64,000 nucleotides of DNA, from positions 422,227 through 486,226 of the forward strand of contig CAVSJJ010000008.1 of the NCBI GenBank assembly GCA_963728395.1, in the 5' to 3' direction. Below, piece by piece: positions 1 through 64,000 of this stretch. Each line of letters starts with the position of its first letter. Position 1 is the first letter of the stretch. This DNA is from an uncultured Actinomycetota bacterium. GTDB lineage: Bacteria > Actinomycetota > Actinomycetes > Actinomycetales > Dermatophilaceae. The notes under the pieces were generated by a model. That model was not told the DNA's origin and made no database searches. It worked only from the letters and a program-made list of their open reading frames with translations. Made by a program: the position numbers and the translations under genes.

Positions 1-2
1 TC

Positions 3-2615
3 GAGGTCGACGGCCTCGACGTCGCCGGCGGCGAGCCGCCCCGGTTCCGGGCCTTCTGGGCCCACGACCGTGCCGAGGAGCGGCAGGCCCTCATCGACTT
101 CGTCGCCTACCTCTCCCGCCGCCGGCGGCGCTGGCCGGACCTGCACGTCTACCACTACGCGGCGTACGAGCCGAGCGCGCTGCTCCGGCTCGCCGCACGC
201 CACGGCGTGTGCGAGGACGACATCGACCAGCTCCTGCGGGACGGCGTCTTCGTCGATCTCTATGCCGTCGTGCGCGCGAGCGTGCTTGTCTCGCAGCGCT
301 CCTACAGCCTCAAGAAGCTCGAACCCCTCTACATGGCGGGCCGCTCGGGCGAGGTGACCAAGGCCGACGAGTCGATCGTGGTCTACCACGGGGTCATCGA
401 CGCACGCATCGCCGGCCGCACCGACGAGGCCGCGCGGCTGCTCGCCGGCATCGCCTCCTACAACGAGGACGACTGCGTCTCGACCCTCCGACTGCGCGAC
501 TGGCTCCGGGCCCGGGTCGCCGGGGAGGAACCCACCCCCTCCGCTGGTAGCGACCTGCCCGTGCCGGTGCCGCTCGAGGTCTCGGAGCGACGGCAGCGGC
601 TCATCGACCTCGAGGGCCGGCTGCGCGCCCTCGTCGCGGACGTCAAGCCGCACGAGCGCACGCCCGCGCAGCAGGCGGTCGCCATGGTCGCCGCGTCCCT
701 GCAGTTCCACGCGCGCGAGGACAAGCCGTTCTGGTGGCGACACTTCGACCGGCTTCGCTCGCCGGTCGGCGACTGGGTCCCGGAGCCGGGTGTCTTCGTC
801 GTCGACCGATGCGAGGTACTGCAGGGGTGGCACCGGGCAACGGCGCGACAGCGACCGCGGCGCATCGTCCGCCTGTCCGGGGAGCCGCTCGGCGGCGTCC
901 TCCTCGGCCCGGGTGTCGCCGTCTCGGCGATCTACCGGGACCCTCCGCCGGCCGGGGTGACGACCCAGCCGGGGCACCTCCACGCGCGCTCCTCGGCGAC
1001 GATCCGGATCCTCGAGGCCGAGGAGACGATCGCCCCCAACGGCCGGACCCATCAAGTCCTCACCCTCGAGGAGCTCCAACCCAGGGGGGGCGAGGACCAC
1101 GTCCACGAGCCGGTCGCCCTCGTGCCGTCCGGAATCATCCCGACGACGAAGATCGACGATGCCCTCGCCCAGCTCGCCGAGGAGGTCCTGGCCGCTCATC
1201 CGGCCCTGCCGAACCGGGCCGGGCTCGACCTGCTCGCGCGGCGGCCACCGCGGCTGCGCACCCGTGCTGCGCTGCCGCGGGTCGGGGCCGGGCCGGACCG
1301 GTTCGCCGACGCGATCACGGCGGCGGTGCTCGACCTGGACTCCTCGATGCTCGCCGTCCAGGGACCGCCGGGGACCGGCAAGACCCACGTGGGGGCCCGG
1401 GTCATCGCCACCCTCGTGCGCCACCACGGATGGCGGGTCGGGGTGAGCGCCCAGTCGCACGCGGCCGTCGAGAACCTCCTCACGGCGGTCGTCGCCGCCG
1501 GGGTGCCGGGCGGTCTCGTCGGCAAGAACGGCGTCGAGACCGACAACCCGACCTGGACCGACGTCGGGTCCTCCGACGCCCTCGCCGAGTTCGCCGCCGG
1601 GAGAGAGGCGGGCTACGTCGTCGGCGGCACCGCCTGGGACCTGTGCCACGAGGGCCGGGTCGGCCGCGGCGACCTCGACCTGCTCGTCGTCGACGAGGCC
1701 GGGCAGTTCAGCCTCGCGAAGACCCTCGCCGTCTCGGTCGCCGCCGAGCGGCTCCTCCTCCTCGGCGACCCCCAGCAGCTCCCCCAGGTCTCGCAGGGGT
1801 CCCACCCCGAGCCGGTCGACGACTCGGCCCTCGGCTGGCTCATCGGCGACGCGGCCGTGCTGCCCTCCTCCCGCGGTTACTTCCTCGAGACGACCTGGCG
1901 GATGCATCCCGCCCTGACCGCGCCGGTGTCCCGGCTCGCGTATGCCGGTCGGCTCCGCTCCGAGGAGCGGGTCACCCGGGCCCGCCGGCTCGACGGCATA
2001 CCGGCGGGGCTGCACATCCGCGAGGTCGAGCACCACGACAACGCCACCCACTCCGCCGAGGAGGCCGACGTCGTCCTCGCGCTCGCCCGGGACCTCCTCG
2101 GGCGGACCTGGGTCGCTCCCGACGAGCCCGCCGGTGCCGCCGGCCGGCCGCTGCAGGAGCGTGACCTGTGCGTCATCACCCCCTACAACGCCCAGGTCAC
2201 CCTGCTGCGCGCCGTCCTCGACGAGGCCGGCCTCACCGAGGTGCCGGTCGGCACCGTCGACAAGTTCCAGGGTCGGCAGGCGGTCGTCGTCCTCGTCTCG
2301 ATGGCGGCCTCGGCGCACGCGGACGTCGCGCGTGGGGTCGGGTTCCTCCTCGACCGCCACCGGCTCAACGTCGCGATCTCCCGCGGGAAGTGGGCGGCCT
2401 ACCTCGTCCGGTCAGCGGCCCTGACCGACGCGGTGCCTCGCTCGCCCGCCGAGCTCATCGCGCTCGGCGCGTTCCTCGGGCTGGCCGATCAGGCCTCGTC
2501 GTCCTCCTCGTACGCGATGGCGAACGGGTCCTCGGCGAAGGTCTCGTCGTCGTCCTCGTCGTGGGCGAGCGCCACGGTGAAGACGCGGACCGGCTCGAGC
2601 CCGTCGGTGTCGTAG
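3..2615 (+). CDS. RecB-like (TM0106-type) nuclease domain fused to Upf1/DNA2-like SF1 helicase; 5' end lies outside the window
   Basis: Frame is open from nt 3. The N-terminal region looks nuclease-like (HVYHYAAYE, YNEDDCVSTLRLRDWL). Helicase motifs: AVQGPPGTGKTH, LLVVDEAGQ, LLGDPQQLPQV, TWRMHP, VGTVDKFQGRQ, LNVAISRGK. The last ~40 Ser-rich codons are antisense to the next gene and may not be genuine. Confidence 0.85.
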   Translation, partial: EVDGLDVAGGEPPRFRAFWAHDRAEERQALIDFVAYLSRRRRRWPDLHVYHYAAYEPSALLRLAARHGVCEDDIDQLLRDGVFVDLYAVVRASVLVSQRSYSLKKLEPLYMAGRSGEVTKADESIVVYHGVIDARIAGRTDEAARLLAGIASYNEDDCVSTLRLRDWLRARVAGEEPTPSAGSDLPVPVPLEVSERRQRLIDLEGRLRALVADVKPHERTPAQQAVAMVAASLQFHAREDKPFWWRHFDRLRSPVGDWVPEPGVFVVDRCEVLQGWHRATARQRPRRIVRLSGEPLGGVLLGPGVAVSAIYRDPPPAGVTTQPGHLHARSSATIRILEAEETIAPNGRTHQVLTLEELQPRGGEDHVHEPVALVPSGIIPTTKIDDALAQLAEEVLAAHPALPNRAGLDLLARRPPRLRTRAALPRVGAGPDRFADAITAAVLDLDSSMLAVQGPPGTGKTHVGARVIATLVRHHGWRVGVSAQSHAAVENLLTAVVAAGVPGGLVGKNGVETDNPTWTDVGSSDALAEFAAGREAGYVVGGTAWDLCHEGRVGRGDLDLLVVDEAGQFSLAKTLAVSVAAERLLLLGDPQQLPQVSQGSHPEPVDDSALGWLIGDAAVLPSSRGYFLETTWRMHPALTAPVSRLAYAGRLRSEERVTRARRLDGIPAGLHIREVEHHDNATHSAEEADVVLALARDLLGRTWVAPDEPAGAAGRPLQERDLCVITPYNAQVTLLRAVLDEAGLTEVPVGTVDKFQGRQAVVVLVSMAASAHADVARGVGFLLDRHRLNVAISRGKWAAYLVRSAALTDAVPRSPAELIALGAFLGLADQASSSSSYAMANGSSAKVSSSSSSWASATVKTRTGSSPSVS

Positions 2616-2818
2616 ACCGCGTCCATCCCGAACGCCTCGAGCAGCTGTTCGACGGCGCCCTCCGCGTCGAGCACCTCGGCGTCGGCCCGGTCGGTGGTCT
2701 CCGGGTGGTTCAGCCGGTACGCGGCCCGCCCGGACTCCAGCACCGCGGCGAGGTCGCAGACGCGGAAGTCCCACCGGCCCACGACGCTGACGATCCCGTG
2801 TTCGCTGCGCTGCTTCAT
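2489..2818 (-). CDS. small acidic hypothetical protein (109 aa)
   Basis: ATG ORF with natural-looking composition and an acidic tail (DEDDDETFAEDPFAIAYEEDDEA). No family recognised. Overlaps the helicase ORF 3' end by 127 nt. Confidence 0.45.
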   Translation of the reverse strand: MKQRSEHGIVSVVGRWDFRVCDLAAVLESGRAAYRLNHPETTDRADAEVLDAEGAVEQLLEAFGMDAVYDTDGLEPVRVFTVALAHDEDDDETFAEDPFAIAYEEDDEA

Positions 2819-3348
2819 GCGGCCGAACCTATCGCGCCCTGCTTGGGGATCTCTTTGCCGAACTCATGCCAAGGTCTGACCGGAGACAGCACCCCGCCAT
2901 AACAACCCCGACCTAGGCTCGAAGAGGGCGATCCCACCTGCCCCAGATGTCTCGCGATGAACAGGAATCACATGACGGCCGCACCAACCACCGCCGGTCC
3001 CGCAACGGGCCGTCCGGTGGGTTGCCCAGCCGGTGCGACCCCCGACGTGTGGTCCGATGTGTCGGGCGCCGGCTCCTTACGGTCGCCCGTTGGTGCCAGC
3101 AGGGACGGGCCCGCCGGCACCAACCACCGGCCCGCGTCAGCCTTCTGAGGGACCAGGGCCGCGTCGACGCTCCCACGTTGTCGGCGCGGACCCTCACGGA
3201 GGCAGCCGCTCGAGGAACACCACCCCCCGGGTGATCCTCGCGGCACCGCAGGGGCGCCGGGGCCCCGGTCGACGGCTCGCCGTGGCCGGGGCCCCGGTGT
3301 GCGCGGGTCGGGGCGCGGAGCCGAGGACGGGCCCGGGTGGACAGCAAC

Positions 3349-3387
3349 GTCAACGGGCCGCGTCCGATGCGGACGCGGCCCGTTGAC
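3349..3387 (-). terminator. perfect 17-bp stem hairpin immediately downstream of tRNA-Ala
   Basis: gtcaacgggccgcgtcc / gatgc loop / ggacgcggcccgttgac, 3 nt after the tRNA 3' end on the minus strand. No clear U-tract. Confidence 0.5.
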
Positions 3388-3390
3388 CAG

Positions 3391-3466
3391 TGGTGGAGCT
3401 GACGGGACTCGAACCCGTGGCCTCCTCGTTGCGAACGAGGCGCGCTACCAACTGCGCCACAGCCCC
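3391..3466 (-). tRNA. tRNA-Ala(CGC): tRNA-Ala (anticodon CGC), CCA encoded
   Basis: The reverse complement reads GGGGCTGTGGCGCAGTTGGTAGCGCGCCTCGTTCGCAACGAGGAGGCCACGGGTTCGAATCCCGTCAGCTCCACCA. It folds as a 76-nt cloverleaf with the G3:U70 alanine identity pair, anticodon loop TTCGCAA and a GGTTCGAATCC T-arm. Confidence 0.92.
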
Positions 3467-3584
3467 AGAAGTGCGGGAGACACGATAACACCGCCGTGAC
3501 CGGCGCCCCTAAACGAGCGAACCGTGCTCCCCAGCCTTCGGCGAGCCAGGCCCGACCCGGCCGGCACGGCATACCCTGTCGACC

Positions 3585-4850
3585 ATGCGCCTGCCGAAGC
3601 TGACCGCCGCCTCGCGCCCCGCCGCCGAGGACCCCGAGCCGGCCTCCGCCCGCGCGACCGCACGTGCCTGGGAGCCCGACGACGACCACCGGCCGGACGC
3701 CTGGTCGGTTCCGCGAGGTGTCCGGACCGCGAGCGAGTGGTCCTGGCGCTTCATCGTCATCGCCGTGGCCCTGTATGGCGTGCTCTGGGTGCTCGCCTAT
3801 CTCTCCGAGGTCGTCGTGCCCGTCGTCGTCGCGATCCTCCTCACCGCCCTGCTGCGGCCGGTCTCGCAGTGGCTGTCCCGCTTCATGCCGAACGGCCTGG
3901 CGGCCGGGTTCACCGTCCTCGGGGGCCTCGGGCTCATCGGCGGGGTCCTCTCCGTCGTCGGCAGCCAGTTCTCCGCACAGTTCGGCGACATCCTCGACAA
4001 GACGACCCAGGGCATCGACGAGGTCCGCTCGTGGATCCGGTCGACCTTCCACGTCACCGACACCCAGCTCGGACAGTGGGTCGACGACATCCGCAACCAG
4101 ATCACGTCGAACAACACCAACATCGGCCAGACGGCCGCACAGGCCGGCGTGACCGCCACCCACGCGATCACCGGGATGGCCATCGCCCTGTTCACCCTCT
4201 TCTTCTTCCTCTACGAGGGCGAGCGGCTGTGGACCTGGGTGGTCCGGCTCTTCCCGCGGGCGACCCGGGAGAAGGTCCACTCCTCGGGGCTCATCGCCTG
4301 GGGCCAGCTGTCGGCCTTCACCCGGGCGACCGTCCTCGTCGCCGCGGTGGACGCGATCGTCATCGGCGTCGGTGCGGCGATCCTCCACGTGCCCTTCGCC
4401 TCGGGGATCGGGGTGCTCATCTTCTTCGGTGCGTTCGTGCCCATCATCGGGGCGTTCGTCTCCGGTTCGGTCGCCGTGCTGCTGGCGCTCGTCGCGTTCG
4501 GGCCGATCCAGGCGGCCATCATGCTCACGATCATCGTCGGCACGATGCAGCTCGAGAGCCACGTCCTCCAGCCGTTCCTGCTCGGCCGGGCCGTGCGGGT
4601 CCACCCGCTGTCGGTCATCCTCGCCATCGCGGCCGGGATCATCGTCGCCGGCATCATCGGCGCGCTCATCGCCGTCCCGACCGTCGCCGTCCTCAACGCC
4701 GTGGGACACCACCTGCTCGACGCCGACGCTGCGCCGGACGGTCCCGACGACGCGCTGTCCAGCGCCGAGGGACGCTCCGCCGGCGCGGCGACGGACGACG
4801 CCGATGACCTCGACGCGGCGGCGTGGGACGGCATACCGGGCCAGGCCTGA
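3585..4850 (+). CDS. AI-2E family transporter (PerM/UPF0118-type permease)
   Basis: 421-aa polytopic membrane protein with about 8 hydrophobic segments and a charged N-terminal extension. Overall pattern resembles AI-2E/UPF0118 permeases. Start codon uncertain. Confidence 0.75.
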   Translation: MRLPKLTAASRPAAEDPEPASARATARAWEPDDDHRPDAWSVPRGVRTASEWSWRFIVIAVALYGVLWVLAYLSEVVVPVVVAILLTALLRPVSQWLSRFMPNGLAAGFTVLGGLGLIGGVLSVVGSQFSAQFGDILDKTTQGIDEVRSWIRSTFHVTDTQLGQWVDDIRNQITSNNTNIGQTAAQAGVTATHAITGMAIALFTLFFFLYEGERLWTWVVRLFPRATREKVHSSGLIAWGQLSAFTRATVLVAAVDAIVIGVGAAILHVPFASGIGVLIFFGAFVPIIGAFVSGSVAVLLALVAFGPIQAAIMLTIIVGTMQLESHVLQPFLLGRAVRVHPLSVILAIAAGIIVAGIIGALIAVPTVAVLNAVGHHLLDADAAPDGPDDALSSAEGRSAGAATDDADDLDAAAWDGIPGQA

Positions 4851-4878
4851 CCCCGCGCCCCCTCCTCCCCCTACCCTC

Positions 4879-4950
4879 TGCAGGAACCTCTGCTAGCAGA
4901 GGTTCCTGCACGACGGGGGTGTTGCAGCACCCCCGTTCTGCAGGAACCTG
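4879..4950. repeat. composite palindromic intergenic element, copy A
   Basis: Perfect 32-nt palindrome tgcaggaacctctgctagcagaggttcctgca (4879-4910), then hairpin acgggggtg-ttgcag-cacccccgt (4912-4935), then a partial arm ctgcaggaacctg. Lies between convergent gene ends. A second, inverted copy is at 10887-10958. Confidence 0.8.
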
Positions 4951-5008
4951 TCCGTCGACGGGCGGGGGGGGTGACTGGGGGCCCAGCGCAGCAGCGGCCG
5001 CCGGGCGG

Positions 5009-5896
5009 TCAGGCGCCGGCGACCCGGCGCTCGGGTTCGCCGTATGCCGCGTCGTCGAGGCGGACCGGCTCGGGAGCCGGCGTCGTCTCGGCGGGCGGCG
5101 GGGCGGGTCGCTCGGCCTTGGCCTTCATCGCGTACGTCGGGCGGGGCACCGGGATCGGGTCCCAGGTGAGCGGGATGTCGTCCTCGTCGACGAGCGGCGC
5201 GGCCGGCTCGGGCTCGAGGAGCACCGGCTCGCTCTGCTGCGCCGGGGCGGCGACTCCGTCGCCCGGCCCGGCGGCGGCGGGCGGTGCCGCGTGGTCGGTC
5301 CGCTCCGCCGTCTCGGTGGCCCCGGTCCGATCGGGGGCCTCTGCCGCGAGCGACGAGTCCGTTCGGAGCGTCGCGCTGCCGGCGAGTCGGATCGAGCCGC
5401 TCGTGGTGACCGGGTCGCGAACGATCCTGCGGGCCTCGGCGGACAGCCGACGAGCGCGGGCCTCGCCCCGGACACCGGCGCGCAGCCAGCCGACGCCGAT
5501 GCCGACGAGCGCGGTCGGCGCGAGGACCGCCAGCCACGGCAGGACGCCGAACCCCGCCGCGGGGATCGCGGCGAGGGTGGCGACGAGGCCGGTGAGCAGG
5601 GTCAGGCCGCGGACGCGCCGACCGGGCCGCATCGCCCCGACCCGAGGCCGCTCGTCGGGCTCGGCGGCCACCCTGGGACCGCCGGGCACGGCGCGGATCG
5701 GGCTCGCGGCATACGACCTCGCGGCCGGCTCCGCGGACGCGGCCGGCGAACGCCGCTCGAGGACGCGCATCGAGTCGGACAGCTGGTCGGCGGTGCGGGC
5801 GGTGACGAGGTTGTCCCGTCGGCGCACCCAATAGAGCACGAAGTAGGCAGCCCACACCCCGAGAAGGACGAGAAAGATCACGCTGCTCGGCTGCAC
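5009..5896 (-). CDS. sepX: membrane protein, probable divisome protein SepX/GlpR (receptor of gephyrin-like Glp)
   Basis: GTG start gives MQPSSVIFLVLLGVWAAYFVLYWVRRRD (N-terminal TM plus basic patch), a second TM pair, and a Pro/Ala/Glu-rich tail. Position next to rimJ and moeA matches the Rv0996/Rv0995/Rv0994 arrangement. The longer 487-aa ORF in the track is an Arg-rich upstream read-through. Confidence 0.5.
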   Translation of the reverse strand: MQPSSVIFLVLLGVWAAYFVLYWVRRRDNLVTARTADQLSDSMRVLERRSPAASAEPAARSYAASPIRAVPGGPRVAAEPDERPRVGAMRPGRRVRGLTLLTGLVATLAAIPAAGFGVLPWLAVLAPTALVGIGVGWLRAGVRGEARARRLSAEARRIVRDPVTTSGSIRLAGSATLRTDSSLAAEAPDRTGATETAERTDHAAPPAAAGPGDGVAAPAQQSEPVLLEPEPAAPLVDEDDIPLTWDPIPVPRPTYAMKAKAERPAPPPAETTPAPEPVRLDDAAYGEPERRVAGA

Positions 5897-5925
5897 GGTG
5901 CTGACGTTAGGGCGGCGTACGCGCC

Positions 5926-6591
5926 TTACTGCGGATCCGCCTCGGTGTGTCGCCAAAGTGACGGTTGTGAATCTCTGAGGCGCCCGACGAGCGAGCGGCC
6001 GCCGAGGTCCTCCGACGTCAGCGCGAAGGAGAGATGGTCGCGCCAGCCCCCGTCGATGTGCAGCATCCGCAGCCGGGTCCCCTCGGGGCGGAACCCGAGC
6101 TTGCGGACGACGGCCAGCGATGCGGTGTTCTCCGGACGGATGTTGACCTCGAGCCGGTGCAGACCGAGGACGTCGAAGACATGGTCGCCGCACAGGGCCA
6201 GCGCCATCGGAGCGACCCCGCGCCCGGCGATGGCCCGGCTCACCCAGTACCCGGCGGTGCAGGAGCGGAAGGAGCCGAGGACGATGTTGCTCAGCGTGAT
6301 CTGCCCGACGATCCGGCCGTCGACCTCGATGACGAGCGGGAGCATCCGGCCCGCGGCGGCCTCGGTGTCGTAGTGACGGACCAGCTCGTCGAACGTGCGC
6401 GCTCCGCCCTCGTCGATCGGCGACGTCGCGTCCCACCGCTCGAGCCACGCGGCGTTGTACCGCCGGACCCACTGGTACTCCCGGGCATCCGAGACGACCA
6501 TCGGGCGCAGGACGAGCGGGTCACCGAGGCGAGCCACGCCGACGAGCCGGACCGGCCAGCCGACGGCCGGTGCGCCGCGGCGCCGGAACAT
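5926..6591 (-). CDS. rimJ: GNAT family N-acetyltransferase, RimJ/RimL-like
   Basis: 221 aa with a GNAT core (QITLSNIVLGSFRSCTAGYWV...GRGVAPMAL...HRLEVNIRPENTASLAVVRKLGFRPEG). The start overlaps the mogA stop (TGATG). Confidence 0.75.
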   Translation of the reverse strand: MFRRRGAPAVGWPVRLVGVARLGDPLVLRPMVVSDAREYQWVRRYNAAWLERWDATSPIDEGGARTFDELVRHYDTEAAAGRMLPLVIEVDGRIVGQITLSNIVLGSFRSCTAGYWVSRAIAGRGVAPMALALCGDHVFDVLGLHRLEVNIRPENTASLAVVRKLGFRPEGTRLRMLHIDGGWRDHLSFALTSEDLGGRSLVGRLRDSQPSLWRHTEADPQ

Positions 6592-7142
6592 CAGTGGTCG
6601 CCCCCGCCGAGCTGGCTCAGCGCGTGGGGCAGCAGCGGCTCGAGGACTTCGAGCGCGTCGCGGACACCCCCGCTCGAGCCGGGCAGGTTGACGACGAGGG
6701 TTCGACCGGCGACCCCGGCGAGTCCGCGGGAGAGGGCGGCCGTGGCGACGCCCTTGGCCGCTCCGGCGGCGCGGATCGCGTCGGCGACGCCGGGCAGTTC
6801 GAGGTCGAGCAGCGGCGCGGTCGCCTCCGGAGTGCGGTCGGTCGGCGAGATGCCGGTGCCGCCGGTCGTCAGGACGAGGTCGGGTCGCCGGTCGAGCGCT
6901 GCGGAGAGGGCCGTGGCGACCTCCGGACCGTCCGGGACCGCGGTGGGACCGATCACCTCACAGCCCCAGCCGCGCAGTGTCTCGGCGATGAGCGCGCCCC
7001 CGCGGTCGGGGTAGACCCCCTCGGACGCCCGGGTCGAGCAGGTGACCACGACGGCGACCCGGCCGTCGAGCGGCGTGGCGCCCGTCGCGGGGTCCCGCCC
7101 AGCGCCCCGCACGGGCTCCGGCGCGGGGCCCGACCCGCTCAC
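6591..7142 (-). CDS. mogA: MogA/MoaB family molybdenum cofactor biosynthesis protein
   Basis: VAVVVTCSTRASEG...DLVLTTGGTGISPTDRTPEAT...VVNLPGSSGGVRDAL are typical MoCF_biosynth motifs. 4-nt overlap with moaC. Confidence 0.8.
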   Translation of the reverse strand: MSGSGPAPEPVRGAGRDPATGATPLDGRVAVVVTCSTRASEGVYPDRGGALIAETLRGWGCEVIGPTAVPDGPEVATALSAALDRRPDLVLTTGGTGISPTDRTPEATAPLLDLELPGVADAIRAAGAAKGVATAALSRGLAGVAGRTLVVNLPGSSGGVRDALEVLEPLLPHALSQLGGGDH

Positions 7143-7627
7143 GCCTCGCTCCAGTCGCCGGAGCGTCCCCCGGACTTCGCCGTCACCCGCACATCGGTGA
7201 TCCGTGCATGCCTGTCGACGGACTTGACCATGTCGATGAGCCCGAGCGCGGCGACGCTCACCGCGGTGAGTGCCTCCATCTCGATGCCGGTCCGATCCGC
7301 CGTCCGGACCGATGCGGTGATGTCGACGCCGTCGTCGGCGACGGTGAGGTCGACCTCGACCCCGTGGACGGCGATGGGGTGGGCGAGCGGGACCAGCTCG
7401 GGGGTCCGCTTGACCGCCTGGATGCCGGCGATCCGCGCCACCGCGAGCGCGTCGCCCTTGGGCACGGTCCCGTCGCGCAGCGCGGCGACGGCCGCCTGCG
7501 ACAGGAGCACCCGCCCCGCGGCCGTGGCCACCCGGGCCGTGACGTCCTTGCCCGAGACGTCGACCATGTGCGCCGACCCGTCCGGCCGCACGTGGGTGAG
7601 CCGGTTGGCCCCGGCGTCAGCAGACAT
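7139..7627 (-). CDS. moaC: cyclic pyranopterin monophosphate synthase MoaC
   Basis: Internal ATG of the 440-aa ORF gives 162 aa: [21 protein letters not shown]...[28 protein letters not shown]...[28 protein letters not shown]. Confidence 0.9.
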
Positions 7628-8867
7628 GGGCACGATCCTGCCCCAGCAACGGGATACAGGTAAGGGGCATCCCCTCGTGCACCTCGGTGACATCCGGTGG
7701 CACGACGGCGAGGGCGGTGGCCTCGGCGAGCGCGCCGACCGCGTGCGAGGCTTGTCCGCCGAAGGGCCGCACCCGGACCGGGCCTCCGTCCTGGCTGGGC
7801 TCGACGACGACCCGGCTGAACTCCGCCTTGACCGGAACCGAGCGCCAGTCGACGCCGGCGACGGCCGAGAACCGGGGCGCGGCGTGCGGGTCGGCCCCGG
7901 CGAGCAGCCGCAGCGCGGGCAGGACGAACACGTGGAAGGAGACGAGGGAGGAGAGCGGGTTGCCGGGAAGGGTGATGATCGGCGTATGCCGCGGCCCGAC
8001 GAGGCCGAACCCCTGCGGCATGCCGGGGCGCATCGCCACCTTGACGAACCGGACTCCCCCGTCGGCGGTGAGCACCTCCTTGACGATGTCGTAGGCGCCC
8101 ATCGACACCCCGCCGGAGGTGAGGACGAGGTCGGGGTCGCCCGGCGGATCGAGGAGGAAGGCCCGCATCTCGTCGGCGTCGTCCCGCAGGTGGACGACGG
8201 TGGCGAGCTCGGCCCCGGCGGCCGCAACGAGTGCGGCGAGCATGATCCCGTTGGAGTTGACGATCTGGCCGTGCCCGAGCTCGCTGCCCGGCGCGACGAG
8301 CTCGTCACCCGTCGAGACGACGGCGACCCGGGGGCGACGGACGACGTCGAGCTCGCCGAGGTTGGCGGACGCCGCGAGGGACAGGTGCCCCGGGGAGAGG
8401 ACGGTCCCGGCCCGCAGGACGATGTCGCCGGAGCGGACGTCCTCGCCACGGAAGCGGACATGCCGCCCCACGGCAGGCGCCAGCCGGAGCGCGGCGGCCT
8501 CGGTGCCGCCGTCGCTCTCCTCGACGGGGACGACCGCGTCCGCCCCCTCCGGCAGCGGGGCGCCGGTCATGATCCGCATCGTCCGGCCCGGGACGAGGAC
8601 GCGGCTGCGCGTGTCGCCGGCGGCGATGTCGCCGTCGACCGGCAGGCGGACGGGCGAGTCCGGGCCGGCGGCGGCGACGTCGGCCGCGCGCACGGCATAC
8701 CCGTCCATGGCCGAGTTGGTGAAGCCGGGCAGGTCGGTGCGCGAGGCGACGTCGGCCGCGAGGGCGCGGCCGAGGGCGCCAGCCACGCCGACCCGCTCGC
8801 TCGGCAGCGGGGTGAGGGCGGCGAGGATCCCCGCGAGGTGGTCCGCGACCGGAACCAGCTCAGGCAT
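7617..8867 (-). CDS. moeA: MoeA-family molybdopterin molybdotransferase / gephyrin-like protein (Glp candidate)
   Basis: 416 aa with [38 protein letters not shown] and [10 protein letters not shown]. Synteny matches Rv0994 moeA1. Confidence 0.85.
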
Positions 8868-10251
8868 CGGTGTTCCCGGTGAGGACGGTGCCGTCCGCGA
8901 TGTGCGTCGGCTCGGCGGCCTCGATCACGACGTCGCCGACGCAGCGGATGCCGGCACCGAAGGTCACCTCGCCGTCGACTCGTAGCGAGGTGCACTCGCG
9001 CAGCGACAGCGGGCCGCCGGGGAAGCGCCGCTCGAAGTCGCCCACGAGCTTGAACTCCCCGGACAGGTCCACGAACGGCTCGTCGTGGTCGATCGTCGAG
9101 ACGACCTGGGCGTCGTCGTCGAGACGGTAGAGGTCCGAGCGCAGGAGCAGCAGCTCGTTCGTCGTCTTGACCGGACGGAACCTCGTCCGGGGCACGAGCA
9201 GCGCCTGCGAGCCCTCGAACACCTCGATCGCCGCCCCCATCGCCGACTCGACCTGGATGACGGGTGTGGACGAGGGGTCGCTCGGGTCGACGGTCTTGCG
9301 GTTGACGATGATCGGGAGCCCGAGGACGCCGTCGCGCTCGGCGAGCCGGTCGGCGAGGACGTCGAGGTCGACCCACAGGTTGTTGGCGTGGAAGACGGAG
9401 TGCCGCTCGATGTCCTGGAAGAACTGCTCCTCCCCCGGGACGACCATGGCGTTGTCGCGCAGCACGAGCCGGCCGTCGGCCCGGCGGGCGGCGAGGTGGC
9501 CCCCCTTGCGGTCGTTGAGCGTCCGGACGCACACCTCGGCGACGTAGGGCACGTCGTTTGTCGCCATCCAGGCGGGGATGGCCGGGTCGCACGTGGCGCC
9601 GAGGTTGTCCGCGTTGGAGAGGAAGACATAGCGCATCCCCTTCTCTCGTAGCGTGTCGAGCAGCCCGGACGCGAGGAGCGAGACGTAGACGTCGCCGTGG
9701 CCCGGCGGGCACCACTCCAATGAGGGGTCGGCGGGATGGTCGACCGGGGTGAGGTCGTCGGCGCGCAGCTTGGGTTCGGCGTTCTGGAGGAAGTCCAGCG
9801 GTATGCCGTCGCGCTCGAGCCCCGGGTAGCCCGCGAGAATGCGCAGCGACTCCTCACGGGTGCGGAACGAGTCCATGAGCAGCAGCGGGAGGTCGACGTC
9901 GTAGCGGTCGCGGAGGGCGAGGACCTGCTGGGCGATGATGTCGAGGAAGGTGAGGCCCTCGCGCACCGAGAGCGCCGACTTGGGGCCCTCGATGCCCATG
10001 CTCGTCCCGAGGCCGCCGTTGAGCTTGAGGACCACGGTCCGGGCCAGCGCCTCCCGTCGAGCGTCCTGGCTCGTCGCGAGCTCGGACAGCCGGGGCACCT
10101 CGCCGAGCGGGTCGATCGTGTCCTCCGGCAGGAAGCCGGTGGCGTCCTCCTCCAGTTGGCGGTAGTAGTCGGTGAAGACCGCGATGGCCCGCGCGTCGAC
10201 TCCCCGGTCGCGCATCCTCGTGACGGCCTCGTTCAGCCCTTGGGCACTCAT
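8860..10251 (-). CDS. UTP--glucose-1-phosphate uridylyltransferase, UDPGP (eukaryote-like) family
   Basis: 463 aa with [38 protein letters not shown] and a C-terminal beta-helix-like region. Confidence 0.85.
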
Positions 10252-10274
10252 GCACCAAACCCTACGATGCAGGC

Positions 10275-10844
10275 ATGGCGAGTCCGAGCAAACGGGAGGT
10301 TCGCGCGGCGCTGCGGGAGCGGCGACGCGCCATCGCCGCCGGTCGCGACGTGCCGACCGACTCGGCCCTGCTCGCCGAGGTCGGGGTCGACCTCACCCTC
10401 GAGCTCGGGCTCGACGAGGGCGACACCGTGACGCTCTACGAGTCGTGGGCCGGCGAGCCGCCGACCGGCGCCCTCGTCGCGGCCCTGCTCGCTCGGGGCA
10501 TCCGGGTCCTCGTGCCGATCACCCTGCCCGACCTCGACCTCGACTGGTGCGACGTCGAGGACCCCGACCGCACGCCGCTCGGTGCGAGGGCGATCGCCGA
10601 GGCCGCGCTCGTCCTCGCACCGGGCCTCGCCGTGGACGCCCTCGGGACCCGGCTCGGCCAGGGCGGGGGGTGCTACGACCGGGCACTCCCCCGGCGGCGG
10701 GACGGCATACCGGCTCTCGTCCTGCTCCACCCCGGAGAGCTTGGCGGGTCCGAGGACCCGCTCCTGCCCCTCGCCGAGCACGACCAGCCGGTCGACGGCG
10801 TGCTCACCGCCGAGGGCCGCACCTGGCTGCACCCGCGCGGCTGA
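10275..10844 (+). CDS. 5-formyltetrahydrofolate cyclo-ligase
   Basis: 189 aa starting KREVRAALRERRRAI, with LGQGGGCYDRAL near the C-terminus. Position matches Rv0992c next to the UGPase gene. Confidence 0.75.
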   Translation: MASPSKREVRAALRERRRAIAAGRDVPTDSALLAEVGVDLTLELGLDEGDTVTLYESWAGEPPTGALVAALLARGIRVLVPITLPDLDLDWCDVEDPDRTPLGARAIAEAALVLAPGLAVDALGTRLGQGGGCYDRALPRRRDGIPALVLLHPGELGGSEDPLLPLAEHDQPVDGVLTAEGRTWLHPRG

Positions 10845-10845
10845 C

Positions 10846-10958
10846 CGACCCCAACCCGACCGACCCCAACCCGACCGGGACCGACGGACAGGTTGCTGCC
10901 GGACGGGGGTGTTGCAACACCCCCGTCCGGCACGAACCTCTGCTAGCAGAGGTTCGTG
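10846..10958. repeat. 15-bp tandem duplication plus composite palindromic element, copy B (inverted relative to copy A)
   Basis: cgaccccaacccgac x2 (10846-10875). Then cgacggacaggttgctgcc, a perfect 32-nt palindrome ccggacgggggtgttgcaacacccccgtccgg (10899-10930), and cacgaacctctgctagcagaggttcgtg (10931-10958). Shares gaacctctgctagcagaggttc and gggggtgttgca(g/a)caccccc with 4879-4950. Confidence 0.8.
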
Positions 10959-10992
10959 CAGGGGACGCGGGGTGGAGGGAGCGGGCGTTTGC

Positions 10993-13596
10993 TCAGCCGG
11001 AGGAGGGGAGCAGGGTGAGCGTGTCCTTGGCGCCCTCGTCGACGGCGGATCGGGTGAAGGGCCACGGGTACTGCTCGCCCTTGACCCAGGCATCGATCTG
11101 GTCGGCATAGTGCGCGCTCATCGGGTGCCCGCTCGCCCCGGTCTGGTTGATCCAGGTCGAGGCGTCGAGGTGGGAGAGGTCGACGACCATCCGCATCGAC
11201 GGTGCCCAGTTGACGGAGTAGTCCTTGCTCGCGTTCCACCCGTTGGCGTCGACGATCGAGGAGCCGCCGGGCATCTCGTAGCCGCCCTTGTTGAAGATCC
11301 AGTGCAGCAGCGCGCCCTGGGGTCCGGTCAGGTCGGCGCCGCCGAGGACGGCATGGCGCAGGGTCAGCTGGTGCAGCTTGCCCCACTGCCAGTCGGTCGG
11401 GTCCTTCCCCAGCTCTTTCGTCAGCTCGAGCCTCGCGGCGACGAGGGCCTGGCGGATGATCTCGTCCTTGCCCTCGGTCACGTCGGCGGTCTGCTTGTTG
11501 TCCCACCACGGGCTCTCCGGGGTGTCCAGGAGGGTGATGACCGCCTGCATCCACCGGTCGCCCCCGTTGGCCTGGAGGTCGGCCGGCAGCTCGTCGTCGA
11601 AGAGGAGCCGAAGCAGGTTGGACCACACGGCGTTGTAGTAGGCCGCCGCCGCCGAGCTGCGGTTGTCACCCGCAGGGTTGGCGTAGTTCCAGCCCCGCAG
11701 CAGGTTCTGGGCCTCGCGGGTGAACTCCGCGTCGCCACCGGTGTCGTCGTTGGTGATCCGCACCGACAGGAAGGCCTTGACGAGGGTCTGCGCCGCGAGG
11801 TTGCGGGTGTCCATCTGGATCGACGCCATGTCGGCGGGGGTGACCTTGTCCAGCGCCTGGACCCGCTCCCGGATCCGGGCGGACCGGAACCCGTAGTCCC
11901 ACTCCGTCGTGAGGAACGGCGAGCGGGTGTCGGTGACGGCCTGGTTGGCGGTGACGATGAAGCCCTCGGGCGGGTCGTACGTCCACGGCATCTGGTCGAA
12001 GGGTACGAAGCCGCGCCAGTCATAGCTGGAGTCCCACCCCGGTGCCGGCCAGTACCCGGGCGGGGTGTCCGGGATGCCGGGCCTGCGGATCGGCACCTCG
12101 CCCGGCGCCTGGTAGCCGATGTGCCCGTCGACGTCGGCATAGACGAGGTTCTGGGCGGGCACCGCGAACTGACGCGCCGCCGCCCGGAAGTCTGCGAAGT
12201 TCTGCGCCGTGTTGAGGGCGAAGATCGCGTCGGCCGTCGAGGTCGGCTTCAGCCCGGTCCAGGCCAGCGATACCGCGTATGCCGTCCCGCGCTCCTGCTT
12301 GTCGGCCAGCGGCGGGCTCGTCCCGGCCTCGGCGAAGGCGGTGATGACGTCGGAGAGCACCGGCCCGTGGACGGTGCTGCGGACCGTGATGGTCTGGGGG
12401 TCGCCGCCGCAGACCGTGATCGTCTCCTGGCGGGTCTGCAGCGGGAGCCATCGGCGGTCGCGCTGGTAGGTGTCGCCGACGATCTTCTCGAGGTAGAGGT
12501 CGGTGACATCCGGGCCGAGGTTGGTGAAACCCCAGGCGATCGACTGGTTGTGCCCGATGATGACGCCGGGCACGCCGCTGAACGAGAAGCCGGCGACGTC
12601 GAGCGGGCAGGACGAGGACACCGTCGTGCAGTGCAGGCCGACCTGGTACCAGATGCCCGGGATCCCGACGCCGAGGTGCGGGTCGTTGGCGAGCAGCGGC
12701 TTGCCCGTCGTCGTCTTCGACCCGGCGACGACCCACGAGTTCGAGCCGATGCCGTCGCCGCGCCCGACGAGCGAGGGGATCTGCTCGAGGGCGGCCGACA
12801 CCGCGGCATACGCGCGCTCGGCGCCCGCCGAGCGCAAGGAGGACGGCACCGAGGCCGCCGAACCGGTCGGGGGCCTGGCGCCGGGCGTCCAGTCCTGTCT
12901 CGAGAGGATCGGCGGGTGCTCGTCGTAGGGGTAGGGCGGGTAGATCTGGTTGATCTGGGCGACCGACATCCGGGCGGCCAACCGGGCCCGGGCCAGCTCG
13001 TCGGCGTAGTCGCCCTTGAGGTCCCAGGCCATGGCGATGAGCCAGCCGAGGGAGTCCACCGGCGTCCAGTCCTCGATCGAGTACTCCGGGAGCGCCACGC
13101 CGAGGGCGGTGTACTCCAGCGACACGTCCGACGGTGAGCGACCGTCGAGGTAGGCGTTGACCCCGTCGGCGTAGGCCTGGAGGTACTGCCGGGTCTCGGG
13201 CTTGAGGGTGGGCAGCTCCTCCTCGGCGATCTGGCGCCATCCCATCGCCCTGATGACCTTGTCGGTGTCGACCCCGTCCTTGCCGACGAGCTCGGCGAGC
13301 CGTCCGGAGGTGATGTGGCGACGCAGGTCCATCTCGAAGAAGCGGTCCTGCGCGTGCACGTAGCCCTCGGCCTTGGCGATGTCGGAGACGGTGTCCCCGT
13401 AGATCTGGGGCACTCCCCGGTCGTCGCGGATCACGGTGACCCGCCCGGCCAGCGCGGGAACGGTGACTTCGCCGCTCGTCGTGGGGAAGGGCTTGCGGAT
13501 GGTGATGGCCAGCCCGACCACGACGACGAGGGCGAGGACGACAACCAGGGCGAGGACGCCCATACCGGTTCGACGGATGAGCTTCGCGCGGGTCAC
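10993..13596 (-). CDS. penicillin acylase family protein (Ntn hydrolase; penicillin/AHL acylase-like)
   Basis: 867 aa with an N-terminal TM/signal anchor and VHAQDRFFEMDLRRH. The nucleophile context is GIGSNSWVVAGSKTTTGKPLLANDPHL. Confidence 0.85.
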   Translation of the reverse strand: MTRAKLIRRTGMGVLALVVVLALVVVVGLAITIRKPFPTTSGEVTVPALAGRVTVIRDDRGVPQIYGDTVSDIAKAEGYVHAQDRFFEMDLRRHITSGRLAELVGKDGVDTDKVIRAMGWRQIAEEELPTLKPETRQYLQAYADGVNAYLDGRSPSDVSLEYTALGVALPEYSIEDWTPVDSLGWLIAMAWDLKGDYADELARARLAARMSVAQINQIYPPYPYDEHPPILSRQDWTPGARPPTGSAASVPSSLRSAGAERAYAAVSAALEQIPSLVGRGDGIGSNSWVVAGSKTTTGKPLLANDPHLGVGIPGIWYQVGLHCTTVSSSCPLDVAGFSFSGVPGVIIGHNQSIAWGFTNLGPDVTDLYLEKIVGDTYQRDRRWLPLQTRQETITVCGGDPQTITVRSTVHGPVLSDVITAFAEAGTSPPLADKQERGTAYAVSLAWTGLKPTSTADAIFALNTAQNFADFRAAARQFAVPAQNLVYADVDGHIGYQAPGEVPIRRPGIPDTPPGYWPAPGWDSSYDWRGFVPFDQMPWTYDPPEGFIVTANQAVTDTRSPFLTTEWDYGFRSARIRERVQALDKVTPADMASIQMDTRNLAAQTLVKAFLSVRITNDDTGGDAEFTREAQNLLRGWNYANPAGDNRSSAAAAYYNAVWSNLLRLLFDDELPADLQANGGDRWMQAVITLLDTPESPWWDNKQTADVTEGKDEIIRQALVAARLELTKELGKDPTDWQWGKLHQLTLRHAVLGGADLTGPQGALLHWIFNKGGYEMPGGSSIVDANGWNASKDYSVNWAPSMRMVVDLSHLDASTWINQTGASGHPMSAHYADQIDAWVKGEQYPWPFTRSAVDEGAKDTLTLLPSSG

Positions 13597-13646
13597 CCTG
13601 CGAGACTAGGACACGATTCGACGAGACACGGAGGGACGGGCCGGAG

Positions 13647-15209
13647 ATGACCTCGGGTTGGGCCCTCGCCGACTCGGCAGCGGATGCCTTCACGGTCGAC
13701 GACCTCGCCGTCGTCCTGCTCATCGCGGCTGCGGTCCTCGTCGTGTCCGTCGCAGCCGTGCGGGTATCCGTCCGCTCGGGCCTGCCGTCGTTGCTCATCT
13801 ACCTCGGCATCGGGCTCGCCCTCGGAGAGGGCGGCATCGGCATCCAGTTCGACTCGACGAACCTCACCCGGGTCCTCGGGTACGCCGCCCTCGTCGTCAT
13901 CCTCATCGAGGGTGGCATCACGACCCGCTGGGACGGCATCCGCCGCTCCGTCGCGCCGGCCGCGCTACTAGCGACGGTCGGCGTCGGCGTGTCGGTCGGC
14001 GTCGTCGCCCTCGTCGCCCGGTACGTCCTCGACCTGCCGTGGTCGGTCGCCGTCCTCGTCGGCGGCGTCCTCGCCTCGACCGACGCCGCCGCGGTGTTCT
14101 CCGTGCTGCGCCGGGTGCCGCTGCCGCGGTCGGTCACCGGGATGCTCGAGGCCGAGTCCGGCTTCAACGACGCCCCCGTCGTCCTCCTCGTCGTCGCCCT
14201 CTCCGAGCAGGCGGTCGCGGGCGGGGAGGCCGAGTCGTGGTGGCTGCTCGCGCTCATGGCGGTCCTCGAGCTCCTCGGCGGCGTCGCCATCGGGCTCGCC
14301 ATCGGCTATGCGGGCGGCTGGCTCATGCGCCGGGTGGCGAGCGGCTCCTCGACGTTGTTCGCCATCGGGGTCGTGTCCGTCGCGATCCTCGCGTATGCCG
14401 TGGCCGACCTCGCGCACACCTCCGGCTTCATCGCGACCTATCTCGCGGCCCTCCTGCTGGGCAACCTCGGGCTACCGCACCGGCCGGCCGTGCTCGGGTT
14501 CGCGGCGGCGCTCGGCTGGCTCGCCCAGATCGGGCTGTTCGTCCTCCTCGGCCTGCTCGCCTCGCCAGGCGGCTTCCCCGGCCAGCTGGGCGCGGCCCTC
14601 GTCATCGGTCTCGTGCTTCTCTTCGTCGCCCGCCCGCTCTCGGTCGCCGTCGCGTGCACCCCGTTCCGAATGCCATGGCGGACCCAGGCCTTCCTCTCCT
14701 GGGCCGGGCTGCGGGGGGCGGTGCCGGTCGTCGTCGCGACGATTCCCATCACGGCCGGGATGCCCGGGGTCGACTGGCTGCTCGACCTCGTCTTCGACCT
14801 CGTCGTCGTCTTCACCGCGATCCAGGCACCGACCCTGCCGTGGGTGGCTCGACGGCTCGGGCTGGACCAGTCGCATCTCTCGCTCGACCTCGCTGTCGAG
14901 GTGACCCCCCTGGAGGAGCTCGGCGCGCAGATCCTCGAGGTCGATGTCGGGTCCACGTCGCGGATCGCCGGCGTCCAGGTCTTCGAGCTGCGCCTGCCCG
15001 CGGGGGCGCAGGTCACCCTCGTCGTGCGGGACGGCGAGGGGTTCGTCCCCAAGGAGTCGACGGCGCTGCGGCACGGGGACCGGCTGCTCGTCGTGACGAC
15101 TTCGGCCGCGCGAGCCGCCGCCGAGCGCCGGCTCTACGCGGTCAGCCGCGGCGGGCGGCTGGCGCGGTGGTCCCCCGGAGCCGACGGCGGCACGCCCCCT
15201 CAGGGCTGA
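13647..15209 (+). CDS. K+/H+ antiporter, CPA1 family (NhaP2/CvrA-like) with C-terminal TrkA-C domain
   Basis: 520 aa with about 12 TM segments and MLEAESGFNDAPVVLLV. The C-terminal RCK_C-like region reads VQVFELRLPAGAQVTLVVRDGEGFVPKESTALRHGDRLLVV. Confidence 0.8.
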   Translation: MTSGWALADSAADAFTVDDLAVVLLIAAAVLVVSVAAVRVSVRSGLPSLLIYLGIGLALGEGGIGIQFDSTNLTRVLGYAALVVILIEGGITTRWDGIRRSVAPAALLATVGVGVSVGVVALVARYVLDLPWSVAVLVGGVLASTDAAAVFSVLRRVPLPRSVTGMLEAESGFNDAPVVLLVVALSEQAVAGGEAESWWLLALMAVLELLGGVAIGLAIGYAGGWLMRRVASGSSTLFAIGVVSVAILAYAVADLAHTSGFIATYLAALLLGNLGLPHRPAVLGFAAALGWLAQIGLFVLLGLLASPGGFPGQLGAALVIGLVLLFVARPLSVAVACTPFRMPWRTQAFLSWAGLRGAVPVVVATIPITAGMPGVDWLLDLVFDLVVVFTAIQAPTLPWVARRLGLDQSHLSLDLAVEVTPLEELGAQILEVDVGSTSRIAGVQVFELRLPAGAQVTLVVRDGEGFVPKESTALRHGDRLLVVTTSAARAAAERRLYAVSRGGRLARWSPGADGGTPPQG

Positions 15210-15290
15210 GCGGGCGGCATACCCCCTCAGGTACACCGCCCGCTCGGCGGGTGGGCGGGCCCCTCAGCACCGCCCGGGTCGACGCGCCCC

Positions 15291-16955
15291 TCAGCGCGCC
15301 GCCGCATAGTGGGCCGAGATCCGCTCGGAGGTCAGGGCCGTCGGGTAGATCGCCGTCTCGCTGAGGTCGGCGGTCAAACCGCCGGTACCGCCGCGGACGA
15401 GACCGGAGACGTCGTCGGTGCCGGCCCGCCAGTAGCCGCTGGTGGTGCCGAAGACGAAGGCCAACGGAGTCGAGGCCTCTTCGCGGCCATCGACGTAGAT
15501 CGAGAGGCTGAATGTCTGGTAGGCCACCGCGAGGTGGTGCCACCGACCGTCGACGATGTTCGTCGAGGAGACGAGGCTGGTCAGGCCGAAGAATACGGGC
15601 ACCGCGGCGTGGCCGTCGGAGTCGACGTAGAGGACGCGGGAGCGGTTCGTGCTGTCACCCTGCGCAGGCGTCTTGTCGCCGAAACCGATGATCTGCGCGG
15701 GGGCGGTGCCCGTGGAGCGGAACCATGTCTCGATGGTGAAGTTGCCGTCCTCGCTCGTCCGGGACTTCTGGGTCAGCGCGCCCGTGGCGTTGAACCGGGT
15801 GGCGTCCGAACACGTCATCGCGCCGCCGAGTGGCATCGTCACCGAGCCGGTGTAGGAGCCGGAGGAGTCGGCCTGGGTGCTGCCGTGCGGCCAGCGGATG
15901 GTCGGGTTGTCGGCGAGCACGGCCGCGGCGTACGCCGTCGGGCCGCACATCTTCTTCGCCGTCGAGAAGGACGCCGCCATCGCCGTCGAGGAGGTGAACA
16001 GCGCGCCGGTCATCCCGACCGAGAGGCCGAGGACGGCGGCGGCGGAGACGGCGATCGTCGAGAGGCGGGCCCGCGGACGCAGCTCGCGCACCGGGCGCGC
16101 AGCCGCGTGCCGGGCGAGGTGCTGGCCGTCCGCGTGACCGGGATTGTGGCGGACGGGGTGGCGCACCGGATGGCCGGCGGGGTGCGGACGGGCCGGACGG
16201 AGCGTGCGGGGCGGCCGGTCGGCCGACGGGCGGGTCGGGACAACCGGCGGGGTGGCACCGCCGGGGCCGCCGTCGTCGACGTCGTCGTCGTTCCCGCGCT
16301 CGCCGTCGTGGTGGTCGTGGTCGGACGCGCCCTCGTCCTCGGTCGCCGCCGTGACGACGGCCGGCTCGAGCTCGAGGGGCTCCGCGGCGGACTCGACGCC
16401 GGCTCCCGTCCTCCCCCGGAGGATGACCTTGACGGCAACCGAGGCGTTGTAGCCGAGGACGAGCAGGAGCGGGAGGCCGAGAGTCAGCAGGCGCCAGGAG
16501 GCGTCGGTGTAGAGGATGACGTAGCGGCCGGCGCCCGGAATGACGGTGCCGGCGATGCCGACGACGCTGCTCGCGGGGGTGTAGTTGGGGTCCGGGACCG
16601 CGTTGGCGTCACCCTTGGTCTGGATGAACCGGCCCTCGGGCCGGTCGATGATCGCGTGGATCCGGTGGGTGGTCAGCTGCTCCTCGCCGGGGGCGTGGAA
16701 GGTGACGATCTGTCCGACCCGCAGGTCCTCCGGCTTCGGCGCCGGACGGACGATGACGACGTCACCGGCGACGAACTGAGGGGTCATCGATCCCGAGAGG
16801 ACGACGGCGACCTGCCGGCCGGTCAGCCGGAGGGCGGCCGCCCCGCCGACGGCGAGGAGCGCGCTGGCCGTCGCGACGACGAGCAGGGCCGTCATGAGGC
16901 CGCGAACGAGCCGTGAGAGCCAGTGGCGCCGGGAGCCGGGGCGAGAGGAGGCCAT
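15291..16955 (-). CDS. SipW-type (archaeal/ER-type) signal peptidase I fused in frame to a LamG/concanavalin-like domain protein
   Basis: aa 1-180: TM, then SGSMTP (Ser), TTHRI (His), TKGDAN, then a second TM. aa 181-297: Asp/His/Pro-rich linker (SDHDHHDGERGNDDDVDDG, HPVRHPVRH). aa 298-330: hydrophobic segment ending MTGALFTSSTAMA (SipW-type signal peptide). aa 331-554: lectin-like domain (DGRWHHLAVAYQTFSLSIYVDG). No stop codon between the parts. Confidence 0.7.
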   Translation of the reverse strand: MASSRPGSRRHWLSRLVRGLMTALLVVATASALLAVGGAAALRLTGRQVAVVLSGSMTPQFVAGDVVIVRPAPKPEDLRVGQIVTFHAPGEEQLTTHRIHAIIDRPEGRFIQTKGDANAVPDPNYTPASSVVGIAGTVIPGAGRYVILYTDASWRLLTLGLPLLLVLGYNASVAVKVILRGRTGAGVESAAEPLELEPAVVTAATEDEGASDHDHHDGERGNDDDVDDGGPGGATPPVVPTRPSADRPPRTLRPARPHPAGHPVRHPVRHNPGHADGQHLARHAAARPVRELRPRARLSTIAVSAAAVLGLSVGMTGALFTSSTAMAASFSTAKKMCGPTAYAAAVLADNPTIRWPHGSTQADSSGSYTGSVTMPLGGAMTCSDATRFNATGALTQKSRTSEDGNFTIETWFRSTGTAPAQIIGFGDKTPAQGDSTNRSRVLYVDSDGHAAVPVFFGLTSLVSSTNIVDGRWHHLAVAYQTFSLSIYVDGREEASTPLAFVFGTTSGYWRAGTDDVSGLVRGGTGGLTADLSETAIYPTALTSERISAHYAAAR

Positions 16956-17072
16956 GGGACGTCCTTCGGGAGGGGAGGTGGTGAGCGAGGTGGTCCTGCT
17001 CGGGGCCCGTCGAGGGGGACGGGATGGGTGGCCGCCCGGGCGCCGTACTGCCGGCGCCCGGGCGGCGGTGGA

Positions 17073-17693
17073 TCACGGGTTGTTGGCGATCTGCTCGGAG
17101 TCGAACGTCATCGTGACGTTCGCGGTCTTGCCCTGGAAGGCGTTGCCCGTCGCCAGCGGGAGGGAGACCTGCATGCAGAGGTTCTCGCTCGCGCCGGCGG
17201 AGAGGGTGCGGTCGCCGGCCTGGGATCCGCTGGTGTTGTCGCCGATGACCTTCGTGCCGGCCGAGCTGGCGAGCGGGCCGGTGTAGATCTCGGTGCCGCT
17301 CGAGCCGAAGCCGGCGGTGGTGCAGGTCGTGACGCCGGCCTTGACCGTGTAGGCGAGCTGGCCGGCGAGGGTGTCGCTGGCGGCGTCGTCGGTCTTGATG
17401 GACATCGCGTACCGCTCGGCGAGGGTGCCCGCGTTCTGGACGGTGATGCCGGCGGTGAGGGTGTCACCGGGCGCCATGTTCGTCATGGTCAGCGGGACGG
17501 ACGCCGCGCTGGCGTTGATGTCGACCGTGCCGGTGACGAACGACGTACCGGAGACGGTGGCCGAGTCGGAGAACAGGGCCCCGGTCGTGACGGCGGTGAG
17601 GCCGACGAGCGAGACGATGGCGAGGAGCAGGGTGAGCAGGGCGCTGCGGCGGGACGTGCGGTTCTCGGCGCGGGCGGCGCGGGTTTCGGACAT
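17073..17693 (-). CDS. TasA/camelysin-family secreted protein with SipW-type signal peptide
   Basis: ATG with aggag RBS. The signal reads SRRSALLTLLLAIVSLVGLTAVTTGALFSDSATVSGTSFVTGTVDINAS, followed by a beta-rich mature part. Lies immediately upstream of the signal peptidase gene. Confidence 0.75.
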   Translation of the reverse strand: MSETRAARAENRTSRRSALLTLLLAIVSLVGLTAVTTGALFSDSATVSGTSFVTGTVDINASAASVPLTMTNMAPGDTLTAGITVQNAGTLAERYAMSIKTDDAASDTLAGQLAYTVKAGVTTCTTAGFGSSGTEIYTGPLASSAGTKVIGDNTSGSQAGDRTLSAGASENLCMQVSLPLATGNAFQGKTANVTMTFDSEQIANNP

Positions 17694-18331
17694 GGTGTGG
17701 ATCTCCTGGGTCGAGGGGCGGGTGGTGCGGATGTCGGTGGGAACTCGGTTGTCGGCCGGGCCGGACTTTGCAATCACCTGGTGAAGATTTACGTTCTCTT
17801 TACCTTTCGTTGATCAAGGTAATGGCGAAACGAATACCGCGTTACGGGTTCTGCGAAGGTGTGGCGGCCTCGGCGCGGCTCGAGACCGGCCGGGCGAGCC
17901 CTCCGGGGCCGTCCTGGAGGCCGGGCCGCACGCAGCCAATCGCGGTGTCGCACAATGGATTCCCCGAGTTGACGGCGACTTCCCATGCCGCGCCAACGCG
18001 GCGCCGGGAGCCCTGGGAGACGGCCTCGCGGCCGGCTGAGGACGACCCCTTGGGCTGAGGACCCCCTGGCCGAACGGATGACCCCGGGCCCGGGCGATCG
18101 TCCGGGGGGCCCCGGCCATCGGGAGGACCGTCGGCGCAGGTCAGCGGTCCTGCGAGGGCTCAGCACCGGTCGCCGGCGGCCGCGTCGGGGCGGCGGCTGC
18201 ACCCGTTCCTTGACCCGCGGCATACCTTCGGGCATATCCGGGCCCCGAGGCGCGTTCTCGATACCGGCGAGGGTATGCCGCCGCCGATCCCGTATTCTTT
18301 CGCTCGACCATCCGGACCAGAGGAGACCGCC

Positions 18332-18664
18332 GTGCCCACGTACGCGTATGCGTGTACCGAGTGCGACCACCGTTTCGAGGTCGTCCAGTCCTTCACCGAC
18401 GACTCGCTGAGCGTCTGCCCGGAGTGTGAGGGGCGGCTGCGCAAGGTGTTCAACGCCGTGGGCGTCGTGTTCAAGGGCGGCGGCTTCTATCGGACCGACT
18501 CGCGGGGGTCGAGCGGCTCGACTTCGGCCCCGGCAGCCGCCTCGTCCGACGCGGCTGCGACGCGCACCTCGTCGCAGCCGGCCTCGAGTGGGTCCGGCTC
18601 GAGTGGGTCCGGCTCGTCCACAGCCATGGCCGACGCGGGTGCGTCGTCCACAGCCGCGAGCTGA
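18332..18664 (+). CDS. FmdB-family zinc-ribbon protein with Ser-rich tail
   Basis: GTG with aggag RBS. VPTYAYACTECDHRFEVVQSFTDDSLSVCPECEGRLRKVF carries the CxxC...CxxC pattern. Counterpart of the Rv0991c position. Confidence 0.8.
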   Translation: MPTYAYACTECDHRFEVVQSFTDDSLSVCPECEGRLRKVFNAVGVVFKGGGFYRTDSRGSSGSTSAPAAASSDAAATRTSSQPASSGSGSSGSGSSTAMADAGASSTAAS

Positions 18665-18703
18665 CCCCCGCCGCGCCCTCGCCGGCGCCCTAGCGTCGCC
18701 TGG

Positions 18704-19417
18704 GTGTCCTTCCTCCCCCGCTCTTCCGGCGTCCCCGACCGCTCCGCGCACACGGCGCCGGACGGGCGCCGACTCGCCCTCGGCCGGAGCCGCCGCGCGC
18801 GCTGGCGTCGTCGCGTGCTGCGCAGGGTCGCCTCGATCCTGCTCGCGACGGCCGGCGTCGGGCTGACCGTCCTGGCCGCCGAGCAGCGATCCGCTCCCCC
18901 ACCGGCCCGCGTCGTCGTCGCGGCGGGTGACCTGTCCGGCGGGACCCGACTCGGCGTCGAGGACGTCGAGACCACCCACGTGCCTGCCGCCGCGGCCCCA
19001 CCCGGCGCGGTGAGCGCCGCGGAGGCGGTGGGGCGCCGGCTCGTCGGGCCGATCGCGGCCGGCGAGGTGCTGACCGCGACGCGCCTGCGCGCCGACGACA
19101 CGCGCGATGACGGCCGGGTCGCGGTCCACCTCCTCGCCGAGGATGCCGTCGCCCTGGACCTGGTGGGCGTCGGGTCGGTCGTCACGGTCTATCCCGCCGG
19201 CGGTGGCGCGGCCCTCACCCGCGATGGCGTCGTCGTTGCGGTCGACGCCGCCTCGACGGCCGGCTCGGCATCCGACCTCGACCCGTGGGCGGAGACCGGC
19301 GCGCCGCCGGGGCGGGGGCTCGTCGTGGCCGTCGCCCCGGTGGCGGTCGACCGCCTCTTCGCGGGGCAGCGGCCCCTGGAGGGCCCGCCCGTCGTGTCGG
19401 TCGTGCCGTCGGCGTAG
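18704..19417 (+). CDS. SAF domain-containing membrane-anchored protein (CpaB-like N-terminus)
   Basis: TM anchor (VASILLATAGVGLTVLAA), then SAF-like VVVAAGDLSGGTRLGVEDVE...PIAAGEVLTATRL. Lies between fmdB and mscL, as in mycobacteria. Confidence 0.6.
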   Translation: MSFLPRSSGVPDRSAHTAPDGRRLALGRSRRARWRRRVLRRVASILLATAGVGLTVLAAEQRSAPPPARVVVAAGDLSGGTRLGVEDVETTHVPAAAAPPGAVSAAEAVGRRLVGPIAAGEVLTATRLRADDTRDDGRVAVHLLAEDAVALDLVGVGSVVTVYPAGGGAALTRDGVVVAVDAASTAGSASDLDPWAETGAPPGRGLVVAVAPVAVDRLFAGQRPLEGPPVVSVVPSA

Positions 19418-19503
19418 TCACCCCACCGACACGCGCCGGTCCGCCGGGCGCCCTCGCCGGCCCGTCACGGGTACGTTTGAGCCTCCCGGATCCAGGAGGG
19501 TTC

Positions 19504-19869
19504 ATGAAGGGCTTCAAGGACTTCGTCCTGCGCGGCAACCTCGTCGAGCTGGCCGTCGCGTTCATCATCGCCGGCGCGTTCGGCGCCGTCGTCACGAGCT
19601 TCACGACGATGCTCATGGACATCCTCGGCAAGATCGGCGGCCAGCCGAACTTCTCGTCGTGGAGGCCCGGTGAGGTGCGGGTCGGGGTCTTCCTCACCGC
19701 ACTCGTCTCGTTCGTCATCCTCGCCGTCGTTCTGTACTTCCTCGTCGTCAAGCCGTACGAGGCCGCCAAGGCTCGGTTCGACAAGCCGGTCGAGGTCGAG
19801 GAGGCCGTCGACGAGAGCCTCGAGCTGCTCAAGCAGATCCGCGACGCCATCCGGGCGCGCGGGATCTGA
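19504..19869 (+). CDS. mscL: large-conductance mechanosensitive channel MscL
   Basis: MKGFKDFVLRGNLVELAVAFIIAGAFGAVVTSF... followed by a second TM and a C-terminal helix. RBS ggaggg. Confidence 0.92.
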   Translation: MKGFKDFVLRGNLVELAVAFIIAGAFGAVVTSFTTMLMDILGKIGGQPNFSSWRPGEVRVGVFLTALVSFVILAVVLYFLVVKPYEAAKARFDKPVEVEEAVDESLELLKQIRDAIRARGI

Positions 19870-19991
19870 CCCCCGCCCCTGTGTCCGGGTTCCTGGTCGT
19901 CAGGGCGACCGGAAACCCGGACGCAACGGCGAGCGGGCGGTGACGGGAGCGGCGGCGCTCACGCCAGGCGGCGCTCACCCCAGGGCGGCAC

Positions 19992-22900
19992 TCACTCCCA
20001 GTGCGGCGGACGCTGCTCGCGCAGCCAGCGGTCCCGGGCGTCGCGGTCCTCGCGCTCGCCCCACCCCGCGTCGGTGTCGTCGCGGGTCTGGTCGGGCTCG
20101 GAGCGCCGCCTGAGGATCCGCCGCCCCTTCGGCGTCTTGGGCGTCTTCGGCGGCGCCGGGGGCTCGGCCTGGCCCGTCGGGGCGTCGTCGCCCGAACGAT
20201 CGGGCGCCACACCGGGATGGTCGGGGGCCGCGCCGGGCTCTCCCCGGCCAGCCTCCGGCTCGGCGGCATCGCCGTCCGCGGCCGTCCCGGGGCCCGCGGT
20301 GTCCGTCTCCTCCGGCTCGGGCACCGGCTCCTCCTCGTGCTCCGGGCCACGGCCCTCCGAGGCCGCGACGATCCGGGCGATGTCGGGTGCCGGGTCCCGG
20401 AAGATGTCGCTGCTCCACACCCGCAGGTGGCGCCAGCCGAGCCGGGCCAGCTGCTCCCCACGGAGCCGGTCGCGGTCCCGGGCGCTGCGCTGGGCGGCAT
20501 ACCCCAGGCCGTCGGACTCGACGGCGAGCAGGAGCCGTCCCGCCTCGTAGCGGTGCTCGACCGCGAGGTCGACCGGGTCGGCTGAGGAGCCGTAGTCCTC
20601 GTGCACGGTCAGTCCGTGGCTGCGCAGGCCGCGGGCCAGCTCGGCCATGACGACGGAGTGGTGGCCCGGGGGCGCGCCCTCGCTCTCGGGCGAGGGGCCG
20701 GGAGCGGCGCCGCCCTCGGCGGCATACCGGAGGAATTCGCGCAGCAGCCGGGCACCACGGGCCTTGAGCTTGCCCGGGTCGAGGTCGTCGGCGACCAGCG
20801 ATGAGACAACGGTCATCCGGCGACGGGCCCGGGTCACCGCGACGTTGAGCCGACGCTCGCCGCCCTCGAGGTTGAGCGGCCCGAACCGGTGCAGGACCCG
20901 CCCGTGCGGCGTCTTGCCGTACCCGATCGTGAGAAGGACCGCGTCGCGCTCGTCGCCCTGGACCCGCTCGAGGTTCTTGACGAAGAACGGCTCGTCGCCG
21001 GTGCCGGCGAAGAAGGCCTGGACCTCGGCCGGTTCGTCGGAGAGGGCGTCCCGCATGGCGTCCTCGACGCGGGTCGCATGCTGGATCCCGAGGGCGATGA
21101 CGCCGAGGGACTCCTCGGGCCGGGTCCGAGCATGGTCGAGGACGAGCCGGACGACCCGCTCGACCTCGGCCGCGGTCGACTCGACCGCGCCCGTTCCGTC
21201 ATGGAGGACGCCGGTGCCCTCGACGAGCTCGTGGGTGAGGACCGGCCCGGTGCCGGTGCCGGGGAAGGTGACGAGCGACCCGTCGTAGATGTGGGCGTTG
21301 GCGAAGGCGATGAGCCGCTCGTCGAGCGAGCGGTAGTGCCAGGTGAGCCGCCGGCTGGGCAGCAGGGCCGCGAGCACGTCGAGGACCGACTCAACGCCCT
21401 CGGTGGGCAGGTCCTCCGCGGCGTCCGCGCCATCGGTCACCGTCGTGAAGAACGTCGTCGGGGGCAGCTGACGGGCGTCGCCGGCCACGACGACCTGATG
21501 TGCGCGGGAGATCGCCGACACCGCCTCCGCGGGCGGGATCTGCGAGGCCTCGTCGAAGACGACGACGTCGAACCACATCCCCGGGGGGAGGACCGAGGCG
21601 ACGACGAGCGGGCTCATCACCCAGCACGGCCGGGCCGACGTCGCAAGCCGGCCCGCCACCGGCAGGAGGTCACGCAGGCTCCTGTGCCGGCGTGACTTCG
21701 CGGCCTCGGTCCGGATGAGGCTCTCCTGGGCCGGGTCGTCCTCGACGGCTCGGCGCACGTGGTCGGCGACGGCCTCGCGGACCCGGGCGGCGTTGTCGCG
21801 GACGAGATCCGCGTCGGCGGCGGCGAAGTCGGCCGCGATCCGACGCAGCCGGTCACCCTGGTGACCCGCGAGCCGCTGGTCGCGGATCATGAGGTCTTCG
21901 AAGACCGAGGACCACCAGACGAGGTCGAGCTCGGCGGCGACGTCGTCGGCATCGACCCCGCGGCCGGCGAGGTCGGCCACGACCGCCCCGAAGCCGGCCG
22001 CCTCGAGATCGTCGAGGGTCCCGATGACGGTGGGGACGACGGCGAGGCGGTCCGGCCGGGCGTCGAGCTCGGCGAGTCGGGTGCGCAGCGTGTCGAGGTC
22101 GGCGTCCAGGAGCGGCTCGGCGCCGGGCCGGGCGGCCAGCCGCTCGTCGAGCCAGCGCAGGTCGGTGATGACGTCGTCGTATGCCGCGTGCGCGAGGTCG
22201 AGATCGACCGGGAGTTCGGGGCGGCCCCCGGCGCCGGCCATCTCGCGCCACGTGCTGCGCTGGGCGCTCGCCTCGATCAGGGCCGCGTGCAGGTCCTCCG
22301 GTGGCGGCCCCGGCCGCAGGAGGCGCCGGGCCTGGCGGACGAGCCGTCGGCGTTCGAACCAGCCGAACTCGATGCCGTTCGCCTTGCGGTAGGCCCGCTC
22401 ACCCGTCGCCGCGACGAGGTCGTCGAGCGGCACGTCGAACACCTCGGGACGGAAGATCTCGAGGGTGTCTCGGACCTTGGCGACGGTCTCGAGTGTCTGG
22501 CCCCACTCGCGCAGCGCGGTGGCGCGCGGCAGGTCGACCCCGGCGAACACCTCGTCGAGGGTCCGGGCGAGCGTGTCGACGCCGCCCCCCGCGAGGCGCG
22601 CCGTCACCTCACGAGCGGCCATCGCCTCCTCCGGCGTCCGGATCCGGGCTCCGAACCACGGGTCGCCGCTCGGCGCCCCCGGGTGCACGCCCGAGGGGTC
22701 GGTGATCTCGTCCCCGGCCCAGGCCCCGAGGGACGCCGCGGCCGCGAGCCGCCCACCGAGCTCGGCCACCTCCCCCCGGGAGTGCCTCGCCAGGGCGTCG
22801 CCGCGCAGCCGGACCCGACATCGCGGTGGGTGTGCTCGCGCGGCGAGGGCGCTGATGGCCTCCTGGGCCTGGTAGGCCGAGACGCCCCACGGCATCCGGA

Positions 22901-24242
22901 CCTCGTGCATGGCCTCGACATGGCCGATGAGAGCGGCTCGGGCTGCCCGCACCGTGGCCACGGTCTCGTCCGGCGGCGGCCGGTCCGAGGCGGGCGCCGG
23001 GCGGACGGTGGCGACGTCGAGCCCCGACGCGAGCCGCTGGGCGATCCGGCGCCGGGGCTGGGCGCCGTCGTGGAGGTCGAGGACGAGCCCGCCGAGGCCC
23101 ACCCGCTCGAGCCGACCGACGACGGCGTCGATCGCCGCCCGCTTCTCGGCGACGAAGAGGACCCGCTTGCCGTCCGCTGCGAGGCCCGCGACGAGGTTGG
23201 CGATCGTCTGCGACTTCCCGGTGCCGGGCGGCCCGTGGATGACGAGGTGGCTGCCCTCGCGGACGGCATCGATGGCCTCCTGCTGCGAGGAGTCGGCGTC
23301 GAGGACCACCCGGTCCCGCTCGGGGTCGCGGTCGAGGGGAGCTCTGGTGTCGGGGAGCTGGGAGCGGACCGCACGCATCGCGTCGGGGTCGCCGGCGAGC
23401 GCGGCGACGACGTCGTGGTTGGCCAGGTCGACACCCTGGGTCGACAGATCGGCGACCATCGGCAGCTTGGCGTAGGAGAAGGTCCCGATGACGATCCGCG
23501 GGGCGATCGAGAAGTCGGGGACGTTCGCGCACGCCCGGCTCACCGCGGCATACACGGGGAAGGGGTCGAAGGAGTCGTTGGCCGACGCGAGCTCCTCGAG
23601 GGCGTCGGCGTCGAGGTCGATGCCCTGCTCGGTCGAGAGGTAGTGGACGAGGACGGGGTTGAGCTCGATGTCGTCGCTGAGGTCAAGGACGTAGTCGTGC
23701 TCGGCGGCCCCGGTGGGACGCAACGTGATCGGACGCAGCAGGACCGGCGCGGCCGGCACCCGGGTCACGGTGGGGCCGAGGCTCCACGTCGCCATGCCGA
23801 GGGCGAGGAAGCCGGTGGTGATGCCGCGCTCCTCCTTCAGCTCGCGGCTCTTCGCGGCGATGGCGCGAGCGCGACGCAGGGCCTCGTCGTGGGCCCCGGC
23901 CTCACGGACCAGCGTCGAGAGGGTCGTCTCCCGGCCGGCCATGAACCGGGCGAGCCCGGCGGGGTGCGACGTCGTGAGGTCGAGGGTGCCGGTGGGCAGG
24001 TCGCGGTACCAGAGGAGGGTGTTGCGACCGCCGAGGTCGACGAGGTGCCGGGTCCAGGCGGACACGGCCGCACCGACCCGGTCGGCCCGTGGGTCCGCCG
24101 CCGGGTCGCCGGCGTCGGGACCCTCTGGGTCCCGGGGGGGACGCCCCTGCACCGGCCCCGCCGGGCGTTCGGGGTCCTCGGGCGCGCCGGGACCGGCACT
24201 CGGGCTGGGGTCCCGGCTCGGGTCGGGGCCGGCCGTGCTCAC
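19992..24242 (-). CDS. DUF4011-type Upf1-like SF1 helicase with C-terminal DUF559/Vsr-like endonuclease fold (1416 aa)
   Basis: N-terminal LVDLGGRNTLLWYRDL. Helicase motifs VIHGPPGTGKSQTI, VVVFDEASQ, VVAGDARQLPPT, LTWHYRS, ERVQGDERD, LNVAVTRAR. C-terminal VDLAVE...LAVESDG...RDRLRGEQLARLGWRHLRVWS. Disordered acidic/Pro tail. Confidence 0.85.
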   Translation of the reverse strand: MSTAGPDPSRDPSPSAGPGAPEDPERPAGPVQGRPPRDPEGPDAGDPAADPRADRVGAAVSAWTRHLVDLGGRNTLLWYRDLPTGTLDLTTSHPAGLARFMAGRETTLSTLVREAGAHDEALRRARAIAAKSRELKEERGITTGFLALGMATWSLGPTVTRVPAAPVLLRPITLRPTGAAEHDYVLDLSDDIELNPVLVHYLSTEQGIDLDADALEELASANDSFDPFPVYAAVSRACANVPDFSIAPRIVIGTFSYAKLPMVADLSTQGVDLANHDVVAALAGDPDAMRAVRSQLPDTRAPLDRDPERDRVVLDADSSQQEAIDAVREGSHLVIHGPPGTGKSQTIANLVAGLAADGKRVLFVAEKRAAIDAVVGRLERVGLGGLVLDLHDGAQPRRRIAQRLASGLDVATVRPAPASDRPPPDETVATVRAARAALIGHVEAMHEVRMPWGVSAYQAQEAISALAARAHPPRCRVRLRGDALARHSRGEVAELGGRLAAAASLGAWAGDEITDPSGVHPGAPSGDPWFGARIRTPEEAMAAREVTARLAGGGVDTLARTLDEVFAGVDLPRATALREWGQTLETVAKVRDTLEIFRPEVFDVPLDDLVAATGERAYRKANGIEFGWFERRRLVRQARRLLRPGPPPEDLHAALIEASAQRSTWREMAGAGGRPELPVDLDLAHAAYDDVITDLRWLDERLAARPGAEPLLDADLDTLRTRLAELDARPDRLAVVPTVIGTLDDLEAAGFGAVVADLAGRGVDADDVAAELDLVWWSSVFEDLMIRDQRLAGHQGDRLRRIAADFAAADADLVRDNAARVREAVADHVRRAVEDDPAQESLIRTEAAKSRRHRSLRDLLPVAGRLATSARPCWVMSPLVVASVLPPGMWFDVVVFDEASQIPPAEAVSAISRAHQVVVAGDARQLPPTTFFTTVTDGADAAEDLPTEGVESVLDVLAALLPSRRLTWHYRSLDERLIAFANAHIYDGSLVTFPGTGTGPVLTHELVEGTGVLHDGTGAVESTAAEVERVVRLVLDHARTRPEESLGVIALGIQHATRVEDAMRDALSDEPAEVQAFFAGTGDEPFFVKNLERVQGDERDAVLLTIGYGKTPHGRVLHRFGPLNLEGGERRLNVAVTRARRRMTVVSSLVADDLDPGKLKARGARLLREFLRYAAEGGAAPGPSPESEGAPPGHHSVVMAELARGLRSHGLTVHEDYGSSADPVDLAVEHRYEAGRLLLAVESDGLGYAAQRSARDRDRLRGEQLARLGWRHLRVWSSDIFRDPAPDIARIVAASEGRGPEHEEEPVPEPEETDTAGPGTAADGDAAEPEAGRGEPGAAPDHPGVAPDRSGDDAPTGQAEPPAPPKTPKTPKGRRILRRRSEPDQTRDDTDAGWGEREDRDARDRWLREQRPPHWE

Positions 24243-24302
24243 CTCAGCAGGCTAACAACGGGTGGGCCGGCGACCGGTGAGACTGGCCGGTCCCGCGCCT
24301 CA

Positions 24303-24409
24303 TTCGAGGTATTCCGGTGCCGCCGGCAGGTCCCCGAATACCTCGACCCCCAGCGCGCACGCCCGTTCGAGGTATTCCGGTGCCGCCGGCAGGTCCCCGA
24401 ATACCTCGA
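24303..24409. repeat. two tandem copies (63-bp period) of a 44-nt hairpin
   Basis: ttcgaggtattccggtgccgccggcaggtccccgaatacctcga occurs at 24303-24346 and again at 24366-24409. Each has 11-bp arms tcgaggtattc/gaatacctcga. Lies between the MFS gene stop and the helicase gene start. Confidence 0.85.
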
Positions 24410-24452
24410 ACCCGGCGAAGGGTCCGGGAGGCAGGACCCCCGGGTATGCCGG

Positions 24453-25784
24453 TCACACGGGCTCGGCGTCCGCCGCCCGTGTCGGCCGGTCCGCGCCGGC
24501 CTCCGGTCCGGCGTCGGAGCCGGGGCCGGACCCGGTGGGGGTGAGCCCGGCCGCGACGCCGATGACGACGGCGAAACCGAGGGCGACGAGTGCGAGAGCA
24601 TGGAAGCTGCCGCGGTCGACGATCACCCCGGCGACGGCGCCACCGAGGCCGGCGGCCAGCCCCATGACGAGGTCGGACGCGCCCTGGGCCCCCGGGCGCT
24701 CCGCCGCCGGCACCGCGGAGGTGAGCAGGGTCGAGCCGGAGACGAGGGTGCACGACCACCCGACGCCGAGGAGGAACAGGCCGAGCAGGAGCCGGCCCGA
24801 GCTCCCGGCCGGGGCGGCGGAGGCGAGCAGGGTCGCGGTCGAGAGGATCAGCGATCCCGCGACGGCGACCGCTCGGCCGCCGAACCGGTCGACGGCCATC
24901 CCGGTGAGCGGCGAGAGGGCGTACATGCCGAGGATGTGAACGCTGATGACGAAGCCGATGACGGTCAGCTCCGCGTGGCCGGCCCTCATGTGCAGCGGCG
25001 TCATCACCATGACGCTGACCATGACGCCATGGCCGAGGGCGAGTGCGACCAGCCCGAGCGTGGCGACGGGCCGCGCGAGGATGACCCGCAGGCCGCGCAC
25101 GACCGAGCCGTGGGGCGCGGTGGCCGGGTCGGCGGCGTCGTCCGCGATGACGTCGAGGGCGGCGAGCCGGCGGGCATCGAGGAGTGGGTCGGGGCGCAGC
25201 CGGAGCAGGATGACGACGATCCCGAGGACGAACCCGATGAGCGAGAAGACGAACGGGCCCGTGAGGCGGGGCAGCCCGAGGGCAGCCGCCACCGGGGCGC
25301 TCGGGCCGATGAGGTTGGGTCCGAGGACGCTGCCGATCGTCGTCGACCACACGACGATCGACAGGTCGCGCCCACGGTGGGCCGGGAGCGCGAGGTCGAC
25401 GGCGGCATACCGGGCCTGGCTGTTCGACGCGGTGGCGCCACCGAAGAGGACGCTCGCAGCGAGCAGGAGGGGGAAGGAGCGGACGACGCCGGCGGTGATG
25501 AGCCCGACCGCGCCGGCGAGGGCGAGGGCGTAGCCGAAGACGAGGCCGGGGCGGCGCCCGTGGGCGGCCATGATCCGGACCATGGGGACGGCGATGAGCG
25601 CGGCGCCGAGGACCTGGAAGGTGCCGCCGAGGCCGGCATACGTCGTGGCCCCGGAGACGTCCGCGGCGAGCAGGGCACCGACCGCGATGCCGGCGGAGAG
25701 CCCGACGCCACCGAGGATCTGGGAGCCGACGAGGGTGCCGAGGACGCGGCGTTGCCCGGCGCTGCGGGTCGACGTTGCGGTCAC
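24453..25784 (-). CDS. MFS transporter
   Basis: GTG start VTATSTRSAGQRRVLGTLVGSQILGG, about 12 TM segments, and an MFS-like loop (GRRPGLVFG). The upstream part of the 527-aa ORF is an Arg-rich read-through. Confidence 0.8.
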   Translation of the reverse strand: MTATSTRSAGQRRVLGTLVGSQILGGVGLSAGIAVGALLAADVSGATTYAGLGGTFQVLGAALIAVPMVRIMAAHGRRPGLVFGYALALAGAVGLITAGVVRSFPLLLAASVLFGGATASNSQARYAAVDLALPAHRGRDLSIVVWSTTIGSVLGPNLIGPSAPVAAALGLPRLTGPFVFSLIGFVLGIVVILLRLRPDPLLDARRLAALDVIADDAADPATAPHGSVVRGLRVILARPVATLGLVALALGHGVMVSVMVMTPLHMRAGHAELTVIGFVISVHILGMYALSPLTGMAVDRFGGRAVAVAGSLILSTATLLASAAPAGSSGRLLLGLFLLGVGWSCTLVSGSTLLTSAVPAAERPGAQGASDLVMGLAAGLGGAVAGVIVDRGSFHALALVALGFAVVIGVAAGLTPTGSGPGSDAGPEAGADRPTRAADAEPV

Positions 25785-26276
25785 CGGGAAAGTATGCCGT
25801 GGGCCGGGCGCTTCGGGTACGCCCGGCCCACGGGGTCGGTGGCCAGGCTCGGGGGCCTGGGCGGGTGATGCCGCCGGATCCCCCACCCCGAGGGATCCGG
25901 CGACCCTGGCAGTGCCCGCGCCGGTGCTGGTCCGGCGACGAAAGCGCTGGTGGCGCCACCCTGGTGTGAGGCGCCGCCTCGTGTCCCTCGGCTGGTGGGC
26001 CCCTCGGCTCCTCCAGCCCACGAGGCGGCGCCTCATGCGATGACAATAGCGGCTGAGATTTACCCTGTCATGGGTTTCTCTTGACTATTTCTTTACTCGG
26101 CACTGACTAGTCCGTATCGCGGCACGAGAGAGCCCGGTGTGACTGGAGGGGACCACGGAGCAGCACCGGATCCCTGGGCTGGGCGGGTTCCTGAAGCGAC
26201 CCATGGGCCCCTCGTCGCGGGTCCCGTAGGCTGGGCGCCGGCCTGGCGGCGCCCAACGTCGTCGGCCGGCCTTCCC

Positions 26277-26348
26277 GCCCTCGTAGCTCAGGGGAAGAGC
26301 ACCGCTCTCCTAAAGCGGGTGTCGCAGGTTCGAATCCTGCCGGGGGCA
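26277..26348 (+). tRNA. tRNA-Arg(CCT): tRNA-Arg (anticodon CCT), no encoded CCA
   Basis: GCCCTCGTAGCTCAGGGGAAGAGCACCGCTCTCCTAAAGCGGGTGTCGCAGGTTCGAATCCTGCCGGGGGCA. Acceptor stem GCCCTCG/CGGGGGC, anticodon loop CTCCTAA, canonical T-arm. Confidence 0.9.
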
Positions 26349-26350
26349 CT
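26307..26350 (+). repeat. attL direct repeat (3' part of tRNA-Arg)
   Basis: Identical 44-mer at 39483-39526. Confidence 0.9.
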
Positions 26351-26365
26351 TGGTGTTTGCGCAGG

Positions 26366-27514
26366 TCAGCGGCCTGCCCGGTCGGCCGTTGGGGATGCCT
26401 GGAGCCCGGCAGAGGGCGTCCGCGTCCCCGTGGCGTCCCCGAGAACGGCGTTGACCCGGGCCACGGCCGCGCGGTCGGCGTCGGTGCCCATGAGGTGCCC
26501 GTACGTGTCGAGGGTGAGCTTGGCCGTCGAGTGGCCCAGCCAGCTCGAGACCGTCTTGATGTCGACGCCGGCGGCGATCCACAGGCTGGCAGCCGTGTGC
26601 CGCAGGTCGTGGGGACGCCGGCCGAGGTTCGTCGCGGACCAGTGGACGGCGCGTCGCCAGTTCTGGGCATGGAGGTAGCCGCCGCCCGGGGCCGGGAAGA
26701 GCAGGTCCTCCGGCGCCCGGCCGTGGGCCCAGTCCTCGACGACCGGGCGGACCAGGTCGCTGAGCGGGACGAGGCGGCTGTGGCCGCTCTTCGTCGTGGC
26801 CCGCTCGATGGGGGCGCTCGTCCGGCCGGACTGGGGTACGGACCGGTGGACGGCCAGCGCCGGGTACGGCACCGAGACCACGTCCTTCACCCGCAGACCG
26901 CGCAGCTCACCGAGCCTCAGCCCGGTCAGGGCCAGGACGAGGGTGACGTCGGCGTAGCGCCCGCCGTGGGCGCGTTGGGTCTCGACGACCTCGAGGAGAA
27001 CCTCGAGCGGGAACGGGTGGATCTCGACAACCTTCCCGGTTCGCGAGTCCGGACGCGGCAGTGGCACCGCGGCGGCGGGCGAGACGACCAGGCGTCGGGT
27101 GCGGACGGCATACGCGAAGAGGCCGCGGACCGTGCTGCGGACCCGGGCCGCGGTGCGCACCGACCTGGTCGTGGCGAGGTGGGTGAGGAACCGCTCGACG
27201 TGCGGAGCAGTGATCGAGCCGATGGGCAGCCTGCCCCAGGCGGGGACGATGTGGACCCGCAGGGCGCTCTCGTCGGACTCCCAGCCGCGGACGGAGAGCT
27301 GGCCGCGGCGGGCCTCGCGGTACTCGTTGGCCAGCTCGGCGACCGTCATCTTGCCCGCCGACGGCGGCACGAACTCGCCGAGGGCCAGCAGCCGGATCTG
27401 CTCGGCCTCCCACCGCAGCGCATCGCCGCGCCGGGTGAAGGTGCGGTCGGCGACGACGATGCCGCGCGACTTCACGCGCGCCCGCCAGCGGCCGTTGGCG
27501 GTCTTGTTGACCAT
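26366..27514 (-). CDS. int: tyrosine-type site-specific integrase
   Basis: Begins MVNKTANGRWRARVKSRG. Catalytic region LTGLRLGELRGLRV...HDLRHTAASLWIAAGVDIKTVSSWLGHSTAKLTLDTYGHL. The ATG overlaps the xis stop (ATGA). Confidence 0.9.
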   Translation of the reverse strand: MVNKTANGRWRARVKSRGIVVADRTFTRRGDALRWEAEQIRLLALGEFVPPSAGKMTVAELANEYREARRGQLSVRGWESDESALRVHIVPAWGRLPIGSITAPHVERFLTHLATTRSVRTAARVRSTVRGLFAYAVRTRRLVVSPAAAVPLPRPDSRTGKVVEIHPFPLEVLLEVVETQRAHGGRYADVTLVLALTGLRLGELRGLRVKDVVSVPYPALAVHRSVPQSGRTSAPIERATTKSGHSRLVPLSDLVRPVVEDWAHGRAPEDLLFPAPGGGYLHAQNWRRAVHWSATNLGRRPHDLRHTAASLWIAAGVDIKTVSSWLGHSTAKLTLDTYGHLMGTDADRAAVARVNAVLGDATGTRTPSAGLQASPTADRAGR

Positions 27515-27750
27515 CAGCCGGCCTCGCGCTGGGCTTCGATCCAGGCGTTGAGCTCGGCCGGGGTCCAGAAGCAGCGGCGGCCGATCTTGATGGCGGGCGC
27601 GAACCGGCCGTGGGTGCGCAGGTAGCCGAGGGTGTCCCGGGTGATCCGGCACCACGCGGCCGCCTCGTTGACCGACAGCAGCCGCGGGGGCTGGACCTGC
27701 TCGTCCTGGGTGGTGGTCTCGGTCATCGCGTTCTCCTCGGTGATCGTCAT
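27514..27750 (-). CDS. xis: excisionase-family (HTH_17/MerR-like) DNA-binding protein
   Basis: LLSVNEAAAWCRITRDTLGYLRTHGRFAPAIKIGRRCFWTPAELNAWIE. Translationally coupled to int. Confidence 0.8.
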   Translation of the reverse strand: MTITEENAMTETTTQDEQVQPPRLLSVNEAAAWCRITRDTLGYLRTHGRFAPAIKIGRRCFWTPAELNAWIEAQREAG

Positions 27751-27831
27751 CGGTGTTCTTCTCCTCTATCTCGTATGCCGTGGTCCGTCACCATCGGCTC
27801 GGTGTGCTGTGGATAGGCGCGGCACGGGGCA

Positions 27832-28233
27832 CTACCTGTGGACACGCTCGTGGTCCTCCACCGCGGCCGCGATCAGTCGGAGCTGACGACGGGCGTACCG
27901 TCGCTGAGCGGCTTCGAGGTCTTGTCCGTGCGCGTAGAGCGTCATCAGGCCCGGCCAGCCGGAGGCGGATCCGGCGAGCAGGCGGAGGAGGGTGCGCTGG
28001 GCGGCGTCGGGCAGCCGGAGGTGGCGCAGCATCGCCTTGGTGGTGGCGCGGGAGTTGCCGCCCGCCGTGCCGTTGGCCAGCGTGCGCATCGGTTCGGCCG
28101 CTCCGTTGATGCGGGCCACGTCGAGGCGCGCGGCCAGGACCTCGAGGGCGGGGATCAGCCGCACCTGTCGCAGCGCTCGGGGCGTCACGCGGAGTTGCCG
28201 GATTGCCCACTCCTGGAACGGCTCTGGGCTCAT
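27832..28233 (-). CDS. hypothetical protein (133 aa), element-borne
   Basis: ORF co-oriented with int/xis, with a 4-nt overlap to the upstream ORF. No recognisable motifs. Confidence 0.4.
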   Translation of the reverse strand: MSPEPFQEWAIRQLRVTPRALRQVRLIPALEVLAARLDVARINGAAEPMRTLANGTAGGNSRATTKAMLRHLRLPDAAQRTLLRLLAGSASGWPGLMTLYAHGQDLEAAQRRYARRQLRLIAAAVEDHERVHR

Positions 28234-28673
28234 GGCTGTGGCCTCTCGTCGAGGCCGACGAACCGCACGATCGCGTCAGCAGGGACTGCGGTCAAGCCGT
28301 GGAGCGAGTCGGCGTGGGCCGCCCGAGCGCTCCCCCGGTGCCCGCGGCAGGCTGCCCGCACCAGTGCTCGCCGCAGCTCGGCCGGCGCCATCGCGCGGGC
28401 CTCTGGCTCGTGCTGCATGAGCCAGCCCATGGCGGCGAGCAGCTCGACCGTGGCGTGCTCGACCGTCACCTCCACCGGGCGCCGGGAGCCGGCCGGCGTC
28501 ACGTACCGACGCCGGCGCGTGCACACGGCGTCCCGCACCGCGATCCACAACGCATCCCTCGCCGGAGAGGCGACCGCCAACGTCGAGCACCTGGCCAACA
28601 CCTGCGCCACACCGACGCCCAGCCTGTCCACACCGTGCGCTCCCTGCCTCGAGCCGCCCATCGTGCCCTCCAT
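28230..28673 (-). CDS. hypothetical protein (147 aa), element-borne
   Basis: ORF co-oriented and overlapping the next ORF by 4 nt. No recognisable motifs. Confidence 0.4.
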   Translation of the reverse strand: MEGTMGGSRQGAHGVDRLGVGVAQVLARCSTLAVASPARDALWIAVRDAVCTRRRRYVTPAGSRRPVEVTVEHATVELLAAMGWLMQHEPEARAMAPAELRRALVRAACRGHRGSARAAHADSLHGLTAVPADAIVRFVGLDERPQP

Positions 28674-29006
28674 CGAGTGAGTCCCTTCACCCCCTAAAGC
28701 GAAATCGGGGTTCTACGTGCTCACTTCTGGACAAGTCGCATCGGGCGACCTCCGCGAGGACGCCAGATTGGGCCCCGCAGGTTCGCCGGACCGCAGCGGC
28801 AGCGGCGCGGGCATCCCCATCCGTGCCGACGATCCGATCCCCAGCCGGGCGACGGTCAGGATGGTCGACCGAGAGGTCACCGGATGGCTACCCCAGGTCG
28901 GCCGAGAGGGGCGTTGTCTCACTCTCATGCTTGATATGTGGGTGATCCGCGTGGTCACCGGCGCTCCTACGTTGGGGTTGTCCGTTCTCCTCGAGGAGGC
29001 ACCCTG

Positions 29007-30104
29007 ATGTCGAGTCCTGCGCCCTGTCTGATTCCGTCTGCTGGGGCGGTGCCGGATCGGTTGGGTGATCCGCTGCTGGATGACTTCTTGGAGTTCCTGG
29101 CCGTTCGGTGCCGGCCGAACTCGGTGTTGGCGGCCAGGTTCGACCTGAAGGTGTTCTTCGAGGTGGTGGCCAAGCCGGTCGAGCAGGTGGGCGCGGCGGA
29201 CGTGCTGGGGTTCATCACCGCGCAGCGCACCGGCGCCCGGTGCCTGCCCGAGCCCGGTGTGCGGGTGTTGCCGACGGACGCTGTGGGTGTCACGTCGCGC
29301 ACGATCCGTCGCCGGCTGTCCACGGTCAGCGGGTTGTACGCGTTCTTGGCGGTGCGTGGGGACGTGCCGGCCAACCCGGTCCCGAGGGGGTTGCCGACCC
29401 GCCGGGAGCTGGGCCGGCCCGGCCAGGGTGTGCCGTTGGTGCGGGCCCCGCGCCGGACGTTGCCGCGGATCCTGACCCCGGCCGAGGTCGACGCGTTGGC
29501 CGGTGCGTTGCGCACCCACCGGGACCGGGCGATGGTCGCCGCGATGGTGCTGGGTGGGCTGCGCCGCTGCGAGGTCCTGGGCCTTCGCCTGGGTGATGTG
29601 CGGGCGGGTGAGCGGCGGTTGTTCATCAACGAGGGCAAGGGCGGTGCGCAGCGGCTGGTGCCGATCTCGCCGCGGTTCTTCGAGCACCTTGCGGCCTACC
29701 TGGACGTGGAGCGACCTGCCGACGCCGATACCGACGCGGTGTTCCTGGTCCTGAAACGTCCCCGCCGGGGCCGGCCACTGACGGCGTACGGGGTCGACCA
29801 GGTGATGGACGGCGCCCGGGCCCGGGCCGGGCTGGCCCACGCCACCTGCCATCAGCTGCGGCACACCTGCCTAACCCGGCTTCGGGAGGCCGGGATGCCG
29901 TTGGAGGCGGTGCAAGCCCAGGCCGTGCACGCCAGCATCGAGTCGACCAGGATCTACTTGCACCTGGCCGATGACTGGCTGGCCTCTCAGTACCGTCGCG
30001 CCGCCGAGGTCATCGACGCCCAGGTCTTCGCCGGCACCCCCACCGGGAGCCCACCGACCGCGACGGATCGGGCGCCGATCCCAGGCTTTCGGAGGCTGCG
30101 GTGA
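29007..30104 (+). CDS. tyrosine recombinase (XerC/D-like), first of pair
   Basis: RBS gaggagg. N-terminal SAM-like LDDFLEFLAVRCRPNSVLAARFDLKVFF. Catalytic LGGLRRCEVLGLRLGDV...HQLRHTCLTRLREAGMPLEAVQAQAVHASIESTRIYLH. Confidence 0.85.
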   Translation: MSSPAPCLIPSAGAVPDRLGDPLLDDFLEFLAVRCRPNSVLAARFDLKVFFEVVAKPVEQVGAADVLGFITAQRTGARCLPEPGVRVLPTDAVGVTSRTIRRRLSTVSGLYAFLAVRGDVPANPVPRGLPTRRELGRPGQGVPLVRAPRRTLPRILTPAEVDALAGALRTHRDRAMVAAMVLGGLRRCEVLGLRLGDVRAGERRLFINEGKGGAQRLVPISPRFFEHLAAYLDVERPADADTDAVFLVLKRPRRGRPLTAYGVDQVMDGARARAGLAHATCHQLRHTCLTRLREAGMPLEAVQAQAVHASIESTRIYLHLADDWLASQYRRAAEVIDAQVFAGTPTGSPPTATDRAPIPGFRRLR

Positions 30105-31348
30105 GCGGGCCGCTGCTGCTGCCCACCTGGGCCCAGCTCGACACCACCCACCCGCAGGTGGTGGCAACGATGCGCGCCTACCTGGACCAGGTCGCGTGCG
30201 TGCTGCGCCCGGGCAGCGTCGGTGGCGCCGACCTCGCGCTGCGCTCGTTGGCGGCCTACCTGGCCGACCAACATCCTGACCTGCACCGGGTCCGTGACGT
30301 CGGGCGCGTCCACATCGAAGGGTTCAAGCCGTGGCTGGCGGCCCGCCCGGGACAGAACCGCACCCGGCTGACCCCGGCCACCATCGCGCACCGCCTCGGC
30401 ACGCTACGGGTGTTCTTCCTGCGGATCGACGAATGGGGTTGGGACGACGCACCGCCGCGGGTGCCGATGTTCCTCGGTGACGTCCCCAAGCAGCACCACG
30501 CCCTGCCCAAGGCCTTGGACGACGCCACCGCCGCGAAGCTGCTGCGCGCCGCCCAGGCCGACAAGCGGATGCTCGTCGGGGTCACCGTGGAGTTCCTCCT
30601 ACGCACCGGGCTACGGGTCGGGGAGTACACGGCCCTGACCGCCGACGCCGTGGTCCTGATCGGTGACACCCACTGGCTGCACGTACCGGTCGGCAAGCTC
30701 CACGAAGACCGCTACCTGCCACTGCACCCGCGCATCGTGGAGCTGATCGACACCTACCGGGCCGCGCACGTCCCGCCCGGGCACCCGCTGCTGCTCCCAC
30801 GCGAGAACGGCAAACCGATGGACCGGCACGGTGTCACCCGCTACATCAACAAGGCCGGCGCCGCGGCCGGGCTGGGCCACATCCACCCCCACCAGCTGCG
30901 GCACACCCTGGCCACCCAGGCCATCAACCGCGGCATGAGCATCGAGGCGATCGCCGCGATGCTGGGCCACAAGTCGCTGGACATGACCTTGGTGTACGCC
31001 AAGATGACCAACCGCACCGTGGCCGAGGAGTACTTCACCGTCGCCGCCAAGGTCGACGCCCTGTACGCCTCACCCTCGCAGCTACCCGCCGACGACCTCG
31101 GACCCAACATGGCCCGCCTGAACCGTGAGCACCACCGCATGCTCGGCAACGGCTACTGCGCCCGACCCAAGGTCATGGACTGCCAGTTCGAGAACATCTG
31201 CGAGTCGTGCACGTTCTTCCAAACCAGCATCGAGTTCCGACCCACCCTCCTCGCCCAACGCCAAGACGCCTGCAACAAGGGCCAAGTCAGACGAGCCGAG
31301 ATCTTCGACCAGCTCATCACCGGCCTCGAGAACACCGAAGCCTCTTGA
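30101..31348 (+). CDS. tyrosine recombinase, second of pair, with Cys-rich C-terminal extension
   Basis: The GTG overlaps the previous stop (GTGA). Catalytic TGLRVGEYTAL...HQLRHTLATQAINRGMSIEAIAAMLGHKSLDMTLVYAK. C-terminal NGYCARPKVMDCQFENICESCTFFQT. Confidence 0.85.
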   Translation: MSGPLLLPTWAQLDTTHPQVVATMRAYLDQVACVLRPGSVGGADLALRSLAAYLADQHPDLHRVRDVGRVHIEGFKPWLAARPGQNRTRLTPATIAHRLGTLRVFFLRIDEWGWDDAPPRVPMFLGDVPKQHHALPKALDDATAAKLLRAAQADKRMLVGVTVEFLLRTGLRVGEYTALTADAVVLIGDTHWLHVPVGKLHEDRYLPLHPRIVELIDTYRAAHVPPGHPLLLPRENGKPMDRHGVTRYINKAGAAAGLGHIHPHQLRHTLATQAINRGMSIEAIAAMLGHKSLDMTLVYAKMTNRTVAEEYFTVAAKVDALYASPSQLPADDLGPNMARLNREHHRMLGNGYCARPKVMDCQFENICESCTFFQTSIEFRPTLLAQRQDACNKGQVRRAEIFDQLITGLENTEAS

Positions 31349-31408
31349 CACCGATCACCCACATAATGCCGAATTGAGGACGTCTCGCGACCCCGCGTGT
31401 TGAGGGGG

Positions 31409-31789
31409 CTAGGAGGCAACGAACCCCGGTATTGCGACCCCCACGATGACCCCGATGGAACATGCGACATACATCGCGGCGGCGGCGCTGAACACTCTTC
31501 GCTCGCGGGACGAGCGCGCCGACGAACGCGCTCGGGCCAAACCTCGGGATGCGCCGTTCGCGAGGAAGATCAGCGTTAGCAGGACGATGCCCAACGTGAC
31601 CGGCACGCCGTACACGGCCCAGGCGTCTACGCGGGAGTACCACAGGTCGACATCGAAGAGCCCGGCAATGCTCAGCATCAGAGCACCCAGCAGGCCAGCC
31701 CCGCAAGCAGCAGCAGTGGCGCCAAAGAGCCGTTTCTCGTCGTTCTTGGATGAAGGTGCCCGACTGGTCTCACCAAGAACACGCCGCAT
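31409..31789 (-). CDS. small membrane protein (about 126 aa), hypothetical
   Basis: An internal ATG (MRRVLGETS...) gives three hydrophobic segments (ACGAGLLGALMLSIAGLF, VYGVPVTLGIVLLTLIFL, AAAAMYVACSIGVIVGVAIPGFV). Lower-GC region. Confidence 0.4.
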   Translation of the reverse strand: MRRVLGETSRAPSSKNDEKRLFGATAAACGAGLLGALMLSIAGLFDVDLWYSRVDAWAVYGVPVTLGIVLLTLIFLANGASRGLARARSSARSSRERRVFSAAAAMYVACSIGVIVGVAIPGFVAS

Positions 31790-31983
31790 TGAGGTCAACA
31801 GATCCCCGCCCAATTGCGTGTTGGGACCACTACCGCTCACCTGCGCTCCCGTCCCATGACTAGGAAGATCTGGCCTCCCAACCCAGGGAGGGCGTCGCTC
31901 AGTATCCCTCGGACACACTCTGCTCCGCTGGCATGACGCCAGACTGTGTGCTCGGTCACGCCGCAGATCGTGCCGATGAGCGG

Positions 31984-32316
31984 TCACCCAACGATGTTGT
32001 CAACGTTGACGTAGTAGACCCGGTCAAGGCCCTCGGCGATTTCCTCGTCAGACGAATACCGACGCCGGTCCAGGAGGAGCGGCTCGGCCTGTTCGATATC
32101 GACGTCGTTGGGATCGGCATCGTCCCAGGCCCCCACTCGGATCCTGATCTCACCCTGCTGGGCAAGGTCGAACAGGGCCGCGCCAAGCGCGTCCAGCCCG
32201 GCCGTCCCCAGCGGAATCAGCCCAGCGCGACGGCAGCTATCCGTGATCTCCCATAGTGGGATGTCGCCCTCAAGTCCCAAGGCGAGGATCTCCCGGCGAA
32301 GTGCGTCGTGACTCAC
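31984..32316 (-). CDS. hypothetical protein (110 aa) in cassette array
   Basis: ATG ORF with an acidic, globular-looking sequence. The stop is followed directly by junction motif gccgcagatcgtgccgatgag (reverse-complement orientation). Confidence 0.5.
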   Translation of the reverse strand: MSHDALRREILALGLEGDIPLWEITDSCRRAGLIPLGTAGLDALGAALFDLAQQGEIRIRVGAWDDADPNDVDIEQAEPLLLDRRRYSSDEEIAEGLDRVYYVNVDNIVG

Positions 32317-32374
32317 GCCGGGAGCGTCTCACGGAACGCCATCTGCCGCCGATCGTGCCGATGAGCGCGGCCGA

Positions 32375-32656
32375 TCACTCAAGTCCCTTCGGAGTATGGC
32401 GACCTGTCGTGTGGGACGTGCGCCGCCCCCACCCCACCGTCCAGTCGACCGCATAGAAGCCTAGGCAGAGGATCAAGGTGCCAAACCAAAGCCATGGGAC
32501 CCAATGAGCGGGTCCCTTCGCCTGAAGGAACAAGCCCAGCACGATGGAGAAGATCAAGACGAACTCGCCGGGCTCTTCTCCCTTGACGTGCAGTACCCAC
32601 CCAAGTCCCACCATCAACAACAGGGCAGCGACCGCAGCACCGCTGATGTCGTCCAT
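32375..32656 (-). CDS. small membrane protein (93 aa) in cassette array
   Basis: Three hydrophobic segments. The stop is followed directly by the junction motif. Confidence 0.5.
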   Translation of the reverse strand: MDDISGAAVAALLLMVGLGWVLHVKGEEPGEFVLIFSIVLGLFLQAKGPAHWVPWLWFGTLILCLGFYAVDWTVGWGRRTSHTTGRHTPKGLE

Positions 32657-32826
32657 ACTCAGCAGGCTAACCGTCGGCTCACTGCAGGGCGGTCAGTCAC
32701 GGGTCTGTGTGAGCACGGCGACGTCCGCTCTTGCCGCTGTCGCGGCCGTACGCTCTTGCCGCTGTCGTGGGAAGGGAGCCCGCCGCTCAGGCAGATCGAG
32801 GTCAGGCCCCGCGCTAGGGTCCAACC

Positions 32827-33129
32827 ATGCCGTCTGATGACCTCGGGGTCCTGTCCCTTGAGATGCGATCACGGGCCCGAGTCGACCCGAACGGCGAGGT
32901 GTCTTGGCACGTTCGTGATGCCCCGGCAGTACTTGGGCAACTTGCCGATGCCGGTCGCGTCGTGCTCGGCTTGGACCTACGCGATTACAAGGACGATGGG
33001 ACCTTCGTGGAGCTTGCCTGGAGCGCCTATGACGGCTCGGACCCGGTTGAGGCCCGCGACTCGGCATCCCGAGCGCTCGCGCGCCCCGAAATTCCCTGCG
33101 ACTGGGTCCTCATCACCTGGCGACCCTGA
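32827..33129 (+). CDS. hypothetical protein (100 aa) in cassette array
   Basis: ATG lies 6 nt after tagggt (a leaderless-type -10). Globular-looking sequence. Junction motif immediately downstream. Confidence 0.5.
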   Translation: MPSDDLGVLSLEMRSRARVDPNGEVSWHVRDAPAVLGQLADAGRVVLGLDLRDYKDDGTFVELAWSAYDGSDPVEARDSASRALARPEIPCDWVLITWRP

Positions 33130-33174
33130 GGCGTCCACTCTTGCCGCCGATCGTGCCGATGAGTGGGCGCCCGC

Positions 33175-33483
33175 TCACCTATCGGCGACGGTATCCAGCA
33201 GGCGCGCAACGTGCTCGGTGGCGGCTGCGGCATCAGGCGTATCCAGCCGCGTGTCGAGTGCGTCGCCCTCGACTGTGAACGGTGCCGCCCCTCCGGGCCA
33301 CGTGTCGACCTGGACCTCAACTCCGGCGCGCTGGACCCAAAAGACATGGTCGTCGTCAGAGGGGTAAGTGCCGACCATGCGGCTTACCGTGACATCCGGG
33401 AAGCGTGCCCGCACCGAGCGGAGGATGTCGTCTAGCGGACCGCCGGTGGTGTCATCTGGTCCCCATGCCCTGCTGCCTGCCAT
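33175..33483 (-). CDS. hypothetical protein (102 aa) in cassette array
   Basis: Internal ATG (MAGSRAWGPDD...) of the 253-aa ORF. Acidic and globular-looking. The stop abuts the junction motif. Confidence 0.45.
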   Translation of the reverse strand: MAGSRAWGPDDTTGGPLDDILRSVRARFPDVTVSRMVGTYPSDDDHVFWVQRAGVEVQVDTWPGGAAPFTVEGDALDTRLDTPDAAAATEHVARLLDTVADR

Positions 33484-33576
33484 GGGACCAGTGTCACGCA
33501 ATGCACTCTCTTGCCGCGGGTCGTGCTCTGCGCGTTGTCGTCGCGGCTGGGGATGGGCTGCTCTAGTGTCCGTGGT

Positions 33577-33918
33577 GTGGCCGATGACCTCGACGCGCTG
33601 GCCGGAGCTTGGCACGCCGCAGCCGCGGATCTTGGGCTGAGAGTCCGTGCCCCATTCAGACTCTCGGAGCGCATTGAGTGCATCGCCTGGGTGGCCGACG
33701 TCGGATCGCCGCAAGGCACCGTCGTCGCCGCTCTTCACTCTTCCAATGAGGCCGTCCGCGCGGCCGCTGAGTCTCAATCGATGTACTGCTCCGAGGTGGA
33801 TGAAGCGGCGTACAGCAAGTACGACCGAGAACTCTTCACAGAGACACTGAGCGACTGGGGGTGGTTCGGAGACGCCTCGGCGTTCCCGGACTGGTACACC
33901 GGTCCCGAAAGCGGATGA
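33577..33918 (+). CDS. hypothetical protein (about 113 aa) in cassette array
   Basis: GTG lies 7 nt after tagtgt (an ATG alternative is at 33553). C-terminal FTETLSDWGWFGDASAFPDWY. Confidence 0.4.
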   Translation: MADDLDALAGAWHAAAADLGLRVRAPFRLSERIECIAWVADVGSPQGTVVAALHSSNEAVRAAAESQSMYCSEVDEAAYSKYDRELFTETLSDWGWFGDASAFPDWYTGPESG

Positions 33919-33964
33919 CGCTACAACCGCACTCATCTGCCGCTGTCGGCGCTAGCGTCCGACC

Positions 33965-34303
33965 ATGCCGCTGGCGGGCGACTCATCTGAGGTGATCTGG
34001 AAGCTTCCTGGGTTGTCGATGGCCGATGACGAAGGCGACAGCCTTCGCCCGCGCCGGGGCGACAGGGTCCACCCAGACTTCGACGGAGTAGTTGCCTGTC
34101 AGGACGTCGACGCTTCGTCCCTCATCACCAATGGACAGGTGGAACCCGTGATCGCCAACGATCAACTCAGAGGCCCGGCGCCCTGCCCCCTGAGGGTCAC
34201 CTCCACCCCGCCCGTCACCCCGCTCCGACCCTCGAGCCCGGCACACCGACCAACGCCCCTCACCGACCCCCGGCCTGCAACGTCCCCGGGCGCCCCCGCC
34301 TGA
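33965..34303 (+). CDS. possible small ORF (112 aa), doubtful
   Basis: ATG lies 6 nt after tagcgt, in the same promoter-like context as 32827, but the C-terminal half is Pro-rich junk-like. A competing minus-strand TTG ORF (about 33983-34165, LIVGDHGFHLSIGDEGRSVDVL...) is equally plausible. Confidence 0.2.
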   Translation: MPLAGDSSEVIWKLPGLSMADDEGDSLRPRRGDRVHPDFDGVVACQDVDASSLITNGQVEPVIANDQLRGPAPCPLRVTSTPPVTPLRPSSPAHRPTPLTDPRPATSPGAPA

Positions 34304-34399
34304 TCTCCTCGCACCCCAACCCCATTGCGGCACACCTCTGGCACTGAAGCTGCCGGGGCCCGATGGTGCCCCCCTCGTCTCCGTCTTCCGGGTGTGACG

Positions 34400-37330
34400 A
34401 TGTCCATCCGGCGGATGAGCCTCGGGGCCGGCTACCGGTATCTGATGTCGACCGTCGCGCGGGGGGACGTGGACGCGCCGGCGCGGTCGCCGATGGTCGG
34501 GTACTACTCCGGCGAGGGCACTCCGCCGGGGGTCTTCCTCGGCCGCGGGCTGGCCGGCCTGGCCGATGGACGAGGCGTCGTGGCCGGCTCCATCGTGAGA
34601 CCCGAGCAGCTCGAGCGAATGCTGCTGCGCCTTGCCGACCCCGTCACCGGACAGCCGCTGGGGCGCGGGCCAAGTCAGCACCGCGAGACGATCGGACCCG
34701 ACGGGACGACCCGGAAACGGCCGCAGCCGGTGGCCGGTTTCGACCTGACCTTCTCCGTCCCGAAGAGCGTCTCGGTGGCCTGGGCGCTGGCCGATCCCGC
34801 CACGCGCCAGGCCATCCACGCGGCTCACCAGCGGGCGGTCATGTTCGTCCTGGCGTATGCCGAGGACACCGTCTTCGCGACCCGCACCGGTGCCGGTGGG
34901 TCCGTCCGCGAGCCGGTCCTCGGGGTGGTTGCGGCGGCCTTCGACCACTGGGACTCCCGGGCCGGCGACCCGCAGCTGCATACCCATCTGGTGGTCCTCA
35001 ACCGCGCCCAGGCGGCCGGCGACGGGCGCTGGCGGACGCTCGACTCGCGCGCCGTCTTCGGGGCCACGGTGACGTTGTCGGAGCTGTACAACGGGGTGCT
35101 TGCCGACCAGCTGACCGCGGCCCTGGGGTGGGGTTGGGTGCCCGTGACGCGGGCCCACTCACCGGAGCGGAAGTGGGAGGTGGGCGGGGTCCCGGCCGCA
35201 CTGCGGGCGGAGTTCTCCCAGCGCTCGGGGGCGATCGAGGCCGCCAGCGAGGCGCTGATCGGGCACGCTCGCGACCGGCTGGGGCGCGAGCCCACGGTCC
35301 GCGAGGTCATCGCGCTGCGCCAGCAGGCCACCCTCGACACCCGTCCCGCCAAGACGAAACACTCGCTGGCCGACCTCGTCGAGGACTGGGCCAACAGAGC
35401 CCGCCCGCACCTCGAGGGGGACCCGGCGGAGTGGGTGCGCTCCCTAGGCGGCGCAGACCGTCGGCCGGCGCGATCGAGCGGCGACCTCGACCCCGATCTC
35501 GTCGACGCAGCGGCCCACCACGTCCTCGGCAAGGTCGCCGAGCACCGTTCGACCTTCACCGCGCAGAACGCCCTTGCGGAGACCTTCCGTGCCCTCCAGG
35601 CGATGGTGTTCACCACGCCCGATGAGCGGGTCAGGGCCGCCGAGAGGATCGCGCATCGCGCCCTGGGCCAGGCCGTGCGGCTGACCGAGGGCCCCGACCG
35701 CAGGTACACGACCCACGAGCTTCTGAATGCCGAGGAGCGCCTCCTCGACTACGCCCACCGGGATCGGCCTGGCCCGCGGGTCCGCCCGATCCCCCGCACC
35801 GTCGACCACAGTCCGGTGCCCGTGGCCGGCGCCACGGTCAGCCTCGAGCAGGCCGACGCCGTCGAGGCGATCGCCGGCTCCGGGCGGGCCCTCGACCTCC
35901 TGGTCGGCCCGGCCGGAACCGGCAAGTCCACGACCATGGCCGCACTGCGCGAGGTGTGGGAGGCGGCATACGGGGTGGGCAGCGTGGTTGGGCTCGCACC
36001 CTCCGCCTCCGCGGCCGACGTCCTCGCGGAGGCGGTCGGCATACGCACCGAGAACACCGCGAAGTGGCTCACCGAGCAGAGCCGCCAGGCCGAGCGCGAG
36101 GCAGAACTGGACGAGTTCCGGGCGAAGCTGCTGCGGGCCAGCCCGTCGCTCGCGACCAGGCGCCTCCTGCATGCCGCGTGGTCGCTGTCGGCCGAGATCG
36201 ACCGGTGGCAGCCCCGGCCCGGCCAGCTCGTCATCGTCGACGAGGCCTCCCTGGCCGGCACCCTCGACCTCGCTAGGCTCACCGCCCTCGCCATCGACGC
36301 CGGGGCCAAGGTCCTCCTCGTCGGCGATCCGCACCAGCTCTCCCCCGTCCCCGCCGGCGGCGCCTTCCGGCTCCTCATCGCCGACCGCGCCGAGACCACC
36401 CCCGAGGACCCGGCCCCCGAGCTGACCCGGTCCCACCGGTTCAGCGACCCCTGGGAATCCACCGCCACCCGGCTGCTGCGCGACGGCCACCCGGTCGCCG
36501 TCGACGTCTACCTCGAGAAGGGCCGGGTCGTCGCCGCGCCCCGCGACCCCAGCCTCGACCTGCTCCACGCCGCCTGGGCAGACGACATCCGGCGCGGCCT
36601 TGCCTCGCTCATGGTTGCCACCGACCAGTCCACCGTCACCGACCTCAACGCCCGCGCCCACCGGGACCGCGTCCGCGCCGGAGTGGTCACCTTCCCCACC
36701 CGCTGCGCCCGGATCCTCGGCGACCAGACGCACGCCGGGGTCGGGGACCACATCATCACCCGGAAGAACCAGCGACGGCTCGCCTCCAGCGACGGCGGCT
36801 GGGTCAAGAACGGCGACCGCTGGACCGTCACCGCCGTCGGCGGCGACGGCTCCTTGACCGTCCGCAGCCTGGGTCGCACCGGTCGGGTGGGGCGCTCTCT
36901 GACGCTGCCGAGCGAGTACGTCGACCGGCACGTCCAGCTCGGGTATGCCGTCACCGCCCACCGCGCCCAGGGCACCACCGTCGATACGACCCATGCGTAC
37001 GTGTCCGACTCGACCACCCGCGAGGCGCTCTACGTCATGGCCACCCGAGGGCGGCACGCGAACCGGCTCTACGTCGACACCGACGACCACCTCGCCGTCA
37101 CCGACACCGTCGAGGAGGACCCGACCGTGCGCGGGCGCGAGGTCCTCCGGCACGCCATCACGACCAGCGCGACGGACATCAGCGCGACCCAGACGGCTCG
37201 CCAGGAGGACCCGGTGCCGACGTTTGTGCCCCCGCCCACGCCCACGCCCGGCATCAGGCGGCCCGAGTGGTCGCCGATCCCATGGTCCTCACCCGGCCGC
37301 GGACTCGACGGCCCCAGCCTCGGTCGCTGA
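34400..37330 (+). CDS. MobF-family relaxase (TrwC/TraA-type relaxase fused to RecD-like helicase)
   Basis: MSLGAGYRYLM...VGYYSGEG supplies the catalytic Tyr region. The His triad is HWDSRAGDPQLHTHLVVLN. Helicase motifs LLVGPAGTGKSTTM, LVIVDEASLAG, LLVGDPHQLSPV, GYAVTAHRAQGTTVD. Confidence 0.9.
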   Translation: MSIRRMSLGAGYRYLMSTVARGDVDAPARSPMVGYYSGEGTPPGVFLGRGLAGLADGRGVVAGSIVRPEQLERMLLRLADPVTGQPLGRGPSQHRETIGPDGTTRKRPQPVAGFDLTFSVPKSVSVAWALADPATRQAIHAAHQRAVMFVLAYAEDTVFATRTGAGGSVREPVLGVVAAAFDHWDSRAGDPQLHTHLVVLNRAQAAGDGRWRTLDSRAVFGATVTLSELYNGVLADQLTAALGWGWVPVTRAHSPERKWEVGGVPAALRAEFSQRSGAIEAASEALIGHARDRLGREPTVREVIALRQQATLDTRPAKTKHSLADLVEDWANRARPHLEGDPAEWVRSLGGADRRPARSSGDLDPDLVDAAAHHVLGKVAEHRSTFTAQNALAETFRALQAMVFTTPDERVRAAERIAHRALGQAVRLTEGPDRRYTTHELLNAEERLLDYAHRDRPGPRVRPIPRTVDHSPVPVAGATVSLEQADAVEAIAGSGRALDLLVGPAGTGKSTTMAALREVWEAAYGVGSVVGLAPSASAADVLAEAVGIRTENTAKWLTEQSRQAEREAELDEFRAKLLRASPSLATRRLLHAAWSLSAEIDRWQPRPGQLVIVDEASLAGTLDLARLTALAIDAGAKVLLVGDPHQLSPVPAGGAFRLLIADRAETTPEDPAPELTRSHRFSDPWESTATRLLRDGHPVAVDVYLEKGRVVAAPRDPSLDLLHAAWADDIRRGLASLMVATDQSTVTDLNARAHRDRVRAGVVTFPTRCARILGDQTHAGVGDHIITRKNQRRLASSDGGWVKNGDRWTVTAVGGDGSLTVRSLGRTGRVGRSLTLPSEYVDRHVQLGYAVTAHRAQGTTVDTTHAYVSDSTTREALYVMATRGRHANRLYVDTDDHLAVTDTVEEDPTVRGREVLRHAITTSATDISATQTARQEDPVPTFVPPPTPTPGIRRPEWSPIPWSSPGRGLDGPSLGR

Positions 37331-37365
37331 CATATCTGCGCCGTTGGCGAGTTCGGCCGATCTCC

Positions 37366-45825: not shown

Positions 45826-46080
45826 CTACTCGACCGCCTGCAGCTCGGCGACCGCCGCGACGTACTGCGCCTTGGCGTCCTCGCTCGACGTGCCGGCGAG
45901 CGCCGCCCAGGCGTCGTACTTGGCGCGCCCCACCATGTCGGTGAAGCCGGGCCGCCTGCCGGAGACGTCCCCGACCGTCGCCTGCTTGTAGAGGGCGTAG
46001 AGGGTCAGCTTGACCTTCGGCCCGGGGTCCTTCGTCAGGGTCGGCACCGTTGCCACGGCCGCCTCGAAGTCGTCCGCCAT
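45826..46080 (-). CDS. acyl-CoA-binding protein (ACBP)
   Basis: KVKLTLYALYKQATVGDV...GRAKYDAWAAL is the ACBP signature. 84 aa. Confidence 0.9.
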   Translation of the reverse strand: MADDFEAAVATVPTLTKDPGPKVKLTLYALYKQATVGDVSGRRPGFTDMVGRAKYDAWAALAGTSSEDAKAQYVAAVAELQAVE

Positions 46081-46297
46081 GCGCCCAGGCTAGCCGGGCC
46101 GCGGCAGGTGGGACAGGCGCGGGGACGCACCTGCGCCGACCGCGTGGGCCGCCACGGGCCGCCCGGCGCGGATACCCTGACGGCACGACGACCTCGACCG
46201 AGATCGCCATACCCGTCGGGCCCACGGGCCGGTGGAGGCACCCGGCTGCGCCTCCGGCCGACCGTCGGCCGCTGACCGCGAAGGCTGGCGAGTGGCC

Positions 46298-48079
46298 ATG
46301 GCAGATCCGCGAGGGAACCCCTGGGACTACGACCGCGGGCCCAACAAGACGAGCGGGTGGCCGGAGCTGTTCGCCGCCACCCCCAACTACCGCGGAATCG
46401 GCAGGGCAGTGACGGGGCGCGAGGCCTTCCGCTGGCACTTCGGCCCGATGTTCTACCGAGGTCGGCTGGACGGCTCCGCCCGGGTCCTCGTCGTCGGCCA
46501 GGAGGGGGCCCAGGACGAGTCGCTGTCGCACCGCTCGTTCACGGGAGGCACCGGGGCGCGGATGCAGCACCTGCTCGCCCATCTCGGGATCACGCGCTCC
46601 TACCTGTTCATGAACACGTTCGTCTACCCGATCTTCGGGCAGTACACCTCATCCCTGACCGGGCTCGCGCAGGATCCGCTCTCGCCGATCGTCATCCACC
46701 GGCACGCCCTCTTCGACACGGTCGCCGAGGGGGACCTTCGCCTCGTCGTCGCCGTCGGCGAGGCGGCCAAGGAGTCGGTCGCGACCTGGGTGGCCTCGCA
46801 CGGTGGCAGTGCCGACCCAGCCCGGCTGGACGCGGCGAGGTGCGGCGGACCGCTCGCCGGCATCCGGTTCCTCGGCGTGCTCCACCCCGGTGGCATCACC
46901 GGCGGTGGCGGCGCGGCGATCACCGCCGACTTCCTCCGGGCCGCCGGGCGGGTCCGCGACTGGGTCGACGCCGACGCCGGCTGGCTGCCGGCCGACCGCG
47001 GCGCCCACCGCGACCTCGCCGCGCCGTTCGGCTACGGGAGCGACCCCGTCCCGTTTGCCGACCTCCCCTTCGGCACGTGCCCGCGCCTGGGTCGGGGAGC
47101 CACCTCCTCGAACCGCGGCGACGGACAGCGCAGCATCCAGCTCTTCTCGGCACAGGGGAAGTACAACGCCTCCGGCGCCTCGCTGTCGTACTCCTACACC
47201 GGGATCGGCAGCACGGACGGCTACGCGGACGAGCCGGGGGACATCCCGGTCGAGCCGCCGCGGCATTCCTCCCACGACTACGACAAGGGCCCCTCCTCGT
47301 CGTATGCCCGGCTCCTCATGGGCGGGGAGAGGGGCCTCGGCTGGCCGGACTTCGCGGCGCTCGGCGTCACGTCCTCCCCATCGTTCGGCGTGGGCGCGAT
47401 CTACCGCGGCCGCTTCACGTCGGTCAGCGTCGTCGTCCTCGCCGACCCCGAGTCCCCCGATGACCTCTTCGCCGGGCGCGCGTTGTGTGGCGAGGCCGGC
47501 CAGCGGCTGCAGGCCTGGCTCACGGCGGCCGGACTGACCCGTCGCTACCTCATCCTTCGCACCGTCCCCGTCGACATCAGCGACCTCGACACCGCCCGGC
47601 GCACCGCCCTCGTCGACCACCCGAGGGTGCAGGCCCTCCACACCGAGGTCCTGCGTCGGGTCAGCGCCGCCAACCACGGGCTCGCGGCCCTGCTCACCCT
47701 CGGCCCCGGCGCCGCGCGGCTCGCGGGTCGGGTGGCGCCGGCCGGCCTGCCGGTGCTGGGCCTGCGGAGGTGGTCATCCTCCGCCCGCGGCCAGTGGCAG
47801 TCCGTCCTCGAGGACCTCGCCCGGCTCGACTACCGCAGGGATCTCGCCTCGCCGAGCCGCGCGATGCCGACCGGACGTGGCCGGATCCCCCCGGCCGACC
47901 TCCCCTTCGGCACCCCGCTGTGGGTCGGCACGTCCGGTGACCGTGCCAGCAGGCCGACCGACCGGACGAGCGGCCGGCCGGCTGCGGACTACCTCAAGGT
48001 CTACCTGCCCGGCTGGGCGAACGAGCTGGCGCCGCCACCGCTGTCGGCCGCGGACGAGGCCGTCGTCGGCTCCCTGTAG
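46298..48079 (+). CDS. protein with two uracil-DNA-glycosylase-like (UDG-superfamily) folds
   Basis: N-terminal VLVVGQEGAQDESLSHRSFTGGTGARMQHLLAHLGI...FMNTFVYP. Second copy VVVLADPESPDDLFAGRALCGEAGQRLQAWLTAAGL. Function unknown. Start chosen at ATG 46298. Confidence 0.6.
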   Translation: MADPRGNPWDYDRGPNKTSGWPELFAATPNYRGIGRAVTGREAFRWHFGPMFYRGRLDGSARVLVVGQEGAQDESLSHRSFTGGTGARMQHLLAHLGITRSYLFMNTFVYPIFGQYTSSLTGLAQDPLSPIVIHRHALFDTVAEGDLRLVVAVGEAAKESVATWVASHGGSADPARLDAARCGGPLAGIRFLGVLHPGGITGGGGAAITADFLRAAGRVRDWVDADAGWLPADRGAHRDLAAPFGYGSDPVPFADLPFGTCPRLGRGATSSNRGDGQRSIQLFSAQGKYNASGASLSYSYTGIGSTDGYADEPGDIPVEPPRHSSHDYDKGPSSSYARLLMGGERGLGWPDFAALGVTSSPSFGVGAIYRGRFTSVSVVVLADPESPDDLFAGRALCGEAGQRLQAWLTAAGLTRRYLILRTVPVDISDLDTARRTALVDHPRVQALHTEVLRRVSAANHGLAALLTLGPGAARLAGRVAPAGLPVLGLRRWSSSARGQWQSVLEDLARLDYRRDLASPSRAMPTGRGRIPPADLPFGTPLWVGTSGDRASRPTDRTSGRPAADYLKVYLPGWANELAPPPLSAADEAVVGSL

Positions 48080-48090
48080 GACGACCGACG

Positions 48091-48122
48091 GGTATGCCGC
48101 GCGCGGCCGCCCGCGGCATACC
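48091..48122. terminator. bidirectional hairpin between convergent genes, built from an inverted pair of the abundant octamer
   Basis: ggtatgccgcg - 10 nt - cgcggcatacc (11-bp arms), located between stop codons at 48079 (+) and 48157 (-). Confidence 0.5.
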
Positions 48123-48156
48123 GCCGCCTCATCGGGACCCATCTCCCGCGCGGACG

Positions 48157-50094
48157 TCACGGGTCGCCGGCATGCAGGACCCGGCGCTGGACGAGCCGGC
48201 CGGTGGACCGCCCACGCACCTCGAGCGTCGACCAGCCGCCGGGCAGGTCGAACCGCGTCGCTCGGCCACTCACCGCGCGGGTGGGCTGGAAGGCGCCGTC
48301 GACCAGCACGTCGAGCATCTCGACGCCGCGGGTGTGGACGGTGAGCGGCTCACCCCCGGTCGTGGGCGGGCCCACCGTCATCGAGGTCCACGGGGCCGCC
48401 AGGAGGACCCTGGCGGCGGACGCGATGAGGTCGCGGTTGGAACCGGTCAGGTCCCGGTGGGTCATCGCGTACGGGCGCGCCGTGCCGTGGATGCCGACGT
48501 CCTCGATCGAGGTCCCGACGGCCGGGCCGGAGCGGGTCGCCCGCCGGACCGACATCGTGTAGTCGATCCCCGCCGGGAGGGCGCCGATCTCGTGGGACGT
48601 GCCGACGAGGGCCCGCGAGACGTCGTGCGCGGTCCAGACGTTCGCGCCACCGCCGCCGGTCGCCGAGCCGACGCAGATGAGCTGGCCGATGCCGTTGTCG
48701 ACGAAGCCGGCGGCGAAGAGGTCACCGGCGCTGTAGGTGTTCGGGTCGGCGACGGCGACGACCGGCCCGCCGTAGACCTGCCCGATGTCGTTGCAGCGCC
48801 CGGGTGGCGTGATCGGTACGGCCGAGGAGTAGAGCTCGCCGGTCGACACCGCCTCCCCGAGGCTCGTCGTCCACGGGTCGAAGTCCGGCCGGTTCTGGCC
48901 GGCGTTCGCCAGCTCGCGGGTGAGGGCGGAGGACAGCAGCGAGAACCCGTTCGGCGCGATGGGGGTCGGAGTGAGCAGCTGGAGCATCCGCTCGGCCGCC
49001 CAGATGAGTCCACCGGGGTTGGCGCGCACGTCGATGATGAGCCCTCGGTCCGGCAGGAGGCGGAGCAGCCGGATGACCTCGGCGAGGTAGGCGTCGTCGT
49101 CGGCCACGTCGAAGCTCCACAGCCTGAGGTAGCCCAGCCGGCGCCCCCGGGAGGCGACGACCTTGGCGGCGAGGAGGTCCCGCATCGGGGTGGGGATCCA
49201 CTCGCCGTCCGCGACCTCACCGGGCCCTGGTGGGGCCGTCTCGGTGGCGTCTGCGTACCAGACATCCGGCTTGAAGAGGAGCTTCTTGGCGTGCCGGTGC
49301 ACCTCGCTCACCGGGTCGATGGCGAACCGGTGCCCGGCCTCGCCACCGGCGCCGCGGCCCGTGGTCGTCGCGGCTCCCGGCTCGACGACCCGCCAGGTCA
49401 TCCGCTGCGTCCGGTGGCCACCGTCGAGGTCGACGTATCCGATGTCGACCCACAGCTCATCGGGCGGCGGCCCGAACTGCAGCGCCCGCAGCGTCATCGA
49501 CTCCAGGGCGCGCATCCGCCGGCTGTCCGGCCGGCCACCGGTCTCCTCGTCGGCATGGCGGTTGACGGCCCGGTCCATCGGCACGGCGTTCCACGTCGTG
49601 ATCTCGACTCCCTCGCGGAAGGGGCCCGCCGGCGCCGACGTCGACCCTGGGTCCTGGAGCATCTTCGAGACGATGTACCGAGGAGCGCTCCACGGTCCGT
49701 ACGCCTCGACGAGGAAGGGCAGCATCGCGATCCGGCCCTCGAGGAACGCCGGCCCGACATAGCGGGTGTGCGCGTCCCGCAGGCCGGTGATGATGGTGGC
49801 CAGCCGGCCGTGGAACTCGACCGCACTGAGCGGGGCGTCGGGACCGCTGCCGTCGAGTCGCTGTTGGAGCAGCCGCAGCTGCTGGATCGGGTCGAGGCCG
49901 TACATCGACCGCTTGAGCGGGAGATGGGCGTAGAGGCCGTCGAGGAGCCGGATGAAGGTCTCGACGACCTGCTCCTGCTCCCGGCGCCCGAGCGCCGCCT
50001 CGAGCTGGGCGCGTGCGCCGCGGTTGCCGGCGAGGAAGCGGTCGAGGCCGACGCCGTGCTGCCGACGCCGGATGTGCGTCACGGGAACCGCCAT
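48157..50094 (-). CDS. S41-family peptidase (C-terminal processing/tricorn-core-like), no signal peptide
   Basis: RBS gaggagg. GYLRLWSF...LIIDVRANPGG...NTYSAGDLFA (Ser nucleophile context). 645 aa. Confidence 0.75.
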   Translation of the reverse strand: MAVPVTHIRRRQHGVGLDRFLAGNRGARAQLEAALGRREQEQVVETFIRLLDGLYAHLPLKRSMYGLDPIQQLRLLQQRLDGSGPDAPLSAVEFHGRLATIITGLRDAHTRYVGPAFLEGRIAMLPFLVEAYGPWSAPRYIVSKMLQDPGSTSAPAGPFREGVEITTWNAVPMDRAVNRHADEETGGRPDSRRMRALESMTLRALQFGPPPDELWVDIGYVDLDGGHRTQRMTWRVVEPGAATTTGRGAGGEAGHRFAIDPVSEVHRHAKKLLFKPDVWYADATETAPPGPGEVADGEWIPTPMRDLLAAKVVASRGRRLGYLRLWSFDVADDDAYLAEVIRLLRLLPDRGLIIDVRANPGGLIWAAERMLQLLTPTPIAPNGFSLLSSALTRELANAGQNRPDFDPWTTSLGEAVSTGELYSSAVPITPPGRCNDIGQVYGGPVVAVADPNTYSAGDLFAAGFVDNGIGQLICVGSATGGGGANVWTAHDVSRALVGTSHEIGALPAGIDYTMSVRRATRSGPAVGTSIEDVGIHGTARPYAMTHRDLTGSNRDLIASAARVLLAAPWTSMTVGPPTTGGEPLTVHTRGVEMLDVLVDGAFQPTRAVSGRATRFDLPGGWSTLEVRGRSTGRLVQRRVLHAGDP

Positions 50095-50144
50095 CGGGCG
50101 ACCTCCTCTTCGGACGGGTGGAGCAGGCGACTCGCGGCGGCGGA

Positions 50145-51719
50145 TCAGCGGAATGCCGCGGCGAGGTCATCGAGGGCGCCGGCGTGGAAGCCGCCCCTCG
50201 CCACCGTCCGCAGCCAGGTCGTGTCGTGGTAGATGCGTTCGATGCGCGGGATGTCGAGCGTCTGGCCCTTCGGCGGCGGGCCCGCCCGGGTGCGGAGCCC
50301 ACCGGGCATGTCGAGGTTCACCGTGATGGGTGGGGTCCCCTCCGGGTCCGCGGAGGGCCGCTCGGCGCCGCGACGACGCCGAGCGCCACCAGGGCCGCTC
50401 GGCGGGGTGACGCGCGCGGCCTCCCGGACGGCGTCGAGCCGGGCGAGGACATCCGACCAGGGCCACGGGGTGCTGGGGTCGTCCGGACGCACGAGGGCCA
50501 CCCGGCGGTAGGCCGACCCGATCCGCACCGAGACGGCGTCCCGGGCGCCGGCCGCCCGCATGAGGGGTGTCGTCCCCCACCGGGGGCGCCCGCCGACGAC
50601 GACGAGCTCGATGTCGCGCTCCCGGGCCGCGACGAGGCTGGCCCACGGGTCGGCGCGACGCTGGGCGACCACGACGAGGTCCCCGAGCCCGCCGGGGACG
50701 AGCCGTCCGACGGACGAGCCCCACGCGCGCGCGAGGGCATCGCCGGGGGCACAGGTCAGCATCGAGACGATGTCGGCGTCGCTGAGCCCCCACCCCTGCG
50801 CGTCGGACCACAGCCGGGCGACCTTGGCCTCGCCGAGCAGGTTGTGGGTGCCGGAGGGCCCCCAGTCGGTGCCGAGGCAGACCTCCAGACCCGCCGCGCG
50901 AGCGCCGGGTACGTCGGTCGTCGAGCCGTAGAGCCACAGGTTGGAGAACGGCGACCAGACGACGTAGCCGTACGGACGCCGGGCGCTGCGCGCCCGCGCC
51001 GCCGTGCGCCACCGGCGGTAGTCCGCCGCCTCGAGGGCGTTGGTGTGGATGCACACCATCGACGGGCGCAGGCAGGCCTCGGCGTCGAGGTCGGCGAACT
51101 CGCGGACGACGATCGAGCCGACCTGCCCCTCGGAGCAGTGGTAGACGAAGATCGCCCCGTCCTCCATCGACGCCCGCCGGGAGCGGAGGTCGCCGGCCTC
51201 GAGGGTGAGGGCCGAGACCCGGACCGGGTCCGGGAGCGGCCCGACCCGGTCCGCGTCGACGCACCGCACCAGCCTGTTCGTCGGGGACCGGCTCATCGAC
51301 GGCCAGCCCTGGATCGATGTGGTCCCACCCGCCAGCGCCCGCACCTGGACATAGGCGAGGAGCGACTCGGGCGCCCCATTCGCGAGGGTCCACGCCGGCC
51401 AGGAGACGTCCGGGCGGTAGGACGGCTCCCCGGGCCAGCTGTCGTGGTGGAGGTAGCCCTCGCGCTGACCGGGGTCGGTCCACAGCGGGAGGGTGTTGTA
51501 GCCGAGGTGGCTGTGCAGGTCGAGAAGGCCCGGGTAGATGACCGAGGTCCCGACCGAGACGACAGGGGCATCGGCCGGGAAGGCCGCCGGACCCGCGTCC
51601 ACCGGGCCGGTGACGGCGGCGACGGTCCCGTCCTCCCCCAGCCAGACCCGCCCGGGCCCGACGGTCTTCTCGGCACCGGGCGCCATCGCGGCCACGGTTC
51701 CCTCGACGACGAGTGCCAT
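50145..51719 (-). CDS. amidohydrolase-superfamily metal-dependent hydrolase with about 110-aa C-terminal extension
   Basis: RBS gaggagg, ATG at 51719. VIYPGLLDLHSHLGYN, VYHCSEG, CIHTNAL, CLGTDWGPSG. Lies 50 nt upstream of the S41 peptidase gene on the same strand. Confidence 0.75.
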   Translation of the reverse strand: MALVVEGTVAAMAPGAEKTVGPGRVWLGEDGTVAAVTGPVDAGPAAFPADAPVVSVGTSVIYPGLLDLHSHLGYNTLPLWTDPGQREGYLHHDSWPGEPSYRPDVSWPAWTLANGAPESLLAYVQVRALAGGTTSIQGWPSMSRSPTNRLVRCVDADRVGPLPDPVRVSALTLEAGDLRSRRASMEDGAIFVYHCSEGQVGSIVVREFADLDAEACLRPSMVCIHTNALEAADYRRWRTAARARSARRPYGYVVWSPFSNLWLYGSTTDVPGARAAGLEVCLGTDWGPSGTHNLLGEAKVARLWSDAQGWGLSDADIVSMLTCAPGDALARAWGSSVGRLVPGGLGDLVVVAQRRADPWASLVAARERDIELVVVGGRPRWGTTPLMRAAGARDAVSVRIGSAYRRVALVRPDDPSTPWPWSDVLARLDAVREAARVTPPSGPGGARRRRGAERPSADPEGTPPITVNLDMPGGLRTRAGPPPKGQTLDIPRIERIYHDTTWLRTVARGGFHAGALDDLAAAFR

Positions 51720-52031
51720 GGATCCTCCTCGGATCGTGAGCCGGCCGCCCCTGCGCCACCGCGCCGGGCCGACCCGCCCTCGGACCAGTCTGTCCGTCCG
51801 GCCGCGGACCGGGAAGGGGGCGGGGCTGACGCCGCAGAGTAGAGCGTCCCCGGCGCACGAGAACTGAGCGCCCCGGACGAGCAGTTGACGCCCGCGCGGG
51901 CGGGAAACAGACTCCACCCGTAGGGGTGGTGCGCACACCGACCGCCCTCCCTAGGCTCGCTGAGGTTCGACATCCGCGGACCCGGCTCCCCGGCCCGAAA
52001 GCCGCCCGGACGACGGAAGGCAGGACAGCAC

Positions 52032-52697
52032 GTGAGCCCCCGCGCGCTCGTACGGTCGATGACCGCGCTATCGGACCCGACGGAGGCGTTACGACAGGTG
52101 GTGCAGCGCACCCTCGACGTCGTGCCAGGGGCCGAGTCTGTGCTCGCCACCTTGTCCCCGCCGCGGGACGAGCCCACCGTCATCCCCAGCGACGAGGCCG
52201 CCCGCGACCTGTATGCCGCGCAGGTCGCCGCGGCCCAGGGGCCCACCCTCGACGCGCTCGCACAGCTGTCCATCGTCCGGGCCGACGACCTCACGAGCGA
52301 CCCGCGCTACCCGGTCCTCGCGCCCGCCTGCGTCGACCTCGGCATTGTCAGTGCCATCGCCTTCCCCGTCATCGTCGATGACAACAACGCGGGGTCGATC
52401 ACCGTCCTCGCCCGCTCGATCGGCTCGCTGACCGAGCACGCCGAGCAGACCGGGGCACCCCTCGCCGCCGTGGCCGGGCTGGTCATCGCCCGGATCGGGA
52501 TCGCGATGTCCTTCGCCGAGGCGATGGACTCCCGCGACGTCATCGGCCAGGCCAAGGGAATCCTCATGGAGCGGCACAAGATCGGTGCCGACGACGCGTT
52601 CGACCGGCTGCGCATCCTCTCCCAGCACCACAACCGCCGCCTGCGTGACATCGCCGAGGACATCGCGAGCACCGGCGAGGAGCCCGCCGGCCCGTGA
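52032..52697 (+). CDS. GAF + ANTAR domain RNA-binding regulator
   Basis: GAF-like N-terminal half. ANTAR domain: SRDVIGQAKGILMERHKIGADDAFDRLRILSQHHNRRLRDIAEDI. Confidence 0.8.
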   Translation: MSPRALVRSMTALSDPTEALRQVVQRTLDVVPGAESVLATLSPPRDEPTVIPSDEAARDLYAAQVAAAQGPTLDALAQLSIVRADDLTSDPRYPVLAPACVDLGIVSAIAFPVIVDDNNAGSITVLARSIGSLTEHAEQTGAPLAAVAGLVIARIGIAMSFAEAMDSRDVIGQAKGILMERHKIGADDAFDRLRILSQHHNRRLRDIAEDIASTGEEPAGP

Positions 52698-52719
52698 TCG
52701 TGCCGATATCCTCGGGTTC

Positions 52720-53103
52720 GTGAACCTCGAGAAGGTGGTCTTCGGGTTCTTCGTCCTGCTCGCGGCCACGCTGAACTTCGGCTTCTTCATCGGCGACATC
52801 GCCGACCCCGCCATCCACAACATCAACGAGCTCTACCTCGCCGTCGTCGTCAACATCATCGCAACGCTGCTGAAGTTCGGGGACCGGACCCAGATCGGCG
52901 CGGTCCATCTCGCGACGAGCCTCGTCGCCGACATCCAGCTCATCGCGGCGGCCGGCATGTGGATCTACGGCACTCAGATCGCGGGCACCCCCACGACCGA
53001 GGCGATCTCGAGCGTCGTCTCCCTCTCCGGCGGTGCCTTGTTCGCCAACATCGTCTCCGTCGTCCTGCTCGTCATCGAGACGGTGTCGTTCCGGCGCCGC
53101 TGA
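52720..53103 (+). CDS. small membrane protein (127 aa), hypothetical
   Basis: GTG start lies 22 nt after the ANTAR gene stop. Four hydrophobic segments. Ends 5 nt before the channel gene. Confidence 0.55.
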   Translation: MNLEKVVFGFFVLLAATLNFGFFIGDIADPAIHNINELYLAVVVNIIATLLKFGDRTQIGAVHLATSLVADIQLIAAAGMWIYGTQIAGTPTTEAISSVVSLSGGALFANIVSVVLLVIETVSFRRR

Positions 53104-53108
53104 CCGTC

Positions 53109-54845
53109 GTGGTGAACCCCCTCCTCCTCTTCAGCGCCCGCCCGGGGTCCCGCCGGCCCCGGGGCAGCGTGCGACGCGCCGAGGTGGCGGTCCCGACCGA
53201 GGTCCCCGCCGTCGACGCGGTCTTCCTCGTCCTGCGCCGGATGCGGGTCCCGCTCATCGTCCTCGTCGTCATCTTCGCCGTGTCGGTGGCGGGGCTGGCG
53301 ATCATCCCCGGGCGGGACGCCCAGGGGAACCCGGCCCGGATGACCGTCTTCGACGCCTTCTACTTCATCAGCTACACGGCGACGACGATCGGCTTCGGTG
53401 AGCTCCCCAACGCCTTCACGACGGCGCAGCGGATGTGGGTGACCGGCTCGATCTACGGGTCGGTCATCGGCTGGGCCTATGCCATCGGCACCCTCTTCTC
53501 GCTCCTGCAGGACCAGGGCTTCCGGGACGCCCTGGCCCTCCAGCAGTTCCGACGCAGGGTGCGGCGGATCGACGAGCCCTTCCTCCTCGTCGCCGGCTAC
53601 GGCCATGCGGGGCAGCTCGTCTGTCAGGGCCTCGACGGCCTCGGGCGCAGGGCCGTCGTGCTCGACGAGACCCGCGAGCGCATCGAGGCGCTCGCGGCGG
53701 ACCAGCTCTCGATCGATGTGCCGGGCCTGGCCGCCGACGTCCACAACCCGGCGATGCTCGGGGTCGCCGGCCTGGGCCACCCGCGCTGTGAGGGCGTCCT
53801 CGCACTTACCGACGACGACGACGCCAACCTGGCCGTCGTCATGGCGGCCAACCTCGTCCGCCCCGGCCTGCCGGTCATCGCGCGCTGCGCCGACCGGGCC
53901 GTCGAGGAGCACATGCACGACTTCGCCCCCCAAGCGGTCATCAACCCCTACGACCGGTTCGGTGGCTACCTCGTCCTCGCCCTGCGGCGGCCGACGACCT
54001 ACCGGCTCGCGACCTGGCTCATGAGCCCGGCCGGGTCACCGCTGCCGGAGCGGCGCGAGGGCCTGGCGGACGGACGGTGGATCGTCTGCGCCGACGGGCA
54101 GTTCGGCGAGGAGGTGACCGCCGATCTGCGCCGGGCCGGGCTCGACGTGACGATGGCGGACCCGGCCGACGGCGATCCCGACGTCACCGGGATCGTCGGG
54201 TTCGTGGCGGGGACCGAGCGGGACACGACGAACCTCTCGCTCGCCGCCCACGCCCGGCTCAGCGACCCGGGCATCTACCTCGTCGCGCGGCAGAAGGCTC
54301 CGTCGAGCGCCCCACTCATCCAGGCGCTCGACCTGGACTCCGTCTTCATCCCCACCGAGCTCGTGGCACGAGAGACGCTCGCCAGGGTCATCACCCCGAT
54401 CTCGTGGTCGTTCATCGACCACATCCTCCAGCAGCCGGACGGCTGGGCGGTGGACACCCTGACCCGGATCACCGCTCGGGTCGGCCCCCGGGCCCCGCAC
54501 CCGCTCCGGCTCATCGTCACGCCCGCCGAGGCGCCGGCGCTCGTCCGGTGGCTGGCCCGGCACGAGCTCGCCCTCGGCGACGTCCTGCGCGACCCCGACG
54601 ACCGGGGCCGATCGCTGGCCGCGATCCCCCTCGTCCTCATCCGGGGCGAGGAGACGACCTTCCTGCCCGACCTCGACGGGGCGCTCCGGGTCGGCGACGT
54701 CGTCCTCATGGCCGGTCGCGAGTCGGCGCACGACGCCATGACGGCCACCCTGTTCTACGACGCCGCGGTCGAGTACGTCGCGACGGGTCGCCAGGTGCCG
54801 TCGACGTGGCTGTGGCGGGCTCTGCGGCGCGGTGGGGGCGGCTGA
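53109..54845 (+). CDS. 2-TM potassium-channel-like protein with two RCK/TrkA-N-like domains
   Basis: Pore region FYFISYTATTIGFGELP between two TM segments. Rossmann-like LLVAGYGHAGQ, and a second domain IVCADGQFGEE. The start (GTG 53109) is uncertain. Confidence 0.7.
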   Translation: MVNPLLLFSARPGSRRPRGSVRRAEVAVPTEVPAVDAVFLVLRRMRVPLIVLVVIFAVSVAGLAIIPGRDAQGNPARMTVFDAFYFISYTATTIGFGELPNAFTTAQRMWVTGSIYGSVIGWAYAIGTLFSLLQDQGFRDALALQQFRRRVRRIDEPFLLVAGYGHAGQLVCQGLDGLGRRAVVLDETRERIEALAADQLSIDVPGLAADVHNPAMLGVAGLGHPRCEGVLALTDDDDANLAVVMAANLVRPGLPVIARCADRAVEEHMHDFAPQAVINPYDRFGGYLVLALRRPTTYRLATWLMSPAGSPLPERREGLADGRWIVCADGQFGEEVTADLRRAGLDVTMADPADGDPDVTGIVGFVAGTERDTTNLSLAAHARLSDPGIYLVARQKAPSSAPLIQALDLDSVFIPTELVARETLARVITPISWSFIDHILQQPDGWAVDTLTRITARVGPRAPHPLRLIVTPAEAPALVRWLARHELALGDVLRDPDDRGRSLAAIPLVLIRGEETTFLPDLDGALRVGDVVLMAGRESAHDAMTATLFYDAAVEYVATGRQVPSTWLWRALRRGGGG

Positions 54846-54893
54846 GGCGGTGTGCCGGCGCGGTGGGCCGTCGGTCTCGACGCCCCCGCCGGC

Positions 54894-55616
54894 TCAGTGG
54901 TGGAAGAACACGTCGTTCAGCCAGGCCGAGGAGTCGGCAAGGATGACGACGGCAAGCCACACGGCGGCCCCGCCGGCGACCGCGATGAGCACCCCGCGGA
55001 CGAGCCCGCCGGGCACGGAGACGGCACCGACGGCCCGGCCGGTGATGATCCGCACGGCCGGGGCGAGGCGGCCGAGGACGTGGACGGTCGTGACGACGAT
55101 CCAGACGGCGAACGACGCCTGGTGCAGGAACAGCGGGCTGATCGGGGTCCCCGCGAGCCCGGCCCGCGCGGTGTCCGGCCCGATGAGGGCGATCGCCACC
55201 CCGGTGGCGAGCAGCGCGAGGGTCGAGAGGATGACCAGCGGCCCGATGAGGCGCAGCGGCATCGGCGGCGCGCCCGCCGCCCGGTAGACGCGGCTGCCCG
55301 CGTAGTAGCGGACCATCCGCCACCCCGTGCTGGCGAGCTTGAGGGCGACCGGGCCGATGATGAGGACGCCGACGACGATGTGCCACGAGATGAGGCCGTG
55401 GATGTCGATGAGGGTGATGCCCTCGATGGCGAGGAGGACGAAGAGCACGAGGCCCACCCACGCCGTGAGCCGGGCGTTGCCGGCGGGTCCGCCGCCGCGG
55501 GGAAGCACCGGGTCGGGCCGGTCTGCGGTTCCGAGGGCCTCGGCGACGGTCTCGCCCACCTGCCATCGGTCGAGGGTGAGCGCCTCGGCGCGGGCGACGA
55601 TCTCGTGCCGGTTCAT
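54894..55616 (-). CDS. membrane protein (240 aa), hypothetical
   Basis: Internal ATG (MNRHEIVARAE...) of the 486-aa ORF. About 5 TM segments. The upstream part of the long ORF is an Arg/Pro-rich shadow of the LysR gene region. Confidence 0.55.
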   Translation of the reverse strand: MNRHEIVARAEALTLDRWQVGETVAEALGTADRPDPVLPRGGGPAGNARLTAWVGLVLFVLLAIEGITLIDIHGLISWHIVVGVLIIGPVALKLASTGWRMVRYYAGSRVYRAAGAPPMPLRLIGPLVILSTLALLATGVAIALIGPDTARAGLAGTPISPLFLHQASFAVWIVVTTVHVLGRLAPAVRIITGRAVGAVSVPGGLVRGVLIAVAGGAAVWLAVVILADSSAWLNDVFFHH

Positions 55617-55662
55617 GAGCAGTGAGCGTGGCGGGGCCCGCTGCACGAACGCTGGACGCAGG

Positions 55663-64000: not shown

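Follow-up and report, generated by a model that had tools for sequence, protein, structure and literature searches.

We analyzed a 64-kb window of DNA (the whole stretch presented above) and confirmed that it encodes a genuine fusion protein. A SipW-type signal peptidase runs on, by way of a predicted cytoplasmic loop and an apparent internal signal peptide of SipW type, into a LamG domain, and the gene for this protein follows a TasA-like one. The first-pass annotation had proposed this architecture, and it was borne out. We are inclined, with somewhat more confidence than doubt, to read the locus as a minimal two-gene TasA-type fibre module, in which one polypeptide would provide both a dedicated peptidase and an initiator or tip subunit processed by that peptidase. 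The features of the locus are given in Table 1.

Table 1. Features of the fusion locus, with positions counted along the window
Feature	Residues	Position	Strand	Remarks
Signal peptidase-LamG fusion gene		15291..16955	(-)	554 aa; start ATG 16955
TM1, N-in signal anchor of peptidase	~20-43	16827..16898	(-)	Kyte-Doolittle peak 2.2
Extracytoplasmic S26B catalytic domain		16488..16826	(-)	TIGR02228 match
Catalytic codon	Ser56	16788-16790	(-)	
Catalytic codon	His97	16665-16667	(-)	
Catalytic codon	Asp116	16608-16610	(-)	
Catalytic codon	Asp122	16590-16592	(-)	
TM2, predicted to return the chain to the cytoplasm	~157-178	16422..16487	(-)	Hydropathy, AF2 helix
Predicted cytoplasmic loop	179-286	16098..16421	(-)	~108 aa; charge counts, predicted disorder
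Predicted internal SipW-type signal peptide / TM3	to 318	16002..16097	(-)	Similarity to TasA-like N-terminus, [TASV]-x-A↓x-[FYW] pattern
Donor-strand-like segment of fusion, LFTSSTAMAASFSTAKKM	319-336	15948..16001	(-)	Aligns with mature N-terminus of TasA-like protein
LamG / concanavalin-like lectin-fold domain	337-554	15294..15947	(-)	PF13385
TasA/camelysin-like major subunit gene		17073..17693	(-)	206 aa; PF12389 45.6 bits (cutoff 22.5)
Putative N-terminal donor strand of mature TasA-like protein, LFSDSATVSGTSFVTGTVD		17520..17576	(-)	Position of TasA residues 28-47
Upstream intergenic region, presumed promoter region of two-gene operon		17694..18274	(.)	580 bp; low-GC stretch ~17780-17870

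The peptidase-LamG fusion and its relatives

From its N- to its C-terminus the fusion comprises a signal peptidase I, two TM helices, a cytoplasmic loop, a third hydrophobic segment, a donor-strand-like stretch and a LamG domain. Hydropathy analysis placed the three hydrophobic segments at residues ~20-43, 157-178 and 298-315, and the charge pattern, which begins with an N-terminus of 5 K/R and 0 D/E, obeyed the positive-inside rule in agreement with a three-segment topology. Both observations are consistent with the earlier prediction that the peptidase and the LamG domain lie outside the cell with the linker inside. The AF2 model showed a helix at residues 7-45, in the TM1 region, and another at residues 152-183, in the TM2 region.

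We assigned the peptidase on sequence grounds to the ER/archaeal type (SipW/SEC11-like, MEROPS S26B) of signal peptidase I. Residues 43-169 matched TIGR02228 (sigpep_I_arch) in an NCBIfam scan with 83.2 bits (cutoff 51.85), and the best PDB sequence relatives of the peptidase profile were SEC11A/SEC11C (E ~7e-18). The catalytic motifs were S54-G-S56-M and T-H97-R-I, with His and not Lys as the general base; the Ser in SGSM, the His in THRI and the two TM segments that had been annotated before were thus all found. In a 12-sequence alignment S54, G55, S56, M57, R98, D116 and D122 were invariant and H97 was nearly so, and the same motifs were present in a distant variant with two LamG domains (L031). 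The Ser/His/Asp set together with the TIGR02228 score and the SEC11 match makes the enzyme look active. With the Bacillus SipW equivalog model NF046067 the fusion peptidase scored 76.2 bits, below the cutoff of 190; it appears to be of the same subfamily type as Bacillus SipW and not its orthologue.

The distance from TM2 to the third hydrophobic core was ~120 aa. The linker had been described as acidic and His-rich, which held in part, since the first half is acidic (3 K/R, 16 D/E) while the second half is basic and His-rich (13 K/R, 3 D/E, 7 H). Its pLDDT was <50 in the AF2 model, which we read as disorder. Across the fused relatives the spacing from peptidase to LamG ranged from 45 to 169 aa, and every one of them retained the TM2-loop-TM3 hairpin. 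Between residues 241 and 296 we counted 9 synonymous and 6 non-synonymous codon changes relative to the orthologue at locus L001, mostly at the third codon position, and the loop is under purifying selection in frame.

At the C-terminal end, residues 398-547 matched PF13385 (Laminin_G_3) with 62.1 bits (cutoff 27.6), the AF2 pLDDT was 82-95 over LamG residues 340-554, and Foldseek returned pentraxin, BoNT Hc and arabinanase domain 4 at E ~1e-8. The region fits the beta-sandwich of a LamG / concanavalin A-like lectin fold. C337 was nearly invariant in the 12-sequence alignment, and the pair that it makes with the Cys of a TCSD motif was conserved; the two probably form a disulfide. The AF2 model contained no pilin-like domain between the strand and LamG. 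The TafC model NF052521 (cutoff 410) did not match the window protein and gave 32-40 bits for unfused relatives over the LamG part only, and an NCBIfam scan of the whole fusion gave no TapA-family (TapA/YqxM) match at E<=1.

The fused architecture was found in at least 39 proteins, some of them as low as ~30 % in identity, which represented at least 22 clusters at 50 % identity; 12 close homologues were likewise fused. The sequences came from independent Illumina and Nanopore assemblies obtained from JGI, Logan, ENA and NCBI. Almost all were from uncultured Actinomycetota, and their clusters bore only the names 'signal peptidase I' and 'hypothetical protein'. The host of the window is a soil actinobacterium of high GC content (72 % GC). 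Eight loci were examined, and in seven, unrelated genomic neighbourhoods among them, the gene immediately upstream of the fusion was TasA-like; it was a PF12389 gene in six and a TasA-like gene without a Pfam match in one. Unfused LamG proteins, e.g. P0037, P0054 and P0116, carried the element that is internal in the fusion at their N-terminus, where it forms a true signal peptide. In Dactylosporangium (L028) an unfused LamG protein adjoined a TasA-like-looking gene with no Pfam or NCBIfam support, and the neighbours of two further unfused LamG proteins (P0165 and P0032) were not SipW or TasA genes. An 'ancestral' unfused tasA-sipW-lamG arrangement was not found among the unfused-LamG loci examined, and a LamG HMM detected no LamG gene at 18 standalone-SipW loci (L010-L027).

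That the single ORF is an assembly artefact, produced by an indel or a lost stop that joined adjacent sipW and LamG genes, is hardly credible, and we rejected it for the window on the recurrence of the fusion in independent assemblies and on the frame evidence. Split genes do occur elsewhere in related long-read metagenome assemblies (UDPGP at L001, penicillin amidase and MoeA at L002), and at L006 the two halves of the fusion lie in different frames. The L006 break is explained by a 1-nt deletion, however; a single-base insertion repairs it, and one placement, at a GGGG run, brings back the acidic repeat typical of the linkers of related fusions. In the window the GC3 of the ORF was 0.83-1.0 in one frame from end to end, linker included, and every indel relative to the L001 orthologue (78 % identity) was a multiple of three. 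A single ORF was kept in orthologues and in distant homologues alike, across separately made assemblies and different sequencing technologies, which answers the earlier question of whether there is one ORF or two. A different explanation is that an internal start (the GTG at ~16090 or an equivalent) also gives a separate LamG precursor, the full fusion being a minor or irrelevant product. The in-frame GTG (V289) stands 9 codons ahead of the h-region, some relatives have an ATG just before theirs, e.g. L006 (AMRRVST) and P0004 (ARRMVT), and gene calling on the frameshifted L006 yielded a 259-aa protein (P0121). We nevertheless consider this start, which the first-pass annotation had offered as an alternative, to be improbable, as the 15 nt ahead of the GTG contain no Shine-Dalgarno sequence and the fused relatives share no conserved internal start codon. 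A stop codon between the two parts was never seen except at L006, the loop is in frame with synonymous-biased change, and loops as short as ~12-20 aa leave no space for a separate translation-initiation region.

Predicted internal signal peptide and donor-strand similarity

The gene upstream of the fusion starts at ATG 17693 with AGGAGA as the Shine-Dalgarno sequence ahead of it, and its product has a signal peptide of residues 1-39 ending in T-T-G-A39↓L40-F. It scored 26 bits with the Bacillus TasA equivalog model NF046066 (cutoff 450), and we class it as a PF12389 family member and not as a TasA orthologue. In the low-GC stretch upstream the local GC per codon position fell to 0.43-0.57. Scans for Rfam families, sigma-70 promoters and intrinsic terminators over 14.5-19.5 kb gave no matches.

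Within the fusion, the predicted internal signal has an n-region RPVRELRPRAR, an h-region LSTIAVSAAAVLGLSVGM and a c-region T316-G317-A318, and the chain is likely cut at TGA↓LF, between A318 and L319. Cleavage after ...AMA, as expected in the first-pass annotation, was not borne out; homology with TasA, TapA and the fused relatives points to A318↓L319 instead. The segment ended in [TASV]-x-A↓x-[FYW] in 31 of the 33 distinct fusions, a pattern that combines the -3/-1 rule with the aromatic P2' residue typical of SipW substrates. It is the aromatic P2' residue (Phe) that renders the TasA site a poor substrate for LepB and makes it one for SipW (PMC10269814). When the fusion was compared with the L001 orthologue, the internal signal was also its most conserved block (37 of 40 codons identical). 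In L008 and L009, both of them distant members, the T-G-A-x-F site was degenerate but the N-x-F-[ST]-T strand was kept. The TIGR04088 cognate_SipW model (cutoff 19 bits) gave no match on the internal segment and 12.4 bits for the TasA-like N-terminus, so that the case for a signal is built on how closely the segment resembles the TasA-like partner, together with the -3/-1/P2' pattern. Set against the Tat motif S/T-R-R-x-F-L-K, the N-termini of the TasA-like proteins have SRRSALL or SRRNALL, and RR occurs in the internal segments of many relatives and R-A-R in that of the window protein. Tat dependence is a possibility that these RR motifs raise, although n-regions rich in Arg are expected at 72 % GC.

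Residues 315-332 of the fusion, MTGALFTSSTAMAASFST, mirror TTGALFSDSATVSGTSFVT of the upstream PF12389 protein. The likeness to the TasA-like signal peptide that had been noted earlier was seen, but it is not confined to the signal peptide and extends ~18 residues beyond it. The pattern [ST]GA[LVIMF][FY] had just two matches in the six-frame translation of the window, one in the fusion and the other in the TasA-like protein. When the two proteins were compared by BLASTP, the region of the shared motif was the best local match (E=0.002 for the window, 4e-5 for a distant locus), and a search of 2115 ORFs with an HMM made from TasA-like N-termini alone recovered the fusion's internal segment with E=6.7e-5. 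The donor strand of TasA lies in residues 28-47 (PMC9674648), with residues 28-38 forming the strand itself, and the N-terminus of TapA, which is similar to that strand, nucleates fibres (PMC9674648, PMC10151520). The putative donor strand of our TasA-like protein was conserved in nine TasA-like proteins, and the corresponding segment of the fusion was disordered in the AF2 monomer model. The ~18 shared residues occupy the donor-strand position of TasA/TapA, which by analogy points to a TapA/TafC-like role. Cognate strand pairs were no more alike than non-cognate ones over 8 loci (permutation p=0.10), with only L003 striking, and locus-specific co-evolution of the strands is thus unsupported.

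A proposed fibre module and its alternatives

In the module that we propose, TM1 and TM2 would insert such that the catalytic domain lies outside the cell, the disordered loop would remain in the cytoplasm, and the third hydrophobic segment would serve as an internal signal peptide that exports the LamG domain. The peptidase domain may then cut its own chain at T-G-A318↓L319-F, in cis or in trans, and the same active site would cut the TasA-like precursor at T-G-A39↓L40-F. At its N-terminus the freed 236-aa LamG fragment would bear a strand, LFTSSTAMAASFST, resembling the donor strand of the TasA-like protein. As is proposed for TapA and TafC, this strand could enter the first TasA-like subunit and thereby nucleate or cap the fibre, and LamG would end up at one fibre end as an adhesin or wall-binding head. 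Through the fusion, one initiator would be made with each peptidase molecule, and at the place of subunit maturation. Self-release of LamG is favoured by the conserved cut pattern of TM3, the strand similarity past the cut and the pairing with a TasA-like gene; the AF2 model was uninformative as to the reach of TM3 to the active site, with pLDDT <50 over the loop, TM3 and the strand.

It may also be that no cleavage occurs and that the third segment is a permanent TM helix. LamG would then stay attached next to the catalytic domain and serve the peptidase as an accessory, substrate-recruiting or wall-binding module, or would act through the strand-like segment as the membrane anchor of the TasA-like fibre. 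There is precedent for a signal peptidase I joined to an accessory module outside the cell, DUF5305 (bioRxiv 10.64898/2026.01.04.697558), TapA was reported to co-localise with the membrane (PMC10151520), and the L008 and L009 proteins retain the strand with a degenerate cleavage motif. On the other hand, the -1 Ala, small -3 and aromatic +2 residues are nearly universal at the end of TM3, which is hard to square with an uncleaved helix, and homologous LamG proteins occur free and secreted with the same element at the N-terminus. Permanent tethering seems to us rather unlikely. A bolder form of our proposal, which we put forward tentatively, is that the fusion constitutes a self-priming assembly machine. 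It would be the first case of a signal peptidase I synthesized in one precursor together with the substrate that it cuts, and one cis-cleavage per molecule would free one LamG initiator beside the active site. If this were true, the number and position of the fibres would be set by the count of peptidase molecules, and copies left uncut could also anchor the fibre in the membrane.

Relation to known systems

The tapA-sipW-tasA operon of Bacillus subtilis resembles the present locus in that a dedicated ER/archaeal-type signal peptidase stands beside a fibre subunit of the PF12389 family, the accessory protein has a mature N-terminus similar to the donor strand of the major subunit, and the cut sites combine a -1 Ala with an aromatic P2' residue (TWA↓AF and TSA↓AF versus TGA↓LF here). 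Bacillus tapA runs into sipW with overlapping stop and start codons, an arrangement that was taken as a hint of functional association (PMC10151520). The peptidase and the accessory protein are separate there, whereas here they form one polypeptide by way of a cytoplasmic loop. The gene order also differs (a tasA-like gene followed by the sipW-accessory fusion, as opposed to tapA-sipW-tasA), as do the accessory domain, which is LamG instead of the Ig-like TapA fold, and the host, a high-GC actinobacterium.

The haloarchaeal Tat-fimbriae (tafi) consist of the pilins TafA/TafE and the tip subunit TafC, with the signal peptidase TafD (PMC11821415, PMC12337348); TafC is a laminin-G tip subunit, proposed as the first donor-strand giver, and TafD is the dedicated peptidase (PMC11821415). 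Common to tafi and our locus are a signal peptidase I dedicated to a donor-strand fibre (here proposed from sequence), a minor subunit with a C-terminal laminin-G-like domain and a proposed tip position and first donor strand, and Arg-Arg n-regions (RRNVL in Natrinema TafE, SRRSALL or SRRNALL here). In contrast, TafC and TafD are encoded by separate genes, TafC has an extra pilin-like N-terminal domain, and the archaeal cluster has 7 genes including the anchor TafF, the adapter TafE and TafG (DUF5305). SPase I-DUF5305 fusions such as that of Anaerolinea thermophila (E8MZY1; bioRxiv 10.64898/2026.01.04.697558) likewise combine a fibre-associated SPase I with extra membrane spans and an extracellular beta-rich domain. 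Unlike the LamG domain in our proposal, DUF5305 was interpreted as a subunit of the enzyme and not as its substrate, and neither an internal cleavable signal peptide nor a donor-strand mimic was described.

B. subtilis SipW is reportedly bifunctional, its C-terminal tail contributing to surface biofilms independently of peptidase activity. This is a precedent for a second function in what follows the second TM, as there may be here, although the SipW tail is ~20 residues long and cytoplasmic whereas the extension in the fusion has 376 residues and a predicted exported domain. Polytopic actinobacterial proteins such as the Streptomyces Rieske protein are said to be inserted jointly by Sec and Tat. 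As in the predicted layout of the fusion, such proteins begin with TM helices and a loop on the cytoplasmic side, and go on with an Arg-rich motif and a last TM of moderate hydrophobicity to a globular domain that is exported at the C-terminus. Their last TMs are uncleaved, however, and the exported domain bears a cofactor. By analogy, one possibility is that the third helix of the fusion is an internal Tat signal, with TM1-2 inserted by Sec and TM3 with a pre-folded LamG by Tat.

TasA-type fibres are a cross-domain way of building biofilm matrices, exemplified by Bacillus TasA, archaeal Abp pili and Tafi. We know of no experimental studies of such fibres in Actinomycetota, and the literature searched contained no type I signal peptidase fused to a substrate. 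The locus bears on how, where no chaperone-usher machine is used, the start of a fibre may be linked to secretion and to the removal of signal peptides, and a natural fusion of peptidase and initiator would be a 'Rosetta-stone' argument for their physical joint action. It is also a very small system, of two genes and ~2.4 kb, in which the coupling of peptidase and initiator could be addressed by simple mutations. If our reading is right, it would extend LamG-headed TasA-type fibres from haloarchaea to Actinomycetota.

The fusion and its reading frame

The fusion is a window gene encoding a signal peptidase, a loop, an internal signal-like segment, a strand segment and a LamG domain. Residues 43-169 matched TIGR02228 (archaeal/ER-type signal peptidase I; 83.2 bits, cutoff 51.85) and residues 398-547 matched Laminin_G_3 (62.1 bits, cutoff 27.6); the nearest solved structures to the fusion-family profile were human SEC11A/SEC11C (E ~7e-18). 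The motifs SGS56M, TH97R and GD116AN...D122 were present and conserved among homologues and, as judged by sequence, the catalytic set of the peptidase is intact. Hydropathy analysis identified three hydrophobic segments (~20-43, ~157-178 and ~298-315). The N-terminus carries 5 K/R and 0 D/E, basic residues (KVILRGR) come after TM2, and the stretch from TM2 to the third segment is acidic first (3 K/R, 16 D/E) and turns basic and His-rich (13 K/R, 3 D/E, 7 H) as it nears that segment. The hydropathy and charge pattern fits a predicted topology with the N-terminus in, the peptidase out, the loop in and LamG out. In the AlphaFold2 model (mean pLDDT 67.6), confidence was high over the LamG domain (82-95) and moderate over the peptidase domain (most block means between 64 and 88, falling to 55 near the Ser56 motif); residues 184-338 were disordered except for a helix at 295-313. 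Foldseek searches returned lectin-like LamG, pentraxin and neurotoxin-Hc folds. The strand segment is immediately followed by a Cys (C337, window 15947), and ~44 residues further downstream a TCSD motif within LamG supplies another; the two occur together in most homologues, and P0012, the most divergent homologue, lacks the first. The pair suggests a disulfide stapling the start of the LamG domain, which would be consistent with an extracytoplasmic location.

The first-pass annotation had raised the question of one ORF versus separated genes and had cautioned against indels. The orthologue check favored one ORF, as both domains were found in all 12 homologues that a word-indexed search recovered from NCBI, ENA, JGI and Logan assemblies (463-569 aa, 29-83 % identity). 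GC3 was 0.83-1.0 in one frame along the entire fusion ORF. We also compared codons with the 78 % identical orthologue in L001, a locus from another sample. Of the codons in the basic half of the loop, 41 were identical, 9 had changed synonymously and 6 non-synonymously, substitutions were concentrated at the third codon position and all length differences were multiples of three, indicating that the loop is translated in the frame of the fusion. An assembly artefact as the source of the single ORF was rejected on the basis of the one-frame GC3, the loop codon pattern and the fused homologues in independent assemblies. Among the best 150 matches of an exhaustive HMM search against 1.84 billion cluster representatives, at least 22 clusters (50 % identity) had the complete fused architecture. 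Fused proteins numbered 39 among all those fetched (446-962 aa, one to three LamG domains each), and a scan of a species-representative genome collection, limited by its seed patterns, gave full-length fused matches in six MAGs whose labels read 'uncultured Actinomycetota' or Solirubrobacteraceae. Comparison at this level establishes the order peptidase, loop, signal-like TM, strand and LamG as one conserved chain.

L006 was the one locus of the fused family in which peptidase and LamG occupy different frames. A one-base insertion anywhere within a 310-nt stretch of its linker restores the ORF, and a G added to the GGGG run at 5565 recreates the acidic, D-rich loop of the family. Gene callers reported the second half as a separate 259-aa 'LamG precursor' (P0121) that starts exactly at the internal signal peptide. 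The simplest explanation is that the long-read assembly lost a base in a homopolymer. In related long-read MAG contigs (L001 and L002), the UDPGP, penicillin amidase and MoeA genes were each broken up into two or three neighboring ORFs, consistent with indel errors of those assemblies and in agreement with the earlier caution.

The internal signal-like segment and the strand beyond it

The third hydrophobic segment has the organization of a signal peptide (RPVRELRPRAR / LSTIAVSAAAVLGLSVGM / TGA, then LF) and the N-terminus of the window's TasA-like protein reads ...SRRSALLTLLLAIVSLVGLTAVTTGA LF... When the window was translated in all six frames, only these two places matched [ST]GA[LVIMF][FY]. 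BLASTP of the fusion against the TasA-like protein picked exactly these two regions (E=0.002), and the pair from the distant locus L003 gave E=4e-5. An HMM built from nine TasA-like N-termini alone matched the internal segment with E=6.7e-5 among 2115 ORFs; the curated model TIGR04088 did not detect it. The pattern [TASV]-x-A|x-[FYW] ended the segment in 31 of the 33 distinct fused proteins, across which position -3 was T (17), A (10), S (3) or V (3) and position +2 was F (27), Y (5) or W (1). Read from these residues, the pattern is the -3/-1 rule with an aromatic P2', a feature shared with B. subtilis TasA (TWA|AF) and TapA (TSA|AF). LepB cleaves aromatic-P2' sites inefficiently, and SipW is the enzyme that deals with the TasA site (PMC10269814). 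Relative to the 78 % orthologue, the internal-segment block was better conserved than any other part of the gene (37/40 codons identical), and the cleavage-type motif is evidently under selection. The first-pass annotation had placed cleavage after A325-M-A327; homology moves the likely site to A318|L319 (window 16002/16001).

Twin-arginine-like n-regions (SRRSALL, SRRNALL, RKNVIL) were also observed, in the window at S14-R15-R16-S17 of the TasA-like protein (17640-17650), and RR stands just before the third helix in many fusions. These n-regions look like RRNVL, the Tat motif of haloarchaeal TafE, and could reflect Tat export, or merely the bias towards Arg that comes with a genomic GC content of 72 %.

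The similarity between the two proteins extends beyond the likely cut site. In the window, LFSDSATVSGTSFVTGTVDI of the TasA-like protein corresponds to LFTSSTAMA-ASFSTAKKMC of the fusion, and in L003 FFTDTATAANNTFTTG corresponds to VYAATATSSNNTFSTG. In L008 and L009, TGAxF is degenerate but ...N-x-F-[ST]-T...FC is kept. When we tested by permutation whether the two strands co-vary locus by locus, the result did not reach significance (p=0.10). Segment 319-336 was disordered in the AlphaFold2 monomer model, as a free donor strand should be.

The gene pair and its unfused relatives

In the window, the TasA-like gene has AGGAGA ahead of its ATG and lies immediately 5' of the fusion. A TasA-like gene holds this position in L001, L002, L003, L008, L009 and L032 as well; a two-LamG fusion variant in L031 is preceded by a TasA-like-looking gene without a Pfam match. 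By gene order, a TasA-like partner accompanies the fusion. Since the downstream Na+/H+ exchanger gene is convergent and the Zn-ribbon gene beyond the 580-bp upstream intergenic region is divergent, the unit consists of two genes. The neighborhood was syntenic in L001 and L002, and the pair was found in an unrelated neighborhood in L003, so it moves as a unit. In L002 the entire module is tandemly duplicated; its two fusions differ in loop length and have near-identical LamG starts. L008 carries a second pair divergently upstream of and adjoining its fusion, and therefore fused and unfused systems stand side by side in one genome. Separately, two stretches of the window have a GC content of 0.65-0.70, versus 0.72-0.75 in the rest, and may be a horizontally acquired island.

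Coordinates of the module and of related features
Feature	Location	Strand	Description
TasA-like gene	window 17073-17693	minus	206 aa; PF12389 (TasA/camelysin) 45.6 bits, cutoff 22.5
Fusion gene	window 15291-16955	minus	554 aa; starts 117 nt downstream of TasA-like gene
Syntenic neighborhood	window 10993-24242		penicillin amidase, Na+/H+ exchanger, module, FmdB-type Zn-ribbon, SAF-domain protein, MscL, helicase (1416 aa, DUF4011/AAA_11/AAA_12)
Low-GC stretches	window 30001-34000, 36001-42000
Duplicated module	L002:4631-9506		TasA-like (202 aa), fusion (497 aa), divergent TasA-like (221 aa, no Pfam match), fusion (501 aa)
Second pair of L008	L008:2762-4134	minus	more distant TasA-like gene (232 aa), then standalone SipW-like peptidase
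Fusion of L008	L008:4959-6353
Linker with frame break	L006:5480-5789
Split housekeeping genes	L001:12879-13710; L002:12053-14059, 16307-17192
Unfused pair	L028:5384-7512		TasA-like-looking protein (198 aa), then two-LamG protein (503 aa)

There are also free, unfused multi-LamG proteins, such as P0037 (...TTVGA|VFTGTRDNGSNSFTAAAAF), in which the internal element of the fusion recurs at the N-terminus as a true signal peptide. In L028, from the cultured actinomycete Dactylosporangium sp. CP192032, a small secreted TasA-like-looking protein (no Pfam match; weak rodlin-model match, E=0.003) precedes a two-LamG protein, and their N-termini match (STAAFSATSGNAGN vs AFAAFSAQTGNTGN; pattern AAFSA-[ST]-GN-x-GN). 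We found no peptidase gene near this pair, no SipW or TasA gene near the other unfused LamG examples and no LamG gene in 18 standalone-SipW loci.

A proposed role in TasA-type fibres

Mature TasA of B. subtilis begins with the donor strand through which the fibre is built (residues 28-38), and the N-terminus of TapA resembles that of TasA and nucleates TasA polymerisation, residues 44-57 being enough (PMC9674648, PMC10151520). The 'tafi' of Haloarcula have a minor subunit, TafC, which carries a laminin-G-like domain, is modelled at the fibre tip and is the proposed supplier of the first donor strand; TafD is their dedicated signal peptidase (PMC11821415, PMC12337348). In function, the window locus would match tapA-sipW-tasA and tafA/C/D. 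Its peptidase is an S26B/TIGR02228 member and not the Bacillus SipW equivalog (76 bits vs 190), its upstream gene is a PF12389 member and not the TasA equivalog, and the LamG part belongs to neither the TapA nor the TafC family.

We lean toward a reading in which the peptidase domain of the fusion would itself cut the chain at A318|L319, either in cis or in trans, and the TasA-like precursor would be processed at A39|L40. The N-terminal strand of the released LamG fragment may then insert into the first TasA-like subunit, with LamG as a putative adhesin or wall-binding head. The main rival, which has precedent in the SPase I-DUF5305 fusions, is that LamG stays uncleaved as a permanently tethered accessory or anchor module; we consider this rather unlikely.

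Full-text literature searches turned up no publication in which SipW and LamG are brought together, nor any on a signal peptidase fused to its substrate, and databases name the family only 'signal peptidase I' or 'hypothetical protein'. The L028 pair could serve as a tractable model of the unfused form. The fusion is real and conserved, probably joins an enzyme to its substrate in a TasA-type fibre system, has so far gone undescribed and is readily testable.

Follow-up and report, generated by a model that had tools for sequence, protein, structure and literature searches.

Integrons are the textbook bacterial route to the stockpiling and reshuffling of single genes. Integrons and CALINs are described in terms of IntI, attI and cassettes bounded by attC (Cury et al., 2016; PMC4889954), and complete integrons have been reported as absent from Actinobacteria (PMC4889954). 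Another modular arrangement is known from Acinetobacter plasmids, where dif modules are bounded by pdif (XerC/XerD) sites (PMC6449649, PMC13141974), and pdif sites are in turn targeted by elements of the IS1202 family (PMC10132070). Neighbouring tyrosine recombinases have been described as Tn554-type tandems and as recombinase-in-trio (RIT) elements (Van Houdt et al., 2012; PMC3414803). We found no published description of the arrays presented below.

The window analysed here is a stretch of 64,000 nucleotides, in which positions 31367-34303, set in a tRNA-Arg integrative mobilisable island, probably represent a gene-cassette array. Judged from its sequence, the array would consist of seven head-to-tail one-gene units with joints of the tyrosine-recombinase core-site type and with all centres in the same direction (Table 1). 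The GC content of 65.4% is lower than in the flanks (about 74%), as an earlier, sequence-only reading had noticed, and the small ORFs pointed out there were recovered as seven, two of them for predicted membrane proteins and five for acidic proteins with pI 4.2-4.9. S7 is the least certain of the seven, and its coding status is uncertain.

Table 1. Features of the proposed array and its surroundings (positions in the window).
Feature	Position	Strand	Remarks
Array site 0, left half (ACTCTCA-TGC)	28921-28930	+	right half severed by inserted recombinase element
Mobile element, 2.4 kb, in site 0	28931-31366	+	two Xer-like tyrosine recombinase genes, 28938-30104 and 30101-31348, translationally coupled
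Cassette 1	31367-31958	+	opens with centre TGCCGA (31367-31372) and arm ATTGAGGACGT; carries S1
S1	31409-31792	minus	127-aa predicted membrane protein
Site A, long form	31959-31987	+	cGCCGC-AGATCG-TGCCGA (31971-31976), then arm TGAGCGGTCAC
Cassette 2	31971-32343	+	carries S2
S2	31984-32316	minus	110-aa acidic protein
Site B, long form	32344-32372	+	TGCCGC (32344-32349), CGATCG, TGCCGA (32356-32361), TGAGCGCGGCC
Cassette 3	32356-32731	+	carries S3
S3	32375-32656	minus	93-aa predicted membrane protein
Sites C and D	32732-32762	+	TGCCGC at 32732-32737 and 32757-32762
Cassette 4	32757-33141	+	carries S4; promoter-like box TAGGGT at 32815-32820
S4	32827-33129	plus	100-aa acidic protein
Site E, long form	33142-33170	+	TGCCGC (33142-33147), CGATCG, TGCCGA (33154-33159), TGAGTGGGCGC
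Cassette 5	33154-33511	+	carries S5
S5	33175-33483	minus	102-aa acidic protein
Site F, centre TGCCGC	33512-33517	+	left arm CTCTCT
Cassette 6	33512-33937	+	carries S6; box TAGTGT at 33564-33569
S6	33577-33918	plus	113-aa acidic protein
Site G	33938-33971	+	centre TGCCGC (33938-33943), 22-nt promoter-like unit TGTCGGCGCTAGCGTCCGACCA, second centre TGCCGC (33966-33971)
S7	33965-34303	+	112-aa ORF, proline-rich C-terminal half; last unit before relaxase; start codon overlapped by second site-G centre
TrwC-type relaxase gene	34400-37330

Some eleven centres were found in the window, all on the plus strand, bounding the seven units of mixed gene orientation. The sites follow approximately the consensus ACGTCCGCTCA-TGCCGA-TGAGCGGACGT, in which an asymmetric 6-bp centre lies between arms of about 6-11 bp that form a loose inverted repeat, and their length is about 18-28 bp; TGCCG(A/C) is the invariant centre of the whole site family. 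The inverted symmetry of the degenerate arms was not above that of shuffled partners, and we regard them as putative protein-recognition arms. The long form, GCCGC(C/A)GATCGTGCCGATGAG, composed of TGCCGC, CGATCG and TGCCGA-TGAGCG, was located at 31960, 32345 and 33143, in all three cases on the plus strand, as previously reported. By chance 0.02 copies per window are expected, and with up to one mismatch allowed no copies beyond these three occur in the 3.8-Mb genome. Next to each copy a minus-strand ORF ends (stop codons at 31984, 32375 and 33175), while the wording that it directly abuts the stop is only approximate, the gap being 3-11 nt. Four short-form copies, each with a plus-strand ORF downstream, were likewise recovered at 32731 and 32756 (a 25-nt tandem), 33513 and 33938. 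The short pattern typed with N positions was not more frequent than expected by chance, and the short form was taken as real because of the alignment of its copies and its occurrences in related genomes. Long- and short-form copies have (C/A)TC(T/A)-TGCCGC in common and, on alignment, evidently make up a single site family, as their likeness had suggested. Between sites C and D lies a 25-nt 'empty' unit, TGCCGCTGTCGCGGCCGTACGCTCT, which is repeated 7-8 times in tandem in G005:C8, and a 23-nt unit occurs in 3-19 copies in sister genomes, clustered and of uniform polarity. In the window's own genome, the motif is limited to this island and one remnant. Outside arrays the site rule gave 240 occurrences genome-wide and 230 in controls, and single sites are therefore not reliably callable. 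The motif, being confined, clustered and uniform in polarity, departs from REP/RAYT-type extragenic palindromes, of which a genome has tens to hundreds of dispersed intergenic copies, mostly hairpins, in both orientations.

For comparison, the sites of 28 related loci were judged against reversed-sequence controls, and were about 5-8 times more common than in these. A strand-blind rule gave 106 sites in 21 loci versus 13 in the controls, and a looser rule 167 versus 32. Under the strand-blind rule the sites of a locus kept almost entirely to one strand (8/0 in the window, 14/0 in locus L040, 102 versus 4 overall), while gene orientation within arrays was mixed. Ends of shared segments of 150-1500 nt fell within 5 nt of a site in 19% of cases versus 0.55% for random positions, and within 12 nt in 28.6% versus 1.1%. 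In base-level alignments of 13 shared cassettes the homology was in most cases bounded by TGCCGC or TGCCGA, with unrelated sequence beyond; shared segments were 93-99% identical. Orientation relative to site polarity was kept in 18/18 shared cassettes while order and neighbours changed, these and the other shared-cassette pairs being partly non-independent because the same cassette families recur. Three cassettes arranged A-B-C in G001:C5 stand as C-B-A in G002:C3 with the strand unchanged, and two neighbouring cassettes of G001:C5 sit in separate arrays in G005. An integrase 81-86% identical in G002:C1 and G005:C4 marks the same island backbone, and the two loci are set apart by a 2-kb block of two cassettes lying between a pair of TGCCGA centres.

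Cassettes of the window itself were also found elsewhere. Cassette 1, with homology running from 31367 to 31964, recurs in G001:C6 at 99% identity and, truncated, in G000:C9 at 96%, and S1 was found in three contexts. Cassette 3 (S3) is 90% identical in G006:C2, from another genus, from centre to centre only and with unrelated flanks. The S2 family is present in four arrays besides this one with the site 3 nt past the stop codon, an arrangement seen for S2 homologues of two metagenome contigs and of Phycicoccus duodecadis. The S4-S5-S6 block recurs with the same bounding sites in a Logan contig, and a search of 5.8 billion protein clusters gave just two homologues of S6, one of them within another array of these sites. 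At the level of sequence, the comparisons demonstrate that units are exchanged as blocks between arrays and genomes, that the exchange points fall within the 6-bp centre, and that a unit has a right arm at its start and a left arm at its end, its orientation relative to the site being constant whichever way its gene points. The sequence-only reading had proposed cassette-wise accretion, with a fixed-orientation repeat delimiting cargo ORFs, and had named the comparison of homologous islands as a check; the cassettes proved to vary precisely at the motif, and both site polarity and breakpoints agree with the proposal.

One could instead take the motif for an intergenic palindrome of the REP or terminator type, where homologous recombination at short repeats swaps cassettes, e.g., after conjugation, and which mobile elements favour for landing. 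The fullest form, CGCTCATGCCGATGAGCG, is indeed a perfect palindrome with a possible hairpin and often lies 3 nt past a stop codon. The tandem units of 23-25 nt resemble a minisatellite, at or beside sites there are also one IS110-like and one ISL3 element, and the arrays have no dedicated recombinase linked to them. However, identity across a joint often comprises the 6-bp centre and a few bases only, which is too short for RecA-dependent exchange, and centres of uniform polarity regardless of gene orientation would not be expected from a symmetric hairpin or terminator. In most array sites, which are half sites, a hairpin is impossible; a scan of the motif detected no terminator-like site, Rfam gave no match in 28000-35000, and the orientation of all 18 shared cassettes was kept despite the permuted order. 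We consider this explanation unlikely. Still less probable, in our judgement, is a CIME-like tandem accretion, in which decayed mini-islands were stacked by the island's tRNA-Arg integrase or by its relatives among island integrases, with the motif as a degenerate secondary attachment site. Many arrays do adjoin integrases of the island's family (27-86% identity) and start directly after a conserved int-xis-orf-orf backbone, and the tRNA-derived attachment core contains ATCCTGCCGG, with a faint likeness to ATC-TGCCGC, but the rest of the 43-nt attachment repeat is unlike the motif. Moreover, the direction of the sites with respect to the integrase gene varies between loci, large arrays stand far from any tyrosine recombinase, and the units, 0.24-2.5 kb in length, comprise one gene each, the same units occurring beside very different integrases.

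The proposed cassette array adjoins the 2.4-kb element, whose inverted ends, TTGATATGTGGGTGATC and GATCACCCACATAA, measure 13-17 bp. When 28921-28930 is joined to 31370-31383, site 0 is restored as ACTCTCA-TGCCGA-ATTGAGGACGT, and an array centre is, from this reconstruction, the exact insertion point of the element. Relatives of the element are inserted at TGC|CG(A/C) in 24 of 27 distinct contexts in several actinobacterial families; the hosts are Fodinibacter, Terrabacter, Pedococcus, Serinicoccus, Tessaracoccus, Luteococcus, Acidothermaceae, and others. The TGCCG(A/C) centre is a proven target of a tyrosine-recombinase element. A recombinase-serviced cassette platform had been suggested for this locus; its cassette part stands, while the pair of recombinases makes up a mobile element of its own, inserted in the first site of the array, and no fixed platform. 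With TIGR02249 (integron integrase) the pair scored 62.3 and 32.4 bits against a cut-off of 265, and with NF011946 34.6 and 22.2 bits against 435; the XerC, XerD and XerA models scored it higher than the integron models, yet under their own cut-offs. Among candidate enzymes, the pair and its RIT-type relatives are the sole ones with direct evidence of using the TGC|CG(A/C) crossover.

Cassettes of such an array would be excised as circles through recombination between two adjacent centres, and a circle could re-enter at any other centre in the fashion of integron cassettes, with the recombinase presumably supplied in trans. The Xer-like pair, or its RIT-type relatives, is a possible cassette-moving enzyme, short of a probable one; a chromosomal recombinase has about the same likelihood, because arrays without the pair exist. 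No PF00589 gene lies within more than 100 kb of arrays G001:C5 and C6, no recombinase was consistently linked to arrays among the related loci, and family genomes with the two-recombinase element were not enriched in intact strict sites (2/14 versus 34/187). We also put forward, as a rather doubtful proposal, that the 2.4-kb element and RIT-type relatives form a trans-acting, self-mobile 'integrase module', which would insert into the sites it services and then excise, insert and shuffle cassettes at the TGCCG(A/C) centre. If this is true, a functional counterpart of the integron evolved independently in Actinobacteria, and in it the recombinase is a transposable unit and not a fixed platform gene.

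The cassette genes are apparently real genes: dN/dS values of 0.16-0.26 for S2 and S3 indicate purifying selection, and the AlphaFold model of S2 has a pLDDT of 91. The sequence-only reading also offered an orphan array of immunity or small-effector genes. If such an array belonged to a polymorphic-toxin system, the motif would be a remnant of displaced toxin-gene ends, and small acidic proteins and small membrane proteins in mixed orientation at low GC would suit it. Yet the search of the seven proteins against Pfam and NCBIfam profiles, immunity families included, gave no family match, comparison of cargo proteins with solved structures gave no sequence similarity, and the S2 model gave only weak winged-helix (PadR/LmrR-like) matches (TM about 0.5, E at least 0.1). 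Neither a toxin gene nor a toxin fragment was seen nearby among the window ORFs, the motif copies are not in one shared protein frame when ORF translations are read by eye, and the cargo of sister arrays is heterogeneous, with HicAB, membrane proteins, ORFans, enzymes and a large ORF which by eye from sequence is nucleotide-binding-protein-like. We find this idea highly improbable. As for expression of the cassettes, promoter-like boxes are present, as described earlier, in three plus-strand ORF contexts: GCGCTAG(G/C)GTCC(A/G)ACCATG at 32811 and 33949, and CTCTAGTGTCC at 33560. A longer promoter-like unit, TGCCGCTGTCGGCGCTAGCGTCCGACCA, has 7 copies in two sister genomes versus 0 in controls, and the 22-nt unit of site G is also present in G002, G005 and G000:C9, sometimes flanked by two centres. 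A scan with the sigma-70 consensus found no promoter, and some units may carry a putative leaderless promoter.

The arrays would offer a tractable system for asking how cassette systems arise, a defined site as a handle for mining a large pool of uncharacterised small proteins, and a candidate site-specific recombinase pair with a short, well-defined target. Compared with integrons and CALINs, they have in common the head-to-tail arrangement of mostly single-gene cassettes, mostly of unknown function, recombination sites all in one orientation, and an exchange breakpoint within a short conserved core; one-orientation cassettes exchanged as units at the site core, a feature of integrons, were found here. 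Some arrays have no nearby recombinase, as in CALINs, and the sites are specifically targeted by mobile elements, as attC is by IS1111-attC elements and integrons by group IIC introns. In contrast to integrons, no IntI-type integrase, a tyrosine recombinase having an extra domain specific to IntI, lies beside the array, and the adjacent Xer-like pair scores far under the integron model cut-offs. Whereas attC sites are folded, imperfect palindromes 57-141 nt long, with a GTTRRRY core and R''-L''/L'-R' boxes, the sites here have TGCCG(A/C) at the centre and a length of about 28 bp, and the GTTRRRY core is absent from the copies read. The crossover lies mid-site, hence one arm at each cassette end, and gene orientation is mixed within cassettes. 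With dif modules the arrays share sites of about 28 bp, with arms and a 6-bp centre, that bound small accessory modules (toxin-antitoxin pairs, small ORFs), as well as inter-replicon shuffling and a dedicated class of mobile elements inserting at the sites. However, pdif mimics the host dif and alternates in orientation, while the sites in each array are direct repeats. In the genome a single dif-like site turned up, the candidate host dif TTCGCCGATAA-TCGACA-TTATGTCATTA at G000:C3:458216-458243, and array sites are unlike it in sequence, only the layout being common. Furthermore, the arrays lie in chromosomal islands and not on Rep_3 plasmids, and their site-targeting element encodes tyrosine recombinases instead of the DDE transposase of the IS1202 type. 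The 2.4-kb element, as distinct from the array, resembles Tn554 and RIT elements in its adjacent, overlapping tyrosine-recombinase genes, compact mobile unit and insertion at a specific site; in sister genome G002, the end repeats of a RIT element include TTATGCCGA, sharing ATGCCGA with the array site. The 2.4-kb element differs in having two genes and not three, no TnpC, inverted ends of 13-17 bp, and a target that is a defined site family also bounding cassettes. The parts of the system, namely a simple site with a fixed 6-bp crossover, ORFan cassettes, mobilisable islands and a mobile recombinase pair aimed at the site, would amount to the logic of the integron realised with other components, in actinobacteria from soil and wastewater that belong to the Dermatophilaceae/Intrasporangiaceae and neighbouring families.

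The array region has a G+C content of 65.4%, against ~74% in its flanks. Seven ORFs of 93-127 aa (S1-S7, one per cassette) were found in it, with codon-position G+C of coding type. S1 and S3 are predicted to be membrane proteins with three helices, and S2 and S4-S7 are acidic (pI 4.2-4.9). The locus had been described correctly in the sequence-only reading, as both motif forms and the TAGNGT boxes were found in the window. Its statement that the motif directly abuts stop codons held for the nearness but not for exact abutment, the actual gap being 3-11 nt.

Coordinates of features in the window and of related features elsewhere (G000, the window's genome; G001, G002 and G005, related genomes; C, contig; L, array locus)
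Feature	Source	Position
tRNA-Arg-derived attachment repeat	window	26320-26349 and 39500-39525
Two-recombinase element	window	28931-31366
Array region, between recombinase pair and relaxase gene	window	31367-34303
S1 cassette	window	31367-31964
S3 cassette	window	32356-32737
Short-form motif copies	window	32731, 32756, 33513, 33938
TrwC-type relaxase gene	window	34400-37330
Array remnant	L016	G000:C9:2690-2937
dif-like sequence		G000:C3:458216-458243
Second recombinase pair/trio		C7:61.8-64.8 kb
Tandem 23-nt units	L013 (G005:C8:236286-236470)	5290-5475
RIT-type element	L015 (G002:C1)	~4250-4470 and 1050-1150
HicA-like gene, in-frame TGA	L015 (G002:C1)	~6100-6260
TGCTTG centre variant	L024 (G005:C4)	~4040-4100
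IS110-family-like element	L019 (G001:C6)	~6340-6375
IS110-family-like element	L023 (G005:C1)	~10360-10390
IS110-family-like element	L020 (G005:C5)	~8470-8500

The 21-nt long form was present in three copies, all on the plus strand, where 0.02 were expected, and no further copies were found anywhere in the 3.8-Mb genome. Aligned on their common core, the motif copies all read (C/A)TC(T/A)-TGCCGC, and the long form reads TGCCGC-CGATCG-TGCCGA-TGAGCG. A fuller version, located 3 nt 3' of the stop codons of S2 homologues in Phycicoccus duodecadis and two metagenome contigs, is CGCTCA-TGCCGA-TGAGCG in the window orientation, and the longest forms are near ACGTCCGCTCA-TGCCGA-TGAGCGGACGT. The motif is built like a tyrosine-recombinase core site, in which an asymmetric 6-bp centre is flanked by arms in inverted orientation, and the window copies are partial sites: the short form retains the left arm and the centre, and the long form has the right arm and a pair of centres spaced 12 nt apart. 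Tandem units of 23-25 nt represent successive sites with overlapping arms. In L013, 7-8 perfect tandem copies of a 23-nt unit, TGCCGCTGTCGCGGCCGTACGCT, were observed without cargo.

A strand-blind rule, requiring the centre and a match at 9 or more of the 12 arm positions, picked out 106 sites across 21 loci, compared with 13 when the sequences were reversed. The sites lay on one strand per locus nearly throughout (102 vs 4 in total; window, 8/0; a 16-kb stretch of metagenome, 14/0), and the genes in these arrays are of mixed orientation, which together speaks against a function as promoter, operator or terminator. No sigma-70-like or terminator-like site coincided with the motif, and an Rfam search gave no match to it. 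A hairpin with covarying arms had been hinted at by a few variant palindromes (CTGTCA/TGACAG, CGACTC/GAGTCG) suggestive of compensatory change. This idea was dropped because arm complementarity was not above that of shuffled partners, neither at the element target sites (4.4 vs 4.3 of 9) nor on average in the arrays, where only few near-perfect pairs exceeded the shuffled level. The arm/centre junction A/TGCCG as a source of start codons, seen in S4 and S7, was not a general feature; ORF counts for the three frames at the junction were 15, 16 and 20 of 81, the junction frame being no commoner than the other two.

That the motif is a genome-wide repeat in the window's genome was rejected, as it is confined to the locus and one remnant. 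This remnant (L016) is a second, decayed piece of the array system, in which four consecutive centres precede the initial 164 nt of the S1 cassette; there an IS21-type element (IstA/IstB) cuts the cassette short. For a census, pieces of 10-12 nt such as TGCCGATGAG were discarded, being equally common in coding DNA and controls, and the site rule lacks specificity outside arrays; only array density and a strict 18-nt pattern were informative. The strict site gave 46 copies in 36 of 201 family genomes (6 control matches) and 50 copies in 42 of 401 genomes of the class (13 control matches). The 23-nt unit, with at most two mismatches, was found in the window's genus only. Island integrases of one broad family adjoin many arrays; other arrays are without them.

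Homology to the window came in cassette-sized pieces in a DNA search of 60 relatives. The S1 cassette has a 99% identical copy in G001:C6, and the S3 cassette a 90% identical one in another genus (G006:C2). When 28 array loci were compared all against all, 234 shared-segment ends were obtained, from shared-cassette pairs not fully independent of one another. A site lay no more than 5 nt away for 19% of these ends (0.55% of random positions) and no more than 12 nt away for 28.6% (1.1% of random positions). In most of the 13 shared cassettes aligned at base level (75-99% identical, mostly at least 90%), identity runs from TGCCGC/TGCCGA to the next centre, with unrelated sequence outside, so that the right arm belongs to the beginning of a cassette and the left arm to its end. 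None of the 18 shared cassettes that could be scored was turned round relative to the polarity of the sites. Three cassettes ordered A-B-C in G001:C5 are ordered C-B-A in G002:C3, with the strand the same, and two that adjoin in G001:C5 are found apart in G005, each in another array. The window's backbone (an integrase 81-86% identical, Xis and two ORFs) is common to two other islands, which carry cassettes other than the window's; the cargo there includes HicAB, a membrane protein and a large ORF that is nucleotide-binding-protein-like by sequence reading. What sets these two islands apart is a 2-kb block of two cassettes between two TGCCGA centres. Cassette variation at motif boundaries between related islands, proposed earlier as a point of comparison, was thereby seen, and the alignments suggest that cassettes move at the site centre. 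In the HicAB cassette of L015, an in-frame TGA was observed after ...AVFKTP in the HicA-like gene, so that in G002 the toxin half is possibly a pseudogene.

Both Xer-like genes lie inside a 2.4-kb element with inverted ends. Its flanks, when joined, give ACTCTCA-TGCCGA-ATTGAGG, a motif copy and the first array site. Relatives of the element, 55-95% identical, occur in Fodinibacter, Terrabacter, Knoellia, Pedococcus, Intrasporangium, Serinicoccus, Tessaracoccus and Luteococcus, and also in Acidothermaceae, Jatrophihabitantaceae and other lineages; of the 27 distinct flank pairs, 24 read ...CA-TGC/CG(A/C)-TGAGCG..., with the slash at the point of insertion. The joined element ends would read CACCCACATAA-TGCTTG-ATATGTGGGTG, which in our reading has the 11-6-11 layout of the site, with the TGC of the centre common to the target. 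Since the element inserts at TGC/CG(A/C) and its joined ends share layout and TGC, the centre serves at least one tyrosine-recombinase system as a genuine crossover point. In L024, CA-TGCTTGA-GTCGGATG was observed just before the island's first TGCCGA site; the left junction of the two-recombinase element was the one other place where this centre variant was found, and the L024 sequence may be the scar of an excised copy.

Other mobile elements were also observed at sites or beside arrays. In three different contexts (L019, L023 and L020), an IS110-family-like element starts with CACTGCGCAGACTCTTCC directly 3' of ...GCGGCCGTACG(C/T)T in the right arm of the site, and appears to target the cassette site. 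Beside the array of L015, a three-recombinase RIT-type element lies within an ISL3-type transposase gene; repeated (G/T)TTATGCCGA motifs at its ends have ATGCCGA in common with the array site.

The recombinase pair is only a candidate for the enzyme moving the cassettes. No PF00589 gene was found within >100 kb of the G001 arrays, and among the 201 family genomes those bearing the element were not enriched for intact sites. The second recombinase pair or trio of the window's genome has different ends and lies inside an IS, and is therefore unrelated to the motif. Mimicry of the host dif site was rejected, as the candidate dif site is unlike the motif. Besides this candidate, TTCGCCGATAA-TCGACA-TTATGTCATTA, which lies outside the window and is probably the chromosomal dimer-resolution site, no dif-like sequence was found in the genome. 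The tRNA-derived attachment site of the island is also unlike the motif; its repeat contains GAATCCTGCCGG, faintly like the common site variant GGATC-TGCCGC, which may be coincidence.

An immunity or effector role had been proposed for the small proteins, and nothing was found in its support: none of the seven matched Pfam or NCBIfam. A PDB sequence search gave no significant match for S4 or S6, and no cargo function came from these searches or from one structure search. A search of 5.8 billion protein clusters gave 12 relatives for S2. The dN/dS of S2 is 0.16-0.26, and its confident structure model (pLDDT 91) resembles winged-helix (PadR/LmrR-like) folds only weakly. S6 has two relatives, one of them within another array.

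Literature searches found no published description of the array system. The array works like an integron or CALIN, but has neither the IntI nor the attC by which integrons are defined (PMC4889954). The IS110-family-like element appears to do at the cassette site what IS1111-attC elements do in targeting integron attC. Site layout and modular cargo are common to the array and the dif modules of Acinetobacter plasmids (PMC6449649); however, the sites of the array are repeated directly and do not resemble host dif. The inserted two-recombinase element resembles both Tn554-type and RIT elements (PMC3414803).
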